Positions 1 through 64,000 are shown, counted from the first letter of the stretch. The stretch: DNA of 64,000 nt from Candidatus Zixiibacteriota bacterium (GCA_036481315.1 JAZGHS010000212.1:22363-86362); one strand, 5' to 3'. Notes: generated from the letters alone by a model not told the origin. Numbers and translations: made by a program.

Positions 1-1
1 T

Positions 2-319
2 TCTCCCAAATACAACAACGGACGATCCATTAATGTCATCAACCAGAAGCTCGGTTACCTGGTTCGGGGCGGCGATCCCGACGCTACCGATTCTATAGTG
101 CCCATGGCCTATGGCAACCTGGCGCTCGATCTTATCCTCAAAGGGATTCACGGACGGCTCGTGGTTTTGAAAAACGGGCAGTATGGCGATATGCCTATCG
201 ACGTTGTTACCGGATCGAAGAAAATTGTCAACGTGGAAAAATACTACAATACCGATCGGTTACGGCCCAAATATAAGAGTTTCGAAAACCTGCCTATGTT
301 TATTATGACGAGTGATTAG
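2..319 (+). CDS. pfkA: 6-phosphofructokinase, C-terminal fragment (5' end lies outside the window)
   Basis: Open frame from base 2, so the track ORF 98..319 is only the Met-initiated tail. Translation ...KLGYLVRGGDPDATDSIVPMAYGNLALDLILKG... matches the conserved PFK C-terminal RGG-P-A-DR region. Ends TAG at 317-319, convergent with the next gene. Confidence 0.6.
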   Translation, partial: SPKYNNGRSINVINQKLGYLVRGGDPDATDSIVPMAYGNLALDLILKGIHGRLVVLKNGQYGDMPIDVVTGSKKIVNVEKYYNTDRLRPKYKSFENLPMFIMTSD

Positions 320-336
320 GAGGCCTGTAGTAGGAT

Positions 337-1389
337 TCAGGGAAAAATAATGGTGGATGTCGCGTCGTTATTTATATTCCCGGTAATCGTACAATTTCTA
401 ATCCCTATATATGTATGATCCCAGGCATGTATACCATCGCCTCCATCCAAGCCGGTCAAATGCGTTGAGAAAAAGAAAAGATTTATCGATGATCCGATAT
501 CAGCGCCGGATCCGCCCGGAGCTCCCATCCAACAATAATAATCACTGCCAATATTGCCGCTGAAATCCGAATTTTGTATTATAATGTTGGAGGAATTGGT
601 TATCCGAGCTCCTGGTCCTCCACCTGTACAAATCGGATAATCGGGATATTCGGGAGAAAACCATACGTTAAACGGTCCTCCATTTGCGATGACGTTATCA
701 ATTAATACAAAAGTGGAATTATAAATAATTAACCCTGGAGGTCCAGGGCTGGACGATTCATATCCATTATATTTATCAACCTTGAGGTTTTTCACAATAA
801 CGCTATCTGACTCAACACGCATGATATGATCATCGATTATTGTATTTTCACCATTACCTATTAAACTTAATGAGTGCGAAATAATAACATTCTCCTCATA
901 ACTACCGTCCGCCACCACGATAACATCACCTATATTTGACGCATATATGGCATCCTGAATCGTAGGGTAATTCTCGGGAACATATATGGTATCCGGGAAA
1001 GGGTTAACCGGCAAGAAAAGGGCCAAATTAACGGCTAATTCGGCTTCAGTTTCATTGTTATCATTATCGCGGGCAACGGCCTTAACATTAAACTCTCCTG
1101 ATTCATGCCAAAACGTCGTATCCACGTAATTGTAAGGCAATTCTGTATCGGTAAATTTCAGATCATTATTGGTATAAAACTCCACCGATTCAATAGTCCC
1201 ATCGCTGTCGGAAGCCTCAACCGTAATATCGATATCCCCGATTAAGACCGTGTCACCATCGCCCGGAAATGTAATAACACATTGAGGCGGTAAATTGGCC
1301 GCTTCGTCTGGGTCGGTTGGTTGTTTAGTATCACAGGCTAAAACTAATCCGACGATTATTAGGAATCTCACATAGGCGAAAACTCGCAT
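337..1389 (-). CDS. secreted or lipoprotein with an N-terminal Ig-like domain and a right-handed parallel beta-helix (pectin-lyase fold)
   Basis: Signal peptide with a lipobox-like LVLAC. Big-like segment (VITFPGDGDTVLIGDIDITVEASDSDGTIESVEF), then a beta-helix cap IYVPENYPTIQDAIYASNIGDVIVVADGSYEE, paralogous to the ORF at 7848. Confidence 0.5.
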   Translation of the reverse strand: MRVFAYVRFLIIVGLVLACDTKQPTDPDEAANLPPQCVITFPGDGDTVLIGDIDITVEASDSDGTIESVEFYTNNDLKFTDTELPYNYVDTTFWHESGEFNVKAVARDNDNNETEAELAVNLALFLPVNPFPDTIYVPENYPTIQDAIYASNIGDVIVVADGSYEENVIISHSLSLIGNGENTIIDDHIMRVESDSVIVKNLKVDKYNGYESSSPGPPGLIIYNSTFVLIDNVIANGGPFNVWFSPEYPDYPICTGGGPGARITNSSNIIIQNSDFSGNIGSDYYCWMGAPGGSGADIGSSINLFFFSTHLTGLDGGDGIHAWDHTYIGIRNCTITGNINNDATSTIIFP

Positions 1390-1437
1390 AAAATAAATAT
1401 GTTGCGTTGAGTCTATGATGTCAAGGGAAATCGCCGT

Positions 1438-3960
1438 TTACAGCACCCGCGCGGCCACGAGGGTGAAATCATCATCGAAAGATGTATCGCCGATAAACCG
1501 CTCGACATCCGATTCGAGATTTGTCAAAAGCTCACTGGCGGGAAGCCGACTATTTGCCGCGAGAAATTCTTTGATTCTCTCTTCGCCGTACATATCGTTA
1601 ACGTTATTCTCGGCCTCGCTGACACCGTCGGTATAGAGAAATAGCAGATCTCCCTTATTAAGAACTACCGAACCCTGCTCGTAAACGGCGTTGGGGAACG
1701 CTCCGAGAAGAAGTCCTCCCTCGCCAAGCTCTTCAATCTTCCCATTATCTCGAATAACCACCGGCGGGTTATGTCCCGCGTTAACATATGTGAACACCGA
1801 TTCTCGATTGTCGAATACCCCCACGAAAAAGGTGATAAATTGATCCTGTGTGGTATTCTCGAAGATCAGATCGTTGATCTGCGCCACGATCTCGGCCAGC
1901 TCGTTTTTAATTTTCAGGGCGGTTTTTAGCGACGCTTGCAGGTTGGACATTATCAACGCCGCCCCCGCCCCTTTGCCCGAAACGTCGCCGACGGTTAATA
2001 CCGTCCGGCTGTCATCGAGCTTGATAACATCGTAATAATCGCCAGCTACCTCCAGGCAGAAACGGCTTTTCGCGCCTACGTCGAGGCCGGGAGTTTCGGG
2101 CAGTTTCTCTGGAAATAATCGTTCCTGCACTTTACGGGCCATGCCCAGTTCATGTTCGAGCCGTCGCTTGTTGATATTCTCCTCGATAAGAACCATATTC
2201 TCGCTGGCCACAGCCACCTGCGATGCCAGCGACATGAGCACGGAAAGATCCTCCGCTTTGAAATCACCCTTGTCCGAGCTAAAAGGCAAAGCCAGAAACC
2301 CGATCAGGCGAGATCGGGTAACCAGAGGCAGGATCATGGCGATATGACGATCGTTGAGCCATTGCTCTTCTTCGTAGGCGATGTCGAACCGCTCGCTCGC
2401 TTCGGCCTCGTCGAGCATAAGTGGATGATTTTTCAAGCCTGAGAGTTCCTTGATAAACGCGCTATCGGGCTTGAATGGAAGCTCGGATTTCTCTCGCCAA
2501 TGATAAAATTTATCAGCTTTTTCGAAATACATTATGGGATACACGGTATCGATCTTCAGAGATTCGGCAAGCTTTTGTTCCAGTTGTATCCAGAAAGTCT
2601 CCTGCTCAGTAAATGTTTGCCCCTGCTCCAGAAAATCGCGGAGCATGCGTTTGAGGCGATTCCTCTCCGGGTAGATTTTATCCTCGGCGAATGTTTGGAT
2701 CTTCTGTTGGGCCGGTATAAAACCGATAGCCAGAAACAGGGCCACAAGCAATGCCGGTCCCCTGTCCACTATACCGATTGTGTCTAACAAAAATTCGCTG
2801 ACTCCATAGATGGTCAGGTAGAATACAATTAATAGAACCACAGTAACCGCCGCGTATCTGGTGCCCCGCTTGATCCTGCCTTCTATTTCAAGTAAACGAT
2901 ACCGTCCAAACGAATAAGCAAACGATATCGGCGATAAAAGCAGCCCGAATAACATGATGATCAATAAACCTACACGATAAAATTCGCCCAGTCCGGTCAG
3001 CCATTGTCCGGCCGCTATCGCGATTATAATAATTAAGAAAAATACCGCCAGTCCGATTCCGGTTCCCCAAAGAACCAGCCTGGTTTGCCTTTTTTCGAGG
3101 CTGTTTTTTGTTTTGATATGATATCGGGCCAGGATAACAAAACCGATCGTAACCTGCACAAGAACGGTCAATCCCAGAAGGGCGAGAATCGTATTACCGA
3201 ATTCAAAATAGTTTCCCGCTACCAGTACCGCCGGTAATGGCAGGTAGATAGCCAGGTATACCGGTATAGGGTGATTTTGAATGATCTTTCTCGGTCTCGG
3301 AAACAGAAGTTGGAGATTCAACCAGAACGCGCCAAACATCAATCCTATTCTATTCAAATAGGGAAATAATTCGCTTAAAAATATATTGGAATAAAGATCT
3401 ATCTGATCATGGCCGAAAGTGATCGCGGTGATAACGATCGAGGCCATAGCCAACGAGAATAAAAGAAGCGCCCGAACCGGGTTCGAATCGGGCCGTTTGA
3501 CGAATGCCCACAACCCCACACCGATAAAAGAAAGAACAATCAACAACCTTAAAATAGAAAGCAGTAAAAATTGAATAACCTCTTTATTAGTCGACGCCTT
3601 GGATTCCATCGTCGCGACCGATGTGTCACTGTCATGGATATATTTGAATTCGATTTGTCGGCCGGGAGGATGAGGCTTAAAAAGCGTGTCTCTTAAGTAT
3701 TCCTCGCTCGCGGGATAACCATCGATTGCCAGAATAGTATCGCCGGAATCCGGTACCGGTTTAGAGACGAAATCCTCGTCACCAATATCCGCGAAGGTAA
3801 CGACGCTATCGGGTTCGAAATTAAAGCCGGTTCCGATTACGCCCGATGATTTCCAATTGATAAAGTTAATAGTCTCGCCAACATAGAACAGAACTACAGT
3901 GATAATAACCATAGAGGTTATCAGAATTACTGTTGCTTTAACAAGCTTATTGAACATCAT
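1438..3960 (-). CDS. 7TM-sensor / GAF-like / PP2C (SpoIIE, RsbU-type) serine phosphatase
   Basis: N-terminal TM segment, a periplasmic domain, about 7 TM helices, then a cytoplasmic PP2C core (VGDVSGKGAGAALIMS... YTDGVSEAENN). Confidence 0.7.
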   Translation of the reverse strand: MMFNKLVKATVILITSMVIITVVLFYVGETINFINWKSSGVIGTGFNFEPDSVVTFADIGDEDFVSKPVPDSGDTILAIDGYPASEEYLRDTLFKPHPPGRQIEFKYIHDSDTSVATMESKASTNKEVIQFLLLSILRLLIVLSFIGVGLWAFVKRPDSNPVRALLLFSLAMASIVITAITFGHDQIDLYSNIFLSELFPYLNRIGLMFGAFWLNLQLLFPRPRKIIQNHPIPVYLAIYLPLPAVLVAGNYFEFGNTILALLGLTVLVQVTIGFVILARYHIKTKNSLEKRQTRLVLWGTGIGLAVFFLIIIIAIAAGQWLTGLGEFYRVGLLIIMLFGLLLSPISFAYSFGRYRLLEIEGRIKRGTRYAAVTVVLLIVFYLTIYGVSEFLLDTIGIVDRGPALLVALFLAIGFIPAQQKIQTFAEDKIYPERNRLKRMLRDFLEQGQTFTEQETFWIQLEQKLAESLKIDTVYPIMYFEKADKFYHWREKSELPFKPDSAFIKELSGLKNHPLMLDEAEASERFDIAYEEEQWLNDRHIAMILPLVTRSRLIGFLALPFSSDKGDFKAEDLSVLMSLASQVAVASENMVLIEENINKRRLEHELGMARKVQERLFPEKLPETPGLDVGAKSRFCLEVAGDYYDVIKLDDSRTVLTVGDVSGKGAGAALIMSNLQASLKTALKIKNELAEIVAQINDLIFENTTQDQFITFFVGVFDNRESVFTYVNAGHNPPVVIRDNGKIEELGEGGLLLGAFPNAVYEQGSVVLNKGDLLFLYTDGVSEAENNVNDMYGEERIKEFLAANSRLPASELLTNLESDVERFIGDTSFDDDFTLVAARVL

Positions 3961-4344
3961 TTGTTGTCCTGAAAATAATCGACAGTTTTACTTCATACCA
4001 TTTTCTAATTTTGAACGTCGATTTCATCAAGGTACTATATTATATCTTCATGGTGAAAAGGTCAATACGTCATTTCCCGCCCGTGGGTGCGAATCATGTT
4101 CCATTCGCGATAGGCTCGTCAAATGGAATCGAGAGTTAGAGGAAAGGGCGGCCAACCACCCTTCCCTCATTATCAATTCCAGCCCTAATGTCAATAATTG
4201 TATTACTTTAGAGGTTTATAACCAAATAGATATCGTGATAGGAAATAGGGCGGATTTAATAGAAGATTACCCTGATTTATCCGGCAAAGGGAACTTTCAG
4301 TATTTATCGGCTCAAAACCAGAGCTTTCCGTCCTTTATTTATCG

Positions 4345-4372
4345 TTGACAATTATAATAAAGGATTTATATT
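4345..4372 (+). promoter_or_regulatory. candidate sigma70 promoter for the 4462 gene (TTGACA-N16-TATATT)
   Basis: TTGACA at 4345-4350 and TATATT at 4367-4372, in an AT-rich 500-bp divergent intergenic region. Confidence 0.3.
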
Positions 4373-4461
4373 TAACATGCTTACTACTTCTTTGATAATT
4401 GGTTAGGGTTTACGTTTTTCAGTTTTAATCTTCGAGGGAATGCTCGAACCACGGAGGATCT

Positions 4462-7158
4462 ATGGTTTCCAAGCTAAGGGTTACAACATTTGTATTCGCT
4501 GCGATTCTGACTTTAGTGATTATCGCAAATGCCCAACAAAGAACTTATGAAAATTCGGGAGGATCCGGCAACCTGATAACATCTGTTCCCAGGACGATGA
4601 CCTATCAGGGAATTCTAAAAGATAATGCCGGAGATCCTGTTCCCAATGAAGTGGTAAATATCACTTTTAGAATCTTCAACGACCCGTCAGCCGGAGATTT
4701 GATGTGGGATGACGCACTTTCTATATCCACCGATGACGGCGGGTATTTCATGGCTTCCCTGGTAAATTTGAATATTCCATTCGATGAGAATTACTACCTG
4801 GAATTACAGGTAGAGGGCGAATCACCCATGGCTCCGCGGATACCGCTCGATATGTCGGCATACGCCGCCCGATCAGATACCAGCGATTACGCTTTCGCCG
4901 GTGGCGGCTGGGTCGACGACGGTTTCACTGTCAGACTTCAATCATCTATCGACAATGTCGGTATCGGGACATCGAGCCCATCGAACAAACTGCATGTTGT
5001 CGGTTCCGAATCTGTTCCCATACTCAATGTCGAGCAAACAGGATCGTTCAGGGCGGCCCGGTTCTTCAGCCAGAATGCATGTGCCCTATGGGTTGAGAGC
5101 GCCGGAAACCACGGGTTAAGAATCACTAACGCAGGTGGAAATGGAGTTTATGTCCAGAATGCTGGCGGTGATGGCATAAATGTAGCTAACGCTACCGGCT
5201 GGGCCGGGTATTTCAACGGCACCGGGTATTTCGCAGGAAATTTAGGGATAGGTACGGAGACACCAGCGGAGATGCTCGATGTGGCGGGAAATCTATTAGT
5301 AAGCGGTAAAGCAACCATCGGCCCGGGTCATACTAATACCGGGACCAGCGCATTTGTTGCGGGTCAGGATAACACCGCAAGCAACCAATATGCCACTGTC
5401 GGAGGCGGCAGGAACAACGCCGCAAGCGGCCAATATGCTACGGTAAGCGGCGGCGAATATAATGCCGCCAATGGTGACTATTCCACAGTCGGCGGCGGAA
5501 CCTTTAATATCGTAACGGGCTATTTTTCTACAATCGCCGGAGGCGTGGAAAACACAGTCAACGGTGAAAGTCATTCAATCGCCGGAGGAAACATGAATTC
5601 TATTTCGGGGCCAACTGGATCCTTTATCGGCGCCGGATATAGTAATAACATTACGGTTTCGAACTCCTTCATCGGCGGCGGATATGATAATACCATTACG
5701 GGTTGGGACTCCTTCATCGGGTGCGGACGGTTAAACAGCATAAGCGGCCGGCAAAGTTCAATTCCGGGAGGTCAATTCAATGCTGTTGCGGGCAACCTTA
5801 GTTTTGCCGCCGGGTACCGGGCAAAAGCCAACCATAACGGCACCTTCGTCTGGGCCGACCAGACCGACGCGAATTTTGCCTCGACCGCCGCGGATCAATT
5901 CCTCATTCGGGCATCTGGCGGCGTCGGTATCGGGACAACGAGCCCGGACTATAGGCTGGATGTACAGGGTACTGTCGGAATCGATGTCGGTTCTTTTTCT
6001 GCTGACATTCCGCTGACTATTGAAGTTCCATCCGACCACTCTGCCTTGATCTCCCGTATCGCCAAAGGCGGAAACGTCATAAACGTGGTTGACGGCGATG
6101 GTAATGTGGGTATTGGAACCTTCACCCCCGCTGAGAAATTGGATGTCGTCGGTACGGCCCAGGTGACGGGCTTAAAGATGCCTACGGGTGCTTCGAATGG
6201 TTACGTTTTAACGTCAGATGCTTCGGGAGTAGGGACCTGGCAGGCGGCGGCAGGCGGCGGAATTGGCGGAAGCGGTACGGCTAATTACGTCCCCAAGTTT
6301 ACGGCCTCCACAACTCTCGGCAATTCGATGATCTACGATGACGGAAGCAATGTCGGAATAGGGACGATAGCGCCGAACCATACACTTGAGGTGGGAGACG
6401 GCTTTGGTACTCGGTTTATTGCTATCAACGGGCAAAGCGGCGGCATGTCGGGTTATAAATTGCTGGCCGCGGGAACTCAAAAATGGTTTATGGGCATGCC
6501 CGGAATCTCACAGCTGTATTTTCGAAATGAAACAAACAACGATATAATGGTTTTACGGCAGGACGGTAATGTTGGTATCGGTACGACAACGCCAAATCAT
6601 ACTCTTGAGGTAGGAGACGGCTTTGGTACTCGGTTTATTGCTGTCAATGGACAAAGTGGCGGCATTTCGGGATATAAATTGATGGCTGGAGGATCTCAGA
6701 AATGGTTTATGGGCTTGCCTGGAATCTCACAGCTATATTTCCGAAATGAGACAAACGATGATATAATGGTTTTACGGCAGGACGGTAATGTTGGTATCGG
6801 TACGACAACTCCGGATTACAAATTGGATGTACAGGGTTCTGTCGGTATTGATACTCGTCCATATTCCGGCAATATTCCATTGACCATCGATGTTCCGGCC
6901 GACCAGGATGCGCTGATCTCCCGTATCGCCAAAGGGGGAAGCGTAATTAACGTGGTTGACAAGGATGGCCAAGTCGGCATAGGTACATTCTCCCCTCAGG
7001 GCGCGTTGGACGTTAGTTCGACTACAGGAGCATTTATCGTTCCAAGAATGACCACTACTCAGCGAGATGCCTTGACCGCGGTAAACGGCATGATTATTTA
7101 CAACACCACGGCTAATCAATTCAATTTCCGTGAAAACGGGGCCTGGGTGACAAAATGA
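4462..7158 (+). CDS. large secreted repeat protein: YadA-head-like GG-x-N repeats, eight IGT-x-P...L[DE]V tail-fibre-like repeats, Bacteroidetes-type C-terminal motif
   Basis: Signal peptide. Repeats ATVGGGRNNAASGQYATVSGGEYNAANGDYSTVGGG...; eight copies of (N/G)VGIGTxxPxxxL(D/E)V; C-terminus VPRMTTTQRDALTAVNGMIIYNTTANQFNFRENGAWV. Confidence 0.6.
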   Translation: MVSKLRVTTFVFAAILTLVIIANAQQRTYENSGGSGNLITSVPRTMTYQGILKDNAGDPVPNEVVNITFRIFNDPSAGDLMWDDALSISTDDGGYFMASLVNLNIPFDENYYLELQVEGESPMAPRIPLDMSAYAARSDTSDYAFAGGGWVDDGFTVRLQSSIDNVGIGTSSPSNKLHVVGSESVPILNVEQTGSFRAARFFSQNACALWVESAGNHGLRITNAGGNGVYVQNAGGDGINVANATGWAGYFNGTGYFAGNLGIGTETPAEMLDVAGNLLVSGKATIGPGHTNTGTSAFVAGQDNTASNQYATVGGGRNNAASGQYATVSGGEYNAANGDYSTVGGGTFNIVTGYFSTIAGGVENTVNGESHSIAGGNMNSISGPTGSFIGAGYSNNITVSNSFIGGGYDNTITGWDSFIGCGRLNSISGRQSSIPGGQFNAVAGNLSFAAGYRAKANHNGTFVWADQTDANFASTAADQFLIRASGGVGIGTTSPDYRLDVQGTVGIDVGSFSADIPLTIEVPSDHSALISRIAKGGNVINVVDGDGNVGIGTFTPAEKLDVVGTAQVTGLKMPTGASNGYVLTSDASGVGTWQAAAGGGIGGSGTANYVPKFTASTTLGNSMIYDDGSNVGIGTIAPNHTLEVGDGFGTRFIAINGQSGGMSGYKLLAAGTQKWFMGMPGISQLYFRNETNNDIMVLRQDGNVGIGTTTPNHTLEVGDGFGTRFIAVNGQSGGISGYKLMAGGSQKWFMGLPGISQLYFRNETNDDIMVLRQDGNVGIGTTTPDYKLDVQGSVGIDTRPYSGNIPLTIDVPADQDALISRIAKGGSVINVVDKDGQVGIGTFSPQGALDVSSTTGAFIVPRMTTTQRDALTAVNGMIIYNTTANQFNFRENGAWVTK
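6349..6798 (+). repeat. tandem direct duplication, 2 x 225 bp (75 aa) at about 90% nucleotide identity, inside the 4462 CDS
   Basis: NVGIGTIAPNHTLEVGDGFGTRFIAINGQSGGMSGYKLLAAGTQKWFMGMPGISQLYFRNETNNDIMVLRQDG, immediately followed by a near-identical copy. Confidence 0.8.
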
Positions 7159-7219
7159 AATATATTTTCTTTGAATCAATAGGGCAGGTAAGAGATCTCT
7201 TGATCGCGAGGAGGGTTAT

Positions 7220-7801
7220 ATGAGAATCAAAACGTTAATTATGTTTCTATTCTTCAGTTCGGCGGCATTTGCTCAAAATTACTCCATAGACTGGTACGTT
7301 ATCGCCTCCGGCGGCGGGCATGCCGAGTCTGACAATTATCAGACCGATGGTACGATAGGTCAATGGTTGGTCGGGACCATGTCATCGCCTAATTATATCG
7401 TGGAATCCGGCTACTGGGTCGGCGGCCAGGGTGGTGGTGGTGGTGGATGTGGCTTTTATGTTACTGGCGATTACAACGGAAGCGAATCTTTCAACGTGGC
7501 GGATATTATCAGTTCGTTCTCGAAACTGAAGACCGGCTCCCCCGACGCGGCGTTGCCGTGCGAATGTCCTCAGGGTAGCGGCAATGTCTGGGCGGTGGCT
7601 ATGGATGTCAATAACACCTGCGCTTTCAACGTAGCCGATGTCATCGCTGGATTCTCCAAGTTGAAAACCGGGTCGCCCGAATTGATTCCCTGTGAGCTTT
7701 GTCCCCCCGATTCACCGTCGCCTATACAGCCCGGGAACGAGATTATTCTTATCGTCCCGAACTTAGAGGCCAAAACCGAATTAAACCGTTCAAGCGATTG
7801 A
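7220..7801 (+). CDS. small secreted protein with a Gly-run linker and a C-terminal Cys-containing dockerin-like module
   Basis: Signal peptide ending AFA. (GGT)5 microsatellite at 7430-7444. Module GDYNGSESFNVADIISSFSKLKTGSPDAALPCECPQGSGNVWAVAMDVNNTCAFNVADVIAGFSKLKTGSPELIPCELCPP. Confidence 0.6.
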   Translation: MRIKTLIMFLFFSSAAFAQNYSIDWYVIASGGGHAESDNYQTDGTIGQWLVGTMSSPNYIVESGYWVGGQGGGGGGCGFYVTGDYNGSESFNVADIISSFSKLKTGSPDAALPCECPQGSGNVWAVAMDVNNTCAFNVADVIAGFSKLKTGSPELIPCELCPPDSPSPIQPGNEIILIVPNLEAKTELNRSSD

Positions 7802-7847
7802 ATTTGGGTTTTTTGAATTAATCGACTGTCATGTTAGCTGGGAGAGG

Positions 7848-8522
7848 GTGGTGCGAGCAGTATTCTCGTCTCTTATAACCTATATTCTCGTTTTCGCCTC
7901 CATAGCTTCAGCCACGATCATTAAGGTCCCCGAAGACTACACTACGATACAGGATGGGATAGATATAAGCGTTAACGGCGATACGGTGATGGTAGCCCCC
8001 GGGATCTATAGCGGAAGCAGGAATAGAAATATCACGACAGCTGGAAAAGCGATTCTCGTAATGGGAGAGTTCGGGGCGTTAAATACGATTATCGATTGCG
8101 CGTTCGACCAAACCGGGTTTATCATATCCGATTCGGAGGGGGCCAATACAGTTATTGCCGGTTTTACCATAAAAAATTCATTAAAGGGAATTTTTTGTGA
8201 CGGTACCTCACCGACAATCAAATCATGCATATTCAACGATTTCTTCGCCTATGGCGTTCATGTTGACGGTTATTCCGGAGACCCCGCAGTTTCTCCAATA
8301 ATAGAGGATTGCATTTTCGAACAGGTAAGCAACGATTATTTCGGTTGGGGAGACGGTATATACGGATATCGCGCGGCGAATATTACAATTTCCGGATCAA
8401 AATTCGCCAGATGCGAACACGGCATGAATTATCACGCTTATAACAACTTAAGACCTTATTTCGATATAACCAAGTGCCTGTTCCGCAATATTACCGGCAA
8501 CGGCATCTGGACTCATTCGTGA
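7848..8522 (+). CDS. secreted right-handed beta-helix protein; probably the N-terminal part of a single gene continuing in 8547..9269
   Basis: GTG start and signal peptide. Beta-helix cap IIKVPEDYTTIQDGIDISVNGDTVMVAPGIYSG. Ends at a TGA that is in frame with the next ORF. Confidence 0.55.
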   Translation: MVRAVFSSLITYILVFASIASATIIKVPEDYTTIQDGIDISVNGDTVMVAPGIYSGSRNRNITTAGKAILVMGEFGALNTIIDCAFDQTGFIISDSEGANTVIAGFTIKNSLKGIFCDGTSPTIKSCIFNDFFAYGVHVDGYSGDPAVSPIIEDCIFEQVSNDYFGWGDGIYGYRAANITISGSKFARCEHGMNYHAYNNLRPYFDITKCLFRNITGNGIWTHS

Positions 8523-8546
8523 AACTCCCTTTCACCGACGGGTTCG

Positions 8547-9269
8547 GTGCAACATTGCGATTTTCTGAATATCGGAAGCTACGATTTCTATGCCGCCTCT
8601 TGCAGTGATCCGACAACCGTTATTACCGCCGAAAACAATTTTTGGGAGGCCACCGATTCGGTAACCATAGCCGACGAGCATATTTTTGATCATGGGGATG
8701 ACGATACAGCGCCAACTGTCGATTTTATGCCGTTCCTTGCAGAACAGGTATTCGGTTTTATAACAGGAACGGTAATCAACGAGAACTCCAACCCTATCGC
8801 CGAGGTGGAGGTTTCCGTCGAAGGTACGTTGAATAATACTTTCACCGATATCGACGGCGAGTATTTACTCGAGAATCTCTCAACCGGTTATTTCAATATT
8901 GTCTTCGCTCATCCCGATTACAGGGATTCTACCGTTTCAGAATTATTCATCTCAATAGGCGATACCGTAACCATGAACATGACATTACAGCCGCCCTGCC
9001 CGTATACACTCGGGGATTTTAACGGAAATGAAATTGTGAATATCGCCGATCTGATCGCCGCTTTTTCAAAGTTGAGAACCGGATCGCCGGAACCGGCCCT
9101 GGTATGCGAATGCCCCGTCGGGAGAGATGCCTGGATCGTGGTAATGGACGTTAACAACAGTTGCGAATTTAACATCGCCGACATCATATTATTCTTCTCA
9201 AAGCTGTCGACCGGCTCACCCGATCTTATACCGTGCGAACTTTGCCCCCCGCCGGGATGGGAACCGTAG
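8547..9269 (+). CDS. beta-helix continuation, carboxypeptidase-regulatory-like beta-sandwich, C-terminal Cys-containing dockerin-like module
   Basis: No signal peptide of its own. Same frame as 7848..8522. Module GDFNGNEIVNIADLIAAFSKLRTGSPEPALVCECPVGRDAWIVVMDVNNSCEFNIADIILFFSKLSTGSPDLIPCELCPPP. Confidence 0.55.
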   Translation: MQHCDFLNIGSYDFYAASCSDPTTVITAENNFWEATDSVTIADEHIFDHGDDDTAPTVDFMPFLAEQVFGFITGTVINENSNPIAEVEVSVEGTLNNTFTDIDGEYLLENLSTGYFNIVFAHPDYRDSTVSELFISIGDTVTMNMTLQPPCPYTLGDFNGNEIVNIADLIAAFSKLRTGSPEPALVCECPVGRDAWIVVMDVNNSCEFNIADIILFFSKLSTGSPDLIPCELCPPPGWEP

Positions 9270-9336
9270 CCGTAAACGCTTTAAATAGATCTTTTCCGCC
9301 ATTCCGGCTCGCTATCACCATAAATCCATATAAGAC

Positions 9337-9366
9337 TTGACAAAAGATCTAACCGGACAATATATA
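9337..9366 (+). promoter_or_regulatory. candidate sigma70 promoter (TTGACA-N17/18-ATATAT)
   Basis: TTGACA at 9337-9342 with an AT-rich -10-like element about 17 bp downstream, upstream of the 9383 ORF. Confidence 0.25.
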
Positions 9367-9382
9367 ACTCTCAGAGTTTAGC

Positions 9383-10549
9383 ATGAGAATATTGAAGACC
9401 TTTATCCTGAGAAATTCAAGATGCAACGGCGGCCGAAACTGTTCTATTTCCCCGCTGATTATAATTGTCTTGATTTTTATGCTGTTCCCCCAAACTATAG
9501 GGCTTTGTCAAGAATCAAACTCTGAATATTATCATGATGGACCGTATATCTTCTGGGAAACCGATACCTCCGCCACAGTATTTTATCTTTGCGATGAGGA
9601 ATTGAAAAAAGAGAGCATTCCCGTATCCGAAACCCTTCGTTTTGTCGGCTTTTGTAGCGATACATCGAGCGATTATGTTATCGCGGCTGATTCTCCACAG
9701 ATCCAGCCTGACATTTTCGACGACGTTTCAAAGATAATGGCCATAAGCGATATTCACGGAGAATACGATCTATTCGAGGATATCCTGATAAAGGGCGGAG
9801 CAATCGACAACGAATTGAATTGGATCTGGGGCGACGGTCATCTTGTAATTGTCGGCGACGTCTTCGACAGAGGGGCGATGGTCACCGAATGTCTCTGGTT
9901 GATATATCGTTTGGAATCCGAGGCCCGAAAATTCGGCGGAGCGGTCCACTACATTCTGGGCAATCATGAGATGATGGTTCTGCGGGGGGATAACAGGTAT
10001 GTTCACGAAAAATATCTCGAAGGAATCGTAAAAAAATCAAGAATCAAGCATGAGGATCTTTATAGCCCGGATATGGAATTAGGGCGGTGGTTGCGCTCAA
10101 AACATTTAGTCGTTATAATTAACGATATCGTTTTCGTCCACGGGGGACTGTCCAGGTTCGTAATCGATCGTGGTCTAACTACACAACAGATTAACGATAA
10201 GATCCGTATCGTTATCGATCAATCGTCAGCAAGGCTGGCATTCGATGATTTCTCCCGATTCTTACTCGGAAGCAAAGGCCCCTTATGGTACCGCGGTTAC
10301 CATTACGAAATGGAGGGTAAATATTCGATGGAAACATCGGAGGATATTGATAAGATCCTCGTTTATTTCAACGCCGACGCTATAGTTGTCGGACATACCG
10401 AAGCGGACAGTCTTATGGCCCATTTCAATAACAGAATATTCTCCATCGATATCCCCATGGATGAATTGGGATCGCTCGAGGCGTTGTTCTGGGAAAATGG
10501 AGTATTTTACCGGATCGATTACAGGGGAAATAAAAAACGTCTCAAATAA
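9383..10549 (+). CDS. calcineurin-like metallophosphoesterase
   Basis: Motifs MAISDIHGEYD ... VIVGDVFDRGAM ... ILGNHEMM (D-x-H, GDxxDRG, GNHE). Confidence 0.7.
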   Translation: MRILKTFILRNSRCNGGRNCSISPLIIIVLIFMLFPQTIGLCQESNSEYYHDGPYIFWETDTSATVFYLCDEELKKESIPVSETLRFVGFCSDTSSDYVIAADSPQIQPDIFDDVSKIMAISDIHGEYDLFEDILIKGGAIDNELNWIWGDGHLVIVGDVFDRGAMVTECLWLIYRLESEARKFGGAVHYILGNHEMMVLRGDNRYVHEKYLEGIVKKSRIKHEDLYSPDMELGRWLRSKHLVVIINDIVFVHGGLSRFVIDRGLTTQQINDKIRIVIDQSSARLAFDDFSRFLLGSKGPLWYRGYHYEMEGKYSMETSEDIDKILVYFNADAIVVGHTEADSLMAHFNNRIFSIDIPMDELGSLEALFWENGVFYRIDYRGNKKRLK

Positions 10550-10703
10550 CCCCGGTTTAATGCCATATTCTTATCGAAAAAAACCGAATCATCGGCTCGT
10601 CAAGGCATAATCGCGAGGTTGAAAAACCAAGGATAATTCCTTATATTTAAAGCGTGTACGAACGTAGAACGATGATCGTCGATCTTAATTCATAAGAGGA
10701 AAT

Positions 10704-12032
10704 ATGATGAACATATTAGATTTTAGTTTCGATGGCAAAACAGCTCGGGACATCTTTTGCGTTGTTTTTATCGCGATCATATCGATCTCCGATCCTATCG
10801 TAACATACGGACAGCAATCGTCGGCGTATAACAGCGAATTCCAAACAGAGCATTTCAAAGCCCGCCGGGCCGCGCTTCTCGATTCGCTGAACGAGGGAAC
10901 TGCGATCCTATATTCGCGGGGACACGAAGGCGAAACCGGGTACCGCGCCGACGGAAGTTTCTGGTATCTCACCGGCTTGGATGAACCGGGGGCGATCTTG
11001 ATTCTATCCCCGAATGAGGTCGATCGGGAGATACTCCTGCTTCCACCGCGTGATATCGAGGCCGAACGCTGGATCGGTGAACGTCCCGCGCTGACCGAAT
11101 CACTTCAGGTAGCATGGGGATTCGATCGAATATATCGTGTCGGTTCTCTCGACCGTTTGATCGTATCGCGGATGAAGAGTTCCCCTGAATTACGCCTCAT
11201 ATCGCGACTCGTGGGGCCAACGAAGGACGTGCCGCCCGATCTCGAATATTACAAAAAAGTCTCCGAACGGATTCCGGGCGTTAAAATCGAAAACTCATCC
11301 CGGTTTCTGGAAAACATGAGGATGGTTAAATCCGAAAGGGAAATCGAAGCGATATCGAAAGCGATAGAGATCACCCATAACGGTTTGAACAATCTGTTTA
11401 AGGAAATCCATCCCGGAGTAATGGAATTCCAACTGGACGGTTTTTTGGAGCAGTCGTTTAAGAGGCAGGGCGCTCAACACATGGCTTTCGCGCCAATAAT
11501 CGGCTCCGGCATGGAGAGCACAATCCTTCATTACGAAAAATTGGATCGACCGGTTGAGGCCGGGCAATTGCTTCTGCTCGATATAGGCGCCCAATGGGAT
11601 CATTATTGTGCCGATATCTCGCGAACTATCCCTATCGACGGTATATTCACCGAAGAACAGGCGAAAATCTATGATATCGTGCTAAAAGCACAGAAGGCGG
11701 CAATCGACGCTGTTAAGCCTGGGGTCACCTTACGCGATATCGACAATGTCGCGAAGGATGTCATACGGAAAGCCGGTTATATCGATGATTTTATTCATTC
11801 GACGTCGCATCATCTCGGCCTTGACGTTCACGATGCCTCCGATTACGGGGCGCCCTTGGCACCGGGGATGGTCATCACGGTCGAGCCGGGGATATACCTG
11901 CCCGATTCGGGGATCGGCGTTCGTATCGAGGACGACGTGCTGGTGGCCAAAAAGGGATGTATAGTTCTTTCCAAACAAATTCCTAAAGAACGGAAAGATA
12001 TCGAGGCCTGGCTGGTCGAGAGCCGAAAGTAG
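10704..12032 (+). CDS. pepP: Xaa-Pro aminopeptidase (M24B)
   Basis: HHLGLDVHD ... VITVEPGIY ... RIEDDVLV, the M24 metal ligand motifs; N-terminal creatinase-like domain. Confidence 0.75.
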
Positions 12033-12207
12033 AATCTGCTTAAAAATCGCTAAAATTTCCGTATGGACGAGGTTTCCTCGCCCCTGTATCCCCAAAACCG
12101 CAACCTTTCTATCCATTTTACGTCTATTAATCCGGGGCGTTTGGTATTATAATATCGGGTAAATCGGAAGGGCTGACATTTCGACCCGCTTTCCGGGAGG
12201 AATCAAA

Positions 12208-14268
12208 ATGAAAATAATTAAAATATTTATCGTTTCGTTCGCCATATTAATAATCTCATCGGGTGCCGTCGCCCAACCGGCGATCTTCGAAAATCCGCTA
12301 AGCCCTCGTATCGCCAACTACGCTATCGATGTTCGACTCGATACCGAGGAAAAGAGACTTTATGGCAACGAAACTCTGGTCTGGCACAACCGATCCGATG
12401 ACAGAATCGACGAATTGCAATTTCATCTTTACCTTAACGCTTTCCGAAATAACAGATCGACACTTTTCGAGGAATCGGGCGGCGAGCTAAGAGGGATGGG
12501 GTTGGACGATGACGGTTGGGGATTTATCGAAGTGACGAAAATCGCTCTTGCCGACGGTATTGATCTGACCGATCAGATGGAGTTTATTCAACCCGATGAC
12601 GATTACATCAACGATAAGACCGTTTGCCGGCTTCCTTTGGCCAGAGCGATCTTGCCGGGCGATTCGATAATCGTCAATATAGATTTCTTTGCCAAACTTC
12701 CCTCTCCGCCGATTCGCACCGGTCACAAAGAGGAATTTTATTTTGTCGGGCAATGGTTTCCCAAGATCGGGGTTTATACCGACGATGGGTGGAATACTCA
12801 TCAATTTCACGCCCTAACCGAATTTTTCGCGGATTTCGGCGTATACGATATCAAAATCACCGTTCCGGATGATAATATTGTCGGCGCCACAGGTCTCGAG
12901 GTAAACGTAATCGACAACGGCGACGGCACAGCTACCCATTATTATCACGCGGAGGACGTGCACGATTTCGCCTGGACAGCCAGCCCCGAATTCGTGGTCT
13001 TTACCGACCGCTCGCAGGATGTCGACATCCGGATCCTGATGCAGCCCGATCGGCTGAACCAGGTCGATCGATATATGCAGGCGACCAAGGCGTCAATCGA
13101 ATATCTTCAGGATTGGATCGGAGATTATCCCTATCCCAACTTGACCGTAGTCGATCCACGTCGAGGGGCATTTAACGCCGGCGGAATGGAGTATCCGACT
13201 TTGATTACGTCGATCGGTATGTACGCCATGCCGGACGGTATCCGATTCACCGAGTCAGTTATCGCCCACGAATTCGCTCATAACTATTTCTATCACCTGC
13301 TTGCCTCCAATGAATTCGAAGACGAATGGCTGGATGAGGGATTTACAAGCTATGCCGAGGGGAAGATGATGGAAGGCATTTACGGCTCCGATGGTAATGC
13401 CGCTGATTTATTCGGTATAAAATTCAACATTTCGCAGATAAGCCGATTTCAGTATTTCGCCGTCCCCGACCTCGATTCTATTGCCGGCCGCGCCTATAAA
13501 TATTATTCTGAGGGGAGCGAAGCCTCGATTTCCTTTAGCAAAGCATCGTTGATGCTCCAAACTCTGGAAAATTACGTCGGCGAGGAGACAATGAACCGAA
13601 TCTTACGAACCTATTTCGAACGCTGGAAATTCAAACATCCCAAAACAAGAGATTTTATCGATCTCGCCAACGAAATCTCCGGACAAGACCTTAATTGGTA
13701 TTTTGATCAGGCTATTTACGGCACCTCTAAACTCGATTACCGAGTACGTTACCTCTTCACCAGAAAGGTAAGAGAAGACAAGGGTTACGATTTCACATTC
13801 GATCCCTATGAAAAACCATCTGAAACCGATGGCGACGATGACGGCGAGAAGGTCGCTGAAAACAATGATGATATCAAGGAGGATACATCGTCGGATTCGA
13901 CGGTCGACGAAACAACGGAAACGCTTTATTACAGCGGCGTAAATCTTCAGCGTATGGGGGGATTTATATTCCCGGTGGAGCTGGAGGTAGTATTCGAGGA
14001 CGGCGAGACAATCCGAGAAACCTGGGACGGCAAGGGTAAATGGAAAAAATTCCGCTACACACGATCTTCCAAATTGTTTTCCGCCAGGATCGACCCCGAC
14101 AACAAGGTTCGTCTCGATGTTAATTACACGAACAACAGTATGTCAGTCGAACCGCAGGGTTACGGGATCGCTAAACTCTCGGCAAAATTATTATTCTGGT
14201 TTCAATTTATGCTCGAACAACCCGATCTCTTAACAATTCTACCATCGCTCGCGCCAAGCCCCGAATGA
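12208..14268 (+). CDS. secreted M1-family zinc metallopeptidase with an acidic low-complexity insert
   Basis: Signal peptide. HEFAHNYF (HExxH) followed by WLDEGFTSY (the third Zn ligand, Glu). D/E/T-rich insert at about nt 13800-13930. Confidence 0.65.
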   Translation: MKIIKIFIVSFAILIISSGAVAQPAIFENPLSPRIANYAIDVRLDTEEKRLYGNETLVWHNRSDDRIDELQFHLYLNAFRNNRSTLFEESGGELRGMGLDDDGWGFIEVTKIALADGIDLTDQMEFIQPDDDYINDKTVCRLPLARAILPGDSIIVNIDFFAKLPSPPIRTGHKEEFYFVGQWFPKIGVYTDDGWNTHQFHALTEFFADFGVYDIKITVPDDNIVGATGLEVNVIDNGDGTATHYYHAEDVHDFAWTASPEFVVFTDRSQDVDIRILMQPDRLNQVDRYMQATKASIEYLQDWIGDYPYPNLTVVDPRRGAFNAGGMEYPTLITSIGMYAMPDGIRFTESVIAHEFAHNYFYHLLASNEFEDEWLDEGFTSYAEGKMMEGIYGSDGNAADLFGIKFNISQISRFQYFAVPDLDSIAGRAYKYYSEGSEASISFSKASLMLQTLENYVGEETMNRILRTYFERWKFKHPKTRDFIDLANEISGQDLNWYFDQAIYGTSKLDYRVRYLFTRKVREDKGYDFTFDPYEKPSETDGDDDGEKVAENNDDIKEDTSSDSTVDETTETLYYSGVNLQRMGGFIFPVELEVVFEDGETIRETWDGKGKWKKFRYTRSSKLFSARIDPDNKVRLDVNYTNNSMSVEPQGYGIAKLSAKLLFWFQFMLEQPDLLTILPSLAPSPE

Positions 14269-14300
14269 AAACCGTAAGTCTTATTGACAGGGAGAATTAG

Positions 14301-15179
14301 ATGATATTCGAGAGTGTAAAAACCGGATTCGGACAAACGTGGGCAAATAAACGTTTGATTGCTGTTTTCTATCTGGTAAACCTGATTCTGGGACTAGCCA
14401 TTGCAATCCCGATAGCCGGCTTGGTGGATAGTTTCGTCGGCAAAAGTATGATCCGGGACAGCCTGGCCGCAGGTATGGATTGGAATTTTCTTTTCGAGTT
14501 TTTAGATATCAACCATAAACAGCTACCGGGAATGGGAAACCTGTTCTTTTTCATACCTCTGATATTCGTTTTATCGATCCTGTTCCTCTCTGGCGGCGCT
14601 ATAGGTGTTTTCGCCGGACACGAAAAATATAAACCATCGGAATTCTGGGGCAACTGTGGCCAATATTTCGGACGATTCTTCAGGTTGGCTTTGATGAGTA
14701 TCCCGTTACTGGCTATATTATTTTCAATCCGATTGCTCGCAGACGGTATCGAACGTTTGTTTTTCGGCGCCGATCCGTATGAAAACTTAGCTTACTGGTT
14801 CGGCGTGGCGAAAATCGGTCTGGGTATTATCGGCTTGTTGCTTTACGGTTTGGTTTTGGATTACGCTCGGATCTACATGGTCATAAACGATGAGATTAAA
14901 TCGCGAGTTGCCCTATGGCGCGGATTGAAATTCGCCGTTGGAAATATCGGCAGAACGTTTTCTCTGGCGTTGATCCTGTTTCTGACAGGATTGGCGGTAT
15001 TGTTTGTCTATTATCACCTATCGAACTTATTGTCGTCGTCCCACGTTGCAATCATCCTGTTGCTCGTGTTATTTCAGCAGATATATATCCTCTGGCGGGT
15101 GATATTGCGTCTGACATTCTACTCGGGGCAGGTGAATTTTTATAAACGGATCAACCCTGGAGACACTATCTACCGGTAA
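14301..15179 (+). CDS. polytopic membrane protein, unknown function
   Basis: About 6-7 hydrophobic helices; no recognisable motif. Confidence 0.4.
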   Translation: MIFESVKTGFGQTWANKRLIAVFYLVNLILGLAIAIPIAGLVDSFVGKSMIRDSLAAGMDWNFLFEFLDINHKQLPGMGNLFFFIPLIFVLSILFLSGGAIGVFAGHEKYKPSEFWGNCGQYFGRFFRLALMSIPLLAILFSIRLLADGIERLFFGADPYENLAYWFGVAKIGLGIIGLLLYGLVLDYARIYMVINDEIKSRVALWRGLKFAVGNIGRTFSLALILFLTGLAVLFVYYHLSNLLSSSHVAIILLLVLFQQIYILWRVILRLTFYSGQVNFYKRINPGDTIYR

Positions 15180-15218
15180 TAGCTCGGGTATCGCGTGGTA
15201 ATAATAACTATATAATTA

Positions 15219-16706
15219 TTATTTAGATAATGACGTTTGCTGTAAATTCAATTTCGTCATGAACAGATTACGCTCTAGTGTGATAGCGCATTGGCTGGCA
15301 AGGGATACCATCGAACGAATAGCCTCTTTTTCTACGGGAATTGCCTTGCTGGGGGCGTCGACGAATAAAACGTATCGGACATCGCCTAAAATCCTGATAG
15401 GAATAGCGACGAATGCCAGCGGTTTAAGCCGCTCACCGTCATTGCTATTTTCAAAGGATTCTAAAAGCTCCCGGTTTTCATCGCCGACTGAAACAGCCTT
15501 CCCCTGTTCTCTCATCTCTTTAAATAGCCCGTTTTGAGCTGAAAAACAGAGTGCCTGTACTTCCTGTTGAGATTCCAGACCAAAACCGACCTTACCGGTA
15601 AAACTCTTCTTTTTCGGATCGAACGCGAAAAGAATTACGCGGCCCATTAGCAACCCCCGATAGACAGCTTCGCAGAAGACCTGTAATATCTCGTCGCTGG
15701 ATTTCGCTTCTAAAAGAGCGTCGGTAGCGTTATATAAAAACGAAAGCCGCATATCCCTACTTTTTATTTCCTGCTGCATCTTATCCGTGTCATCCTCGGC
15801 AAGTTTTGAGCTATCAAACATGCTCTCGATATCTACTTCCAGATCCTCCGCGATTTCCACCATCTGATCGCGGCAAACGGACAAAAGATCCATCATGTCG
15901 AATTTGGACACTTTGATTATTTTCTGGGTTTGCTTTATTAACGTGGCATATGTTGATGAATCCTGGGAGGTTTCACTCATTAGATAGGGGAAAATACGGT
16001 CGGCGAGGTATACGATATCTACCAACAGATCTCTCGATTTTTCGTCAGGTTGTTTTTTTACGCGATGATGCTTGGCGATCGGATTGATCAATTCAGGAGG
16101 GAGATTCCAACGTCGTGCCATAATGTCGCCCGCCCTCATATGGTCGATTCCCAGAAGTACCCTCTCCGTCTTATAGACGTCGTGCTGCCCTCCCTTGAGT
16201 TTGAGGATTTCATCATACTCTCTTGGAAACGCCCCGGCCAGCATTGGCTCACCTATATCGTGCATAAACCCCGAAATAAAAGCCAGTTCGATTAAATCAA
16301 ACTTGTTAATCTTCTCGCAAAGAAATTTCGCGATCAATCCGCAGCCCAGCGAGCGAATCCAGAACGCGATTATATCAAATTTACCGCATCTGGAAAGTTG
16401 ATTGACCATTTGATAAACGCCCATGGATACTGCAATATTACGGATAGGCCTAAAACCCATTAAGACAATCGCCCGTGTAACGGTACAGATCTTCCTCGAT
16501 TGCCCCCGATAGAATACAGAGTTTGCCATTCTAAGAACTCGACTGGTAAGTTGATGATCGGAAATAATGCAGTTAGCAAGATCCGCGGCTGACGCGTTGG
16601 GATCTTCCGAGATTCGCTTGATCCGAATGATCACCTGTGGAAGCGATTGAAGATTTGAGAACCGCTCCAATCTCTTCTTAATTTCATTATCTTTCAGAGC
16701 TTTCAT
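15219..16706 (-). CDS. HDOD-domain signalling protein with a C-terminal GAF-like region
   Basis: HD-related segment ...GFMHDIGEPMLAGAFPREYDEI... typical of HDOD. Confidence 0.55.
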   Translation of the reverse strand: MKALKDNEIKKRLERFSNLQSLPQVIIRIKRISEDPNASAADLANCIISDHQLTSRVLRMANSVFYRGQSRKICTVTRAIVLMGFRPIRNIAVSMGVYQMVNQLSRCGKFDIIAFWIRSLGCGLIAKFLCEKINKFDLIELAFISGFMHDIGEPMLAGAFPREYDEILKLKGGQHDVYKTERVLLGIDHMRAGDIMARRWNLPPELINPIAKHHRVKKQPDEKSRDLLVDIVYLADRIFPYLMSETSQDSSTYATLIKQTQKIIKVSKFDMMDLLSVCRDQMVEIAEDLEVDIESMFDSSKLAEDDTDKMQQEIKSRDMRLSFLYNATDALLEAKSSDEILQVFCEAVYRGLLMGRVILFAFDPKKKSFTGKVGFGLESQQEVQALCFSAQNGLFKEMREQGKAVSVGDENRELLESFENSNDGERLKPLAFVAIPIRILGDVRYVLFVDAPSKAIPVEKEAIRSMVSLASQCAITLERNLFMTKLNLQQTSLSK

Positions 16707-16933
16707 ATCATCGACTTTTTTCTATCTCTAATCAAAGTAAACGTAATACCCCCCCCATTATGCTTATCGGGATTTCCAACCCTTTGGATAGCTCGAGGGG
16801 CTCTTGTCGCCTTTTGAAACAAATCGCAAGCAACATCAAGTATAGTAATGCTTTGATTGATCTTATAGCGCTCGATCCGTCGCGTACAAGCCATATTAAA
16901 TTATAAATTAACTTCCAAATAATTCAACTTTGC

Positions 16934-16953
16934 ATGGCGGGGATTAGCGCCAT
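16934..16953. promoter_or_regulatory. perfect inverted repeat ATGGCG-N8-CGCCAT in the divergent region upstream of ccoI
   Basis: Seen directly; 100 bp upstream of the ccoI start. Confidence 0.25.
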
Positions 16954-17053
16954 CATCCATATTAAAAAGCTATTGCCATACAAGCCTTTATAAATTACAT
17001 TCGCCATCGTTGGGTTTGAGAATAATTTTACCCCAATAGGGTGAAATCGGGCG

Positions 17054-19468
17054 ATGACTAAGATCGAAACATTGGAAAAAATAAAATGCTACCATTGCGG
17101 CGACGATTGCCGTGAATCCGATATTTCCATCGATAATAAATATTTCTGTTGTTCGGGATGCAGGTTTGTCTACGAGCTTTTTCGCGGGAACAAACTCGAC
17201 GGGTACTATCGCCTTAACGCTAATCCGGGAGTAAACAGGCGTGTCGGAGCCAGATCCGATCGCTTCGCCTGTCTTGAAGATCGGGATATCGCCCGAAAGC
17301 TCGTCGATTTCGCTGACGACAAGATAAATCGTGTCACTTTCCATATCCCGGGGATTCATTGCTCGTCGTGCGTATGGCTTCTTGAAAACCTGAACAGGCT
17401 CCACCCCGGCATACCTCTTTCCAGGGTAAACTATATGCGCAAAGAGGTATCGCTGACCTTCATCCCCGAACAAATCTCCCTCCGCGAAGTTGTAGAACTG
17501 CTGTCCTCGGTTGGCTACGACCCGGAAATCAATTTAAGAAATCTCGAGAGGAAAACAGTCGGCATGCCGAAAGACCGTCTATATACCAGGCTTACGGTTG
17601 CCGGGTTCTGTTTCGCCAATATCATGCTTTTCAGTTTTCCGGAATATTTCGACGCCGCGCAAATAGCACCGAAATTCAGAAATTTCTTCGGTTTTCTAAA
17701 GGTTGCTCTGGCCCTGCCGGTCTTCTTTTATAGCTCAGCCGTTTTTTTCAAATCGGCTTATCACGGTCTTCGCCAAAGGATAGTCAATATGGACGTACCC
17801 ATATCGCTGGGTATCCTTATGCTTTTCGCGCGATCGTTTTACGAGCTTTTCAGCGCTACAGGTATCGGTTATATGGATTCGTTCACCGGGTTGGTTTTCT
17901 TCCTTCTCATCGGGCGCGTTTTTCAGAAGAAGACTTACCAGAGGTTATCGTTCGACCGCGATTATAAATCTTACTTCCCCATCTCCGTAAACCGCAAAGA
18001 GGGTAATACGGAAATTCCCGTTGCCGTAAACAGGCTTGGTATCGGCGATAGGATCATTATCCGCAACAAGGAACTGGTCCCCGCCGATTCGGTTCTGCTC
18101 GAGGGTAATGGACAATTCGATTACAGTTTCGTCACCGGCGAATCGCAACCGCTTGAGAAAAAACCAGGCGATATAATCTACGCCGGAGGAAGGATCGCCG
18201 GAAAAGCGGTCGAGCTCGAGGTGATCAAAAAGGTATCCGAAAGCTACCTGGTGGAGCTCTGGGGCGACAACATTTTCAATCGAACCGAACGGACGGGTAT
18301 AGAGAGCTTATCGAATACAATCAGCAAATATTTCACCGTCGCCGTGATTACATTATCGATCGCGACCGCGGTATATTGGTATTTCGTCGATCCATCGGTG
18401 GCCGCCAACGCCGCCACCGCTGTTTTGATAATCGCCTGCCCCTGCGCCCTTGCCCTTTCGACCCCTTTCACGTTGGGAACAGCGACAAGAATACTGGGCC
18501 GTAACGGCTTCTTTTTAAGAAACAGCAGAATAGTGGAATCTTTGGCCGGAATCAACTCGATCGTATTCGATAAAACCGGCACGCTCACCAGGACAGGTGA
18601 ATCGAAAATTAAATTTATTGGCGTGGATCTTTCCGCCAGACAGCGCGCGATTGTTAAATCGATCACCGGGCAATCGTCTCATCCATTAAGCAGGAAAATT
18701 TCCCGCCTGTTTTCCGATGATCCCGTCGCCAACATCGAATCGTTCGAGGAATTTCCCGGGCTGGGGCTTTCGGGTGTAATTGACGATTCGACCGTTAAAA
18801 TAGGATCGGCTGAATGGATCGGATTAACAAACTCGGAACAACAATCAAGCGATAACTTCAAAACAAGAGTCTATTGCTCAGTAAATGATAACATTCTCGG
18901 CTATTTCTCTTTCACCAACGTGTACCGGGATGGTCTCGAATCGCTGATAAACTCTTTGAGATCGAAATTTCGATTATACCTTCTCTCCGGTGATAACGAC
19001 GGCGAAAGAGAAAATATGAAAAGACTTTTCGGCGACGATTCGCGAATGCTTTTCAATCAATCTCCACACGATAAATTGGAATTCGTAAAACAACTTCAAT
19101 CGGGAGGTGATAGAGTCGCCATGCTGGGCGATGGTCTTAACGACGCGGGATCGTTGAAACAGAGCGATATCGGGATCGCCGTCACGGTGGATACATCGTC
19201 GTTCTCTCCCGCCAGCGACGCTATCCTCGATTCGAACAGCCTGCATGTTTTTGATAAATTAGTCTTATTATCGATAAAATGTCTGCGGGTAATCAAAATT
19301 AGTTTCGGTATTTCGTTTCTATATAATATCATTGGTCTGAGTTTCGCTGTATCAGGGACGATTTCGCCCCTTTTATGCGCGGTACTGATGCCGTTAAGTT
19401 CGGTTTCGGTGGTTCTTTTTACTACCCTGACGATTGCTTTCCTCGCCAGGAGGTTGGAACTGTACTGA
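17054..19468 (+). CDS. ccoI: copper-translocating P1B-type ATPase CcoI/FixI
   Basis: N-terminal CYHCGDDC...CCSGC metal-binding domain; DKTGTLT phosphorylation site; GDGLNDAGSL hinge; CPC (IACPCALAL). Confidence 0.8.
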   Translation: MTKIETLEKIKCYHCGDDCRESDISIDNKYFCCSGCRFVYELFRGNKLDGYYRLNANPGVNRRVGARSDRFACLEDRDIARKLVDFADDKINRVTFHIPGIHCSSCVWLLENLNRLHPGIPLSRVNYMRKEVSLTFIPEQISLREVVELLSSVGYDPEINLRNLERKTVGMPKDRLYTRLTVAGFCFANIMLFSFPEYFDAAQIAPKFRNFFGFLKVALALPVFFYSSAVFFKSAYHGLRQRIVNMDVPISLGILMLFARSFYELFSATGIGYMDSFTGLVFFLLIGRVFQKKTYQRLSFDRDYKSYFPISVNRKEGNTEIPVAVNRLGIGDRIIIRNKELVPADSVLLEGNGQFDYSFVTGESQPLEKKPGDIIYAGGRIAGKAVELEVIKKVSESYLVELWGDNIFNRTERTGIESLSNTISKYFTVAVITLSIATAVYWYFVDPSVAANAATAVLIIACPCALALSTPFTLGTATRILGRNGFFLRNSRIVESLAGINSIVFDKTGTLTRTGESKIKFIGVDLSARQRAIVKSITGQSSHPLSRKISRLFSDDPVANIESFEEFPGLGLSGVIDDSTVKIGSAEWIGLTNSEQQSSDNFKTRVYCSVNDNILGYFSFTNVYRDGLESLINSLRSKFRLYLLSGDNDGERENMKRLFGDDSRMLFNQSPHDKLEFVKQLQSGGDRVAMLGDGLNDAGSLKQSDIGIAVTVDTSSFSPASDAILDSNSLHVFDKLVLLSIKCLRVIKISFGISFLYNIIGLSFAVSGTISPLLCAVLMPLSSVSVVLFTTLTIAFLARRLELY

Positions 19469-19631
19469 TATGGAAGTTATTTTCGTTTTAATAGGATTCT
19501 CGCTTCTTTTGGCCGTGGGTTTCTTAGCCGCCTTTTTCTGGGCGGTGCGCGACGGTCAGTTCGACGATACCCATACGCCATCGATGAGGGTACTTTTCGA
19601 CGATACGCCTGAAAATAATATCGATAAATAG
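19434..19631 (+). CDS. ccoS: cbb3 oxidase maturation protein CcoS/FixS
   Basis: 65 aa with a single TM helix and a conserved WAVRDGQFDD...P..VLFDD tail; overlaps the ccoI 3' end. Confidence 0.7.
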   Translation: MLSSPGGWNCTDMEVIFVLIGFSLLLAVGFLAAFFWAVRDGQFDDTHTPSMRVLFDDTPENNIDK

Positions 19632-19651
19632 TAAATACGGAGAGCTGATGG

Positions 19652-21784
19652 ATGACAATTGAGACGGTCAATTACGATAACAGAATAGTTCGAAGTTTCG
19701 GTATCGCTACGCTGGTCTGGGGTTCGGTGGGGATGCTTGTCGGGGTGGTCATCGCCATACAGATGTTTTTTCCGGCTTTGAACCTCGGCCTTGCCTTTAC
19801 CACCTTCGGACGACTTCGCCCGCTTCACACCAACGCCGTAATTTTCGCCTTCGTGGGTAACGCCATTTTCATGTCGGTCTATCATTCCCTGCCGCGACTT
19901 TGCAAAGCCGAGATGTTCAATAAGGCCTTAAGTAAATTCCATTTCTGGGGATGGCAGGCAATTATCGTCGCCGCCACCCTGACCCTGGTAACGGGAATCA
20001 CCACCGGCAAAGAGTACGCCGAACTGGAGTGGCCGATCGATATCCTGATCGCGGTAGTCTGGCTCGCGTTTGGCGCGAACATGTTCGGAACCATTTTCAA
20101 ACGTAGAGAACAGCATATGTACGTGGCGGTCTGGTTCTATATCGCTACATTCATCACCGTTACGATCCTCCACGTAGTCAACTCGATCGAACTACCTGTA
20201 TCATTTTTAAAAAGCTATCCGGTCTATGCCGGCGTTCAGGACGCCCTAGTGCAATGGTGGTACGGCCACAACGCGGTCGCCTTCTTTTTAACAACTCCAT
20301 ATCTCGGCATGATGTATTACTACCTGCCCAAAGCGGCCAACAGGCCGGTCTTCTCCTACAGGCTTTCCATAGTCCACTTCTGGGCGCTCATATTTATCTA
20401 CATTTGGGCCGGACCGCATCACCTGCTCTACTCGGCAATCCCCGACTGGGTTCAATCATTGGGCACCGTTTTCTCCATCATGCTCATCGCGCCGTCGTGG
20501 GGCGGTATGCTTAACGGCCTGCTTACGTTACGCGGAGCGTGGGATAAGGTACGAACAAGCCATGTCCTGAAATTTATGGTGGTAGCGATTACCGCCTACG
20601 GCATGGCCACCTTCGAGGGGCCGATGCTCGCGTTGAAAAACGTAAACGCCCTCTCCCATTTCACCGACTGGACGATAGCCCATACACATGTGGGGGCGTT
20701 AGGATGGAACGGTTTTCTGACTTTCGGGATTTTGTACTGGCTTATACCTCGTCTGTACGGAACGAAACTGTATTCGGATAAAATGGCCAACGCTCATTTC
20801 TGGATCGGTTTTCTGGGCATTCTGATCTATGTGATACCAATGTATTTCGCCGGGATAATCGAGGGTTTGATGTGGAAAGAGTTCACTCCCGACGGTTTCC
20901 TGCGCTACCCTAATTTCCTTGAGACGGTGCTTCAGGTAATTCCGATGTATATCATCCGGGCTGTGGGCGGAACGCTCTTTTTAATCGGAATGCTGTTGAT
21001 GACATTCAATCTCTTCAAAACAATAAGACTGGGATCGCTTATAGCCGAGGAAAAGGTCGAAGTCCCCGCCCTGGAAAACAACCGCGAAGAAATATACAAT
21101 CGCCGCAATTTCCACAGGTGGATCGAGAGACGTCCGGTGAAGTTTATCCTGGCCGCCACGGTCGCGGTATTGATAGGCGGGATTGTCGAAATGGTTCCGA
21201 CCTTCTTGATAAAATCGAATATCCCGACCATATCAAGCGTGAAACCCTACACGCCGCTGGAACTTCAGGGAAGGGATATTTACATAGCAGAGGGATGCTA
21301 CAACTGCCATTCTCAAATGATCAGACCTTTCAGATCGGAAACCGAACGTTACGGCGAATATTCCAAAGCGGGTGAATATGTTTACGATCATCCGTTCCAA
21401 TGGGGATCTAAACGCACCGGCCCCGATCTGATGCGGGTGGGAGGTAAATACCCCGATGCCTGGCATTATGGCCACATGATCGATCCCCCCTCGATGTCGC
21501 CCGGTTCGATAATGCCGCCGTATCCGTGGCTTGCCAACAACGAACTCGATATCGGTTCCACTCCGGCAAAGATTAACGCGATGCGGAAACTCGGCGTACC
21601 CTATCCGGAAGGCTACGAGAATATAGCAATCGAGGATCTTAATTCCCAAGCCAGGCAGATTGTCGGTATTTTAGGCGAGGCCGGTATCGAAATAAAAACC
21701 GATAGACAGATAATCGCCCTTATCGCCTATCTGCAAAGGATGGGGACAGACATCAAAGTCCAGAGGGAAGGGGGAGCGCGATGA
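19652..21784 (+). CDS. ccoN: cbb3-type cytochrome c oxidase, fused subunits I and II (CcoNO)
   Basis: 710 aa. Haem-copper oxidase helices with conserved His. C-terminal CcoO moiety with CYNCHSQ and GPDL..VGGKY..WHYGHMIDP. Confidence 0.85.
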   Translation: MTIETVNYDNRIVRSFGIATLVWGSVGMLVGVVIAIQMFFPALNLGLAFTTFGRLRPLHTNAVIFAFVGNAIFMSVYHSLPRLCKAEMFNKALSKFHFWGWQAIIVAATLTLVTGITTGKEYAELEWPIDILIAVVWLAFGANMFGTIFKRREQHMYVAVWFYIATFITVTILHVVNSIELPVSFLKSYPVYAGVQDALVQWWYGHNAVAFFLTTPYLGMMYYYLPKAANRPVFSYRLSIVHFWALIFIYIWAGPHHLLYSAIPDWVQSLGTVFSIMLIAPSWGGMLNGLLTLRGAWDKVRTSHVLKFMVVAITAYGMATFEGPMLALKNVNALSHFTDWTIAHTHVGALGWNGFLTFGILYWLIPRLYGTKLYSDKMANAHFWIGFLGILIYVIPMYFAGIIEGLMWKEFTPDGFLRYPNFLETVLQVIPMYIIRAVGGTLFLIGMLLMTFNLFKTIRLGSLIAEEKVEVPALENNREEIYNRRNFHRWIERRPVKFILAATVAVLIGGIVEMVPTFLIKSNIPTISSVKPYTPLELQGRDIYIAEGCYNCHSQMIRPFRSETERYGEYSKAGEYVYDHPFQWGSKRTGPDLMRVGGKYPDAWHYGHMIDPPSMSPGSIMPPYPWLANNELDIGSTPAKINAMRKLGVPYPEGYENIAIEDLNSQARQIVGILGEAGIEIKTDRQIIALIAYLQRMGTDIKVQREGGAR

Positions 21785-21975
21785 TCGGCGAGGTACTACA
21801 AACGATAAAGGGAATTGCACTGTTTCCAACCGTATCCCTGGTGATCTTCTTTGGATTTTTCGTCTCTATGATCGTATGGGTGGCCGGTCTGGATAAAGGT
21901 TACCGCGAGAAAATGAAAAGCATGCCCCTTAACGAGGACGGCAGCTTAAGCGACGGAGATCGGGATGATGGATAA
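21781..21975 (+). CDS. ccoQ: small membrane subunit, CcoQ/FixQ-like
   Basis: 64 aa, one TM helix, acidic tail; 4-bp overlap with ccoNO, 11-bp overlap with ccoP. Confidence 0.45.
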   Translation: MIGEVLQTIKGIALFPTVSLVIFFGFFVSMIVWVAGLDKGYREKMKSMPLNEDGSLSDGDRDDG

Positions 21976-22636
21976 AGACGATAAATTATTGGACCACGAA
22001 TACGATGGTATCCGAGAACATGATAACGAGCTTCCGCGATGGTGGCTTTACCTGTTCTATTTCACAATCGTCTGGGGAATCATATATCTTCTTTACTTCC
22101 ATGTTCTAGATTTCGGATATCTTTCAGCGGACGAATATTACAAGGAAATGAACCCGGCGTACGTAAGAGCAGGCGAGGGCGATACCAAATTGTTAGGAGT
22201 ATTACCCGAATATCATTCGCCGTATTACAATCCCAGCGGTGACATTACTCCCGCGTCCGCGGCCCAGCGGCAACCGGCAGTCGCCTATATCGAGGAAACC
22301 GCCGCCGCCGATACGATCGTATACACCCTATTGGCAGATCAACAATCGCTCGATGAGGGAAAAGCGATATTTGATAAAAACTGCGCCCAATGTCATGGCA
22401 AAGTCGGGCAGGGAGGGATCGGACCCAACCTCACCGACAATTACTGGATTCATGGCGGCTCCTTTACCGATATCGTCAAAATAATAAAATACGGTTTCCC
22501 GTCGAAAGGGATGATCGCCTGGCGGGGGACATTAAAACCCGGGCAGATTTTACAGGCGGCCAGCTATATCGAAACTATTCGGGGGACAAATCCCTCTAAA
22601 GCCAAGGCTCCGCAGGGTGAGCTTTACTCAGAGTAA
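21965..22636 (+). CDS. ccoP: cbb3 oxidase subunit III CcoP, mono-haem variant
   Basis: FixP N-terminal motif EYDGIREHDNELPRWW. Only one CxxCH (CAQCHG) in 223 aa. Confidence 0.7.
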   Translation: MMDKDDKLLDHEYDGIREHDNELPRWWLYLFYFTIVWGIIYLLYFHVLDFGYLSADEYYKEMNPAYVRAGEGDTKLLGVLPEYHSPYYNPSGDITPASAAQRQPAVAYIEETAAADTIVYTLLADQQSLDEGKAIFDKNCAQCHGKVGQGGIGPNLTDNYWIHGGSFTDIVKIIKYGFPSKGMIAWRGTLKPGQILQAASYIETIRGTNPSKAKAPQGELYSE

Positions 22637-22738
22637 TCGGGATGGGCGTTTCCGATGACACTACCAGGTTAAAGCCGACGGGAAGGTAGTCGAGGAAATC
22701 AAAACCTCTTTTATGGGTCCCGGTCCACGGAGGAATAA

Positions 22739-23200
22739 GTGACAGCTCTTTCTAAAAAAAGCTGGGGAACAGCTATCGCTGTTTTATTTGGATCGTTCGC
22801 CGTATTTATCCTGGCCCTTGTAGGTTTCGCGTCTTTGCAGCGATTTAATCTTGTGGAAATAAATTATTACGAGCAGGAATTAAAATATCAGGAGAAAATC
22901 GATAAGCTTAACCGGACTCATGCTATTCCCGATGGAATAACTCTGTTTCACAATCAACGAACCGGAATATTAAGCGTTATCTTCGATTTTGACGATTCGA
23001 CATCTACTATCGACGGTACCATCACATTTTTCAGACCTTCTGATTCAGCGCTCGATTTCATTGTACCGGTTAAGCCTGAAGAAAGCGGTATTCAATCAAT
23101 AAACATTACCGGACTTGCAAACGGACTCTGGAGAATCAAGGTGGATTGGCGTGTCGCCGGTGAAGATTATTATTTCGAGGATATTCTAGTAATAGATTAA
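22739..23200 (+). CDS. ccoH: CcoH/FixH-like assembly protein
   Basis: N-terminal TM helix plus a periplasmic beta-rich domain; its position in the cco cluster. Confidence 0.5.
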   Translation: MTALSKKSWGTAIAVLFGSFAVFILALVGFASLQRFNLVEINYYEQELKYQEKIDKLNRTHAIPDGITLFHNQRTGILSVIFDFDDSTSTIDGTITFFRPSDSALDFIVPVKPEESGIQSINITGLANGLWRIKVDWRVAGEDYYFEDILVID

Positions 23201-23206
23201 TGTAAA

Positions 23207-23965
23207 TTGATTATGGAAATCTGGACCGGATTCATTTTAGGACTGCTGGGAAGCCTCCACTGCGCCGGCATGTGCGGCCCCATAGTACTTGCGATCCCCT
23301 GGGGTTACGATAGAAAATTTGAATCTATTCTTAAACGACTCCTCTATCATACGGGGCGGATTTTTACATACTCGATAATTGGTTTGGTAGTTGGCTATAT
23401 CGGCGGGGCGATCGCTATTACAGGCTACCAGAACGTTTTATCCATCACGGTCGGGACTATTATTATAATCGCGTTTCTAATCCCTGCACGTTTCAAAGAG
23501 CGAATCATCACGGCTATCGGAATAAGCAAAATTTATAAGCAAATAAAAAAGCTCTGGGGATCTCTTTTTGGAATTAATTCTTTATTGTCAATATTCGTTC
23601 TGGGGATACTAAACGGGTTTTTACCCTGCGGGCTTGTCTATATCGCCTTGGCCGGGGCGGTGACGACCGGAGGATCATTGCAGGGGATGGCTTACATGAC
23701 CGCGTTCGGGCTTGGAACCGCTCCGATCCTTCTCGCCCTCTCATTTTTAGGCAACATTATCGGTCGAAACGCTCGTAAAATCATCGGCAAGCTGATTCCT
23801 GTAGCGGCAGTTGTTCTTGCCGTGTTATTCATTCTACGGGGGCTTTCCCTTGGAATTCCGTACATCAGCCCGAAAACAATGACAGATTCTAAAGGCGCCA
23901 CAAATATGGAATGCTGTCATCCTGCAAAACCGCCCGTAGAAAACTCGGTCGAGTCAGAACGATAG
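23207..23965 (+). CDS. DsbD_2-like polytopic membrane protein (HCAGMCGP motif)
   Basis: LHCAGMCGP and LPCGLVY motifs, 6 TM helices; family commonly found adjacent to cco clusters. Confidence 0.45.
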   Translation: MIMEIWTGFILGLLGSLHCAGMCGPIVLAIPWGYDRKFESILKRLLYHTGRIFTYSIIGLVVGYIGGAIAITGYQNVLSITVGTIIIIAFLIPARFKERIITAIGISKIYKQIKKLWGSLFGINSLLSIFVLGILNGFLPCGLVYIALAGAVTTGGSLQGMAYMTAFGLGTAPILLALSFLGNIIGRNARKIIGKLIPVAAVVLAVLFILRGLSLGIPYISPKTMTDSKGATNMECCHPAKPPVENSVESER

Positions 23966-24175
23966 ATATAGTTTGTCATTTTGTTGGTGAGCGCCCGTCG
24001 AATTTATTACTTGTAGTTATTCCCCTTCCCCGGAAAATACCGGATCTTCATTTCATTCTTGCCAAAAGGTACAATTTATAGTACTTGATTACCCGAAATA
24101 AGTATCTTACCGGATGTTCGGCGTAAATAGTAAATCCGCGGGTACTTTTGGAAAACTAAAAACTGGAGCGGTATC

Positions 24176-25078
24176 ATGATTAATAATAAATTAAATAAAT
24201 TTATCGCGGTAATTATAATTACAGTAATCTTAACCGGTTGCGAATCGAAGAAATCCCGGGAATTAATTTCCGCCGCTGATTTCCTTCCAGAAAAAATCGA
24301 ATCCGCGGAGATCGAACGATCCTCCGAGGTGAGAACTTTCGTCGGCGAATCGCTTTATGAGTATATCAACGGCGGCGCGGAGATCTATCATAAATATAAA
24401 TTTATAGAGGTCCTCACAGCCGATTACAATACAGGCGATATCGAAATGACCGTCGATATATTCAAGTTCGAAGACGGCGATCATTCCTACGGGCTTTACG
24501 CGACACATCGACCGCCCGAACCCGATTTTATCAATCTCGGCGCGGAGGGATTTAGAACCGATGTCACGGTAGATTTTGTCAAAGGCCAGTTTTATGTAAA
24601 AATAATAGGCTTTGAAGAGGTTGAACAAACCCCGGTAAGCGTGATTACCCTAGCCCGGGAAATCGAGAAATTAATCCCAGGTGACAAATTCCTTCCCCGT
24701 CCGTTCGCCCTTTTCCCGGTCGGAGAGATTTTGGAGGCCAACGACAAGATGTTCGCCGACTCCTTTTTAGGGCAGCGGTTTCTAACCTATTTTTTCGTCC
24801 GGAAATATCAGGTGGACAACGATACCCTAACCCTTTTTATCACCGAGAAAGACGCTGGCGGTAAATTCTCGCGCTGGTTCGAGCTGGCGTCCGAAGAGGG
24901 GATGGCCGAACCGGGTCCGGAGGAGCTTCCTTTCGACGATGGCATGGTATTGGTGATGGATTATGTTTATTACGGCAAGATTATCGCCGGATTCAAAGAC
25001 GGCAGGCTATTGGGTATTACCAATTACGATGACGATAAAAGTGACTTTTTAATCGAATGGCTCGAATCGCTGCCTTGA
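24176..25078 (+). CDS. lipoprotein of unknown function; paralog of 56138..57049
   Basis: Lipobox LTGC. Shared motif Y(E/R)YINGGAE(I/V)Y with the 56138 product. Confidence 0.5.
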   Translation: MINNKLNKFIAVIIITVILTGCESKKSRELISAADFLPEKIESAEIERSSEVRTFVGESLYEYINGGAEIYHKYKFIEVLTADYNTGDIEMTVDIFKFEDGDHSYGLYATHRPPEPDFINLGAEGFRTDVTVDFVKGQFYVKIIGFEEVEQTPVSVITLAREIEKLIPGDKFLPRPFALFPVGEILEANDKMFADSFLGQRFLTYFFVRKYQVDNDTLTLFITEKDAGGKFSRWFELASEEGMAEPGPEELPFDDGMVLVMDYVYYGKIIAGFKDGRLLGITNYDDDKSDFLIEWLESLP

Positions 25079-25107
25079 AATAAGAAAATTAAAACGCTGG
25101 CTTATTA

Positions 25108-26325
25108 TCAAGCGTACATCGATTTCAACTCACCTATATTCCTATCGATATCTATGGCTCTGATACAACGGGCGCCGCATGATGAGCATAAACCGCATAC
25201 CCCGATGCTTTTGTTTTTCGGGATATCATCAATAGTGACCCGGGCGTGAACAAGGTTGCCATAGGAAGCGGCGTACATATGTGTGCGCATCAACGTGGGG
25301 ATATCCACACCGTTTGGGCAGGTCGGTTCGCATTGACGGCATTGACGGCAGAATCCCATGCCAAGTTTGATATTGTTGTCTGATAAAAGTTCCTCTTCCT
25401 CAGGCGTATATTCGAGATCGGAAGCGACCGAGAAATCCTCGCGCATATGTTGGAAATTATCGAAACCGGGGATCGACGTCGAGATACTCTTATTACGCAA
25501 AACCCATTTTAATGAGGCTTTCATTATGGTCGAGCTATCGAATTTACGTGAAGCATCGGACGACGCCAATCGTTGTCCCCCGGATTGCGTTTTCATAGCT
25601 ATTAAGCCCACCCCTTTGGACGCGGCGTTTTCGATAGCGTTCAGCATTCCGTCATCGTCGGCCATAGTCACGTTGAATCCCGTCAGCACTACATCGTAGA
25701 ATCCGCCCTCGGCCACCGCGTTTATAACGTCGGTCATGTTTTCATGGGTAGAGACGGCAGCGAACCTGATCTTGCCCTGTTTCTTCAGGGTCGTTAACGC
25801 GTCTTGAATATTGTCGTCGTTGACATCGTCGACGCTGGCAACGGAGTGAATATACAGAATATCGATATAATCGGTTTTCAGGCGGCTTAAACTCCCTTCG
25901 CAAAGGTTGATCAGTTTAGCCCGAACCTGTTTCGATGACATTTCGCCCCTTTGTGCCGGCCTCAATTCCTTCGTGCCGACTATAACCTTATCTCTTACTC
26001 CCAACCTGCTGATTACCTCTCCCAACATCTGCTCGTTTCGGCCGTACTGATATCTGGCCGCCGTATCGAAATGCCGAATACCTGCCTCATAGGCGGCATG
26101 AACGATCTCGGGATTGTCGGCATTCATCACACCCATGCTGACAACCGGAATGCTCAAGCCGGTCTTTCCCAGAGTGCGATGGATAATCTCATCTGTCCCT
26201 GTTTTCCCGTCCGACCCCTTCTGGGCGAAGGCAAGCCCGGGGGAGATGCCGAAAACGCCCGCCGCGGCAAGGCCGGTTGTGGCCGTAGAAAGAAATCCTC
26301 TTCTCGTAACTTTAGATTTTCCCAT
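25108..26325 (-). CDS. Tat-exported aldo/keto reductase with a C-terminal 4Fe-4S ferredoxin-like domain
   Basis: Twin-arginine signal VTRRGFLSTATTGLAAAGVFG; AKR core; C-terminal CRQCRQCEPTCP ... CGLCSSCGARC. Confidence 0.7.
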   Translation of the reverse strand: MGKSKVTRRGFLSTATTGLAAAGVFGISPGLAFAQKGSDGKTGTDEIIHRTLGKTGLSIPVVSMGVMNADNPEIVHAAYEAGIRHFDTAARYQYGRNEQMLGEVISRLGVRDKVIVGTKELRPAQRGEMSSKQVRAKLINLCEGSLSRLKTDYIDILYIHSVASVDDVNDDNIQDALTTLKKQGKIRFAAVSTHENMTDVINAVAEGGFYDVVLTGFNVTMADDDGMLNAIENAASKGVGLIAMKTQSGGQRLASSDASRKFDSSTIMKASLKWVLRNKSISTSIPGFDNFQHMREDFSVASDLEYTPEEEELLSDNNIKLGMGFCRQCRQCEPTCPNGVDIPTLMRTHMYAASYGNLVHARVTIDDIPKNKSIGVCGLCSSCGARCIRAIDIDRNIGELKSMYA

Positions 26326-26419
26326 TATCTCCTCCGTAAATTCCCGTTGTCGATAGCCGTTGCCTTACAAACTGAATTTTATCTCAATTTCAAATAGTTG
26401 GCAATAAATTATCTCTCAT

Positions 26420-27982
26420 TTATTTTTCGAGCCTTTGTATTGCCTCTTGGGCGTGATTTTTTATCTGCTCTTTGAATCGAGCGTCGGTGGTTGTATCCGA
26501 CGGTAATATCTCAAGGACCTTTTTTAAATACTTTATCGCCTCTTCCGTTCTCCCCGCCGCCTCGCATACTTCGCCGAGACTATCCCATGAATTAGGTGAA
26601 TCGGGATAAGCGTCGGCATTCATCTCGAAAATTAGAATAGCATTATCGATATCGCCGCCCTGAAACATCCGGTAACCGATAGAATTGAAGTTTGCTTCGC
26701 TAAAAAAGGACCGCCCGGTATGTTTGTATTTATTATAAATCTCGTGTGTCGTTTCCACGCCTTTTTCAGCCAGCATATTCATAAACTGTTCGGGGCTGGG
26801 AGGTGGAGTCTCCCCCTTAGTATACGAATAGGTTACCCGGTCGGTTTTATCGGGCGGGTCACCGATGAACTTCTTACTTTTCTCATCCCCGTTGAGATGA
26901 CCGTTGAAAAAGTGATAAAGGTATTGGCATGCGATCTCATAGCCTTTATTAAATGGCGACGGTTGCTTTTCTTCCGAATAGATATTAAACGACGGCAGAA
27001 TACCGTAGCCTGTCAGTTCCCCTCCGGTAAGATCGCTGATTCCACAGGAATATTTATGTGAATAAACCAGCGAATCGAGAAGCGAAAAATCGAGGGCAGG
27101 ATCATCGTTGGAGTATATCGTAAGAAGCGGTAGGTTCATTTTCTCCTGATTAAAAAAGGGGTTTTGCCTTGTGAATTCAAAATGTTGTTTATACAAATAC
27201 AGCCCATCGAGACTGGCGACAATATCGATATTGGAGTTGCGAGCGCCCAGTATTAATGATACTGAACCGCCGGCTCTATATCCCAGCGCTCCTATCCTCT
27301 CCGGATTCACATTGGGATAATCCCGCATCAAAGACAGCAAAAATCCGGCATCGTCAATCTGCGTTTCTCTATCCGCGGCGTTTAATTCCGCGTTTAAGGC
27401 AAAAGCCCCGACCGAATGGGTCGCGGCTACTATAAATCCATGACTTGCCAGATATTCGCATAGAATAAAATTTTCTGCCGCTCCTCTACCGAGATCGGGA
27501 GTATGGATAATTAACGGAAAAGAGCCCTTCGACGACGGGGCTTTGTGAATTGCCCCGACCTTTACGCTCAACAAATCAAGCACAGCCCCGCGATCGTTAT
27601 TTAATATGGTAAACAGATACGCTATCTCTCGATCCTGAATCGCCGAGACAAACTCGAAAAAGTCGCCGTCGTTCGGATAAGGAAAAATATATTCCCCCAG
27701 TATCATCGATTTTGCATCCTCTGTCTTTTCAGCGGGATACCAAATACATATCTGAATCGGCCTGGCTCTTTCGCCAGTCAGCGTCTGTCCGAAATAATCG
27801 CGTTTAGGTCTGATCGTCCTCGTATAATCGTACTTTTCGATAGTGTCGAATCCTACGGCATAAGATCCCGGCTCGAGACCGCCCCAGAGAGGCAGTATCT
27901 GACTTCGCAGCTCACTTGCGCAAATCGAATAAAACAAAACAAGAATTATCGATAAAGCCGATAGTGTCCTGACCCTGCTCAT
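26420..27982 (-). CDS. secreted alpha/beta-hydrolase-fold protein (PAF-acetylhydrolase / dienelactone hydrolase-like) with C-terminal TPR repeats
   Basis: Signal peptide. Nucleophile-elbow region reads RIGALGYRAGGSVSL, i.e. G-Y-R-A-G-G instead of G-H-S-x-G-G. TPR-like C-terminus. Confidence 0.5.
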   Translation of the reverse strand: MSRVRTLSALSIILVLFYSICASELRSQILPLWGGLEPGSYAVGFDTIEKYDYTRTIRPKRDYFGQTLTGERARPIQICIWYPAEKTEDAKSMILGEYIFPYPNDGDFFEFVSAIQDREIAYLFTILNNDRGAVLDLLSVKVGAIHKAPSSKGSFPLIIHTPDLGRGAAENFILCEYLASHGFIVAATHSVGAFALNAELNAADRETQIDDAGFLLSLMRDYPNVNPERIGALGYRAGGSVSLILGARNSNIDIVASLDGLYLYKQHFEFTRQNPFFNQEKMNLPLLTIYSNDDPALDFSLLDSLVYSHKYSCGISDLTGGELTGYGILPSFNIYSEEKQPSPFNKGYEIACQYLYHFFNGHLNGDEKSKKFIGDPPDKTDRVTYSYTKGETPPPSPEQFMNMLAEKGVETTHEIYNKYKHTGRSFFSEANFNSIGYRMFQGGDIDNAILIFEMNADAYPDSPNSWDSLGEVCEAAGRTEEAIKYLKKVLEILPSDTTTDARFKEQIKNHAQEAIQRLEK

Positions 27983-28276
27983 ATCACCCTCGATTCGTTA
28001 TTCCGTTCATTTGGATTTCATGATTTCCGACGCGAAACAATAATGTGCATGCTCTTATACATTACGGTAACTTGGATATCCAGGTTTCCCTTTACCTGTT
28101 TTTTTAACAATTCAACGGCCTTTAAATTATCGTCCAACTCCCTCTTCCAGTTGATATGTTAGGCAGGCTTAACTTTTTCCGCTTGTATCGAACGTCCGGG
28201 ACAGGCATTCCGGATAATGGTTGCCGGTTTATGATATTTTGGAACGAATTTTCGGCCAAATACAGTTGACATTATA

Positions 28277-28302
28277 GGATAATCGGGTATGTTTGATTAT
28301 CC
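28277..28302. promoter_or_regulatory. perfect 8-bp inverted repeat GGATAATC-N10-GATTATCC next to a TTGACA hexamer, upstream of the protease gene
   Basis: Seen directly: TTGACA at 28266-28271, IR arms at 28277-28284 and 28295-28302, 60 bp before the 28362 start. Confidence 0.35.
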
Positions 28303-28361
28303 GTAATAAACTGATTCGTTGAAAAAAGAATAAAAAATCCAACTAAACGCTGGAGAGATTT

Positions 28362-31238
28362 ATGAAAAAAGTTACTGTTTTCGCACTGCTTCCACTCATG
28401 TTGATCGCACTCCTCATGAATGTCGCCTCGAGTGAGCAAAACGCCAAATCCGACGCATTGCGCAGCCTTAAGGCCGATTTTCCCGGTATTCGGGCCTATT
28501 CCGAGGGTCAAAATATCACACGTGTTTTCGGGAAACAAATCGGGAACGGATCATCGCCGGAAAACTCAGCCGAGCTATTCAAAAACGAATATGTCGAACT
28601 TTTCGGGGTTTCCCCCGGGGATTTGAAGCCGGGAAGCAATCTCGTCGGCGGATTGAGAACGTTACCGCTGATGTACAACAAGGAGACAGGAGAACGTAAA
28701 TTCACGCTTGTCTACTATTCTCAATACGGAAATGACATCCCCGTCTTCAGGGCCGATCTCGGGCTTCTGGTCCGAAACGAATCGGGATTTCCCCTGGTAA
28801 TGGCGGCGTCGGCGCTGCGAGACCTTGACGGCTTCGAGGTCCCATTGGGTGTCGGGATCAATGCCCCGATGGCTCAAAACGCTGTTAAATCTTTCTACGC
28901 GGAACTTATCAATTTCAGCGAACCGAGGCTGGTAATATGGGCTGGGATCAACGATCAGATCGTCAGACCGGCCGTGGCTATGGAAATAATCGCTGACAAC
29001 GACAAATACGCGACACCCGATTACGAGAAATGGCTATTCTTGGTCGACGCGTTAACCGGGGAGTTGCTTTATACGGAAGATATGATCCTCAATACCGATA
29101 TCACCGGTAATGTAAGCGGTATGGCGACCGAAGGTTGGGGTGCCGATATCTGCTCTACCGAAGCAGTCACTTCGATGCCTTATGTTCGTGCCGAAATTCA
29201 GGGAGGGGAATGGGTTTACGCCGACGAGAGCGGCGATTTTGTTATCCCCAACGACGGGGATCTCGAGGACACGGTCATTTCCGAAATTCGCGGCCAGTGG
29301 TTCAGGGTGAATAACCAGTACGGCTCTAACGCCCGTTTGACAGAATCGGTTATCCCTCCGGGACCGGTCAATTTTATCCATAACGAAACGAATAACCGCG
29401 AACATAACCTGGCCGAGGTTAATGGTTATATTCACGCTAATGTAGTCCGCGATTATACGCTGACTTACAACGATACCTTTCCGACAATTCGCGACCAGGA
29501 AAATTTCCCCGTAAACGTTAATCTCAATGATAACTGTAACGCCTACTACGATTATAGCTCCATCAACTTTTATACCTCCGGCGGGGGATGTGCCAACACC
29601 GCTTTTTCGACCGTTGTTCATCACGAATACGGACATCACCTGGTAGCTGTGGCGGGAAGCGGGCAGGGCCAATACGGCGAGGGACTCGGCGATGTTATGG
29701 GGGTTTTAATCTCCGGGGAATCCGGACTCGCCTATGGATTCTTTAATAACTGCAGTCAGCCAATGCGCGACGCTGACAACAACCTTCAATATCCCTGCAC
29801 TGGCGAGATTCACGCTTGCGGACGATTGATTTCCGGATGTATATGGGATTTGCGTAACGAGCTTATGGCTAATTATCCCGATGAGTATGAGGATATAATA
29901 GGCACCCTTCTTACTAATTCAATACCTTTGCACAGGGGAGACCTAATCACTCCTAGTATCACTATCGATTTTCTGGTTTTGGATGATGACGACGGGGATA
30001 TCGATAACGGCACCCCTCATTACGACGAAATCTGCGCCGGATTCGGTGCGCACAATATGGATTGCCCCGTAATCGTCTTGATAGATTTTGACTATCCCGA
30101 TGGTCTTCCCGAACTGGTTAACCCCTCCGGCGAGACGACGGTAGCTGTCGAGGTTATCGGAGTAACCGAAAATCCTGAACCCGGAACCGGTATGCTTTAT
30201 TACAACGACGGCTCCGGCTGGGAATCGATTGCCATGGATGAAAGTCCGGAGAATGACTACGTCGGGACTTTTCCGGAGTTCGAATGCGGATCGACGATTT
30301 CATATTATTTCAGCGCCGAGACCGAAGGCGGGACGTTGGTAACCGATCCGGGTGACGCTCCCGCAACGACATTCTCCGCGTTCGCCGCTACAGGCTATAT
30401 AACCATTTTCGCTGATGATTTCGAGACCGATCAGGGCTGGGTGGTGGAGAATTCCTCCGGCCTTACCGATGGTCAATGGGATAGAGGAATACCGGTAAAT
30501 TGCCAGAGAGGCGATCCCGATAGCGATTATGACGGTTCCGGACAGTGCTACCTTACCGACAATGACGCGGGAAATGGCTGTAACAGCGATGTCGATGGTG
30601 GAAATACATATCTCATTTCGCCCGCGTTCGACCTTACGGATATGGAAGTTATCTTCAGGTTCGCACTGTGGTACACGAACGGTTTCGGCGACGATCCCCA
30701 CAACGACGTTTTCAATGTTTGGATTTCGCCCAACGACGGCGCGGACTGGTCAATCGTCGAAACAATCGGCCCGGTGTCGGCTGCTGAGTGGCTGGACCAA
30801 TGGTATATTATCGACGATTTCATCACTCCCACCAATGAAGTAAGATTCAGGTTCGATGTCTCCGATCTCAATCAGGGTTCTATCGTTGAGGCCGCTATTG
30901 ACGCTTTCGAGATTGTCGGCTGGGAATGCGAACCGACCGATATCGCCGATGAGATAGACGATATCGATCTACCTGTCGAATTCGCTCTTATGGGAAGTTA
31001 TCCCAACCCATTCAACGCCACCGTAACGATTGAATACGCTCTGCCTGAACAATCGAAAGTCTCTATCGATATATTCGATCTGCTCGGTCGTAAGATAGAT
31101 ACTATCGTAGACGAAACCAGACAGGCCGGATATCATCAGGCATCGTGGAATGCCGGTCAAAACTCCACAGGCGTCTATTTCTACAGCATCAAAGCCGGAG
31201 ATTTCAACGACACGAAGAAAATGCTTCTGCTAAAATAA
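28362..31238 (+). CDS. secreted zincin metalloprotease (HExxH) with a T9SS C-terminal sorting domain
   Basis: Signal peptide. VVHHEYGHHLV ... GEGLGDV. MAM/jelly-roll-like segment (GQWDRG...GQCYLTDND). Canonical Por CTD SYPNPFNATVTIEYALPEQSKVSIDIFDLLGRKI...GVYFYSIKAGDF...KKMLLLK. Confidence 0.7.
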   Translation: MKKVTVFALLPLMLIALLMNVASSEQNAKSDALRSLKADFPGIRAYSEGQNITRVFGKQIGNGSSPENSAELFKNEYVELFGVSPGDLKPGSNLVGGLRTLPLMYNKETGERKFTLVYYSQYGNDIPVFRADLGLLVRNESGFPLVMAASALRDLDGFEVPLGVGINAPMAQNAVKSFYAELINFSEPRLVIWAGINDQIVRPAVAMEIIADNDKYATPDYEKWLFLVDALTGELLYTEDMILNTDITGNVSGMATEGWGADICSTEAVTSMPYVRAEIQGGEWVYADESGDFVIPNDGDLEDTVISEIRGQWFRVNNQYGSNARLTESVIPPGPVNFIHNETNNREHNLAEVNGYIHANVVRDYTLTYNDTFPTIRDQENFPVNVNLNDNCNAYYDYSSINFYTSGGGCANTAFSTVVHHEYGHHLVAVAGSGQGQYGEGLGDVMGVLISGESGLAYGFFNNCSQPMRDADNNLQYPCTGEIHACGRLISGCIWDLRNELMANYPDEYEDIIGTLLTNSIPLHRGDLITPSITIDFLVLDDDDGDIDNGTPHYDEICAGFGAHNMDCPVIVLIDFDYPDGLPELVNPSGETTVAVEVIGVTENPEPGTGMLYYNDGSGWESIAMDESPENDYVGTFPEFECGSTISYYFSAETEGGTLVTDPGDAPATTFSAFAATGYITIFADDFETDQGWVVENSSGLTDGQWDRGIPVNCQRGDPDSDYDGSGQCYLTDNDAGNGCNSDVDGGNTYLISPAFDLTDMEVIFRFALWYTNGFGDDPHNDVFNVWISPNDGADWSIVETIGPVSAAEWLDQWYIIDDFITPTNEVRFRFDVSDLNQGSIVEAAIDAFEIVGWECEPTDIADEIDDIDLPVEFALMGSYPNPFNATVTIEYALPEQSKVSIDIFDLLGRKIDTIVDETRQAGYHQASWNAGQNSTGVYFYSIKAGDFNDTKKMLLLK

Positions 31239-31260
31239 AAAAATCTTCGCTTGCGATATA

Positions 31261-31291
31261 GGGGAGCCTTTAAAGGCTCCCCTTTTTATTT
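31261..31291 (+). terminator. intrinsic terminator
   Basis: GGGGAGCC-TTTAAA-GGCTCCCC followed by TTTTTATTT. Confidence 0.6.
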
Positions 31292-31380
31292 AAAAATAAT
31301 TGCTGACATTCTCGCAATCTGTCACTATATGATGAGCATGAAAGTAGAGTTTTATTCGATATCATAACAGGGAGTAAACC

Positions 31381-33051
31381 ATGAGCAAAAACCGATATCT
31401 AAATTCGATTTATTTCTTGTGCCTGGTTTCTAGCGTGATAATTACCGGATGCGGAACAGACGGTGGGAAGGGCGATATAAATAAAAAAACGGTCGCCGGA
31501 TCCGAGAAGATCATGGGCCTCGAGTTCACCGATTCCGAAAGAGACTCGTTGATCGAAGATCTACAGGATAATCTCGAGTTTTATCAGGCTATGCGGACTG
31601 TAAATATCCCGAATTCTGTCGCTCCTGCTCTCCTGTTCAACCCCATCCCGGCGGGAATGAAAATCGACACAAAACAGAAACCGTTAAGGCTGGGATCGTT
31701 CAAGGCGGTTGAAGTCCCTAAAAACTTCGAGGATCTCGCCTTCTATTCTGTACGCGAACTATCCGAACTGATCCGTACTCGAAGGATAACATCGACACAG
31801 CTAACCAAACTTGCTCTGGAGAGACTGAAAAAATACAATTCTCAACTTCACTGTGTAGTTACATTAACCGAGGAGTTGGCGCTCAGGCAGGCGGCTCGTG
31901 CCGACGATGAAATCGAGGCCGGGAGGTACCGCGGTCCTCTTCATGGTATTCCCTACGGTGCAAAAGACCTCCTTGCGGCCAGGGGGTATAAAACAACCTG
32001 GGGCGCCACTCCTTACAAGGACCAGGTTTTAGATTACGACGCTACCGTGATCAAAAAACTCGGTGATGCCGGCGCGATATTGGTAGCCAAACTATCGCTG
32101 GGCGCGCTGGCCTGGGGCGACGTCTGGTACGCCGATACCACGCGCAACCCCTGGAACCTCGAACAGGGCTCCAGCGGATCATCGGCGGGCTCGGCCTCAG
32201 CGGTCTCCGCAGGGCTTGTCCCTTTCGCTATAGGCTCGGAGACCTGGGGATCGATCGTCTCGCCGTCAACACGTTGCGGCGTTACCGGCTTAAGGCCGAC
32301 CTACGGGCGTGTAAGCCGAGCCGGGGCGATGGCCCTGAGCTGGTCGATGGATAAACTCGGTCCCATATGCAGAACCGTGGAGGACTGCGCGCTTGTGTTT
32401 GACGCTATCCGCGGGCAGGACGGTATCGATCAAAGCGTATTCGATCCGGCGTTTAATTACAAGCCGAATATCGATTTGAAAAAACTAAAGATCGGATATC
32501 TAAAAAAAGATTTCGATCAAGACAGCACTTTTCGAAATCAAAATTCCGCGGCGTTGGAAAAACTGCGCCAGCTTGGCGTTAATTTAATCGAGATAGAATT
32601 GCCGGATATGCCGATCGAAGCAATGCAGATTATTCTCTCAGCCGAGGCGGCCGCCGCTTTCGATGAACTTACCAGGTCAAACCGCGATGATCTTCTTGTG
32701 AGGCAAATCAGAAACGCCTGGCCCAACGCGTTCCGTTCGGCGCGATTCATTCCCGCCGTAGAGTATATTCAGGCAAACCGCTTGCGAACGAAGCTAATTG
32801 CCGAAATGGCAGAATTGATGAGCAATATAGATCTCTACATTTCACCGTCGTTCGAGGGCGACAACCTGTTGCTGACCAACCTGACAGGCCATCCCTGCGT
32901 GGTGTTACCCAACGGTTTCAATGAGGACGGGGAACCGGTCAGCATAACATTTATTGGGCGTTTATACGATGACGCAACTCTTTTGGCCGCGGTGGAAAGA
33001 TACCAGAACGCCACCGATTTTCATACACAACATCCGCCGCTGTTCGAATAA
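31381..33051 (+). CDS. amidase-signature family amidase, lipoprotein
   Basis: Lipobox ITGC; GSSGSSAGSASAVSAGL...GSETWGS, the Ser-cisSer-Lys triad region. Confidence 0.75.
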   Translation: MSKNRYLNSIYFLCLVSSVIITGCGTDGGKGDINKKTVAGSEKIMGLEFTDSERDSLIEDLQDNLEFYQAMRTVNIPNSVAPALLFNPIPAGMKIDTKQKPLRLGSFKAVEVPKNFEDLAFYSVRELSELIRTRRITSTQLTKLALERLKKYNSQLHCVVTLTEELALRQAARADDEIEAGRYRGPLHGIPYGAKDLLAARGYKTTWGATPYKDQVLDYDATVIKKLGDAGAILVAKLSLGALAWGDVWYADTTRNPWNLEQGSSGSSAGSASAVSAGLVPFAIGSETWGSIVSPSTRCGVTGLRPTYGRVSRAGAMALSWSMDKLGPICRTVEDCALVFDAIRGQDGIDQSVFDPAFNYKPNIDLKKLKIGYLKKDFDQDSTFRNQNSAALEKLRQLGVNLIEIELPDMPIEAMQIILSAEAAAAFDELTRSNRDDLLVRQIRNAWPNAFRSARFIPAVEYIQANRLRTKLIAEMAELMSNIDLYISPSFEGDNLLLTNLTGHPCVVLPNGFNEDGEPVSITFIGRLYDDATLLAAVERYQNATDFHTQHPPLFE

Positions 33052-33056
33052 AAATA

Positions 33057-33079
33057 GGGGCCGAAATTAATTCGGCCCC
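33057..33079. terminator. hairpin between convergent genes; U-tract only on the minus strand
   Basis: GGGGCCGAA-ATTAA-TTCGGCCCC; minus-strand reading is followed by TATTTTTATT. Confidence 0.45.
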
Positions 33080-33115
33080 GGTTACTCAAACAGGATAAGT
33101 TATCTTAAGATCCTA

Positions 33116-35614
33116 TTATTTCATTTCAGAATTAGCATCTTTAGATTTATCATCCGATAATATGTCATTTCCTCTTCTTGGCGACGGGGATCCCGGAGGG
33201 CAACTCGGGCAGGAAAATAGCTCCGGGTTTCCAGTCTTCAGTTTAGAGAATCCCGCTATCACGTCCGCGACATTAAAGCCGCAGGAGGCGTTCAAATCCA
33301 TCGCGACCGCCCAGGTATTTCCGGATCCGGGGGGGCATTCACAAAGAAGAAAAGCATCGGGCAAACCGGTTTTCAGCTTGGAAAAGGCGCTGATTATATC
33401 GGCCACATTCATTGATTCACTACCGTTGTAATCGCCGATTACATACGACCCGCATCCGCCTGTTTCGCTTAAGAATATGTAATTTGTTTTAATCTCGATA
33501 TCGGAACCGTAGGCGTTGGTAGCCGTGAGAGTTACTGTAAAATGGTCAAGTTCATTGTAAACATGGGTAGGATTAGCAAGATCACTCGTGCCGCCATCCC
33601 CGAAATCCCATAACCAGCTTGTAGGGCCGTTAATGGATAGATCGAAGAAACTTACCTCCATAGGAGGGATACCCGCGAGGGGAGAGCCCACGAAATCGGC
33701 GATAGGGGCGGCGAGGATAACCTCGATATAATCTGGTTTGCTTTCCATATCCGTACCGTAACTGTTGGTAGCCGTTAAAGTGACCGTATATGTTCCCGCA
33801 TCTTGGTAAACATATGTGGGATTAGTTAAATCGCTCGTACCCCCATCTCCGAAATCCCATGACCAGCTTGCGGGGGCGTTCGTCGAAAGGTCGCTAAAGC
33901 TCACCTCCAGGGGTACGCCACCGTTTACCGGATCTCCGCTAAAATTCGCCACCGGGGCAAGACCGTATACGATATTAATCACTGTATCCCGCGCGACACT
34001 TACATTCGTGAAGGTGACAGTATCGGGTATATCCGAAAGTGAATCGGGGCTGTAGGTAAGATCGTAAGTCTCGGGCTTGACCAGAATTTCATAGAATCCT
34101 GTGACGTCCGATTTATTTCCGGGAGTGTGAACCTCCTGTTGAGTAATACTTTCGATCGCCGTGATCCTGACATCTACTTCCGGAGTACCGTTCTCCAGAG
34201 TAATTGTCCCGGAGACAACCATTCCGGTATCCAGAGAAACGTCGTATTGGATATCAGCGAAAATCGATTGATCAAACAGCTTTGTTGCCGCCAGTAAGCG
34301 GATTCTCGGCGGCTCGAATTCCAGATGATATGTTCCCTCCGCAAGAACGGTTTGATATTGGCCCAACCCATCTGTATGATCGCCCACCAGCGGAACACTT
34401 AGATCACTCAATACATCGATAGCGTCGATATCCACATCTACGACGCTCGCCCCGAACGAATTCAGCACCGTTCCGTATAGAAGAATTCCGGTTGAAAGAA
34501 CAACATCCAGCTGTGTATCGCTATTCACGGCAACCGAATCCTCCCTGATAGGCGCAAGGTAGGGAGGAACAACAGGTGGCTTATAAACAACATCATACAT
34601 CCCGAACTGTGGGAGAACCACCTGATAAAAACCGAATTCATCTGTATCATCGCCGGGAGTGAATAGATCGACGCCGTTATTCGAGTGCCTGATATCGAGA
34701 TCCACACCGGTAACACCCGCCCCGTCAGGATCCCTTACCGTTCCATAAAAAAGAAAACCGGGTTCGATTACAAAATTCTGGGTTATATCACCGAAAACCG
34801 CTACCCCGTAGACGATTCCGGGCAATAACCGAGTTTCCGGAAGCGGAGCTACATTTATTTCATATGTTCCCTGCGGAACGAGCATTTGATAATCGCCGTT
34901 ATCATCGGTGTTATCGCTTGGAGTATAGACTTTAATGCCTGTCAGGCTGTCTTTAGCGTCGAGATCGGCGTTAGTAACCGGATCGTCGTTTAGATCTATT
35001 ACCGTTCCGGTGATAAAAAAGCCGTCTTGAAGCGTAATATCGAGCTCGGTATTGGAGTTGATCGCCATATTTTCAATCTCGACGGCAACGTACCGTGGAT
35101 TGGATATGCCGCCTCGATACCGATAGGTCACTCGAAACAGACCCGCGGGTAGAATAATTTCGTAAAGACCGTCAACATCCGTGTTATCGCCGGGAGTAAA
35201 CAATTGGACTCCTGTAATTTGATCATATACGTTTAAATCGACATCCTCTATACCATTCCCCTGGGAATCGAAAACGGTACCTGTAAATAAATGCCCGTTT
35301 TGAAGTGTTATATCGAGCGTTACGTTTGAATTTACAGACACATCCGTTAAATATACTGGTATTAATCCCGTGGAAGTTCCTGGCCTGAAACTTATATCGT
35401 AAGTACCGGCATCGACAGAAACGCTGTAAAATCCCAAAATATCCGTAGTATCAATATACGGGCCTATTGGTGAACCGTCTGGCGCGTAAAGCTGCACGGC
35501 TACGTTGTCTTCATGCCCACCGTTGGCGTCGACTGTACCCGAAATGGATTGAGCAAACGCCGAAGATGATAAAGCCATAATTATCATTAGAAGTGTTTTC
35601 CTGATGTCGAGCAT
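33116..35614 (-). CDS. secreted multi-repeat protein: about 6 carboxypeptidase-regulatory-like beta-sandwich repeats, 2 PKD domains, C-terminal Cys-containing dockerin-like module
   Basis: Signal peptide. Repeats with the D-x-D...TG....TP.DNTD..G.Y motif. Two WDFGDGGTSDL PKD domains. C-terminus GDYNGSESMNVADIISAFSKLKTGLPDAFLLCECPPGSGNTWAVAMDLNASCGFNVADVIAGFSKLKTGNPELFSCPSCPP. Confidence 0.6.
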   Translation of the reverse strand: MLDIRKTLLMIIMALSSSAFAQSISGTVDANGGHEDNVAVQLYAPDGSPIGPYIDTTDILGFYSVSVDAGTYDISFRPGTSTGLIPVYLTDVSVNSNVTLDITLQNGHLFTGTVFDSQGNGIEDVDLNVYDQITGVQLFTPGDNTDVDGLYEIILPAGLFRVTYRYRGGISNPRYVAVEIENMAINSNTELDITLQDGFFITGTVIDLNDDPVTNADLDAKDSLTGIKVYTPSDNTDDNGDYQMLVPQGTYEINVAPLPETRLLPGIVYGVAVFGDITQNFVIEPGFLFYGTVRDPDGAGVTGVDLDIRHSNNGVDLFTPGDDTDEFGFYQVVLPQFGMYDVVYKPPVVPPYLAPIREDSVAVNSDTQLDVVLSTGILLYGTVLNSFGASVVDVDIDAIDVLSDLSVPLVGDHTDGLGQYQTVLAEGTYHLEFEPPRIRLLAATKLFDQSIFADIQYDVSLDTGMVVSGTITLENGTPEVDVRITAIESITQQEVHTPGNKSDVTGFYEILVKPETYDLTYSPDSLSDIPDTVTFTNVSVARDTVINIVYGLAPVANFSGDPVNGGVPLEVSFSDLSTNAPASWSWDFGDGGTSDLTNPTYVYQDAGTYTVTLTATNSYGTDMESKPDYIEVILAAPIADFVGSPLAGIPPMEVSFFDLSINGPTSWLWDFGDGGTSDLANPTHVYNELDHFTVTLTATNAYGSDIEIKTNYIFLSETGGCGSYVIGDYNGSESMNVADIISAFSKLKTGLPDAFLLCECPPGSGNTWAVAMDLNASCGFNVADVIAGFSKLKTGNPELFSCPSCPPGSPSPRRGNDILSDDKSKDANSEMK

Positions 35615-35648
35615 TCTCTTTCCTCCGAAGAATATATTACCTAAGATG

Positions 35649-37622
35649 CTATCGTACCAATAACATATTATGGGTTGAAGAACCCTTTGAAGTTTTCAAT
35701 TGATAAAAATACAAACCGCTGGCAACCTGCTCCCCACGGCCGTTATCGCCATCCCAGCTGATCGTATGGTAACCGGGTGATTTAATTCCTTTATCGATCT
35801 TTTTCACACGTTGACCGAGACTATTATAAATAATAAATGAAACATCGGTCTGAACAAATAAAACATACGATATCATGGTTCCCGCGTTAAACGGATTGGG
35901 AAAATTATCATTCAATATAAAACTGATCGGGGGCGCGCTTCCGCCCTCTGTTAGTAAAATTGTTACCGATGAATCCGACGAAATATTAAATCCCGGCAAT
36001 AACTGATTGTCCAAAGCCGTTCCGACGGGCGGCGTGACCTCTATCGTATACACGCCCGAGTGCACGGTAATGTCTGCCGTACCGTCAATATCGGTATTAT
36101 CATGCGGGGTGAAGATTGTAGACCCGGAACTTTCCAATACAAAATCGAAATCGGCGGCCTCCACCGGTGACCCCCTCGGGTCGAGCACAAGTGCGGAAAA
36201 TATATAGCCCTCTTTTAATATAATATCGTTCCAGGTAGAGTCCTGATCTATAAAGACTTTTCCCAGATTCTCACCTACGTAACGGCTTCCCCTGAGAGGC
36301 TCGATCTCGGCGTTGAAACCACCGATCGGTACAAGTATGCTGTAATTCCCCAGAGAATCGGTGATGTTATCCGCGACGTAAATTTTCGAGCCAGCCACCG
36401 TATCGGAGAAATTTATCTCGATATCCACGAGTCCGGCGCTATCGGTATTTATAATTCTCCCCGATATATTGACTTTGGGGACCTCGGGCAGGAGAAAATC
36501 CATACTGGTATCCGCGAAAATGGTTACACCGTTCAATACCAGCCGATCGTAAATAGAACCGGGAGGCGGCTGAACCCTGATAGTGTAGATATCCGCCGGA
36601 ATCGCAATTGTGGTTACGCCCATACTGTCAGTCTCATCGTTCGGAGTGAAAAGTTTCGCCCCCGTACTCTCCTGAATAATATCGAGATCGGCGCCCGCTA
36701 TGGGATTACCGGTTGAGTCATGGACAAACGTAGAAAGAAGCCATCCCGCCTCCAAAATTTGATTCCGCGCGATATCGGCGTCGACAACGAAACTATCCAA
36801 TACTACACCAACGTAAGGGCTTCCGAGAGGAGGTTCATAGCGAAGCCTATACATCCCCGCGGGAACCGCCACGTTGTGATAACCGATCATATCGGTCTCG
36901 TTATTCGTAAGGTAAATTTTCTCACCTGTTATCATCGCTCTAAGATCTATACTGATATTTTCAAGCCCCTGGCCGAGTTCATCGGTTACATATCCGCTTA
37001 ATAGCATCCCCTCCGATAAGGAAACATCGATAACAGTATCGGCATAAATAGATAGGGAATCCATCTGCATTCCGAGCCAACGGGTTCCCGCCGGCGGTTG
37101 ATATCTCAGCCTGTAATTCCCCTGCGGAACCACAATCCAGTAATTGCCCAGACTGTCGGTTTTATCGTTTGGCGTATAGATCCTCTCCCCGGTTGATAAA
37201 TTATCGGCGTCCAGATCAACTCCGAGCACCGGCGAACCGTTACCGATAACCACCCCGTGAATTATTTTACCGAATCCAAGCGTGACATCAATCCGCCGAT
37301 CCACATATATTGAATCGTTAAACCTCCGGTGCCCCAAAAGATTCGTCCCAGGCGGAGGACCGTAAGAGATATTATAAACTCCGTTAGGTACCCAGATGGC
37401 GTAATATCCATCCTGATCGGTATTATCTCCTGGTGTGGGCACTCGCTCACCGGTTACGGCGTCATCGAAATCAAGATCGACATCGGCCACCGGGTTACCG
37501 TTAGGATCGTAAACAAACCCGGTAACATACGATATCAATGTGTCGGATACGCCTAAGCTTGCAAAGGCGAGGACTATCAAAATTCCGATAATCTTTAATA
37601 ATGTCGGTAAACGATGACTCAT
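35649..37622 (-). CDS. secreted multi-repeat protein (about 6 CarboxypepD_reg-like repeats) with a T9SS C-terminal sorting domain
   Basis: Same repeat family as 33116..35614. Canonical CTD FPNPFNAGTMISYVL...IYNSLGQRV...SGLYFYQLKT...NMLLVR. Confidence 0.65.
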   Translation of the reverse strand: MSHRLPTLLKIIGILIVLAFASLGVSDTLISYVTGFVYDPNGNPVADVDLDFDDAVTGERVPTPGDNTDQDGYYAIWVPNGVYNISYGPPPGTNLLGHRRFNDSIYVDRRIDVTLGFGKIIHGVVIGNGSPVLGVDLDADNLSTGERIYTPNDKTDSLGNYWIVVPQGNYRLRYQPPAGTRWLGMQMDSLSIYADTVIDVSLSEGMLLSGYVTDELGQGLENISIDLRAMITGEKIYLTNNETDMIGYHNVAVPAGMYRLRYEPPLGSPYVGVVLDSFVVDADIARNQILEAGWLLSTFVHDSTGNPIAGADLDIIQESTGAKLFTPNDETDSMGVTTIAIPADIYTIRVQPPPGSIYDRLVLNGVTIFADTSMDFLLPEVPKVNISGRIINTDSAGLVDIEINFSDTVAGSKIYVADNITDSLGNYSILVPIGGFNAEIEPLRGSRYVGENLGKVFIDQDSTWNDIILKEGYIFSALVLDPRGSPVEAADFDFVLESSGSTIFTPHDNTDIDGTADITVHSGVYTIEVTPPVGTALDNQLLPGFNISSDSSVTILLTEGGSAPPISFILNDNFPNPFNAGTMISYVLFVQTDVSFIIYNSLGQRVKKIDKGIKSPGYHTISWDGDNGRGEQVASGLYFYQLKTSKGSSTHNMLLVR

Positions 37623-37636
37623 ATCACTTCTCTAAC

Positions 37637-39451
37637 TTATATATCGATTTTCAAATTAAATCTGTTTATCGTCGCTTTCTTATCAAAGGGCGAATAAGCC
37701 TCGCCAGGTGTGAACATACCGAAAACCCATCCAATATGAACCCGATTCCAGAGTTTGGAAACTCCCAAAACGATATCCAAAGACGTTCCGATATCGTCGC
37801 TTACCCCGTTAGGGCGGGCAGGAGGATCAATCAGGTCCCCTCGCAAATCGGCCTCAGGCTGATCCTGTTTATAGACATGATAAACAACCTCGATCGAACC
37901 GTTATAAATCGGCTTGAATCCTACGCCAAAAGTAGTAATTATTAAATTGCTTAATTCCGGATCGAGAAGTTCGCCGTAATATTTGAATATCCGTACGCCT
38001 CCGAAATAACCGGTATTATCCTGAAAACCGGTCTGCCTGAATTCGTTATCGTCGGCACCAGTCTTTTCGCCGCTTCCACGGGCATATGCCACGGTAATCG
38101 ACGGCGAATAATTGACGTTTTCGGCTATGGCCGTTACTCCCAGATCCATTGCCGAAGCGCTCAATGATTTGCCTTTATCCGTACCTTTCATTATCACCAA
38201 TTCAGCCCAGGGGTTAAAATAATCTCCAACCTTGCCCATATAACCGGCGCCATACCATGATGGTTCCCGGTTGCGGGCTTGATCGCTGTCTTTTCTTACC
38301 AGAAGATACCCGCTTACAGTATTCTTATTGTTTACCTGCCAGCGAGCCCGGGCAAAAATATCCGACCAGGTCCTATATTTATTTTTTAGCTGAAAATCGG
38401 AATGAATATAAGCGAGCTCGTATATAACCGGCGCCTTGCCGTAATAATATAATCTCACCGCGTCGAGATACTCATCGAAAAGCCATTCCCGGGGATCTTC
38501 GATATCCTGCCGTCCCACCTGGACCGCAAAACCCTGCACACCTATATTTTTCGCCAGCACATAAAGCTGAGTGACTCGGCTCTCGAGCTTTTTCGACGGC
38601 GGATTGATCCTTTCGCTGTCTAAATAGATCCTCTCTCTTATACTGATCTGTCCAAAAGCGCGAAAAATATCGTTGAAATATCCGGCAAGTTCGGCCCTTA
38701 TCTCCGGCTGAGCATCCCTCTGATCATTTAGATAAAGATCGGATAGATCATATTCGGATTCGTTTTTTGCAGACTGACGGAAATTCCCGCTGATCAAAAA
38801 CTTATCCCCCGCGATAAATCCATAGTCGCTGTAATAAGCACGCGCCCAGGCCAATTCATCGAAAAGGTCCTCTTCAATTTTTTGAAACGAACTGCCCGGA
38901 TAGTTAACATCGGTCTTTCGATTCAGCAGAATTTTCAACCCGTGAATCTCCAAGGTGTCGGGAGGGTTACCGTCGACCGAAACTCCGGTCAGGGTGCCTT
39001 TGATTTTATTGCTCTTTTTGATATTCTTATGGTTGATTTTCCTGGCTTCCCAATTACCATCCTCCCTCACCTTACAGGTAACCTCCAGCCACTGACCTTC
39101 TTTGAGATCATTTATAGTCGTTAACCCGTCTCCAGAATCTGTGAATTGAGTTTTATCATCGATCTCGATCGATATCCCGTACATGGTGATAGTTTCTTTC
39201 TTCGAATCGACAATCTGCAAAATTCCCCGTAGTTTCGGCCGCCTCGGCTGAGGAAGCTCCTCTATATCGGAGGTTATAAACGCCCCCTGATCATTATCCC
39301 AATCGCCTTTTATCTCCACAGCCGGGATCTTCTCGAAATCGAGCCTCATGTATTCAGGCTCTCCTTCGGCCACGGCAATCTGAGATGAGAAAAGATACAA
39401 ACAAATCCCAAACAATAATCCGATTGTCACGATGGGCTGTTTTAAAGTCAT
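37637..39451 (-). CDS. putative outer-membrane beta-barrel (alginate-export/AlgE-like) with an N-terminal periplasmic domain
   Basis: Signal peptide. Alternating amphipathic beta-strand pattern with aromatic girdle residues. First gene of the glycan-locus tail. Confidence 0.35.
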   Translation of the reverse strand: MTLKQPIVTIGLLFGICLYLFSSQIAVAEGEPEYMRLDFEKIPAVEIKGDWDNDQGAFITSDIEELPQPRRPKLRGILQIVDSKKETITMYGISIEIDDKTQFTDSGDGLTTINDLKEGQWLEVTCKVREDGNWEARKINHKNIKKSNKIKGTLTGVSVDGNPPDTLEIHGLKILLNRKTDVNYPGSSFQKIEEDLFDELAWARAYYSDYGFIAGDKFLISGNFRQSAKNESEYDLSDLYLNDQRDAQPEIRAELAGYFNDIFRAFGQISIRERIYLDSERINPPSKKLESRVTQLYVLAKNIGVQGFAVQVGRQDIEDPREWLFDEYLDAVRLYYYGKAPVIYELAYIHSDFQLKNKYRTWSDIFARARWQVNNKNTVSGYLLVRKDSDQARNREPSWYGAGYMGKVGDYFNPWAELVIMKGTDKGKSLSASAMDLGVTAIAENVNYSPSITVAYARGSGEKTGADDNEFRQTGFQDNTGYFGGVRIFKYYGELLDPELSNLIITTFGVGFKPIYNGSIEVVYHVYKQDQPEADLRGDLIDPPARPNGVSDDIGTSLDIVLGVSKLWNRVHIGWVFGMFTPGEAYSPFDKKATINRFNLKIDI

Positions 39452-40758
39452 CTTTTTTCTCCGCTTAAAATGTTTTTCCCCTCTTGTGAACTATTTATTT
39501 CAAGTAATAGATTTTTCGCTATGCTTTTCCACCTGGGGCGAAGCGAATATAACCCCGCGAGACGTAATAGCGCCGCCGCCCTCCACCAATTCACCCGTTT
39601 TGTAAATTCTTTACCCGCCGATTCGTAGCCGCTCACAAACGCTTCCGATCCGTCTATGATCATCATCTCGTTCTCGGGCGATTGATACCGTCGTAAATCC
39701 AAATGTGCCATGAAATTCCCATAATCTAAAGCCGGGTCGGATAAGGCCATGTTATCGAAATCGAGCAGGGTTGCCCGACCGGGAGAATGAAGAGTCTGTT
39801 TGTCGTAAAAATCGCGATGAACGGGCCCGACCGCATAATCATCGCCGATTCTTCCCCGCGTAATCCCCGAGTAGGCGTCGCCGAACGCCTCACCAAGTTC
39901 GGGAAAGACACTATTTATAATATCGACTATTTTACTCAAACTGTCAAGCTCGTCGTCGGCTGTGTAATAGGGCAGATCGCCTAACGAAATCGAATGCAGT
40001 TTGCGAATCAATCGTCCCGCTTCATGGCAGGATTCGGGAAAAGATCGATTTCCGATTAACGAATGCAAAGACCGACCCGAAACGAATTCCATGAGTATAA
40101 TCCCGTGATCATTATCGCAACCCAGATACTCCGGTACAGTCAAACCATCGGATGAATCCGCGGTCATTTCGGTTGCGGAAAACTTTTCGAAGATTTTCAA
40201 AGCAGCCGCGATCTTTTTAGGACGTGCTATTTTGGCGACAACCTTGATTCTCTCGATACCGTCATTTTGTTTCATATCAAGTGTATATTCGAACACGCAT
40301 CGACGTTCAAGACGGTAGCCAAGCAAACGGCATTCGATCACATCGAACTTTTTTCCCGCGAGAAAGGGAATCGCCCCAAGACGTTTTTTAGGTTTACCCG
40401 TGACAACAAAATCGGGAAGATATTTGAGTTTAGGATCGTAAGGGAATACAGGGACGACCAAACCTATATCATCGAATATTATGAGGTCTTGCCGAGGCGC
40501 TAATGTTTTACCGGGCAGTGTCTGATCAAGCCCCAGCAAGTGACCCCATAATATAATTTTCTCTTCGCCTTTTTCCGTCTTGTCTATTATCAAATTGTAA
40601 CTGATAGAAAATCCACCGTCATTCCGAGGGAAAGCCCTGGGGATATACAGATATTTCAATTCCCCTTCTTTTCCCAAAAATCGATCGATCTCCTTTTGAA
40701 AACGGGATTTCATCCGATCGATATCTGTCGCGGCTTTAAAATTAGAAACTATTCCCAT
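39448..40758 (-). CDS. APH/choline-kinase-fold phosphotransferase (kinase B)
   Basis: Catalytic loop GPVHRDFYDKQ and a DFD metal-binding motif (LLDFDNM); paralog of the upstream gene. Confidence 0.55.
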   Translation of the reverse strand: MGIVSNFKAATDIDRMKSRFQKEIDRFLGKEGELKYLYIPRAFPRNDGGFSISYNLIIDKTEKGEEKIILWGHLLGLDQTLPGKTLAPRQDLIIFDDIGLVVPVFPYDPKLKYLPDFVVTGKPKKRLGAIPFLAGKKFDVIECRLLGYRLERRCVFEYTLDMKQNDGIERIKVVAKIARPKKIAAALKIFEKFSATEMTADSSDGLTVPEYLGCDNDHGIILMEFVSGRSLHSLIGNRSFPESCHEAGRLIRKLHSISLGDLPYYTADDELDSLSKIVDIINSVFPELGEAFGDAYSGITRGRIGDDYAVGPVHRDFYDKQTLHSPGRATLLDFDNMALSDPALDYGNFMAHLDLRRYQSPENEMMIIDGSEAFVSGYESAGKEFTKRVNWWRAAALLRLAGLYSLRPRWKSIAKNLLLEINSSQEGKNILSGEKR

Positions 40759-42119
40759 TACGACTCCAGGATCTTCTTACATTCGGCCAAAATCGTTGTT
40801 ATGCCTTCCTTCCAATTCGGCTCCAGCCTGCGAAACGGTCCCACAGCCAGTTGATAAAGCCCGAAGGCTATCCAGAAATTTAGATTCGACATCTCAATAT
40901 CTTTAATCTCTTTATACGTCTTCAAAAAGATCGTTTCTATATCTTTCTCGCCGTCAAGCTCGCCTCTTAAGCGCAACAGCTTTATGTGAGCCAGGAAGTT
41001 CCCTATGTCGAATACAGTATCGCCCCGATGGGATCGGTCGAAATCCAGTATCGATACTTTTCTTGTACGACATAATACCTGGCCGTAATAAAAATCGCCG
41101 TGAACAAAACCGGGTTTATCCGCCGCCAGAGAGTGATTTTTTAATTCATCGAAAATAGTATCGGCCAGTTTCGCCTCGATGGGAAGTATTTTTGTCAGCA
41201 TTCTGCGGGTTTCCTCGGCGTCATCGATATAACTTGCCCGAGATTTCTCGCTCAACCCAGGGATATCAAAACCATGCATTGCCGCCAGCGCGATTGCCGT
41301 CTTCGATATATTAGCCGCGCGGTTATCGCCCTCGATACTCTCTAAAAATTGTTTCCCCCGCGCTTTTTCCATAATCAACGCTTTTCTTTCGGGCAAGTAT
41401 GTCAATGGACGCGGCGAAGTGAACAAACCGGAATCTTCCGAGAGCTTATGAATCTTCTCTTGCAACGAAAACAGAGCCGCGCCCCGATCGTCAGCGTAAA
41501 CCCTTATATACAACTTTAGCCATACCCATTTGCTAGTTTCCCTGTTCTTCGCTCTCGCTCTGCAACGAAGCACAACACGTCGTTCCGGCTTATATCTGAC
41601 CGTACTCAGACTGATCTGTCTATTCGAAATACGCCATTTATCTTCCGGGTATTGGTCATAGTTCTCGTATAAAATCCTCTGGATCTTTTTAAGATCGGAC
41701 AGGATGCGAAGACCGTCGATTAAACAATCGTTCGGATAAAAATAAAGGATAGTGGCGTGCTCGGGAAGAGTTATGTACGGCTCCAAATCGGGAATCGGAA
41801 TCCAGCGCGATGATGCCGCCTTGCGCGTGGCGTTTTCATAATCATCCTCAGTATATAATTTAGCGTAAAATAATATCTCTTTGGGTTCGCCGTCCTTTTC
41901 TAACTGAAGCTGATAAGCAACAATACAATTTGTACCTGGTTTATATCTTATATAGAGAATACGACATTCCTTTACAACGCCCACGCTTTCAGGAAGCAGG
42001 TCGGCCAATATCGAGCCGACATTTTCCGGAACCAACAACACCGAAAGCCCCGGAAGGCTGTCATCGACCGGAATGTCGTCCCTTTTAATTTTATCCGCGT
42101 AACGTTCGCTTTTTAGCAC
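40758..42119 (-). CDS. APH/choline-kinase-fold phosphotransferase (kinase A)
   Basis: GFVHGDFYYGQ and ILDFDRS; 1-bp overlap with kinase B. Confidence 0.55.
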   Translation of the reverse strand: MLKSERYADKIKRDDIPVDDSLPGLSVLLVPENVGSILADLLPESVGVVKECRILYIRYKPGTNCIVAYQLQLEKDGEPKEILFYAKLYTEDDYENATRKAASSRWIPIPDLEPYITLPEHATILYFYPNDCLIDGLRILSDLKKIQRILYENYDQYPEDKWRISNRQISLSTVRYKPERRVVLRCRARAKNRETSKWVWLKLYIRVYADDRGAALFSLQEKIHKLSEDSGLFTSPRPLTYLPERKALIMEKARGKQFLESIEGDNRAANISKTAIALAAMHGFDIPGLSEKSRASYIDDAEETRRMLTKILPIEAKLADTIFDELKNHSLAADKPGFVHGDFYYGQVLCRTRKVSILDFDRSHRGDTVFDIGNFLAHIKLLRLRGELDGEKDIETIFLKTYKEIKDIEMSNLNFWIAFGLYQLAVGPFRRLEPNWKEGITTILAECKKILES

Positions 42120-42176
42120 TTTTAATATGCTCCCGGTTTCCTTTAGTGATTTTCTCCGCCGATGTATCGACCGGTT

Positions 42177-44039
42177 TCACTTATCCTCTAATTTTGCGTT
42201 CTTAGTTCCCTCTGGGATTTCTTCAGGAGGTTTAGCCGCCTCATTATCCAAATAATAATAAAACTCTCCTTTGCGCTTCAATAGTTCCTCGACGGTGCCC
42301 TGCTCGATTAGACGTCCGTCCTCGATATAAGCCGCCCAATCGGCAAGCTCCAGAAAATTCAATCTGTGTGTTATTATCAATAATGTCCGTCCCGGTTTCA
42401 ACGCTCTCAACGCCTCTATGGCTCCCTTCTCGGAGTGAATATCGAGGCCGGTGGCCGGCTCGTCGAAAATCATAATAGGAGAATTTTTCAACGCCGCCCG
42501 GGCGAAACTTATCCTCTGACGCTGTCCACCGGATAAAGTATCGCCGCCCTCGCCCACCAACGTCTCATATCCTTCCGAAAACTTCTCGATGAAACCATCG
42601 GCGCCCACAAGACGAGCGGCCTCTTCGATCTCCTCCCTGGTTGCCCCCGATTTACCGAAAGATATATTCTCCTCGATTGTCGTACGAAATAAAAAAGAAT
42701 CCTGGGTCAAGCTGGTAACCCGTTTACGAAGAGATCGGATTCTATATTCGCCGATATCACGCTTATCGATATATATCGCCCCCGCCTGTGCTTCGTACAA
42801 TCGAAGTAAAAGCTTGGCGATTGTGGATTTTCCGGCCCCAGTCGAGCCGATCAAGACCGTGGTCTTGCCCGCCGGGATAAACAGATTCATCCCTTTAAGC
42901 ACTTCGTTGCCGTCGATATAAGAAAAATATACGTCTTCGAATTTAATATTGCCTTTTATTCTCTTAGCCGATTTCGCGCCGGGATGATCCTCGACCTCAG
43001 GATGGATATCCAGTATCTCCATAATCTTCTCGCCGCGTACTATCGCTTTCGATGTCCGAGCCGAAAGGCTGGCAACCGTGCGTATAGGACGATATATACC
43101 GCGAAGATATGTAACGAAAATAATCAGATCGCCCGGCGAAATATTTCCCTCTAACGCTTTATGCGCCCCGATCAATAATACTATTCCGGTACCAACCGCG
43201 GTTACAATCTCAACCACCCTGGCGTAATTGGCGGCGAGTTTTGTGGTTCTGAGATTGGCCCTGAAATCGCTCGAAATCGATTTGCCTATCAACTTTTCCC
43301 GGATCTTTTCCTGGGCGAATGCTTTCACCTGGCTTATCCCCGAGATCGATTCCTCCATGGAGGCCACCATCTTGCCATACTTTTCGCGTTGACGATTGGC
43401 CGCGCTTTTTATTCTCCCTGTAAACTTAAAGGCGGCGATTACGAATAATGGCATAACCGCTAGAATCAATAGCGCTAATTGCCAGTCTAAAAAGAAAGCT
43501 ACCGAAAGCATCCCGAATATGAGAACAAATTGACCCACCAGGCGAATCAGGGTCTCTACCATCAAATCCTGCAAGAGGTTTATATCGCCGGTAAGCCTGG
43601 TGATGATTTCTCCGGTCTCACTGTAATCGTGATATGATTGCGGTAACCGTTGTACATGAGAGAAAAGCTGAAGCCGTATGGCGGCCAGTACCGCATGGCC
43701 TACCGTCTTGGCCCAGACGCTTTGAGCGTACTCGAGCGAACTGCTTATCAGGGCCATGGAAAGAATCGACCCGGCGGCGAGGAAAATCACGGTCATCGGA
43801 TCCCAACCCTTCAGGGGATTTAAAAACGAGATATCCGATGCTCGATCCGGCATTAACGCATAATCAAAAATAATTTTCAACGGCCACGGACGCAGAAGGG
43901 TCATTGCCGACATACCCAGTAACGCGAACGTGCTTAAGATCAGCTTGCCCTTGTGTGGTTTCAGATGCACGGCAAAATGGGATATCACCCTTCGTAATGA
44001 GCCAAAATCGATTTTAGCAAGTCCGTATTTTATTTTCAT
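42177..44039 (-). CDS. ABC exporter, fused TMD-NBD (MsbA-like lipid/glycolipid flippase type)
   Basis: 6 TM helices; Walker A GSTGAGKST; signature LSGGQRQRISFARA; Walker B IMIFDE. Confidence 0.8.
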   Translation of the reverse strand: MKIKYGLAKIDFGSLRRVISHFAVHLKPHKGKLILSTFALLGMSAMTLLRPWPLKIIFDYALMPDRASDISFLNPLKGWDPMTVIFLAAGSILSMALISSSLEYAQSVWAKTVGHAVLAAIRLQLFSHVQRLPQSYHDYSETGEIITRLTGDINLLQDLMVETLIRLVGQFVLIFGMLSVAFFLDWQLALLILAVMPLFVIAAFKFTGRIKSAANRQREKYGKMVASMEESISGISQVKAFAQEKIREKLIGKSISSDFRANLRTTKLAANYARVVEIVTAVGTGIVLLIGAHKALEGNISPGDLIIFVTYLRGIYRPIRTVASLSARTSKAIVRGEKIMEILDIHPEVEDHPGAKSAKRIKGNIKFEDVYFSYIDGNEVLKGMNLFIPAGKTTVLIGSTGAGKSTIAKLLLRLYEAQAGAIYIDKRDIGEYRIRSLRKRVTSLTQDSFLFRTTIEENISFGKSGATREEIEEAARLVGADGFIEKFSEGYETLVGEGGDTLSGGQRQRISFARAALKNSPIMIFDEPATGLDIHSEKGAIEALRALKPGRTLLIITHRLNFLELADWAAYIEDGRLIEQGTVEELLKRKGEFYYYLDNEAAKPPEEIPEGTKNAKLEDK

Positions 44040-45298
44040 AGTTTACCCGATTCGGTTTTCGCTCCGGCCATCAGGTCTTCAAAAATACGGCTGACCGTTT
44101 TCAATCGGCTATTCCAGGTATGCTTAGCAACAGCCTCGATCCTGGCGTTTTCTCCGAGTTTTTTTCTCAAACCCGGATCGTTTTTAAGCCTTAAAAGGGC
44201 GTCCCGCAACGCCACGGCATCTCCAGGAGGAACAAGGAGGGCGGTTTGTTCGTGAACCAGTATTTCCTCTATCTGCCCTATCGACGATGCCACTATCGCT
44301 TTCCCGGCCGCCATATATTCGAAAATCTTCAACGCCGAAAAATAAAAATCGTTCAGATCGGGATAAGGAGCAACTAAAACATCAGCCATTTCCAGAAAAG
44401 CGGGTATCGTTTCATGTTCAACGGAGCCGGTGAATTTCACCCGACCCTTCAACCCGAGTTCGCGGCACTTCTGTTTTAATTCTGATTTCAGTTTTCCCTT
44501 GCCACCTACCACAAGAAGCCTGTCTTTAATTTCGTTTTTTGATAGATCCGCGAAAGAGTCGATCAGGATCTCCACACCGTGCCAGGGTTTGAGACTGCCC
44601 ACAAAACCGACCACAAAATCGGATTTGTCGAACCGATCGAATGAAAGATCTATATCTTTCAAGCCGTCTGAATTCGTAAATTGCTCCACCGTTACACCGT
44701 TTGGAATAACCGATACCGCAGCCCCTGGCGCGACACTCTTAATATACCCGGCGACCTCGTCGGAAACGGATATTATATGATCCGCATCCTCGAAAAGATG
44801 TTGTGCTACCGATATGGCCAGATCCTTCTGCGCTAACCCCCGATATTCCGCGGCTTCCACAACCAGAGGAGCGTTGACTTCTAGAGTAAATGGAAGTCCG
44901 TTCGCCCGAGCAAATTTTAATCCCGCCTGGCAAAATAACGAGTATCGTTCGTATATAAGATCAAAATTGCTCTGCGAATGAAGCATCGATATAAAAGTCT
45001 CGACAGCGTTATTATGGTCAAATAAATTCATCTCCGCTGATATTTTATTATCTACAGTAGCGGCCGCCGAATTCTCCCCCGCCACGCTATCCGGCAGAGG
45101 GGGAAGATCGAAATACAAAACCGAGTTATACTGATGGCCATTGGCATCGGCGCCCCGGGCGACAACCGTAATATCATACCCCTGCTTTTGGAGATTGCTC
45201 ACAAATTCCCGCATATGAATAGAACCGCCCTTGGTGCCCCAGTAAGGAATACCGGTATCGGCGCAGAGGTAGAGTATTTTTCTTTTCGATTCACTCAT
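44036..45298 (-). CDS. GT4-family glycosyltransferase
   Basis: N-terminal ILYLCADTGIPYWGTKGGS; C-terminal EYMAAGKAIVASSIG (the E-x7-E region). 4-bp overlap with the ABC gene. Confidence 0.75.
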   Translation of the reverse strand: MSESKRKILYLCADTGIPYWGTKGGSIHMREFVSNLQKQGYDITVVARGADANGHQYNSVLYFDLPPLPDSVAGENSAAATVDNKISAEMNLFDHNNAVETFISMLHSQSNFDLIYERYSLFCQAGLKFARANGLPFTLEVNAPLVVEAAEYRGLAQKDLAISVAQHLFEDADHIISVSDEVAGYIKSVAPGAAVSVIPNGVTVEQFTNSDGLKDIDLSFDRFDKSDFVVGFVGSLKPWHGVEILIDSFADLSKNEIKDRLLVVGGKGKLKSELKQKCRELGLKGRVKFTGSVEHETIPAFLEMADVLVAPYPDLNDFYFSALKIFEYMAAGKAIVASSIGQIEEILVHEQTALLVPPGDAVALRDALLRLKNDPGLRKKLGENARIEAVAKHTWNSRLKTVSRIFEDLMAGAKTESGKL

Positions 45299-45319
45299 AT
45301 TATCTCTCGATTTCCATTC

Positions 45320-46576
45320 TTAGCCAGTAACCTGCGACAGGTCCCTTTTTTCAAGATAATGCCCGATCATCGTTTCTATGTTTTGCTTAAGATCGAATTT
45401 ATCTTGTGCTTTCTTGCGTCCCGCCAAGGAAAATCGGGCCTGAAGTTCTCTCGACGATAAAATTCGCTCGATCCACTCGGTTAATTTTATCGGATTGTCC
45501 GGTTCCACCAAAGCCCCGTTGATCTCATGATCAACCATCTCCGGCACGCCGGATATGGTCGTGGAGATTACAGGCAGACCTAAAGCGAGCGCTTCTATGA
45601 TGACCGTGGGCAAGGCGTCCTGGTTACCGTCGTTATCGACCGTGCAGGGCAGGCAAAACAGAGTCGCCCTACGCATAAGATCGAGAACCTCGTCCAACGT
45701 CTTCGCTCCGGTAAATTCGACATCGTCATCGGTCAACCCCAGTTCCGTTTTTTTATTATGAAGATTTTCCCATTCGGAACCGTCGCCGACTATAAGACAT
45801 TTAAAATCAACGCCTTTGTCTTTTAAAAGCCTGCAAGCGTCGAGAAGAGTCCCGAATCCCTTCTTAGGTACCAGCCGACCGACTCCCAATATCAGGCTTT
45901 CCTCCCGACCCCTGGTTTCCACGGGCGTAAATTCATCAAGATCGATACCATTGTGGATTACCTTTATCACGGACGGGTCTATATGGGGTGCGTTTTCGGT
46001 TAGATATTTATAGTTATAATTAGTTACGGTCACGACAAATTTTGCCGCGGCGAGTTTCTCGGCCAGAAGATGCTCTTTCATATCGTAAACGAAAATATCC
46101 TTGGCGTGAGCGGTGAAGCTGAAAGGGATGCCGGATATCAAATGCGCGTAATAAGCCATCGTACTCGGCTGACTGGCGAAATGAGCGTGAAAATGCGAAA
46201 TCCCCATCTCGATCCCCCTGGCCGCGATCCAGGCCGCGTGGAGAACCATCTCGATTTTATGATTGTTTTTCTCGGCCAGGCCCTGCTCGAGTAACGGCCA
46301 GAACCTATCTGCTCGAGGCGCGAGATACTCCCAAAGTTCGCCCAGCCACGTTCCCCACTTTTTAACGTCGAATCCCTCGAGATAATAAGCCCTGGCTTTC
46401 AAATAGGCGACCTGTGGATGAAATATCCCTTCGTTCGGTTTCTTAAGTGAAAATATAGATATCCGCGCGCCGCGACGTTCGAGTTCGAGCATTTCATTTA
46501 AGATAAACGTTTCCGAAATTCGCGGATACATCTTTACTATATAGCCGAGTTTTAAGTCTATTCCCTCTTCTAACAT
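45320..46576 (-). CDS. GT4-family glycosyltransferase
   Basis: GT-B fold; C-terminal EALALGLPVISTTISGVPEMV. Confidence 0.7.
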   Translation of the reverse strand: MLEEGIDLKLGYIVKMYPRISETFILNEMLELERRGARISIFSLKKPNEGIFHPQVAYLKARAYYLEGFDVKKWGTWLGELWEYLAPRADRFWPLLEQGLAEKNNHKIEMVLHAAWIAARGIEMGISHFHAHFASQPSTMAYYAHLISGIPFSFTAHAKDIFVYDMKEHLLAEKLAAAKFVVTVTNYNYKYLTENAPHIDPSVIKVIHNGIDLDEFTPVETRGREESLILGVGRLVPKKGFGTLLDACRLLKDKGVDFKCLIVGDGSEWENLHNKKTELGLTDDDVEFTGAKTLDEVLDLMRRATLFCLPCTVDNDGNQDALPTVIIEALALGLPVISTTISGVPEMVDHEINGALVEPDNPIKLTEWIERILSSRELQARFSLAGRKKAQDKFDLKQNIETMIGHYLEKRDLSQVTG

Positions 46577-47847
46577 ACAGCTTTCTCTTTCGTTTTTTCA
46601 ATTTCAGCCAGAGATTCTCCTATATATCGCGCCAATCGACTCGCACCGTCAAGCCACAGAAGATTGTCGGCGCGCGCTTCTGCCAGCTTTTCGTCCGGCT
46701 CGGATAATCTCTCCTCGATAGCCTGACCGAGCGATTCAGGTGTTAAATCGTCCGGATGTATAAACCTAATAAGTCCCAGATCTCCAAACCTCTGTGCCCG
46801 GATAAGCTGTTCTTTCCTGTATAATATTCGGGGCACAACTACGGCCTGAGACGCGAAGCTCAAAATATCGGTCATGGTGTTGTATCCGCCCGTGGAGATT
46901 ACCAAGGCGCTTCGTTTCATCAAAGACCCGGGGTCCGAAACATATCTGAAAATACTTGCCCCAACCTCTTCCGCTTGCTTTTGAAAGGCCTCCCATTTCT
47001 CCTGTGATAAAAACGGGCCTGTCAGTATCACGCTTTTATGATCGCTTCTATTCTTCTTACGACGTAATACCTTTAAAAAATCATCGATCACCGTCTCGCC
47101 GCCGTCGCCGCCGCCGATCGTGACCAGCACCAACTTCTCCTGGGCCTCTTCCGGCTCGTTTGAAATAGACCCGTCATTATTATAGGTAGTGATAAATCCG
47201 CAATATCGGGTCTTGAACGCGATATCGTCGGGAAAATCATATTCGGCCACAGGATCGAAAATCGTCGGCATTCCATATATAAATATCCGATTATAAAGAT
47301 TGCGTATTATTTCGAAGATCCCCTGTTTGGTCCAACTTTCTATTGTACTCGATGGGCTGTCCAGGATATCCCTAAGCCCTAAAATAGCCCGCGATTTATC
47401 ATTGTTCGCGGCGATCCATTCCAGGCAGGGAACAATCTCCCTTTTCATCCCCAACGGAGCGTGATCGACAAGGAGAATATGAGGCTCGTAGTTCCTGACC
47501 GTTTCGAGCAATACACTCCTGCGAACCGCCAATATCCTTTTGAAGGTGATTCCAAGATATCTGGCCGCGTAACCCTCATCGTTTACCTTGTGCACCGAAG
47601 GTAACTTGATATAATCGGTACCGTCGGGAATAGTAAACTGATGAGCCTGCGGTGAACCGGTGGCGATTAAGACCGAAAGTTCGGGATAGGCGGCTTTAAG
47701 AGCCGAGGCTATTTTAAGATTCCTGCTCAAATGCCCCAAGCCAAAAGTATCATGAGAATATAACATAACCCGAAAACCGATGCCAACACCGTTGTATAGC
47801 GGTCTCTGTGTCTCGACCGATCGGGTATTTTCTCTTAACCTATCCAA
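46570..47847 (-). CDS. GT-B glycosyltransferase of the MurG/MGT-like (GT28/COG4671-type) family
   Basis: N-terminal MLYSHDTFGLGHLSRNLKIA, a Gly-rich UDP-sugar loop typical of GT28/GT1. Confidence 0.5.
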   Translation of the reverse strand: MDRLRENTRSVETQRPLYNGVGIGFRVMLYSHDTFGLGHLSRNLKIASALKAAYPELSVLIATGSPQAHQFTIPDGTDYIKLPSVHKVNDEGYAARYLGITFKRILAVRRSVLLETVRNYEPHILLVDHAPLGMKREIVPCLEWIAANNDKSRAILGLRDILDSPSSTIESWTKQGIFEIIRNLYNRIFIYGMPTIFDPVAEYDFPDDIAFKTRYCGFITTYNNDGSISNEPEEAQEKLVLVTIGGGDGGETVIDDFLKVLRRKKNRSDHKSVILTGPFLSQEKWEAFQKQAEEVGASIFRYVSDPGSLMKRSALVISTGGYNTMTDILSFASQAVVVPRILYRKEQLIRAQRFGDLGLIRFIHPDDLTPESLGQAIEERLSEPDEKLAEARADNLLWLDGASRLARYIGESLAEIEKTKEKAVC

Positions 47848-47862
47848 AAAGACCTCGGTTTT

Positions 47863-49263
47863 TTATATTTGCCCTATGCTCCGATATTCGAACCCGTAGC
47901 GGCGGATTAATTCCGGAGAGAGTATATTGCGAGCGTCGACAATCTTCTTATGCCTCATAATTTCCCCGGCTTTCTTCCAATCGAATAATTGAAATTCCGA
48001 CCATTCGGTTAATATAACGGCACAATCGACACCATCTAAAGCGTCATACGATGTTTCCGTCACATCAAGATCGGGCAACTGACGTTTGGCATCGACGCCG
48101 GCGGCGGGATCGTAAGCTTTAACGATAAAACCGTTATCCAGAAGCTTCCGCGCTATGGCCATGGCCGGAGAATCACGTAAATCGCTGGTCTCCGCTTTGA
48201 ACGAAAGCCCGAGAATTCCAATTCTCTTCTTTTCGATATCGGTTGTCAGATCCTTGATCTTGGATACCACAAAATCGTGTTGTATAATATTTGCTTTTTT
48301 TACCGCTTCTAATATCAACAAAGGGATACCACGGGAATTACCCAGTCCGGTAAATTCCTGCAGATCCTTGGGAAGGCACGACCCGCCCCACCCGGGACCG
48401 GGGTTTAAAAACTCCGAGCCGATTCTGGAATCCATGCCCATCGCCCGGGCAACCTCTAATACGTCGATACCAACATTATCACAAAGCATTGCCAGCTCGT
48501 TGATAAACCCGATCTTGGTGGCCAGAAAAGCGTTCGACGCGTATTTTATCATCTCGGCCGTCTCATTATTGGTCACTATGGTCGGTGACGGTTTAACCGC
48601 GCCCATCCTGTAAATATGCTGAATGGTATCGATGGCCTCCGATGAATCACCTCCTATTACAATCCGATGGGGATTGAAAAAATCGTAAACCGCGGTCCCC
48701 TCCCGCAAAAACTCGGGGTTACTTATAATCGCTATTTCGCCGTTTTCGCAACCGTTACGCTTCAAAATCTGTTTTAGCTCGGCAGCGGTTCCTATCGGAA
48801 CGGTGCTCCTGATCACCACCACCTGCCCCGGCTTGAGAACCTTACCCAGATTATCAACTATTCCGTAAATAGCGCTTAAATCTGCCCTACCGCTATCGTC
48901 CGACGGTGTGCCTACCGCGATAAACGCTGCCTTCTGTCCCGCAAGAGAATTCTCCAGATCCGACGAGAACGAAAGTCGTCCGCTCTTCACGTTGCTCTTT
49001 ATCAACTCCTCCAGATCTCGCTCAAAAAATGGTAGCCGCCCCTCCTTCAACATAGCCAGTTTGTCGGCGTCCTTCTCCACGCAAACCACATTATGCCCGA
49101 ATTTCGCGAGACCTGCGGCCGTAACACAACCGACGAACCCGGCGCCAATAACGCAAATGTTCACACCGGTCAAAGGCCCGGATAAAGGGGCCGCCGTTTC
49201 GGAAAACTCCTCGGTACGGATATGTGTCGCGTCATTAGATCGTTCATCATCCATCGCCAACAC
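47863..49263 (-). CDS. ugd: NAD-dependent nucleotide-sugar 6-dehydrogenase (UDP-glucose 6-dehydrogenase family)
   Basis: Rossmann motif ICVIGAGFVGCVTAAGLA; catalytic Cys GGSCLPKD. Confidence 0.8.
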   Translation of the reverse strand: MLAMDDERSNDATHIRTEEFSETAAPLSGPLTGVNICVIGAGFVGCVTAAGLAKFGHNVVCVEKDADKLAMLKEGRLPFFERDLEELIKSNVKSGRLSFSSDLENSLAGQKAAFIAVGTPSDDSGRADLSAIYGIVDNLGKVLKPGQVVVIRSTVPIGTAAELKQILKRNGCENGEIAIISNPEFLREGTAVYDFFNPHRIVIGGDSSEAIDTIQHIYRMGAVKPSPTIVTNNETAEMIKYASNAFLATKIGFINELAMLCDNVGIDVLEVARAMGMDSRIGSEFLNPGPGWGGSCLPKDLQEFTGLGNSRGIPLLILEAVKKANIIQHDFVVSKIKDLTTDIEKKRIGILGLSFKAETSDLRDSPAMAIARKLLDNGFIVKAYDPAAGVDAKRQLPDLDVTETSYDALDGVDCAVILTEWSEFQLFDWKKAGEIMRHKKIVDARNILSPELIRRYGFEYRSIGQI

Positions 49264-49527
49264 CTTTCTTTACAATGACGCCCAAAACGTCTCTATTATT
49301 CGAACCTCTATTTATCTCTAGAATCATGCTGCCAATCACCCTGGAGTCGAATTCAGAGTCAAATTAACAAGACAACAATTTAAATCAAGTCTTTTAATTA
49401 AACAAATAGTATGCCAAAAAATAGACTAATTTAACCTATTGCCAATAACAAGTTTATAAAAATCAACGTTTTGAAAATAGTAGTCAACACTAATTAAGTA
49501 TTGTTTATATAAACCAATTGGTTCTTT

Positions 49528-50925
49528 TTAACCGATAATCTTCGTTAATTTCGATATTGAGTGTTTAGTAATTCTATAACGTAGTGCCTCTCTACCAATT
49601 TTCAATTTACGGGCGGCCTCGCTGACATTACCGCCGGAAGATATCAACGCCTGCAGTATTACTTCTTTTTCGATAGATTCAAAATCGATACCTTCTTCAG
49701 GAAAATCGACTCTAATTTTCCCATCATTACTCAACGAAAATGTAGATTTTTCACTTTGAGGGATATTCAGGTCGATCGCCCCTATAGTCGAGCCGCCGGT
49801 AAGAAATATCACCCGTTCGATTAACTGCCTTAATTCCCTCACGTTGCCCGGCCAGTTGTACTCGGTCAGCGCGATGTTGGCGTCGTCGCTTAATTTCTTT
49901 TCCACTCCGTATTTGCGGCAGAATCGTCCCAGAAAATTCACGGCCAGATCAACTATATCCTCTATTCTCTCTCTTAAGGGAGGAACCCGCAAAACGAAAT
50001 TATTGAGCCTGTGGTAGAGATCTTCACGGAAAGCTCTTTTATCTCTCAGATCGCGATTGGTAGCGGCGATCACCCGGACATCAACATCAATATCTCTTAA
50101 CCCGCCGACGTGTCTTATGCTTTTATTCTCAATCGCCTGTAAAAGTTTGACTTGCGCCTCGAGGTTTAAATCGCCGACTTCATTTAGGAAAATCGTCCCC
50201 CCCTCGGCGGTCTCGAAAAGGCCCCGTTTCGATCTGTGGGCGCCGGTAAAAGCTCCTTTTTCGTGGCCGAAAAGTTCCGCCTCCTCCAATCCTTTGGGAA
50301 GACTCGAGCAATTGACCTCGACAAACGGTTTTGAAGAGAGTTTACCTCTGTAGTGGATAATTCTGGCAATCAGGTCTTTGCCGGTTCCGGTTTCGCCGAG
50401 GATTAATACCGGTGGGAACTCCGACGGGGAAGGTAGACTCATGTCCAGAAGTTTATCAATTATCTCCGATACCTCCCGCATCCTGGAGGAGTTGGTGATC
50501 AGCCGATCCTCATCGGTCTTTTCTACTTCTCGGCTATGATAGTATGCGACCTCCTGCTTCAGCCTGGCGTCGGTTAACGCTCTCTCCACCGCGAGGGCAA
50601 GCTCTTCGGTATCCAGCGGTTTACGCAGAAAATCACTGGCCCCGGAACGCATGGCCTCAACCGCCGAGGCCATAGTGCCGAACGCCGTAACCACTATGAC
50701 CGCGGTATCGGGGTCTCGTTGACGGATTTTTTTCATTGCTTCGAAACCGGAAATCCCCGGAAGTTGAAGGTCGACCAGCACAACGTCAGCCGGAAGCTGT
50801 TCGAGCATTTTGAGGCCGTCCTCCGCCGACGCCGCTATCAGGCATTCATGTCCTTTGCCCATAAGAGATCGGGCTAACGATTTCGCCAGTAAAACTTCGT
50901 CTTCTATTATTAAAATCTGAGCCAT
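49528..50925 (-). CDS. sigma54-dependent NtrC-family response regulator (REC-AAA+-HTH)
   Basis: REC domain with DLQLPG; AAA+ motif GETGTGKDLIARIIH; GAFTGA sigma54 contact loop; C-terminal HTH. Confidence 0.85.
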   Translation of the reverse strand: MAQILIIEDEVLLAKSLARSLMGKGHECLIAASAEDGLKMLEQLPADVVLVDLQLPGISGFEAMKKIRQRDPDTAVIVVTAFGTMASAVEAMRSGASDFLRKPLDTEELALAVERALTDARLKQEVAYYHSREVEKTDEDRLITNSSRMREVSEIIDKLLDMSLPSPSEFPPVLILGETGTGKDLIARIIHYRGKLSSKPFVEVNCSSLPKGLEEAELFGHEKGAFTGAHRSKRGLFETAEGGTIFLNEVGDLNLEAQVKLLQAIENKSIRHVGGLRDIDVDVRVIAATNRDLRDKRAFREDLYHRLNNFVLRVPPLRERIEDIVDLAVNFLGRFCRKYGVEKKLSDDANIALTEYNWPGNVRELRQLIERVIFLTGGSTIGAIDLNIPQSEKSTFSLSNDGKIRVDFPEEGIDFESIEKEVILQALISSGGNVSEAARKLKIGREALRYRITKHSISKLTKIIG

Positions 50926-50943
50926 TGCAAATCTACTCTCCGC

Positions 50944-52413
50944 TTACTCCCTTTTATCGTTTGTTGATTTTCGCAACGGCAGTAAAATTTCCACGGTCGT
51001 GCCCTTTCCCGGTTCGCTTTCGAGATTGATTCGTCCTTGGTGAATATCGATAATTCTTTTCGCCTGCGCCAGCCCTAAACCGGTCCCTTTAGCTTTGCTC
51101 GATTCGAATATCTTAAATAGCCTCGGTTTGATATGATTGGGAACGCCGATTCCGTTATCGGTGATTATTATACTAACGCTTTCTCCGTCAGAAAGATTCT
51201 GGTACGCGGTTTTCAGAGAAATCCGGCCGTCATCCGAAATCGCCTGAAATGCGTTGGTGACTATTACCACGATGGCTTGCTCCAATAAAATGCTGTCGAC
51301 CTCGATAGGGGGGATATTTTCCGCAAGGCGCCAGTCAAGTTTGGTGGAGGAGGTCTCGAGCGTTTTCGAGGCGATAGATACCGCTTCGGTCAAGAGCTCA
51401 TTTATATCACGTTTTTCCGGAATATAATCCAGCGGTTTTGCGAACTGCAGAAGACCTTTGAGCCAGCCGTCGAGCCTATCCACTGTCTTGATTATATCAT
51501 CAAGCGATTCCACTGCCGAATCCGGCAAAGAGTCCGTGTCGCTTAATAAAACCTGCACCGCGGCTCTGATACCGGAAAGGGGATTTCGTATATTGTGCGC
51601 GGCGTAAGCCGAGATTTCCCCTATAGCCGCCAAACGTTCATGATCGCTTAGTTTTTGAAGAGTTGATTTAAGCGAGTCGGCCATATCGCCGATAGCGTCG
51701 GCAACCTGCGCCCACTCGTCGTTTCCCTTCAAATCGATTCTGATATCGAGATTACCGTCGCTGATAGATTTTGTAGCATCGTTGACAAGCGCGATAGGTT
51801 TAACCAGCCAGCGTTGTAAAAAGAAGGCTAGTATTATAAACAAAACAATGGCGACAATAGACGTGGTAATAATAATTCCCACAGCCAGCCCGCCGGCGTC
51901 GGTGGCCGCTTTCAGCCATAAATCCTCCTGGGAATAATAATACCTGCTCAGAGCGGTAACGTCCCCGGCCACCTCGTCGGCCATCTCTCTAAGCCTTTCT
52001 CTGGCTTGAACAAAATTCTCTCCGGAAAGGGGTTTGGAGTCGTTTGCGAAAAAACGGTCCATTATCCAAGTGAGTTCGTATTGCGTTTCCTCGAAACCCT
52101 CGATGAAATAGGTTTCATTCTCGGCCAGAGAGTCCGTTTTCAACCGATCGATCAAGGAGGCGGATTCTCTTTGAGTCTCCTCAAACCTCTCCCGGGCGAC
52201 CGAATCGCCGTAGAGATAATCGAGTGCGAAATTTACCTGCAGGAATATATTCGAGCGAAGCCTTTCGGCCACCGCGCTTTTGGAATGTGTCTCGATCAGC
52301 CTGTCCGCGGCGTTACTCCAGCCGGAGACGGCTGATATCGAAATGGCGGAGGCCGCCAGAAAGGCGGCGATAATTAAGCCATAATAAAACAGAAGCTTGG
52401 AACGAATTTTCAT
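50944..52413 (-). CDS. membrane sensor histidine kinase (periplasmic sensor, HAMP, HisKA, HATPase)
   Basis: Two TM helices flank a roughly 150-aa periplasmic domain. H-box AHNIRNPL; G-boxes GIGVP ... GTGLGL. Confidence 0.75.
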   Translation of the reverse strand: MKIRSKLLFYYGLIIAAFLAASAISISAVSGWSNAADRLIETHSKSAVAERLRSNIFLQVNFALDYLYGDSVARERFEETQRESASLIDRLKTDSLAENETYFIEGFEETQYELTWIMDRFFANDSKPLSGENFVQARERLREMADEVAGDVTALSRYYYSQEDLWLKAATDAGGLAVGIIITTSIVAIVLFIILAFFLQRWLVKPIALVNDATKSISDGNLDIRIDLKGNDEWAQVADAIGDMADSLKSTLQKLSDHERLAAIGEISAYAAHNIRNPLSGIRAAVQVLLSDTDSLPDSAVESLDDIIKTVDRLDGWLKGLLQFAKPLDYIPEKRDINELLTEAVSIASKTLETSSTKLDWRLAENIPPIEVDSILLEQAIVVIVTNAFQAISDDGRISLKTAYQNLSDGESVSIIITDNGIGVPNHIKPRLFKIFESSKAKGTGLGLAQAKRIIDIHQGRINLESEPGKGTTVEILLPLRKSTNDKRE

Positions 52414-52532
52414 TTTTCCACCGGGTCGCTTTTCATAATGTCGCTTAAGTTATAGCTATTTTGAATTGGAGATATCAAGCTATAATCGGTATTCGTTGCT
52501 CAGATCGACTTGATTTAATAGATATCGCCATC

Positions 52533-53528
52533 TCAAATATGGAACTCGATTATATCTTTATCCGTGAGAACATAGCTGTTTTTCACTCTCTGCCCCTCGA
52601 ATTTGCCATCACCCCACAACTTGGCGAACTGAAGATCTCTAGCGAAATCCTTATGCAGAGTCCTGGCGGCATCCTCGACTGTCCCGCCTATCGGAAGGAT
52701 TATCGGATCGATAAAATCGGGGTCATCTCCTACGCGTTTGGTGTAAATCCTGATTATCCCCAACGATTCGAATATGGTCGTCATGAAATTCCGCATGGAT
52801 TCATCGTCCAGTATCGACGTGGGCACTATTATAAAATCGGGATAGAGGCGTCTTATCTCCTCGACCCCCTTCTGGCCGCCCTCGTCGAGGCACTTATGCG
52901 CGGCCATAAATGTCTTTTTGTAAGCGAATCTCTGATCCTCGATCTCGTCGGGGATCTCGGCTGTTAGAATGATCCGTTTCTCCTCGAGCTTATTGAAAAT
53001 TTCTTTCAATCTTTCTTCAAAACCGGGCACGCAGATATCGACCACGATACAGACAAGATCGGCCTGGCGCACGAGGTTCGCCAGGTACGATTCGAAATAC
53101 TCTTCGGAAATCGGCGGGGTGTCAATCAGTTCATACTGTACAGTTTCGAATATAGTCATACCGGCCAGCGGTTCCCGTGTGGTATAGGGATAATCGCCAA
53201 TCAACGGTTTCGCGTGTGTGAGTGTGTCGACTATACTCGATTTGCCGGAATTCGGAGCCCCGATCAGGATTATCTGGGCGGCGCCTTCTTTTTCGATATG
53301 AGTATGATCGTCAACCCGACGAGCGCCATGCTTTTTGTCGCCGCCCTGGATTTGCTTATTTAGCGTGGAGATTTTCGCTTTCATCTCGGCCTGAAGCTTA
53401 TCGGTGCCCTTATGCTTGGGCATCATGGCTAAAAGTTCTTTGGCCATACGCAGTTTTTCACGGGGATCGTTTTCTTTTTTGAACTCCCGTTCCAACTCGT
53501 AATATTGCGGTGGTAAATTTGCGGGCAT
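52533..53528 (-). CDS. DRG/Obg-superfamily GTPase with a C-terminal TGS domain (COG1163-like)
   Basis: G1 GAPNSGKSS; G2 YPYTT; G3 DTPP; basic/coiled-coil N-terminus and a TGS-like tail, reminiscent of developmentally regulated GTP-binding proteins. Confidence 0.55.
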   Translation of the reverse strand: MPANLPPQYYELEREFKKENDPREKLRMAKELLAMMPKHKGTDKLQAEMKAKISTLNKQIQGGDKKHGARRVDDHTHIEKEGAAQIILIGAPNSGKSSIVDTLTHAKPLIGDYPYTTREPLAGMTIFETVQYELIDTPPISEEYFESYLANLVRQADLVCIVVDICVPGFEERLKEIFNKLEEKRIILTAEIPDEIEDQRFAYKKTFMAAHKCLDEGGQKGVEEIRRLYPDFIIVPTSILDDESMRNFMTTIFESLGIIRIYTKRVGDDPDFIDPIILPIGGTVEDAARTLHKDFARDLQFAKLWGDGKFEGQRVKNSYVLTDKDIIEFHI

Positions 53529-53689
53529 AAATTGCCTCCCGATTAAATTTAAAAAAAGGAAGGGCCATGTTCAAGCGAAAACGGAGGAAATTTAAAAATA
53601 AGAAAATAGCTGTCCGAAAACGTGCAAATTAACTTGAATTCAATCAATGAAAACCCACATAATACGGAATCCATAGGGGGAGAGTCTTT

Positions 53690-54631
53690 GTGAATAGAAG
53701 GAAATTCATTAAAAATACCTGTTGGAGCGCGATTGCGTTCTCGCTTTTGGATCCCTCCGCGCTATTCGCCGGAAATAAAAGAACTCTCTCTATCACCATG
53801 GACGATCCCAATTTATTTAAAAGGCCTGTCATGCCACCGACGGATCGAAACCTGGCCATATTAAACGCTTTAAAAAACCATAACGATCTCAAGGCCGCTT
53901 TATTTGTCTGCGGAAAGCATATCGACAATCCGAAAGGGAAAAAGCTTCTCGAGTCATGGGATCGTAACGGTCATTTGATCGGAAATCATACTTATTCGCA
54001 TCATCATCTCAATTCGCCGAAGATCGATTCCGATTCTTTTATTGAAGATATAATTCGATGCGAGGAATTAATAAACACATATGGAAGTTTCGCCCGGCTT
54101 TTCAGGTTTCCATTTCTTAAAGAGGGGGAAACGGCCCAAAAGCGCGATCGTATCCGCTCGTTTCTGAAAAAACGGGGATATAAAACCGGCCATGTCACAA
54201 TCGATACGTCGGACTGGTACATCGAACAAAGAATGCGTCAACGTCTCGAAATCGATCCCGACGCCGACGTGGAGCCTTACAGGAATTATTATATCGATCA
54301 CATTTTAAGAGAGGCTGATTTTTATGACGACTTATGCTTGAAGGTTCTGGGATATAGTGTCAAACATACCCTGCTTATACATCATAACATTCTAAACGCT
54401 ATGTTTTTAAGCGATCTATTACTGGCATTGAAGAAGGCGGGATGGTCGCTTATCGATGCTGTCGACGCTTTCGACGATCCGGTATTCGCTCGGGAGCCGG
54501 ATATCGTTCCCGCCGGGGATAGCATCATTATGGCCCTCGCAAATGAAGCGGGAAGGTTCGAGGAATACTTGCGTTATCCGGGAGAGGACGGTAAATATGA
54601 GGAAGCCGGGATGGACGCGCTGGGACTTTAG
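53690..54631 (+). CDS. Tat-signal polysaccharide deacetylase (CE4 / NodB homology)
   Basis: RRKFIK twin-Arg; NodB motifs ITMDD, HTYSH, RFPF. Confidence 0.65.
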   Translation: MNRRKFIKNTCWSAIAFSLLDPSALFAGNKRTLSITMDDPNLFKRPVMPPTDRNLAILNALKNHNDLKAALFVCGKHIDNPKGKKLLESWDRNGHLIGNHTYSHHHLNSPKIDSDSFIEDIIRCEELINTYGSFARLFRFPFLKEGETAQKRDRIRSFLKKRGYKTGHVTIDTSDWYIEQRMRQRLEIDPDADVEPYRNYYIDHILREADFYDDLCLKVLGYSVKHTLLIHHNILNAMFLSDLLLALKKAGWSLIDAVDAFDDPVFAREPDIVPAGDSIIMALANEAGRFEEYLRYPGEDGKYEEAGMDALGL

Positions 54632-54647
54632 CGGAGAGTTTTAGTTT

Positions 54648-56120
54648 ATGAATTCTCGATTAAAAATTACGCTTCGAATCTCTATCGTTTTGATATCTTT
54701 ATACCTGCTCCTCCTTATTCCTGTTTCATCGATCCCGGAACCCGAACCCGGGGCGAAGGAACCGTTTCTATGGAACCAGGACGATTATTTCTCCCTTTTG
54801 GAATCCCTGTTTATAGAAGCCCGTTCCCTGGAACCCGATTCGTTATCGATTCGAATAAATCGGCAATTCGCGGAGATAAAAAAATCGATCAAGAAATTAT
54901 TTTCGGGCTTCTACGATCCCACCGACGTGATATTCGATAATATAGAGATTCAGCTTTTCGAGTTGGCGCCGCTGATCGCTGCCGAACCGGAAAAGTTATT
55001 GGAATTTATCAAGGTTTACGGAACCACCCGGAACGCCGTAAAAGATCAATCCCGTCGATGGGATATGAATACGAAAGAAGCGCGTCATAGGATATACCGT
55101 CTCATGTACGGCGGGCGAGCGGCGGTGGAAGAGGCGATGCTTCAATCCCCGGCCGGAACGTACCCGGCCATGATCCATTCACGCGACGAGCCTTCGGTGA
55201 CACCGTCAACTGAAATACGCGGGGTAACTATTCACAGCGGTGATATCCTGGTCTCACGCGGCGGAGCGCCAACATCGGCCTTGATAGCCCGCGGCAACGA
55301 TTATCCGGGCAATTTTTCGCATGTAGCATTTGTTTATATCGATGAGAAAACGGGCGAGCCGTTAATTATAGAATCGCATATCGAAATCGGGGTTACCGCG
55401 TCCACGGTCGAGCAGTACCTGGGTGATATGAAACTGCGGATAATGGCCCTGCGTTTGCGAGCCGATTTGCCGTCTTTAACCTCCAATCCGATGCTTCCTC
55501 ACAAAGCGGCGATGATAGCTTACGAGAGGGCAAAATCGGAGCATATCGCTTACGATTTCGAAATGGACTATAACGATCCGACGGAACTTTTCTGCTCGGA
55601 GGTGGCGTCGGCACCCTACTCGCGGCTCGGAATAAGATTGTGGGCTGGTATTTCGAACATCTCGAGCCCCGGTGTGCGTTCATGGCTTGCGGCGTTCGGG
55701 GTGAGGTATTTTCAGACACAAGAACCGTCGGATTTGGAATACGATCCCCAGCTTGCCGTGGTAGCCGAGTGGCGCGATCCGGAGACGTTGTATAAAGATC
55801 ATCTTGATAACGCGGTTATCGATATTATGCTGGAAGGAGCCGAAAAGGGTGAACGGCTAAAATACGATTGGTACATGCTTCCCATAGGCAGAATCGCGAA
55901 ATTATACAGCGTTATTTTAAACCGGTTCGGTAAAGCCGGTCCGATTCCCGAAGGGATGAGCGCCGAATCGGCATTGATTAACGATCGGTTTTCCAGGACT
56001 CATACCAAAATCAAAAAAAGCGCCGCAATCCTGGCCAAACAATTCGAAATCGAGAAAGGTTACAGACCGCCGTACTGGGAACTGGTGAGACTTACCCGCG
56101 AAGCGAAAGAGACTCAATAG
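54648..56120 (+). CDS. membrane-anchored hypothetical protein, possibly a permuted papain-like (YiiX/C92-type) hydrolase
   Basis: N-terminal TM helix; GDILVSRGGAPTSALIARG...FSHVAFVY resembles the permuted NlpC/P60 Cys/His arrangement. Confidence 0.3.
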   Translation: MNSRLKITLRISIVLISLYLLLLIPVSSIPEPEPGAKEPFLWNQDDYFSLLESLFIEARSLEPDSLSIRINRQFAEIKKSIKKLFSGFYDPTDVIFDNIEIQLFELAPLIAAEPEKLLEFIKVYGTTRNAVKDQSRRWDMNTKEARHRIYRLMYGGRAAVEEAMLQSPAGTYPAMIHSRDEPSVTPSTEIRGVTIHSGDILVSRGGAPTSALIARGNDYPGNFSHVAFVYIDEKTGEPLIIESHIEIGVTASTVEQYLGDMKLRIMALRLRADLPSLTSNPMLPHKAAMIAYERAKSEHIAYDFEMDYNDPTELFCSEVASAPYSRLGIRLWAGISNISSPGVRSWLAAFGVRYFQTQEPSDLEYDPQLAVVAEWRDPETLYKDHLDNAVIDIMLEGAEKGERLKYDWYMLPIGRIAKLYSVILNRFGKAGPIPEGMSAESALINDRFSRTHTKIKKSAAILAKQFEIEKGYRPPYWELVRLTREAKETQ

Positions 56121-56137
56121 CAGAATGGATTTATAAG

Positions 56138-57049
56138 ATGAGAAATAGATTGTTTTGGAATTGTGTTATTTTTATGATACCTATTGTATTGACAGCATGT
56201 GCCGGGGGAAAAATGGATAAAGACGATTTAAACCGCTACCTGCCGGATGAAATCGACGGCTGGAGGACAACTGGCGACGCCGAAAGTTACGATAGAGATG
56301 GTATTTTTAGATATATTAACGGCGCCGGTGAGGTATATCGTCAATACGATTACCGCCAACTTCTGGTAAAACGATATTCCGGTACGGGCAATATAAAAAT
56401 TACTGCAGAACTTTTCGACATGGGGATACCGTCCGACGCTTACGGGATATTCAGCCATTCCCGCGAGACGCCGGATATCGGTATGGGGCAGGGATCGGAA
56501 TTTAAAAGCGGCCTATTATGTTTCTGGAAAAACAGGTATTTCGTCTGCTTTTACTCCAAAGAACAAAATAACCGGACCGACATCGCGATAACAGAATTCG
56601 CCGCCATGATCGATTCGCTTATACCGGAGAATGGAAATATCCCGGAAATTGTCGGCTTTTTACCGAAAAGCGGATTAGCCGAGACCCGGGTACGTTTTTT
56701 CCATAAATACACATCCCTCAATCTGCATTACTACCTGGCCGATGATAACCTGTTGAATCTCGATGAAAATACCGACGTCGTCTTAGCCGAATACGAACCG
56801 GGCAAGATTCATTTACTTCTGGCTGGTTATCCCGGCAACAGAACCGCCTTAGATGCTCTGGATCGATTCAAATCCGCATATATACCCGAAGCTGACGAAT
56901 CGGGGTCTGTTCAAATCGAGGATGGTAAATGGGTATCGGCGCGGATTGTCGAAAATTTCGTTTTGGTCGTGCTCGATTCTCCCGATTTGGAAAAAGCGGA
57001 TGATTTGATTAATAAAACAATAGAGAATATAAGCGCTTCTATCAAATGA
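56138..57049 (+). CDS. lipoprotein of unknown function; paralog of 24176..25078
   Basis: Lipobox LTAC; shared FRYINGAGEVYRQY motif. Confidence 0.5.
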   Translation: MRNRLFWNCVIFMIPIVLTACAGGKMDKDDLNRYLPDEIDGWRTTGDAESYDRDGIFRYINGAGEVYRQYDYRQLLVKRYSGTGNIKITAELFDMGIPSDAYGIFSHSRETPDIGMGQGSEFKSGLLCFWKNRYFVCFYSKEQNNRTDIAITEFAAMIDSLIPENGNIPEIVGFLPKSGLAETRVRFFHKYTSLNLHYYLADDNLLNLDENTDVVLAEYEPGKIHLLLAGYPGNRTALDALDRFKSAYIPEADESGSVQIEDGKWVSARIVENFVLVVLDSPDLEKADDLINKTIENISASIK

Positions 57050-57062
57050 AAGGAATTCGCTT

Positions 57063-57956
57063 ATGAGTGAAAACTCAATTACTCGACGGGATTTCATAAA
57101 GGGAACGGCATGCGCCGGTCTGGCGGCGACTGTCGGTTTGCCTTTGGAGTTGAGCCTTGCAGAAGAACCGGCTTTTAAAACCAGGGTAGTTTTAGCGAGG
57201 GATTCCGGGGTCTTGTCCGCTGATGGCAATATAAACTCAGAGATCATTACCGATATGCTCGATAAAGCGGTAGCCACCCTCTGCGGAGAGGACGACCCGG
57301 ATAAAGCGTGGAATAAGTTCGTTTCTCCGGAAGATATTGTCGGCATCAAAAGCAACGTCTGGGATTACCTGCCGACACCGTCGGAAGTTGAGCAGGTTAT
57401 CAAAAACAGGGTGATGGACGTTGGTGTTGTCGAGAGTAACATTGCCATCGACGATCGCGGGGCGCTTGGCAATAAAACGTTTAAAAAAGCGACCGCTTTG
57501 ATAAATGTCCGCCCTCTAAAGACTCATCATTGGGCGGGTATAGGTGGTTGTATTAAAAATTACATCATGTTCGTCCCCAAACCCGACGAGTATCATGGCA
57601 ATTCCTGCGCCGATCTGGGCGCCCTCTGGAAACTCCCGCATATAAAGGGAAAAACCAGGTTGAATATACTTGTAATGCTCACTCCCCTATTCCACGGTAT
57701 CGGGCCCCATCATTTCGACCGGGAATACTTATGGGATTATAAGGGTATTGTCGTCGGCACCGATCCGGTGGCGGTCGATTCTATCGGTTTACAAATACTG
57801 GAGGCCAAGCGGCTCGAGGATTTCGGGGAATATCGTCCCATGACCCCGCCAGCCCATCATGTCAGGTTTGCCGATACGAGACACGGTATCGGTACCAGCG
57901 ATCCCGAAAAGATCGAACTTATCAAGCTGGGTTGGCAGGATGGAGCGTTAATATAA
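57063..57956 (+). CDS. Tat-signal DUF362-family protein
   Basis: TRRDFIKGTA twin-Arg signal; RPLKTHHWAGIGGCIKNY resembles the DUF362 KTH...KN core. Confidence 0.45.
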   Translation: MSENSITRRDFIKGTACAGLAATVGLPLELSLAEEPAFKTRVVLARDSGVLSADGNINSEIITDMLDKAVATLCGEDDPDKAWNKFVSPEDIVGIKSNVWDYLPTPSEVEQVIKNRVMDVGVVESNIAIDDRGALGNKTFKKATALINVRPLKTHHWAGIGGCIKNYIMFVPKPDEYHGNSCADLGALWKLPHIKGKTRLNILVMLTPLFHGIGPHHFDREYLWDYKGIVVGTDPVAVDSIGLQILEAKRLEDFGEYRPMTPPAHHVRFADTRHGIGTSDPEKIELIKLGWQDGALI

Positions 57957-57996
57957 TACCTCCCTTTATATAATATACGCCTAAAAGGAGTTAGAT

Positions 57997-59244
57997 TTGA
58001 TTGAATTAATAAAAAACTGGATTGAAGGAATAGGAATCGGCGAAACCGGAGAAACTATCCTAAGCTGGATCGTGGCTATCCTTATTATCGCTCTCTCGGC
58101 ATATCTTTCCGATTTGATCCTCAAGAAAATACTTCTACGTTTCCTTAAGATTGTAGTAAAGAAAACCAAAAGCAACTGGGATGATATAATTCTCGCAAGA
58201 AAGCTATTTCAACGAATATCGTACCTGGCGCCCGCAATGGTCCTTTACTTTTTCGCGCCTGGCATCCCCGAGGCCACCGATTGGATTCAACGATTGAGCT
58301 TAAGCGGAATGATAATTATCGGGGCATTTGCCTTCAACGCTCTACTCAACTCCACGGTCGATATCTACAACACGTATGAGATCTCACGGGAAAAGCCTAT
58401 TAAGAGCTACCTTCAAATTTTCATGATTTTCATATACGTTCTGGTGGGAGTGTTTGTTATCGCCACCCTGTTGAATCGCTCGCCTTGGGTGCTTCTAAGC
58501 GGCATCGGCGCCATGACCGCCATTTTGCTGTTGATTTTCAAAGATTCGATACTCGGGCTTGTAGCTGGTTTTCAACTATCCGCAAACAGGATGATCCGTC
58601 TGGGCGACTGGATCGAGATGCCCAAGTACGGGGCCGACGGCGATGTTATCGATATCTCCCTGCACACGGTTAAGGTTCAGAACTGGGATAAGACTATTAC
58701 TACTATACCGACCTATGCCCTTATCTCTGATTCATTCAAGAACTGGCGTGGGATGGAGGAATCCGGGGGCCGTCGAATCAAAAGAGCTATCTATATTGAT
58801 ATGAGTAGCGTTAAATTTTGTGATGACGATATGCTTTCACGATATGAGAAAATCGAGTTTCTAAAAGATTATATCGCCCCTAAGAAAAAGGAGATCGAGG
58901 AGTATAATCGATCGCATAATATCGATCCCGCAGAACCGGTAAACGGGCGAAAGCTCACTAACATCGGTACCTTCCGGGCGTATGTGGTAAATTTCCTGAA
59001 AAACCATCCTATGATCAACGACAATATGACTTTCTTAATCCGGCATTTGCCACCTTCGCAAACCGGCCTGCCGATCGAGATCTATGTGTTCAGCAAGGAT
59101 CAGGAATGGGCCAATTACGAGGCTATTCAAGCCGATATTTTCGATCATATTCTCGCGGTCGTCTCGGAATTTGAGCTTCGGGTATTTCAGAATCCCACCG
59201 GTTACGATTTCCGGGCCTTCGCCGAGAAGAGTAGACCTAAATAA
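57997..59244 (+). CDS. mechanosensitive channel, MscS family
   Basis: TM helices followed by the MscS beta-domain ...LGDWIEMPKYGADGDVIDISLHTVKVQNWDKTITTIPT. Confidence 0.75.
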   Translation: MIELIKNWIEGIGIGETGETILSWIVAILIIALSAYLSDLILKKILLRFLKIVVKKTKSNWDDIILARKLFQRISYLAPAMVLYFFAPGIPEATDWIQRLSLSGMIIIGAFAFNALLNSTVDIYNTYEISREKPIKSYLQIFMIFIYVLVGVFVIATLLNRSPWVLLSGIGAMTAILLLIFKDSILGLVAGFQLSANRMIRLGDWIEMPKYGADGDVIDISLHTVKVQNWDKTITTIPTYALISDSFKNWRGMEESGGRRIKRAIYIDMSSVKFCDDDMLSRYEKIEFLKDYIAPKKKEIEEYNRSHNIDPAEPVNGRKLTNIGTFRAYVVNFLKNHPMINDNMTFLIRHLPPSQTGLPIEIYVFSKDQEWANYEAIQADIFDHILAVVSEFELRVFQNPTGYDFRAFAEKSRPK

Positions 59245-59250
59245 AAAGAT

Positions 59251-59285
59251 GGGGCGGACCTAAGCCCGCCCCCTTTATCCTCCCA
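59251..59285. terminator. bidirectional intrinsic terminator between convergent genes
   Basis: GGGGCGG-loop-CCGCCCC; strong U-tract on the minus strand (ATCTTTTTATTT), weaker on the plus strand (CTTTATCC). Confidence 0.55.
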
Positions 59286-59296
59286 CCTATCGATAT

Positions 59297-61492
59297 TTAG
59301 TTCGGAAACAGTTGCCTTAATTCATCAACGGAAAGCGATTCTTTACCCGTATCGGCGATCTGCACGATTTGAGAACCGATATTAAAACGCACCTCGCTTC
59401 CAAGCGCCAGGTATCGTCCCAGCGACGGGTCCTTTTCCAGAAGCTGGAAATATGCTTTTGAGAACGGTTTTATCTCGATATCGAACCTGTCTTCTTTCAG
59501 ATTCGATTGGACCCAGTTTGTCCCCGATTGGAAGAACGCCTGGTTGCCGACCTGGGCAATATTGGAAAACCTCTTCTTCTGGTCGCCGATCATTACCTCG
59601 CCGGCCTGGGGAACCTGGGCGGCCCTATTCTGGGTACCGAGATTTTTCGATTGATTGAACGCCGATCTCCCGGTCTCCTGTTCGCCAAGGCTATCCATAG
59701 ATTTCTTGAGCCTTTTCGATACCTCGGGCGCCGGCATATACCAAAAATCATCGTGCCTTCGATTTTCGTCACCGGTTACCAGGTACGACGTGTACTCCGT
59801 TATGATCCCGAATTTCTTGGAAAGCTCCACTACCTCATTTAACAACTCGTCCGACGTTCCGTGCAGACGCATCTGCTGTAGCAAATACCCGATCCGTCGA
59901 TTAGCCCAGAGCATAGCGATATACTCATCCTGAGATGAACCGTCATCGAAACGCACCGGATACTCGTAAACAACCTCCTGCCTGCCGACCTTCCCCTTTA
60001 ATACAGCGTTTGACGTGCCGGAATCGTCATAACGGCCCAAGACGATTATCTCCGAACCGTAAAACAGATCGGGCAATAGTCGCGGATAAACATCGTGTAC
60101 TTCTTTTGGATTGAAAGCCAGGACCAGATCGGTCAGCGCCGGATGGCTGATCTTGGAAGCCAGCCTCGATACCTTTACCTCGATATTCTCGTTGGGAGCC
60201 ACGTATTCGGCGACTCCCCTGTTCCCCTCGGTAAGACGATCGAGAAGATGCGCGTTAACGTCGTAACCGACCCCGAAAACAAACAATCTCGCTCTACCCT
60301 CGTTAAGCCTGGAAGTATTGTCGATGATCTGCTTAATATCGGTATTGCCAACCGTCGGCAGGCCGTCTGTTAGAAATATAATGTAAGTGGGTTTATCGTC
60401 CGTCGGTATAAACCGGCAGGCCGATTCTAAAGCGTCGTAGATATTGGTTCCCCCGGCCGCCTCTATTCTTTCAGCAAATTTCAAAGCCAGGTCGATATTT
60501 TCCCTGTTAGCGCCGATAATACCGGATTGATATGGTTTGATAGTCTCGTCGTAATCTATGATATTGAAATAATCGCCGTCATTCAAGCCCAGCAGACAGA
60601 ATTTCATCGCCTCTTTCGCCTGTTCCATCTTTTCACCTCGCATACTGCCGGAGGAATCGAGCAGAAAGATAATATTCTTGTTAACCTTTTTGATATCCGT
60701 TCTTACCGGCGGGGAAATCAATCCGAGAAAATAACCGTCGCTTTCGCCCGGTTCTCTGTAGGTGAGCAAATGAAAGCCGTAATCGGTTTTCTGCCGTGTG
60801 AAATGAAGGATGAAATCCTTATCCGGCCTGATATCTTTCTCAAAATATACCGCTTTCAACGATTTTTCGTTAATCCGCTCGGTCGTAATTAAATGCGTCG
60901 GGCAGTATAGAGCGCCGATATCCTCGAAGGAATTCACGGTTACGTTTATCCGGCATTCCTCGAGTTTCGAGCCGGAGTGTTTTTCGGTATTGAGCGGATA
61001 AAGATAATCGACTGTGCCGTTATCCGCTTTTAACGTTTGCTGATATTCGATTTTGATTCGCACTTCGCCGCGCGCGGGAACCGGATATACCCTCAATCGG
61101 TACATACCCCGCCCGGCGTATTCCAGCAATGCCGGATCTTTACGCCGCCTTACTATATCCTCATAAATCTTTCGGGCCTGGTTGGCGTCGAGAAGCTCCG
61201 CCTCCATCTTATGCCCACCGAGCCAGGCTGTGAACCGTCCCACCGACGCGTTTTCCGGGATAGGGAAAATGTAATCGGCTTCGAGTTCGCGATGATAAGG
61301 GTTAACGAATACCTGATCGACCTTTGTGATAGCCACCGGATCGTTAATCTCGACGTCAACGTGGTGGTATTTAACATCCACCCGTGGCATAGGCGGTAGA
61401 TCGGGCATGGGACGGATAATCAGCATACCGTCCGCTGAAACCGGACCCGCCATCGCGGCCATTAAAAGAACGGCCAACAACAGATTGCGCAT
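59297..61492 (-). CDS. secreted VIT plus von Willebrand factor A domain protein
   Basis: Signal peptide; VIT-like N-terminus; VWA MIDAS motif LDSSGSM ... GGTNIYDAL ... TDG. Confidence 0.7.
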   Translation of the reverse strand: MRNLLLAVLLMAAMAGPVSADGMLIIRPMPDLPPMPRVDVKYHHVDVEINDPVAITKVDQVFVNPYHRELEADYIFPIPENASVGRFTAWLGGHKMEAELLDANQARKIYEDIVRRRKDPALLEYAGRGMYRLRVYPVPARGEVRIKIEYQQTLKADNGTVDYLYPLNTEKHSGSKLEECRINVTVNSFEDIGALYCPTHLITTERINEKSLKAVYFEKDIRPDKDFILHFTRQKTDYGFHLLTYREPGESDGYFLGLISPPVRTDIKKVNKNIIFLLDSSGSMRGEKMEQAKEAMKFCLLGLNDGDYFNIIDYDETIKPYQSGIIGANRENIDLALKFAERIEAAGGTNIYDALESACRFIPTDDKPTYIIFLTDGLPTVGNTDIKQIIDNTSRLNEGRARLFVFGVGYDVNAHLLDRLTEGNRGVAEYVAPNENIEVKVSRLASKISHPALTDLVLAFNPKEVHDVYPRLLPDLFYGSEIIVLGRYDDSGTSNAVLKGKVGRQEVVYEYPVRFDDGSSQDEYIAMLWANRRIGYLLQQMRLHGTSDELLNEVVELSKKFGIITEYTSYLVTGDENRRHDDFWYMPAPEVSKRLKKSMDSLGEQETGRSAFNQSKNLGTQNRAAQVPQAGEVMIGDQKKRFSNIAQVGNQAFFQSGTNWVQSNLKEDRFDIEIKPFSKAYFQLLEKDPSLGRYLALGSEVRFNIGSQIVQIADTGKESLSVDELRQLFPN

Positions 61493-61635
61493 TCTCTCCT
61501 CCTTTAGGAAAGGTTTTAGATAACAGGCCCGCTGTTTTGCTCTGTTCTTTCTACGTTTAAAAAATGGATATATTCCATATTATTTCGGCTAAAAACCGCC
61601 GAATTCTATTAAGGGAATTCTCAAAAGCTAAGGAT

Positions 61636-61668
61636 GGCGGCTCGATAATCGAGCCGCCACTTTTTTAT
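61636..61668 (+). terminator. strong plus-strand intrinsic terminator with no annotated gene upstream
   Basis: GGCGGCTCG-ATAAT-CGAGCCGCC followed by ACTTTTTT; lies in the divergent intergenic region. Confidence 0.55.
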
Positions 61669-61938
61669 CCAGTACTCGAGCGGGATACGGGTAACACGCT
61701 GTGAGAGTGTCAATATCTCCCAAGGACCCGTTTATCATATCTGTAATTGTGAAAGCGGTATGTATCATAGAGTTAAGATGATGTAAACGGTAACAAAACA
61801 TGGTGGGTTTCATATCGTTCGCTATTATATATCGTGCGCAACACTCCCCGAATAAACTGAATTATGGTATTTTAGGTGTCGATCTATATTCAAGGAATTG
61901 GTTTTTAATTCATAGAGCAAATTCGGCGAGGTGAACAA

Positions 61939-64000
61939 TTGGGCGGCTTAGGGGAATATAACAGCTCGGCTCAGAACAAGAATACCGGGAGAATATCAAA
62001 ATCCCGGACTATATTAATTATTACCATACTGGTGATATTGATCCTGGAATTTTTGGTCATGCTAATTCTCTCCCTGGTAACCAGCCTGCCCAGTATTGCC
62101 ATTGCATTTATCGACGCTGCATTTCTGGCGTTATTGATTTACCCCGTTCTTAAATTTCTCACATTCAAGCCCCTGATAAACAACTGTGATAGAACGAAAA
62201 AAGCGCTTCAGGAAGCTCTTCAGACTAGCAACTCGATTCTCAAAACCGCCTCCAATTTAATTCTGGTACTCGCCGAAAACGGGGTGATTAGGGATTGTAA
62301 CGATCGATGCTTGAATATACTCGGATATTCTCCCAAACAATTAAATAACATCCCAATTTCGAATATAATACATCCTGAATTTAAAATAAAGGCCAGAAAA
62401 CTATTAAGGGCGGTTATAAGAGATGAAGCTCTGTATAACGAAGAGATGAAGATGGTCAAGAATGACGGGACGGTTATTGACGTCTGCATAAACTCCTCAT
62501 CGCTTATTGACAAACATGGTCGATTTATTACAGCCGTATGGATCATTGACGATATAACCGCGCCTAAGAAAATCAAGGAGGACCTAGAACTCACCCAGTT
62601 CTCGATTGATAAAAGTTCCGACGCTGTTTACTGGATAGGCCAGGACGGCGAATTCGTAAACGTAAACGATACCGCCTGTGAAGTCCTGGAATATACTCGC
62701 GAAGAACTTTTAAGCATGACTGTTTTCGATATCGATCCCGTATTTCAGCAGCACGTTTGGATACCGCATTGGCTGGACGTGAAAGAAAGAAAGTCTTTTA
62801 TAATCGAAACAAAACACAAAACCAAAAGCGGCAAGCTGTATCCGGTTGAGGTGGCGGTGAATTATATGGAGTACGGCGGTAAAGAATATAATTGCGCCTT
62901 CGCTCGCGATATTACAGATCGCAAACAGAGCGAACGGGATCTTCGCGCCGCCAACGAGCAACTAAGAACGAGCGTAGAAAATATGCCCCTGGCTTATATC
63001 CTGTGGGATACCGATTACCGCGTAAAGGAATGGAATCGTTCCGCCGAACGTGTATTCGGATATTCAAGGGACGAGGTCATGGGTAAACAGTTGATTGACC
63101 TCATAATACCTTGGGAAAAACGTCCCGATACGGAAAAATCATTTCACCGGCTGGCGAACGGATACATTAAGGGGCTTTTAATAAACGAAAGCAATATTCG
63201 TAAAGATGGCGGCCGGATTTCCTGCAAATGGTATAATACTCCGCTTAGAAATAAGGAAGGGGAGATCTTCTCTGTGCTTTCTATGGTTGAGGACCTCACC
63301 GATCAATTACGAATACAAAATGAACTAAAAAATATCAACGAGAAGTTCAAAGAATTCACGGAATTATTACCCCAGACGGTATTAGAACTCGATATCGACG
63401 GTAAAATATTGTACACGAATCGTTATGGATTAGATTTTATCGGGTATTCGCCCGAAGATCTCGAAGACGGCCTTAACGTGGTAAAAATTATAGTGCCCGA
63501 AGAACAAGGTAAAATGATAAAATGGATGGCCAGAATTAGAAAAGGTCAAAGGGTCGACAGTACCGAACTGACATTACTCAAGAAAAACGGGGCCGAAGCG
63601 GACGTGGTCGTATTCGCAAACCCTGTTTTCGACGAGGAGCGGATTGTGGGAATCCGCGGCATCATGATAGATATCACCGAAACAAAAAGATTGCAGGAAT
63701 TCGCGTCCCAGGCGCAGAGGCTCGAAATCGCCGGAAGAATATCAGGACAGGTCGCCCACGATTTCAATAATCTTTTAGGGCCGCTGTTCGCTTTTCCCGA
63801 TTTCATAAAAGAGGAATTATCAGAGGAAAGCAAGGCAGTTCACTACCTCGATCATATTCAGGAAGCGGCTGAACAGATGGCCGAAATCAACCAACAGCTT
63901 CTTACCCTGGGAAGAAGAGGGCATTACAACCAGGCTCCCATGGATCTCAATAAAATTATTTCCCTAGCTATCGAAAGTATAGGCTCCTTGCCGGAAGCTA
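61939..64000 (+). CDS. membrane-anchored multi-PAS sensor histidine kinase (3' end outside the window)
   Basis: AGGTGA RBS, then TTG at 61939 (alternative ATG at 62059). TM region, at least 4 PAS repeats, H-box GQVAHDFNNLL near the end. The minus-strand ORFs at 62220, 62710 and 63546 are shadows of this frame. Confidence 0.65.
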   Translation, partial: MGGLGEYNSSAQNKNTGRISKSRTILIITILVILILEFLVMLILSLVTSLPSIAIAFIDAAFLALLIYPVLKFLTFKPLINNCDRTKKALQEALQTSNSILKTASNLILVLAENGVIRDCNDRCLNILGYSPKQLNNIPISNIIHPEFKIKARKLLRAVIRDEALYNEEMKMVKNDGTVIDVCINSSSLIDKHGRFITAVWIIDDITAPKKIKEDLELTQFSIDKSSDAVYWIGQDGEFVNVNDTACEVLEYTREELLSMTVFDIDPVFQQHVWIPHWLDVKERKSFIIETKHKTKSGKLYPVEVAVNYMEYGGKEYNCAFARDITDRKQSERDLRAANEQLRTSVENMPLAYILWDTDYRVKEWNRSAERVFGYSRDEVMGKQLIDLIIPWEKRPDTEKSFHRLANGYIKGLLINESNIRKDGGRISCKWYNTPLRNKEGEIFSVLSMVEDLTDQLRIQNELKNINEKFKEFTELLPQTVLELDIDGKILYTNRYGLDFIGYSPEDLEDGLNVVKIIVPEEQGKMIKWMARIRKGQRVDSTELTLLKKNGAEADVVVFANPVFDEERIVGIRGIMIDITETKRLQEFASQAQRLEIAGRISGQVAHDFNNLLGPLFAFPDFIKEELSEESKAVHYLDHIQEAAEQMAEINQQLLTLGRRGHYNQAPMDLNKIISLAIESIGSLPEA

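Follow-up and report, generated by a model that had tools for sequence, protein, structure and literature searches.

An apparently uncharacterised, multi-phylum gene module that probably builds, phosphorylates and exports a sugar chain

The 64-kb stretch of DNA analysed here (the window) carries, on its minus strand, eight closely packed genes between positions 37637 and 49263. ORF calls together with Pfam and NCBIfam domains confirm that these genes are real, with the coordinates, domains and spacing given in an earlier sequence-only reading. Adjoining genes overlap by 7 bp (first glycosyltransferase and first GT4), 4 bp (second GT4 and ABC exporter) and 1 bp (the two kinases), and an additional 4-bp overlap joins the second kinase gene to that of the outer-membrane barrel. 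The first gene encodes a nucleotide-sugar 6-dehydrogenase (Ugd-like; 47863–49263; TIGR03026, 444.5 bits against a cut-off of 189.8) that is the probable source of UDP-glucuronic acid; this specificity we only infer, because the TuaD and AglM equivalogs score under their cut-offs. It is followed by a GT-B glycosyltransferase of the GT1/GT28 clan with a MurG-like C-terminal domain (46570–47847; Glyco_tran_28_C, 50 bits), for which GT1 small-molecule glycosyltransferases, MurG, sterol glycosyltransferases and diacylglycerol (DAG) glycosyltransferases all score alike, and whose nearest structural relatives use lipophilic aglycones or lipid-linked sugars as substrates. Two GT4 enzymes come next: the EpsE/WcaL-like GT4a (45320–46576; Glycos_transf_1, 122.6 bits), which reaches 193 bits against the EpsE model NF041876, below its cut-off of 400, and GT4b (44036–45298; Glycos_transf_1, 112.6 bits; Glyco_transf_4, 44 bits).

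The inner-membrane exporter is an ABCB/MsbA-type half-transporter of TMD-NBD architecture (42177–44039; ABC_membrane, 155 bits; ABC_tran, 108 bits). Among NCBIfam models it scores best against MsbA (TIGR02203), still below the cut-off (385 versus 602 bits), and its best PDB matches are ABCB1/ABCB4, Sav1866 and MsbA. Two paralogous kinases follow: kinase A (40758–42119), of the APH/ELK fold (APH fold, 43 bits) with an N-terminal domain of ~170 aa, and kinase B (39448–40758; PF01636, 33 bits). Their catalytic loops read HGDFYYGQ and HRDFYDKQ, respectively, each with a DFD motif, and the H[RG]D-x4-[QN] loop and Mg-binding D-x-[DE] are kept in both paralogues in all lineages, so that both are catalytically competent by motif. 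The HGDF(H/Y)xGQ...DFD loop matches those of glucosamine kinase and maltokinase (PMC6520443, PMC4306142). By fold the pair lies nearest to small-molecule kinases, among them the sugar kinases MTRK (methylthioribose kinase), maltokinase and NahK, and not to WaaP; the fold alone gives no substrate specificity. The last of the eight genes encodes an AlgE-like outer-membrane beta-barrel that starts with a signal peptide and has DUF5666 as a periplasmic domain (37637–39451; PF13372, Alginate_exp, 88.7 bits; PF18914, 34.7 bits). Its sole PDB relative is AlgE (3e-8), and the conserved residues of the barrel family, examined for an anion-selective pore, are of mixed charge.

The sequence-only reading had the gene content right and drew the boundaries too narrowly, as the transcription unit is larger on both sides. 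It appears to run from a sigma-54 promoter (49402–49416) through ten co-directional genes, the final two of which code for paralogous secreted Ig-repeat proteins, to a terminator (33057–33079). The first repeat-protein gene (35649–37622), earlier taken for a neighbouring T9SS cargo gene, begins 14 bp downstream of the barrel gene and combines about six CarboxypepD_reg/Big_1-type repeats (Pfam) with a C-terminal T9SS sorting domain (TIGR04183, type A; 37 bits, cut-off 23). The second (33116–35614) has a signal peptide, ~90-aa repeats of the kind seen in the first, and two PKD domains (PKD_4 and CarboxypepD_reg in Pfam), and is 27–29% identical to the first over ~500 aa (E = 9e-48). Both are conserved operon members: an orthologue of the first stands right after the barrel gene in eight homologous loci, and the second is conserved in zixibacterial, ignavibacterial and Krumholzibacteriota loci, while Planctomycete versions have related repeat proteins nearby. 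We regard them as accessory because neither the proteobacterial nor the actinobacterial versions have them. The intrinsic terminator, a 9-bp stem with seven GC pairs followed by a T-run on the operon strand, lies 37 nt past the last gene and faces a convergent amidase gene; it is the strongest terminator-like site within 32900–52600 and the only intergenic one on this strand.

Upstream, on the same strand, lies a two-component system that had been overlooked, as had the promoter. The sensor histidine kinase (50944–52413; HAMP, HisKA and HATPase_c in Pfam) has a periplasmic region of ~150 aa between two TM segments, before the HAMP domain (Pfam, hydropathy), and a histidine kinase gene occupies the equivalent position in 11 homologous loci. 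Its partner (49528–50925) is an NtrC-type response regulator with a REC domain (Response_reg, 95 bits), a sigma-54 AAA+ activator domain (Sigma54_activat, 192 bits) and a Fis-type HTH (HTH_8, 46 bits), 65% identical to its counterpart in one homologous locus (L001). Five nucleotides beyond the regulator's stop codon lies a perfect 12-bp palindrome, AACCAATTGGTT (49512–49523), which occurs once in the window and may serve the sigma-54 activator as an enhancer (UAS); ten orthologous loci have related (A)ACC-N4-GGTT elements, some duplicated, at this position, and we infer that the NtrC-type activator binds there. The -24 element follows ~95 nt downstream. The sigma-54-type -24/-12 element itself, TGGCAT-ACTAT-TTGT, lies on the operon strand ~140 nt upstream of the ugd start. 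The window contains two matches to such an element where 0.34 would be expected, and this match is correct in both intergenic location and orientation. GGCA[CT]-N5-TTG[CTA] is found at the matching place in nine of ten orthologous loci examined, the -12 element of L001 being weaker (TTTC). Operon status is thus supported by tight spacing, by the conserved sigma-54 element and palindrome, and by a single strong 3' terminator.

This locus represents one copy of a module that is apparently uncharacterised; neither a curated NCBIfam equivalog nor a paper on it was found, in keeping with its earlier description as apparently undescribed. The core consists of the MurG/GT1-like glycosyltransferase, the two GT4s, the ABCB-type exporter and the two kinases, with the AlgE-like barrel added in diderms. 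The order GT28C-GT4-GT4-ABC-kinase-kinase(-barrel) is colinear in 62 of the 80 loci retrieved from other genomes, which argues against chance juxtaposition, and both GT4s are conserved within it; among metagenome loci, colinearity holds at kinase identities as low as 31%. The module is not confined to the FCB group, in which the sequence-only reading suggested a neighbourhood search, and spans at least six phyla (Zixibacteriota, Ignavibacteria, Krumholzibacteriota, Planctomycetota, Actinomycetota, Proteobacteria and others). Barrel presence tracks the outer membrane (Proteobacteria 4/4, Actinomycetota 0/12). The module is also plasmid-borne in 18 of 5,426 complete E. coli genomes, in copies >99% identical, where with Ugd it forms an eight-gene island (NZ_CP012501.1, 159889–170067) between unrelated flanks, an IS630 element on one side and fdn genes on the other. 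Such an island speaks for the self-sufficiency of the module. A Ugd gene is likewise attached in 5 of 12 Actinomycetota and in one further locus (L002), and the fact that Zixibacteria, Actinomycetota and E. coli recruited it independently suggests that the product contains a uronic acid. A cytoplasmic sulfotransferase, which is another anionic decoration, is present in some versions, and the extracytoplasmic partners of other lineages (right-handed beta-helix, BNR, sulfatase and CarboxypepD_reg repeat proteins) are glycan-type proteins. In most lineages a two-component system accompanies the module, and in other versions the first glycosyltransferase is frequently fused to REC or REC-PAS, consistent with its being the regulated committed step.

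Several component families admit quite different readings. An MGT-like glycosyltransferase, APH kinases and an ABCB multidrug-type exporter are classical resistance families, and weak matches to MGT (3.5e-7), OleI (2e-5), a macrolide 2'-phosphotransferase and a corramycin phosphotransferase would suit an island in which the glycosyltransferase and APH enzymes modify a toxic small molecule, xenobiotic or antibiotic, that the ABC pump and channel then expel. All of these matches, however, fall far under curated cut-offs (MGT, for example, 29.6 bits versus 260), this reading gives no role to the two GT4s, Ugd, the AlgE-like barrel or the secreted glycan-type proteins, and the sigma-54-dependent two-component system and REC-glycosyltransferase fusions point to a regulated biosynthetic output; we consider it very unlikely. 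Hardly credible at all is a ribosomal peptide phosphorylated on precursor Ser/Thr by LxmK-like kinases, decorated by the glycosyltransferases and exported by the ABC protein: LxmK is matched at 46 bits where the cut-off is 315, none of the loci has a precursor, lyase, cyclase or peptidase-domain ABC gene, neither the tightly packed operon nor the set of loci showed a small conserved ORF, and Ugd and the AlgE-like barrel fit poorly.

We lean instead towards reading the locus as a ten-gene, sigma-54-dependent operon under two-component control that forms a self-contained line for an acidic, phosphorylated, uronic-acid-containing exported glycan. The module would build a sugar chain in the cytoplasm, phosphorylate it and, probably, export it. 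The sensor kinase would activate the NtrC-type regulator, which would bind the upstream palindrome and open the -24/-12 promoter. With UDP-glucuronic acid from Ugd, the three soluble cytoplasmic GT-B enzymes may assemble a short defined glycan or repeat on an acceptor that the module does not encode; the inverting GT1/GT28-clan enzyme probably catalyses the first, regulated transfer and so starts the chain. Both kinases are cytoplasmic, having neither a signal peptide nor a hydrophobic segment, and in many genomes they form one fused protein of 750–820 aa, which suggests that A and B are probably a heterodimer. This sugar-kinase-like pair would add phosphate from ATP to the glycan or its first sugar. 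The earlier proposal that the product is flipped and then phosphorylated is topologically untenable; since the kinases are ATP-dependent and cytoplasmic, phosphorylation must come before export. The exporter, as a homodimer, would then carry the product over the inner membrane, and the barrel with its periplasmic DUF5666 domain would pass it through the outer membrane, with no periplasmic adaptor found to join the two. At the surface, the two Ig-repeat proteins, the first with its T9SS sorting domain, may bind or organise the product. The earlier claim that the genes form one coherent unit for assembling and exporting a glycoconjugate, with an ABC exporter and an outer-membrane barrel of its own, is supported.

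The earlier preference for a lipid-linked or glycolipid substrate fares less well, given the ambiguous matches of the first glycosyltransferase and the AlgE-like barrel, which argues for a hydrophilic product. ABCB/MsbA-type exporters typically take amphipathic substrates, however, and with the relatives of the first glycosyltransferase this means that a lipid-anchored product fits no worse than a soluble one. Close to the earlier idea would be a membrane-retained phosphoglycolipid: the GT1/GT28-clan enzyme glycosylates a membrane lipid (diacylglycerol, ceramide or polyprenol), the GT4s lengthen its head group, which the kinases phosphorylate at the cytoplasmic face as WaaP/WaaY do the LPS core, the MsbA-like transporter flips the product, and the diderm barrel helps its insertion into, or exposure at, the outer membrane. 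Such a pathway needs no lipid carrier, ligase or polymerase, would work in monoderm Actinomycetota too, and agrees with an exporter that scores best against MsbA and resembles the ABCB4 lipid floppase. Yet AlgE-type barrels pass hydrophilic polymers, lateral-gate or Lpt-like machinery is absent, no version has an acyltransferase or lipid-synthesis gene, and the secreted partners (beta-helix, BNR and Ig-repeat proteins) suggest an extracellular glycan, so that we consider it unlikely, if worth keeping in mind.

Among the ORFs of 150 aa or more in the 64-kb window (off operon-strand overlaps), the search bore out the sequence-only reading: it turned up no Wzx, Wzy or Wza, no priming phosphoglycosyltransferase and no acyltransferase. 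Nor do Wzx/Wzy-type genes seem to lie just outside it: ~60 homologous loci, the E. coli plasmid islands included, have no Wzx/Wzy/Wza or priming transferase. WecA-type primers occur in most bacteria, which would explain why the module never carries a priming enzyme if the glycan were conventionally linked to undecaprenyl pyrophosphate (Und-PP). In such a scheme a housekeeping WecA-type enzyme would prime the glycan, the ABC protein would flip it as PglK or Wzk does, and enzymes encoded outside the module would ligate it to LPS core, peptidoglycan or protein; the closest NCBIfam models for GT4a (EpsE, WcaL and TuaC) and the MurG-like enzyme also act on Und-PP intermediates. We hold this improbable, as none of ~70 loci links a ligase, oligosaccharyltransferase or polymerase to the module, the strictly co-inherited barrel would be superfluous if the product rode lipid A via Lpt, and the PglK equivalog scores 159 bits against a cut-off of 1000.

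Several known systems resemble the module, each in part. The teichuronic acid (tua) operon of Bacillus subtilis shares with it a TuaD-like dehydrogenase (404 bits) together with GT4s similar to TuaC and TuaH, but every module match is under the equivalog cut-off, and the TuaA priming enzyme, TuaB flippase, TuaE/F polymerase and TuaG are absent from the window and homologous loci. ChvA/NdvA (cyclic beta-glucan) and HepA (heterocyst envelope polysaccharide) are also MsbA-like half-transporters, and these two export hydrophilic glycans; the module ABC protein scores below cut-off against both (glucan-exporter model, 320 versus 733 bits; HepA family, 333 versus 725), the module has neither an NdvB/Cgs synthase nor Hep island genes, and those systems are without kinases or an AlgE-like barrel. 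The relation of the kinases to maltokinase (Mak/Pep2) and actinobacterial glucosamine kinase is marginal in sequence (Mak, 2e-4 over 90 residues), and they lack the glucosamine-kinase signature Q-x2-RE-x2-YA-x3-LP-x-W; unlike either enzyme, they occur as an A/B pair or fusion in an export operon, not in a GlgE/TreS context.

LPS core synthesis (WaaG-type GT4s, WaaP/WaaY, MsbA) follows a similar logic, with cytoplasmic GT-B assembly of a glycan and two ATP-dependent kinases acting before an ABCB-type half-transporter takes the product over the inner membrane. However, the module has no Kdo, heptose or lipid A genes, is found in monoderm Actinomycetota too, has kinases structurally closer to APH/MTRK/maltokinase than to WaaP and an exporter under MsbA equivalog cut-offs, and uses an AlgE-like barrel, not Lpt, at the outer membrane. 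With the alginate system of Pseudomonas it shares a barrel of AlgE's Pfam family linked to a uronic-acid supply gene, AlgD there and Ugd here; it differs in having no Alg8/Alg44 synthase, AlgK, AlgX, AlgG or AlgL, in an inner-membrane step by an ABC exporter instead of a c-di-GMP-controlled synthase, and in the additional N-terminal DUF5666 domain of its barrel. E. coli O9a likewise relies on cytoplasmic GT4s without Wzx/Wzy, on glycan phosphorylation by the protein-kinase-fold WbdD and on ABC export. Its exporter is Wzm/Wzt, whereas the module combines a fused type IV (MsbA-like) exporter with two obligate paralogous kinases, a core without a methyltransferase or WaaL dependence, and an outer-membrane channel of its own.

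We read this locus, with rather more belief than doubt, as a signal-induced, self-contained production line for an exported glycan that is phosphorylated and contains uronic acid. A short uronic-acid-containing glycan would be assembled in the cytoplasm and phosphorylated there by a heterodimeric pair of sugar kinases; its export would be the task of an MsbA-like ABC protein, an AlgE-like pore would pass it outside in diderms, and lineage-specific repeat or β-helix proteins would handle it outside the cell. What separates the three main rival readings is the kind of carrier or the roles given to the genes. ORF calling returned eight co-directional minus-strand ORFs with exactly the coordinates of an earlier sequence-only reading, and the gene overlaps of 7, 4, and 1 bp listed there are correct; a further 4-bp overlap lies between the genes for kinase B and the barrel. 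The first gene (ugd, 47863-49263) does encode the nucleotide-sugar dehydrogenase proposed (TIGR03026, 444.5 bits against a cut-off of 189.8, all three Pfam domains present), and its best NCBIfam equivalog matches, with TuaD, AglM, and PRK15057 compared, are UDP-glucose dehydrogenases, all of them below cut-off (TuaD, 404.6 versus 700). The label of GT28/MGT-like transferase holds for the next product (46570-47847) as regards its only Pfam domain, Glyco_tran_28_C (PF04101), and its GT-B fold, but the MurG and MGT equivalog cut-offs are missed. Both predicted GT4s are borne out by Pfam (45320-46576 and 44036-45298; Glycos_transf_1, 122.6 and 112.6 bits, plus N-terminal GT4 domains), as are the two APH-fold proteins of 453 and 436 aa (kinase A, 40758-42119; kinase B, 39448-40758) and the AlgE-like outer-membrane barrel (37637-39451; 604 aa, DUF5666 plus Alginate_exp). 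The proposed MsbA-like flippase (42177-44039) has the fused ABC_membrane/ABC_tran architecture and counts MsbA among its best models, but it falls below the MsbA equivalog cut-offs.

The eight genes are real, but the unit to which they belong is larger than first drawn, with a two-component system upstream and two secreted-protein genes downstream. Directly upstream and on the same strand, Pfam identifies a HAMP/HisKA sensor kinase (50944-52413) and an NtrC-type σ54 activator (49528-50925). The 264 nt between the regulator and ugd hold a correctly oriented σ54-type element found by pattern search, TGGCAT-ACTAT-TTGT (49402-49416, minus strand), and a perfect palindrome, AACCAATTGGTT (49512-49523), unique in the window; read from the sequence, this is the layout expected of an enhancer and a σ54 promoter. 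The σ54 pattern occurs twice in the window, where 0.34 occurrences would be expected. The other, TGGCATATTGGTTGC (5381-5395, minus strand), lies inside an 898-aa ORF on the opposite strand and is probably a chance match. At the equivalent place, nine of ten orthologous loci have a −24/−12 element of the form GGCA[CT]-N5-TTG[CTA], the exception (L001) having a weaker TTTC −12; several of the orthologous loci have TTGC at the −12, where the window has TTGT. A palindrome-like site likewise recurs at the equivalent position among the ten loci compared and is duplicated in some. An enhancer-binding protein with a Sigma54_activat domain, together with a −24/−12 element of the GG-N10-GC type, predicts dependence on RpoN. 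In an Rfam scan of 33000-53000, the leader matched no riboswitch or other RNA family.

At the other end, the T9SS cargo gene reported 14 bp 3′ of the barrel gene is there (35649-37622), and its 657-aa product carries a type A sorting domain at residues 574-652 (TIGR04183, 37.1 bits against a cut-off of 23). The gene for an 832-aa paralogue (33116-35614), in which no T9SS sorting domain was detected, starts 34 bp further on; the two proteins are 27-29% identical over ~500 aa and have ~90-aa Asp-rich repeats in common. The repeat signature, VDLD..D..TG....P.DNTD..G.Y...VP.G.Y, resembles calcium-binding SdrD-B/CarboxypepD_reg modules. The only strong intergenic intrinsic terminator on this strand (33057-33079, minus strand) follows, facing a convergent amidase gene. 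With the candidate promoter and enhancer upstream and this terminator downstream, the transcription unit most likely consists of ten genes (~16.3 kb) under the adjacent two-component system. Elsewhere in the window, a 958-aa protein (28362-31238) has a C-terminal T9SS sorting domain and no other recognizable domain.

Conservation of the neighborhood, proposed earlier as a check, is extensive. Metagenome loci reached through kinase homologues keep the order sensor kinase, response regulator, (Ugd), GT28C, GT4, GT4, ABC, APH, APH, DUF5666/Alginate_exp, and Ig-repeat protein even at 31% kinase identity, and in other metagenome versions both kinases are fused (~790 aa). A genome scan with a 10-sequence kinase alignment, taking one genome per GTDB species, gave 80 loci, in which ORFs were called and searched with the window proteins. 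GT4a, GT4b, and the ABC gene adjoin the kinase in 63 of these 80, and 62 of the 63 are colinear; the loci with less than this full neighborhood are mostly on short contigs. These 80 loci come from Zixibacteriota, Ignavibacteria, Krumholzibacteriota, Planctomycetota/Phycisphaerae, Gemmatimonadota, Opitutaceae, Chloroflexota, Acidimicrobiales, and Arthrobacter/Pseudarthrobacter, and, as proteobacterial hosts, from Mixta tenebrionis, Enterobacter sp., and Lampropedia hyalina. The six-gene core is present in all 12 actinobacterial loci. The barrel is absent from all 12 and present in all four proteobacterial loci, as predicted for an outer-membrane conduit.

Some versions depart from this plan. 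PAPS-type sulfotransferase genes occur in L004 (1934-2925) and, between the ABC and kinase genes, in L005 (9017-9997), a homologous locus that also has a divergent alkaline phosphatase gene upstream. In the Zixibacteriota locus L011 (1379-4217), two tandem copies of kinase A precede kinase B, the extra copy having DLE, not DFD. A subgroup of Planctomycetota has a 565-593-aa protein without a Pfam match at the first-glycosyltransferase position (L036, 3639-5336; L057, 3668-5449). Two further loci of this subgroup (L067 and L068) encode a long GT28C-like protein on the other strand (~18840-21070), adjoining a sensor kinase/σ54 regulator pair downstream of the barrel gene. An exact-sequence look-up of the window kinases in an assembly index gave no match.

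Plasmids carry the module as well. By tblastn it was found on p296221 of Paracoccus aestuarii DSM 19484, beside its own sensor kinase and response regulator, and on ten Escherichia plasmids. The island on pCFSAN004179G consists of eight genes, annotated as GT28, GT4, GT4, ABC, APH, phosphotransferase, alginate export protein, and nucleotide-sugar dehydrogenase, and is flanked by an IS630 transposase and fdn genes. Copies in 18 of 5,426 complete E. coli genomes, L086 (NZ_CP012501.1, 159889-170067) being one, have at least 99% identity, and all are plasmid-borne. The plasmids are large, conjugative, and of IncF type, from bovine, food, and human isolates, and sta1 (heat-stable enterotoxin) lies ~3 kb from the island. 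A DNA search of E. coli with the Enterobacter copy gave only a spurious ABC ATPase match.

The E. coli copy bears directly on what the locus might lack. A Pfam scan of the window's ORFs of at least 150 aa that were neither nested in nor overlapping genes already annotated detected none of the following: Wzx, Wzy, Wza/OPX, PCP, a priming phosphoglycosyltransferase, or an acyltransferase. Wzx, Wzy, and a priming phosphoglycosyltransferase are likewise missing from the Pfam gene tables of those loci that were inspected individually and from the annotated E. coli and Paracoccus plasmid copies, the remaining genome loci having been screened with twelve window proteins only, a query set blind to these enzymes. 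The possibility, raised with the original description, of a known LPS-core or teichuronic-acid locus with its missing genes just outside is contradicted by the island, which has unrelated genes on both sides; the module plus Ugd thus appears sufficient by itself. With no priming enzyme, Wzx, or Wzy in the window or in the loci so inspected, the locus was rejected as a teichuronic-acid (tua) locus. A WecA-primed Und-PP glycan, which would draw on a ligase encoded elsewhere, seems to us improbable.

The first transferase resembles MurG in its donor-binding half only (MurG TIGR01133, 28.5 against a cut-off of 250; MGT TIGR01426, 29.6 against 260). Its AF2 model (pLDDT 89.5) is about equally close to the natural-product GT1 enzymes YojK (27.2) and CalG1 (26.6), MurG (24.9), a sterol glucosyltransferase (24.2), PimA (23.9), and MGDG synthase (23.4), and this near-equal closeness to GT1 enzymes, MurG, and lipid glycosyltransferases argues for an inverting GT-B enzyme of the GT1/GT28 clan. 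Characterized members of the clan use lipophilic or lipid-linked acceptors, which does not fix the acceptor here. These fold neighbors, and the ABCB type of the exporter, would suit a phosphoglycolipid that is kept in the membrane, a product we consider unlikely. At least 5,406 proteins belong to the GT28C-like family at E ≤ 1e-10 (among 8,000 candidates scored), and a striking fraction have an N-terminal REC or REC-PAS fusion. The two REC-fused enzymes looked up (L087, 7642-12082; L002, 3959-5611) both lie inside the same module, and such fusions make the first transfer look like a regulated, committed step. DUF5666, which makes up the periplasmic end of the barrel protein, also serves as the periplasmic sensor domain of the partner histidine kinase in L087; more speculatively, the product might be sensed through it. 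For the two GT4s the resemblance is to EpsE/WcaL/TuaC-type and stp3/MshA-type enzymes, with scores that fall far short of equivalog cut-offs.

Neither kinase has a signal peptide or any hydrophobic segment, and on this topology both act in the cytoplasm. This excludes the order given in the sequence-only reading, in which the glycan is flipped and then phosphorylated. Both have the APH/eukaryotic-like small-molecule kinase fold, with an H-x-D-x4-(N/Q) loop and a D-x-(D/E/G) Mg site. H340, G341, D342, Q347, D359, and D361 are invariant in the kinase A family, and H-[GR]-D-x4-[QN] followed by D-x-[DE] is kept in both paralogues in all loci, which suggests that both are probably active enzymes and neither a pseudokinase. 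Their genes are always adjacent in the order A-B and are fused, A first, in many lineages; we infer a heterodimer from this. The loop is of the maltokinase/glucosamine kinase kind (HGD-x-H-x-GQ with DF(D/E)): kinase A of the window has HGDFYYGQ and DFD, and most homologues have HGD[FL]H..Q. Gln here takes the place of Asn at the second Mg ligand, and the motif that goes with the loop is DFD or DLE. The glucosamine kinase SjGlcNK has DVHGDFHVGQI and DFD (PMC6520443), and maltokinase has HGD and DFE, the loop of both being matched by the module kinases (PMC6520443, PMC4306142). The extra N-terminal ~170 residues open with three long antiparallel strands, which may correspond to the cystatin-like N-cap described for these enzymes. 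Full-length similarity to them is marginal, and the glucosamine-kinase signature Q-x2-RE-x2-YA-x3-LP-x-W was not seen on inspection of the C-terminal helix region of either kinase; an invariant Trp (W436) is present. Searched alone against 1.84 billion representative proteins, the N-terminal domain gave 722 matches; among the 150 listed, nearly all align N-terminally, the full-length proteins being kinases of ~430-480 or ~750-820 aa and the others mostly shorter, fragment-sized entries, so that the domain appears specific to this kinase family.

We conclude that A and B are likely sugar or small-molecule kinases whose substrate would be a monosaccharide precursor or the assembled glycan. The labels “aminoglycoside phosphotransferase” and “glycosyl transferase family 28” on module proteins are almost certainly misleading. 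A resistance island and a RiPP cluster were both rejected as readings and, even taken together, have only a very slight chance of being right. WaaP and Kdo-kinase LPS kinases are not the closest fold or family match of either kinase, and the reading as an LPS-core locus was rejected.

The ABC protein scores best with the MsbA, HepA, and glucan-exporter models but reaches none of their equivalog cut-offs (for MsbA, TIGR02203, 385 bits against 602, and NF008381, 340 against 867), and it is best described as a generic ABCB-type half-transporter. Nor does export follow the Wzm/Wzt or KpsMT type: the fused exporter is the only ABC protein of the operon, which has no Wza or PCP. The barrel scores 88.7 bits with Alginate_exp (PF13372, cut-off 25.2, residues 241-592), and AlgE is its only solved relative (PDB match 3e-8, residues 429-562). 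No linked Alg8, Alg44, AlgK, AlgX, or AlgG was found in the window or in ~85 related loci; the barrel belongs to the AlgE protein family and not to the alginate system. An electropositive pore was sought in its conserved residues, and the invariant ones are of mixed charge. No periplasmic adaptor is encoded.

These components also allow a bolder joint reading, which we regard as doubtful: an unrecognized, lipid-carrier-independent route of glycan synthesis and secretion, which would be at work across six or more phyla and also from ETEC/STEC-type E. coli plasmids. A short oligosaccharide with uronic acid would be built on a sugar phosphate made by the maltokinase-like A/B pair or, alternatively, the pair would supply sugar-1-phosphate donors to the GT4s; a soluble polyanion would leave through the MsbA-like ABC protein and then the AlgE-like pore, and the two-component switch would often act directly on a REC-fused first transferase.

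Our preferred reading of an exported, phosphorylated glycan also takes in the accessory extracytoplasmic genes, which vary by lineage and all encode proteins of glycan type. The Zixibacteriota, Ignavibacteria, and Krumholzibacteriota group has T9SS or secreted CarboxypepD_reg/Big_1/PKD repeat proteins; Planctomycetota have a 794-aa right-handed β-helix protein and a CarboxypepD_reg protein, with a TPR-GAF σ54 activator as regulator; and L087 has BNR and sulfatase proteins. Small β-helix and CarboxypepD_reg proteins, of the same domain types as the partners of the planctomycetal module, are also encoded in the window at 7848-9269, adjoining a 193-aa ORF (7220-7801). That ORF and three others (4462-7158, 898 aa; 14301-15179, 292 aa; 26420-27982, 520 aa) gave no hit in Pfam at E ≤ 1e-5. 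Also in the window are a cbb3-type oxidase cluster (19652-23965) with CcoN and CcoO fused in 710 aa (COX1 plus FixO), after which come FixP, FixH, and a DsbD_2 protein, a P-type ATPase (17054-19468) standing before the cluster; DUF6599 paralogues 30 kb apart (24176-25078 and 56138-57049), with a TAT-signal DUF362 protein after the second and, ahead of it, a Peptidase_C92 protein and a polysaccharide deacetylase (53690-56120); and two signaling proteins, a GAF-SpoIIE (PP2C) phosphatase of 840 aa (1438-3960) and an HDOD/HD-domain protein (15219-16706).

The module occurs widely in phyla that have been little studied (Zixibacteriota, Planctomycetota, Krumholzibacteriota, Acidimicrobiia), and the two-component control that is almost always present suggests an inducible envelope, matrix, or signaling substance. 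Since copies also occur in tractable hosts (E. coli plasmids and cultured Paracoccus, Mixta, Enterobacter, Lampropedia, and Arthrobacter), its chemistry and function are directly testable; cultivable carriers include Paracoccus aestuarii DSM 19484, Mixta tenebrionis BIT-26, and Pseudarthrobacter sp. BRE9. If the product is ordinary, for instance a decorated lipid-linked oligosaccharide, several thousand “aminoglycoside phosphotransferase” and “glycosyl transferase family 28” annotations still gain a context; the interest rises if its synthesis needs no lipid carrier, or if sugar-phosphate acceptors or donors come from the kinases.

Few routes are recognized for the assembly of bacterial surface and secreted glycans, namely Wzx/Wzy, ABC-2 transporter, synthase, and sucrase-type, and the module fits none of them. 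What would set it apart is the combination of an MsbA-like exporter and an AlgE-like porin with an obligate, universally conserved pair of probably active sugar-kinase-like enzymes. It fails the defining tests of the alginate, LPS-core/MsbA, maltokinase/MTRK, Wzx/Wzy, ABC-2, and tua systems; no NCBIfam equivalog exists for any module-specific protein, RefSeq annotation being generic, and no paper on it was found in the literature searched, which mostly did not extend to subscription journals. On these grounds we rate it a bacterial glycoconjugate assembly and export locus of undescribed architecture. It has the family of its outer-membrane component in common with the alginate system, whose synthase genes it lacks; its inner-membrane component and the logic of “glycosylate, phosphorylate, then flip” in common with the LPS-core/MsbA system; and its kinase chemistry in common with the maltokinase/MTRK group.

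Follow-up and report, generated by a model that had tools for sequence, protein, structure and literature searches.

Gene content of the kinase locus

The window analysed here is a 64,000-nucleotide stretch from a Candidatus Zixiibacteriota bacterium (GCA_036481315.1 JAZGHS010000212.1:22363-86362), in which two adjacent kinase genes, here named K1 and K2, lie among genes for glycan synthesis and export (Table 1). The two ORFs were located exactly as an earlier note on this DNA had claimed, overlapping by 1 bp (TAATG), a base common to the stop (TAA) of K1 and the start (ATG) of K2. The junction sequence is ...GGAGTCGTAATGGGA, with a GGAG 6 nt upstream, and the overlap is consistent with translational coupling. 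The downstream end of K2 shares 4 bp (ATGA) with the next gene, which encodes an outer-membrane protein. An NCBI Zixibacteria MAG carries exact copies of K1 and K2, and homologues elsewhere number in the hundreds, indicating that these are real genes and not chance ORFs.

Both proteins match the Pfam APH family (PF01636), with 43.4 bits for K1 and 32.7 bits for K2 against a gathering cut-off of 23.2, and both have the bilobal kinase fold. Their assignment to the APH/choline-kinase fold, with H-x-D and DFD motifs, was therefore borne out, as was their placement in a glycan operon with an adjacent ABC exporter, which profile matches confirmed. The best NCBIfam matches of the exporter were MsbA (385 bits), HepA (333) and a glucan exporter (320), none of which reached its equivalog cut-off. 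Among the glycosyltransferases, GT4a matched EPS_EpsE of NCBIfam over its full length (193 bits, below cut-off), and the GT28-like enzyme had weak PDB sequence matches to OleD, YjiC and MurG. The accessory dehydrogenase, judged by its domains, would supply a uronic acid donor.

Table 1. Features of the kinase locus, with positions counted from the first nucleotide of the window
Feature	Position	Strand	Evidence
Two large secreted beta-sandwich repeat proteins, 657 and 832 aa	33116..37622	-	CarboxypepD_reg, Big_1, PKD and T9SS-type C-terminal domains
Intrinsic-terminator-like hairpin, 9 pairs, 7 of them G-C, then a T-run	33057..33079	-	Consensus scan only
Outer-membrane protein, DUF5666 and AlgE-like Alginate_exp barrel	37637..39451	-	Pfam Alginate_exp 88.7 bits, DUF5666 34.7 bits
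K2 kinase, HRD clade, 436 aa, with its own N-terminal cap	39448..40758	-	ORF, ATG start
K2 catalytic loop H314-R-D316...Q321 and metal loop D333-F-D335	39754..39819	-	Translation HRDFYDKQTLHSPGRATLLDFD
K1 kinase, HGD clade, 453 aa	40758..42119	-	ORF, GTG start; Pfam APH
K1 catalytic loop H340-G-D342...Q347 and metal loop D359-F-D361	41037..41102	-	Translation HGDFYYGQVLCRTRKVSILDFD
MsbA/NdvA-like half-size ABC exporter (TMD and NBD), immediately upstream of K1	42177..44039	-	Pfam ABC_membrane and ABC_tran
GT4 glycosyltransferase (GT4b)	44036..45298	-	Pfam Glycos_transf_1 and Glyco_transf_4; conserved cassette position
GT4 glycosyltransferase (GT4a)	45320..46576	-	Pfam Glycos_transf_1; conserved cassette position
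GT28-C/GT1-like glycosyltransferase, first gene of the core	46570..47847	-	Pfam Glyco_tran_28_C 50.4 bits; conserved position
UDP-glucose/GDP-mannose dehydrogenase family, accessory	47863..49263	-	All three UDPG_MGDP_dh Pfam domains
Sigma-54-dependent response regulator and HAMP histidine kinase	49528..52413	-	Pfam

Conservation of the catalytic residues

The catalytic and metal-binding motifs read HGDFYYGQ...DFD in K1 and HRDFYDKQ...DFD in K2, and the HxD triad, the N/Q at +5 and the DFx metal loop are invariant in both family alignments. The invariant residues in the 55-sequence K1 alignment are K177, P178, E179, R181, H340, G341, D342, Q347, D359, D361 and D371, so that the catalytic H340, D342, Q347, D359 and D361 are kept in 55/55 family members. 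In the K2 family alignment H314, D316, Q321 and D333 are kept in 37/37, and the strand-beta3 K176 is a lysine in 34/37. When the comparison was extended across phyla, both clades kept D359/D333, D361/D335 and D371 at 99-100%; the motif by which the domains were chosen had already fixed the H, D and Q/N columns, which are not independent evidence here. Q occupies the metal-binding position, replaced by N in a few members, as a functional site would lead one to expect. All the catalytic residues that were free to vary in this test were retained in both paralogue clades, and both active sites look functional by these sequence criteria. The conserved C-terminal motifs of K1 and K2 are PFRRLExxW and YSLRPRW.

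Both clades have either K or R at the beta3 position, where a lysine binds ATP phosphates. In K1, where it was assigned by sequence alignment to K2, it is Arg206, with R in 51/55 close relatives and K in 35/65 sequences clade-wide. A beta3 Lys to Arg change usually weakens the activity of protein kinases, and the arginine in this K1 counts against the reading of two working active sites proposed below.

Ancient paralogues and natural fusions

K1 and K2 share 22% identity over 288 aa (BLAST, E=3e-12). Only the kinase cores align, from residue 176 in K1 and residue 148 in K2, showing that the N-terminal ~150 residues are truly divergent, as the earlier note had said of the N-terminal lobes. A recent duplication of the pair was not supported. 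K1, which falls in clade 1 of an NJ tree, resembles the N-terminal half of Chloroflexota fusion proteins more closely than it does its neighbour K2, and aligns with the N-half of the fusion protein P0094 at 28% identity over 433 aa (E=6e-35). K1 and K2 are thus two ancient clades with a fixed gene order, K2 always coming after K1 in the loci compared.

K1-K2 fusion proteins of about 770-830 aa occur in many phyla, and some lineages have three kinase domains. Two single ORFs, L076 (1400 aa) and P0297 (1404 aa), join the exporter to both kinases, which lie at its C-terminus. These two proteins are only 45% identical over 1395 residues, indicating that the ABC-K1-K2 fusion has been maintained and is not an assembly error. 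The family comprises 3301 clusters at 50% identity (E<=1e-30), with relatives in at least 303 species-level genomes.

A conserved six-gene cassette

The kinases belong to a cassette with the order GT28-like, GT4, GT4, MsbA-like ABC exporter, K1 and K2. Of the 59 loci with enough flanking sequence, 52 have the GT28-GT4-GT4-ABC series immediately ahead of K1, and the cassette is spread over about a dozen bacterial phyla (by locus labels) and Ca. Methanoperedens, where the bare six-gene unit is flanked by unrelated genes. With this order kept across phyla, the common K1-K2 fusions and the ABC-K1-K2 fusions, the link of the kinases to the glycan genes and the exporter is much stronger than the earlier note could tell. 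The cassette is strongly conserved and apparently undescribed.

Accessory genes vary among lineages. An AlgE-type porin gene follows K2 in 37 loci, in diderm lineages; no such gene was detected among the loci of Chloroflexota, Actinobacteria or Methanoperedens. UDP-glucose dehydrogenase genes, for uronic-acid supply, were found in 21 loci at varied positions. Sulfotransferase genes lie within or adjoining the cassette in 9 loci, in 4 of them exactly between the ABC gene and K1. Together, the sulfotransferases, the uronic-acid supply and the AlgE-type porin suggest a theme of anionic decoration.

Similarity to maltokinase and glucosamine kinase

The architecture and motif spacing of K1 and K2 match the maltokinase/glucosamine-kinase branch. 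Mycobacterial maltokinase (Mak/Pep2) and actinobacterial glucosamine kinase (GlcNK) have a similar size, of about 440-455 aa, and the same succession of an N-terminal cap, an intermediate beta-sheet subdomain and a helical C-lobe. K1 consists of such a cap and an APH-type core; the cap is also present in this K2 and is missing from K2-type proteins in most other phyla. In Mak and GlcNK, as in K1 and K2, the cap is composed of an N-terminal helix, three long antiparallel strands round that helix and a short two-stranded sheet. The DSSP assignments of the K2 model (H3-28, E33-44, E50-60, E64-74, E92-95, E100-103) and of a K1-type half agree with the published Mak/GlcNK descriptions in cap topology, as compared by secondary structure. 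The top Foldseek match in the PDB for a K1-type fusion model was maltokinase 4u94 (E=2.2e-10, 497 alignment columns), covering the full length of the 451-residue target; a K1 profile reached a PDB maltokinase only at E=1.8e-5 over about 90 residues.

The active sites share the HxD motif, a Mg-binding Gln at Asp+5 and DF(D/E) 12 residues past the Gln, with equal Asp/Gln/Asp spacing in K1 (D342/Q347/D359), K2 (D316/Q321/D333), Mak (D305/Q310/D322) and GlcNK (D300/Q305/D317). However, sequence identity to these enzymes is only about 12%, and the sugar-binding D-x-H of the Mak/GlcNK catalytic loop is D-F-Y in both K1 and K2. The helix alpha12 motif Q-x2-RE-x2-YA-x3-LP-x-W, or its Mak equivalents, is not matched either, and neither protein matched Pfam Mak_N_cap or NCBIfam maltokinase at E<=0.01.

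Comparison with other kinase systems

WaaP and KdkA phosphorylate sugars in envelope glycan synthesis and have a protein-kinase-like fold, as K1 and K2 do. The earlier note had compared the pair with them, and this comparison failed: K1 and K2 do not belong to Pfam Kdo (PF06293), and WaaP and KdkA are not their closest structural relatives. The RiPP kinase model LxmK scored 46.5, far below its NCBIfam cut-off of 315. APH-family resistance enzymes and RiPP kinases lack the extra N-terminal cap that K1 and K2 carry, and no antibiotic or RiPP genes were found at the locus. Among PADLOC defence models no match was obtained for K1, K2 or the three glycosyltransferases, and the ABC protein had only generic ATPase matches.

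A functional precedent is offered by WbdD of E. coli O9a and Klebsiella O3, which phosphorylates the glycan end in ABC-dependent O-antigen assembly (PMC3482155), and by ORF6 of Klebsiella O7, a glycan-end kinase with an AmiN-like kinase domain (PMC11231755), which is of the APH fold like K1 and K2. In all these systems a cytoplasmic kinase is encoded with glycosyltransferases and an ABC exporter. WbdD and O7 ORF6 are chain terminators that phosphorylate the glycan before export, WbdD-type enzymes acting on its non-reducing end and stopping elongation; phosphorylation before export is proposed for K1 and K2 as well. The systems also differ. WbdD has a methyltransferase partner and a coiled-coil ruler, which K1 and K2 lack (Pfam found no methyltransferase domain in either kinase or in the neighbouring proteins), and WbdD-type systems export through Wzm/Wzt, whereas the exporter here is an MsbA-type half transporter. 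WbdD and O7 ORF6 have one kinase domain, in contrast to the two or three of the K1/K2 cassette. Sequence similarity of K1 and K2 to these kinases was undetectable, and WbdD was absent from the PDB profile matches at E<=1.

A candidate kinase module on the exporter

Since these ancient paralogues always travel with three glycosyltransferases and an ABC exporter, K1 and K2 most likely phosphorylate the sugar chain just before export. We give about even chances to a specific form of this reading, in which a kinase module with two active sites, docked on the exporter, phosphorylates the glycan before it is exported. K1 and K2 would be the halves of one conserved cytoplasmic module, each with its own working active site, situated at the cytoplasmic end of the MsbA/NdvA-like exporter. 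The GT28-like and the two GT4 enzymes would build the sugar chain, with uronic acid provided through the dehydrogenase in this genome. The module would then use ATP to phosphorylate this chain, probably at two different positions, just before or during its hand-over to the exporter. The resulting product, presumably anionic, would cross the inner membrane through the ABC exporter; in diderms, this Zixibacterium among them, the AlgE-like porin would then take it across the outer membrane. Since the cassette has no priming phosphoglycosyltransferase, this product could be a soluble oligosaccharide, a polymer or a glycolipid. The two distinct phosphorylations suggested by the earlier note would fit the retention of freely varying catalytic residues in both clades and the three domains of some lineages. 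Where K1 and K2 are separate proteins we infer that they bind each other and the exporter, and the glycan of the cassette is their presumed substrate. When a natural K1-K2 fusion was modelled with AlphaFold2, the halves had no confident packing (pTM 0.58) and were joined by a disordered linker, which counts against this reading, as do the sugar-binding residues that differ from those of Mak and GlcNK.

The kinases could instead act at the start of the pathway, phosphorylating a lipid or other membrane acceptor on which the glycosyltransferases then build. Such a role would suit the absence from the cassette of a priming phosphoglycosyltransferase or other obvious primer-making enzyme, the tether to a membrane ABC protein, and the resemblance of the first glycosyltransferase to GT1/GT28 enzymes using lipophilic acceptors; APH-fold kinases of lipophilic substrates exist, and 25-hydroxysteroid kinase was among the top structural matches. 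However, the kinase genes come after the exporter and not ahead of the glycosyltransferases, their slot is shared by sulfotransferases, which add further anionic decoration, and two or three conserved active sites are hard to square with a single priming step, so we regard this role as unlikely. Also improbable, in our judgement, is a regulatory module of protein kinases or ATP sensors that would switch the exporter or the glycosyltransferases and leave the product unmodified, a role compatible with the fusion to the nucleotide-binding end of the exporter, with the Arg at the beta3 Lys position of K1 in this lineage, and with the lack of a fixed arrangement of the halves in the AlphaFold2 model.

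The likeness to maltokinase raises a role in precursor supply, with K1 and K2 as anomeric sugar-1-kinases, like maltokinase, NahK and AmgK, whose sugar-1-phosphates feed the glycosyltransferases. This is quite unlikely, given that the cassette has no conserved nucleotidyltransferase to convert sugar-1-phosphates to donors, that the maltose and glucosamine binding residues are missing, and that such a role gives no obvious reason for a fusion to the exporter. The alternative of the earlier note, resistance or self-resistance by inactivation of an aminoglycoside-like compound, is hardly credible despite the Pfam APH membership and the many resistance kinases among the structural neighbours: the NCBIfam APH(3') model (APH_3p) gave 23.6 bits against a cut-off of 205, other resistance models were not close, a fixed synteny ties the kinases to glycosyltransferases and an exporter across phyla, and the cassette carries no genes for aminosugar or cyclitol biosynthesis.

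If the kinase-module reading is right, it would give a function to a large, widespread set of genes that now bear no annotation beyond "phosphotransferase", and it would open to testing an envelope or exopolymer pathway that is common in little-studied phyla (Zixibacteria, Acidobacteriota, Chloroflexota, Planctomycetota, Nitrospirota and others). The natural ABC-kinase-kinase fusions offer a single-chain structural target for modification-export coupling, and the six-gene unit is compact enough for transplant into a model host. A bolder proposal, possible yet doubtful, is that this unit constitutes an unrecognised, self-contained and horizontally mobile pathway that makes and exports a phosphorylated glycan, with a multi-kinase module in the export machine, where phosphorylation by kinases docked on or fused to the nucleotide-binding end of the exporter licenses or terminates the transport substrate. 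Such a pathway, found in thousands of protein clusters across bacteria and in at least one archaeon, would couple glycan modification to ABC export in a new way.

Lineage-specific flanking genes

The genes at both ends of the locus are lineage-specific. The sigma-54-dependent regulator and histidine kinase are found upstream in 19-22 loci, and the repeat proteins form an operon tail that is present downstream in 21 loci, mostly from Zixibacteria and related loci. The hairpin located after the last repeat-protein gene likely marks the end of the operon.

A pair of paralogous kinase genes in a glycan operon

The two adjacent kinase genes, K1 (453 aa) and K2 (436 aa), lie where the earlier note had placed them, and the 1-bp overlap it described is present, one base being common to the stop codon of K1 and the start codon of K2 (TAATG). 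K1 starts with GTG and K2 with ATG, a GGAG sequence is found six bases 5' of the stop-start junction, and K2 overlaps the next gene, which encodes the porin, by ATGA. The proposed membership of the APH family also held, since both proteins score above the Pfam curated cut-off, and the claimed motifs were found as HGDFYYGQ...DFD in K1 and HRDFYDKQ...DFD in K2. The two are indeed paralogous but distant, with 22% identity over 288 aa (E=3e-12) in an alignment confined to the kinase cores. Identical copies of both are on record in an NCBI 'candidate division Zixibacteria' MAG.

All genes of the operon, spanning 33116-52413 of the window, are on the minus strand. Its ABC exporter scored 320 bits against the NCBIfam glucan-exporter model, which is below the cut-off. 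The 264-bp gap between the response regulator and dehydrogenase genes contains a sigma-54 -24/-12-like site in the right orientation; such matches occur at chance level across the window (16 vs 14.5 expected).

Coordinates of the operon, its surroundings and selected features of homologous loci
Sequence	Feature	Position	Strand	Remark
Window	HAMP histidine kinase	50944-52413	-	First in listed gene order
Window	Sigma-54 response regulator	49528-50925	-	
Window	Sigma-54 promoter-like site	49401-49416	-	TGGCAT-N5-TTGT
Window	UDP-glucose dehydrogenase family enzyme	47863-49263	-	
Window	GT28-C-like glycosyltransferase	46570-47847	-	
Window	GT4 glycosyltransferase	45320-46576	-	
Window	GT4 glycosyltransferase	44036-45298	-	
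Window	MsbA-like ABC exporter	42177-44039	-	Followed by K1 and K2
Window	Kinase K1	40758-42119	-	
Window	Kinase K2	39448-40758	-	
Window	Outer-membrane protein (porin)	37637-39451	-	DUF5666 and AlgE-type Alginate_exp barrel
Window	Two large CarboxypepD_reg/PKD repeat proteins	33116-37622	-	657 and 832 aa; also Big_1 domains
Window	Strong terminator-like hairpin	33057-33079		After last operon gene
Window	Amidase-family enzyme	31381-33051	+	Beside operon
Window	958-aa protein	28362-31238	+	Beside operon
L001	Alkaline-phosphatase-family gene	1810-3039	-	Just 5' of cassette
L001	Sulfotransferase	8867-9997		
L044	Sulfotransferase	8838-9983		
L077	Sulfotransferase	8864-9946		
L080	Sulfotransferase	8609-9625		
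L004	Separate DUF5666 and Alginate_exp genes	12825-14510		247 and 309 aa, adjacent
L047	Six-gene archaeal unit	4520-12273		
L076	ABC-K1-K2 fusion	8138-12340		Single 1400-aa ORF

A kinase family with maltokinase-like architecture

Single-sequence searches returned no significant PDB matches to K1 or K2, and the family profiles matched only generic APH-fold enzymes, namely the ACAD11 kinase domain, corramycin kinase, MTR kinase, APHs and maltokinase (E=1.8e-5). The top Foldseek match of the model of a K1-type protein was maltokinase 4u94 (E=2.2e-10), aligned along its full length. The K2 model begins with a helix, three long antiparallel strands and a short two-stranded sheet, all ahead of the core, and the K1-type half of the modelled homologue P0094 is arranged in the same way. 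This segment is the N-terminal cap known from the maltokinase of mycobacteria (PMC4306142) and from glucosamine kinase (PMC6520443). Both enzymes bind Mg through a Gln at position +5 from the catalytic Asp and, a further twelve residues on, through the leading Asp of DF(D/E) (PMC4306142, PMC6520443), a spacing matched exactly by K1 (D342, Q347, D359) and K2 (D316, Q321, D333).

The pair is nevertheless best treated as a new family within the APH superfamily, and not as maltokinases, because identity between the K1-type model and 4u94 is only ~12%, the sugar-contacting D-x-H of maltokinase and glucosamine kinase is replaced by D-F-Y, other conserved, Arg-rich motifs (PFRRLExxW in K1, YSLRPRW in K2) take the place of the sugar motif on helix alpha12, and the Pfam and NCBIfam maltokinase models do not match either protein.

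A Lys on strand beta3 normally binds ATP in kinases. By alignment, this position is Arg206 in K1, with R in 51/55 of K1 and its close relatives, vs the usual Lys in K2 (K176). The pattern is reversed in the beta1-beta2 hairpin, where K1 has an invariant Lys177 (RYKPERR) and K2 has R149.

K1 and K2 form one module

Homologue searches found hundreds of relatives for each kinase, frequently on contigs of the same length, and many proteins of 750-830 aa. In long proteins of the type of P0094, the N-terminal half matches K1 (28% identity over 433 aa, E=6e-35) and the C-terminal half matches the K2 family profile (hhalign E=1.7e-45), so that the 750-830 aa homologues are fusions of a K1-type and a K2-type kinase. 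BLAST E-values of K2 were similar for both halves of the fusions, so that its correspondence to the C-terminal half did not emerge from BLAST alone and was settled by profile-profile comparison and by the tree. Eight fusion C-terminal halves scored slightly higher as K1 with the Zixibacteria-derived K2 HMM, but their HRD motif and tree position place them with K2.

By HMM classification of 84 loci, K1 and K2 are separate consecutive genes, in that order, in about 44 and a single fused gene in about 24. The arrangement K1-K1-K2 occurs in a few Zixibacteria (L013, L014, L020, L031), and two or three APH domains are present in some of the library proteins of 907-1057 aa (P0269, P0326); the number of kinase modules therefore varies from two to three.

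A neighbour-joining tree of 135 kinase cores, a simple distance tree, split at the midpoint into a clade of first-position kinases with HGD, including the K1 of the window, and a clade of second-position kinases, mostly with HRD, including K2. The duplication is therefore ancient, and gene order has remained unchanged. The DFD aspartates and D371 are conserved at 99-100% in both clades, and the beta3 position is K or R. The H, D and Q/N columns of this test were preselected by the motif used to pick domains and are not independent evidence, but these catalytic residues are also invariant in independent family alignments.

Outside Zixibacteria-like lineages the K2-type part is without its own cap. 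AlphaFold2 modelled the domains of P0094, a natural K1-K2 fusion, with confidence, but a pTM of 0.58 and a disordered linker give no basis for claiming an interface between the halves.

Fusion to the exporter

In locus L076 one ORF without an internal stop codon spans the ABC exporter, K1 and K2, and the representative library contains a second such protein (P0297, 1404 aa), in which Pfam recognises ABC_membrane, ABC_tran and a pair of APH domains. Identity between these fusions is just 45% across 1395 residues, so the architecture has been maintained in evolution, in at least two diverged lineages, and is not an artefact of assembly. The kinases of the triple fusion are cytoplasmic, since they come after the nucleotide-binding domain.

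A compact cassette spread over many phyla

With each GTDB species represented by a single genome, a scan detected K1 relatives in 303 stretches. The best 80 of these belong to MAGs whose records name them as Zixibacteria, Ignavibacteria, Krumholzibacteria, Acidobacteriota, Chloroflexota, Planctomycetota (including Scalindua), Myxococcota, Nitrospirota, Gemmatimonadota, Actinobacteria, Trueperaceae, one cyanobacterium and the archaeon Ca. Methanoperedens nitroreducens. Clustered at 50% identity, the family amounts to 3301 clusters if E<=1e-30 is required and to 9590 if E<=1e-10 is allowed.

Upstream sequence of 6.5 kb or more was available for 59 loci, and in 52 of them tblastn with the proteins of the window found GT28-like, GT4, GT4 and ABC genes directly 5' of K1, in that order; four further loci from protein look-ups showed the same order. 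Genes in the retrieved loci were called approximately, as longest ORFs, and the two GT4 genes were labelled GT4a or GT4b by best tblastn match. Clustering of all ORFs in the retrieved loci recovered kinases in 77 loci, the ABC exporter in 73, GT4 in 69, the GT28-like enzyme in 60, the AlgE-like porin in 37, the response regulator in 22, UDP-glucose dehydrogenase and the repeat proteins in 21 each, the histidine kinase in 19 and a sulfotransferase in nine. This clustering showed no conserved phosphoglycosyltransferase, Wzx/Wzy, nucleotidyltransferase or methyltransferase in the cassette. The porin was not detected by tblastn in the Chloroflexota, Actinobacteria and Methanoperedens loci.

In Ca. 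Methanoperedens nitroreducens (L047) the unit consists of exactly six genes, GT28-like, GT4, GT4, ABC, K1 and K2. It has an H+-pyrophosphatase gene and unrelated genes on its flanks and looks like a horizontally acquired, self-contained module. The nine loci with sulfotransferase genes within or beside the cassette belong to several phyla, suggesting sulfated variants of its product. In four of them (L001, L044, L077, L080) the gene is exactly between ABC and K1; the others are L045, L051, L054, L062 and L066. The alkaline-phosphatase-family gene was seen in one locus only.

Proposed function and precedents

The kinases thus have two conserved active sites in a fixed K1-K2 partnership, with an equally fixed link to three glycosyltransferases and an MsbA/NdvA-type exporter to which they are occasionally covalently fused. 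Accessory genes supply or add anionic groups (uronic acid, sulfate), and an alginate-type porin is present in many, mostly diderm, lineages. MsbA-like exporters such as NdvA/ChvA can carry soluble glucans. We infer that K1-K2 could be a two-site kinase docked on the ABC exporter; acting on the cytoplasmic side, it would phosphorylate the glycan product of the three glycosyltransferases prior to export. To this proposal we give about an even chance.

Other roles for the pair were considered. It could act as a priming or lipid kinase, which seems unlikely, or it could regulate the exporter, as a kinase or an ATP sensor, which we hold to be equally unlikely. The supply of sugar-1-phosphate is a distinctly unlikely role, and antibiotic resistance, which the earlier note had raised, is highly improbable. 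A conflict-system reading was dropped because PADLOC returned no defence-system match to the kinases.

For phosphorylation before export, there are precedents in ABC-dependent assembly, where glycan-phosphorylating kinases are known from WbdD (PMC3482155) and from the AmiN-like kinase of the Klebsiella O7 terminator (PMC11231755). Unlike the cassette, these systems combine a coiled coil and a methyltransferase with export through Wzm/Wzt. Neither the fold nor the principle of pairing a glycan kinase with a neighbouring ABC exporter is new. Three things do appear to be new: a maltokinase-like module that is paired or fused, the joining of this module to the exporter, and a compact cassette found in many phyla. 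Source annotations are generic ('phosphotransferase', 'RdoA', 'Bud32'), and the full-text literature searched held no description of the cassette, the kinase pair or a similar kinase/GT/ABC/AlgE combination.

Some further features of the porin side of the operon were observed. The DUF5666 and barrel domains form one protein in the window and are encoded by separate genes in L004. The 657-aa repeat protein has a T9SS-type C-terminal sorting domain and the 832-aa protein a Cys-rich dockerin-like tail, and 21 loci, for the most part Zixibacteria and related loci, conserve this secreted pair on the downstream side of the porin gene. A T9SS C-terminal sorting domain is also the sole Pfam match of the 958-aa protein encoded on the opposite strand.
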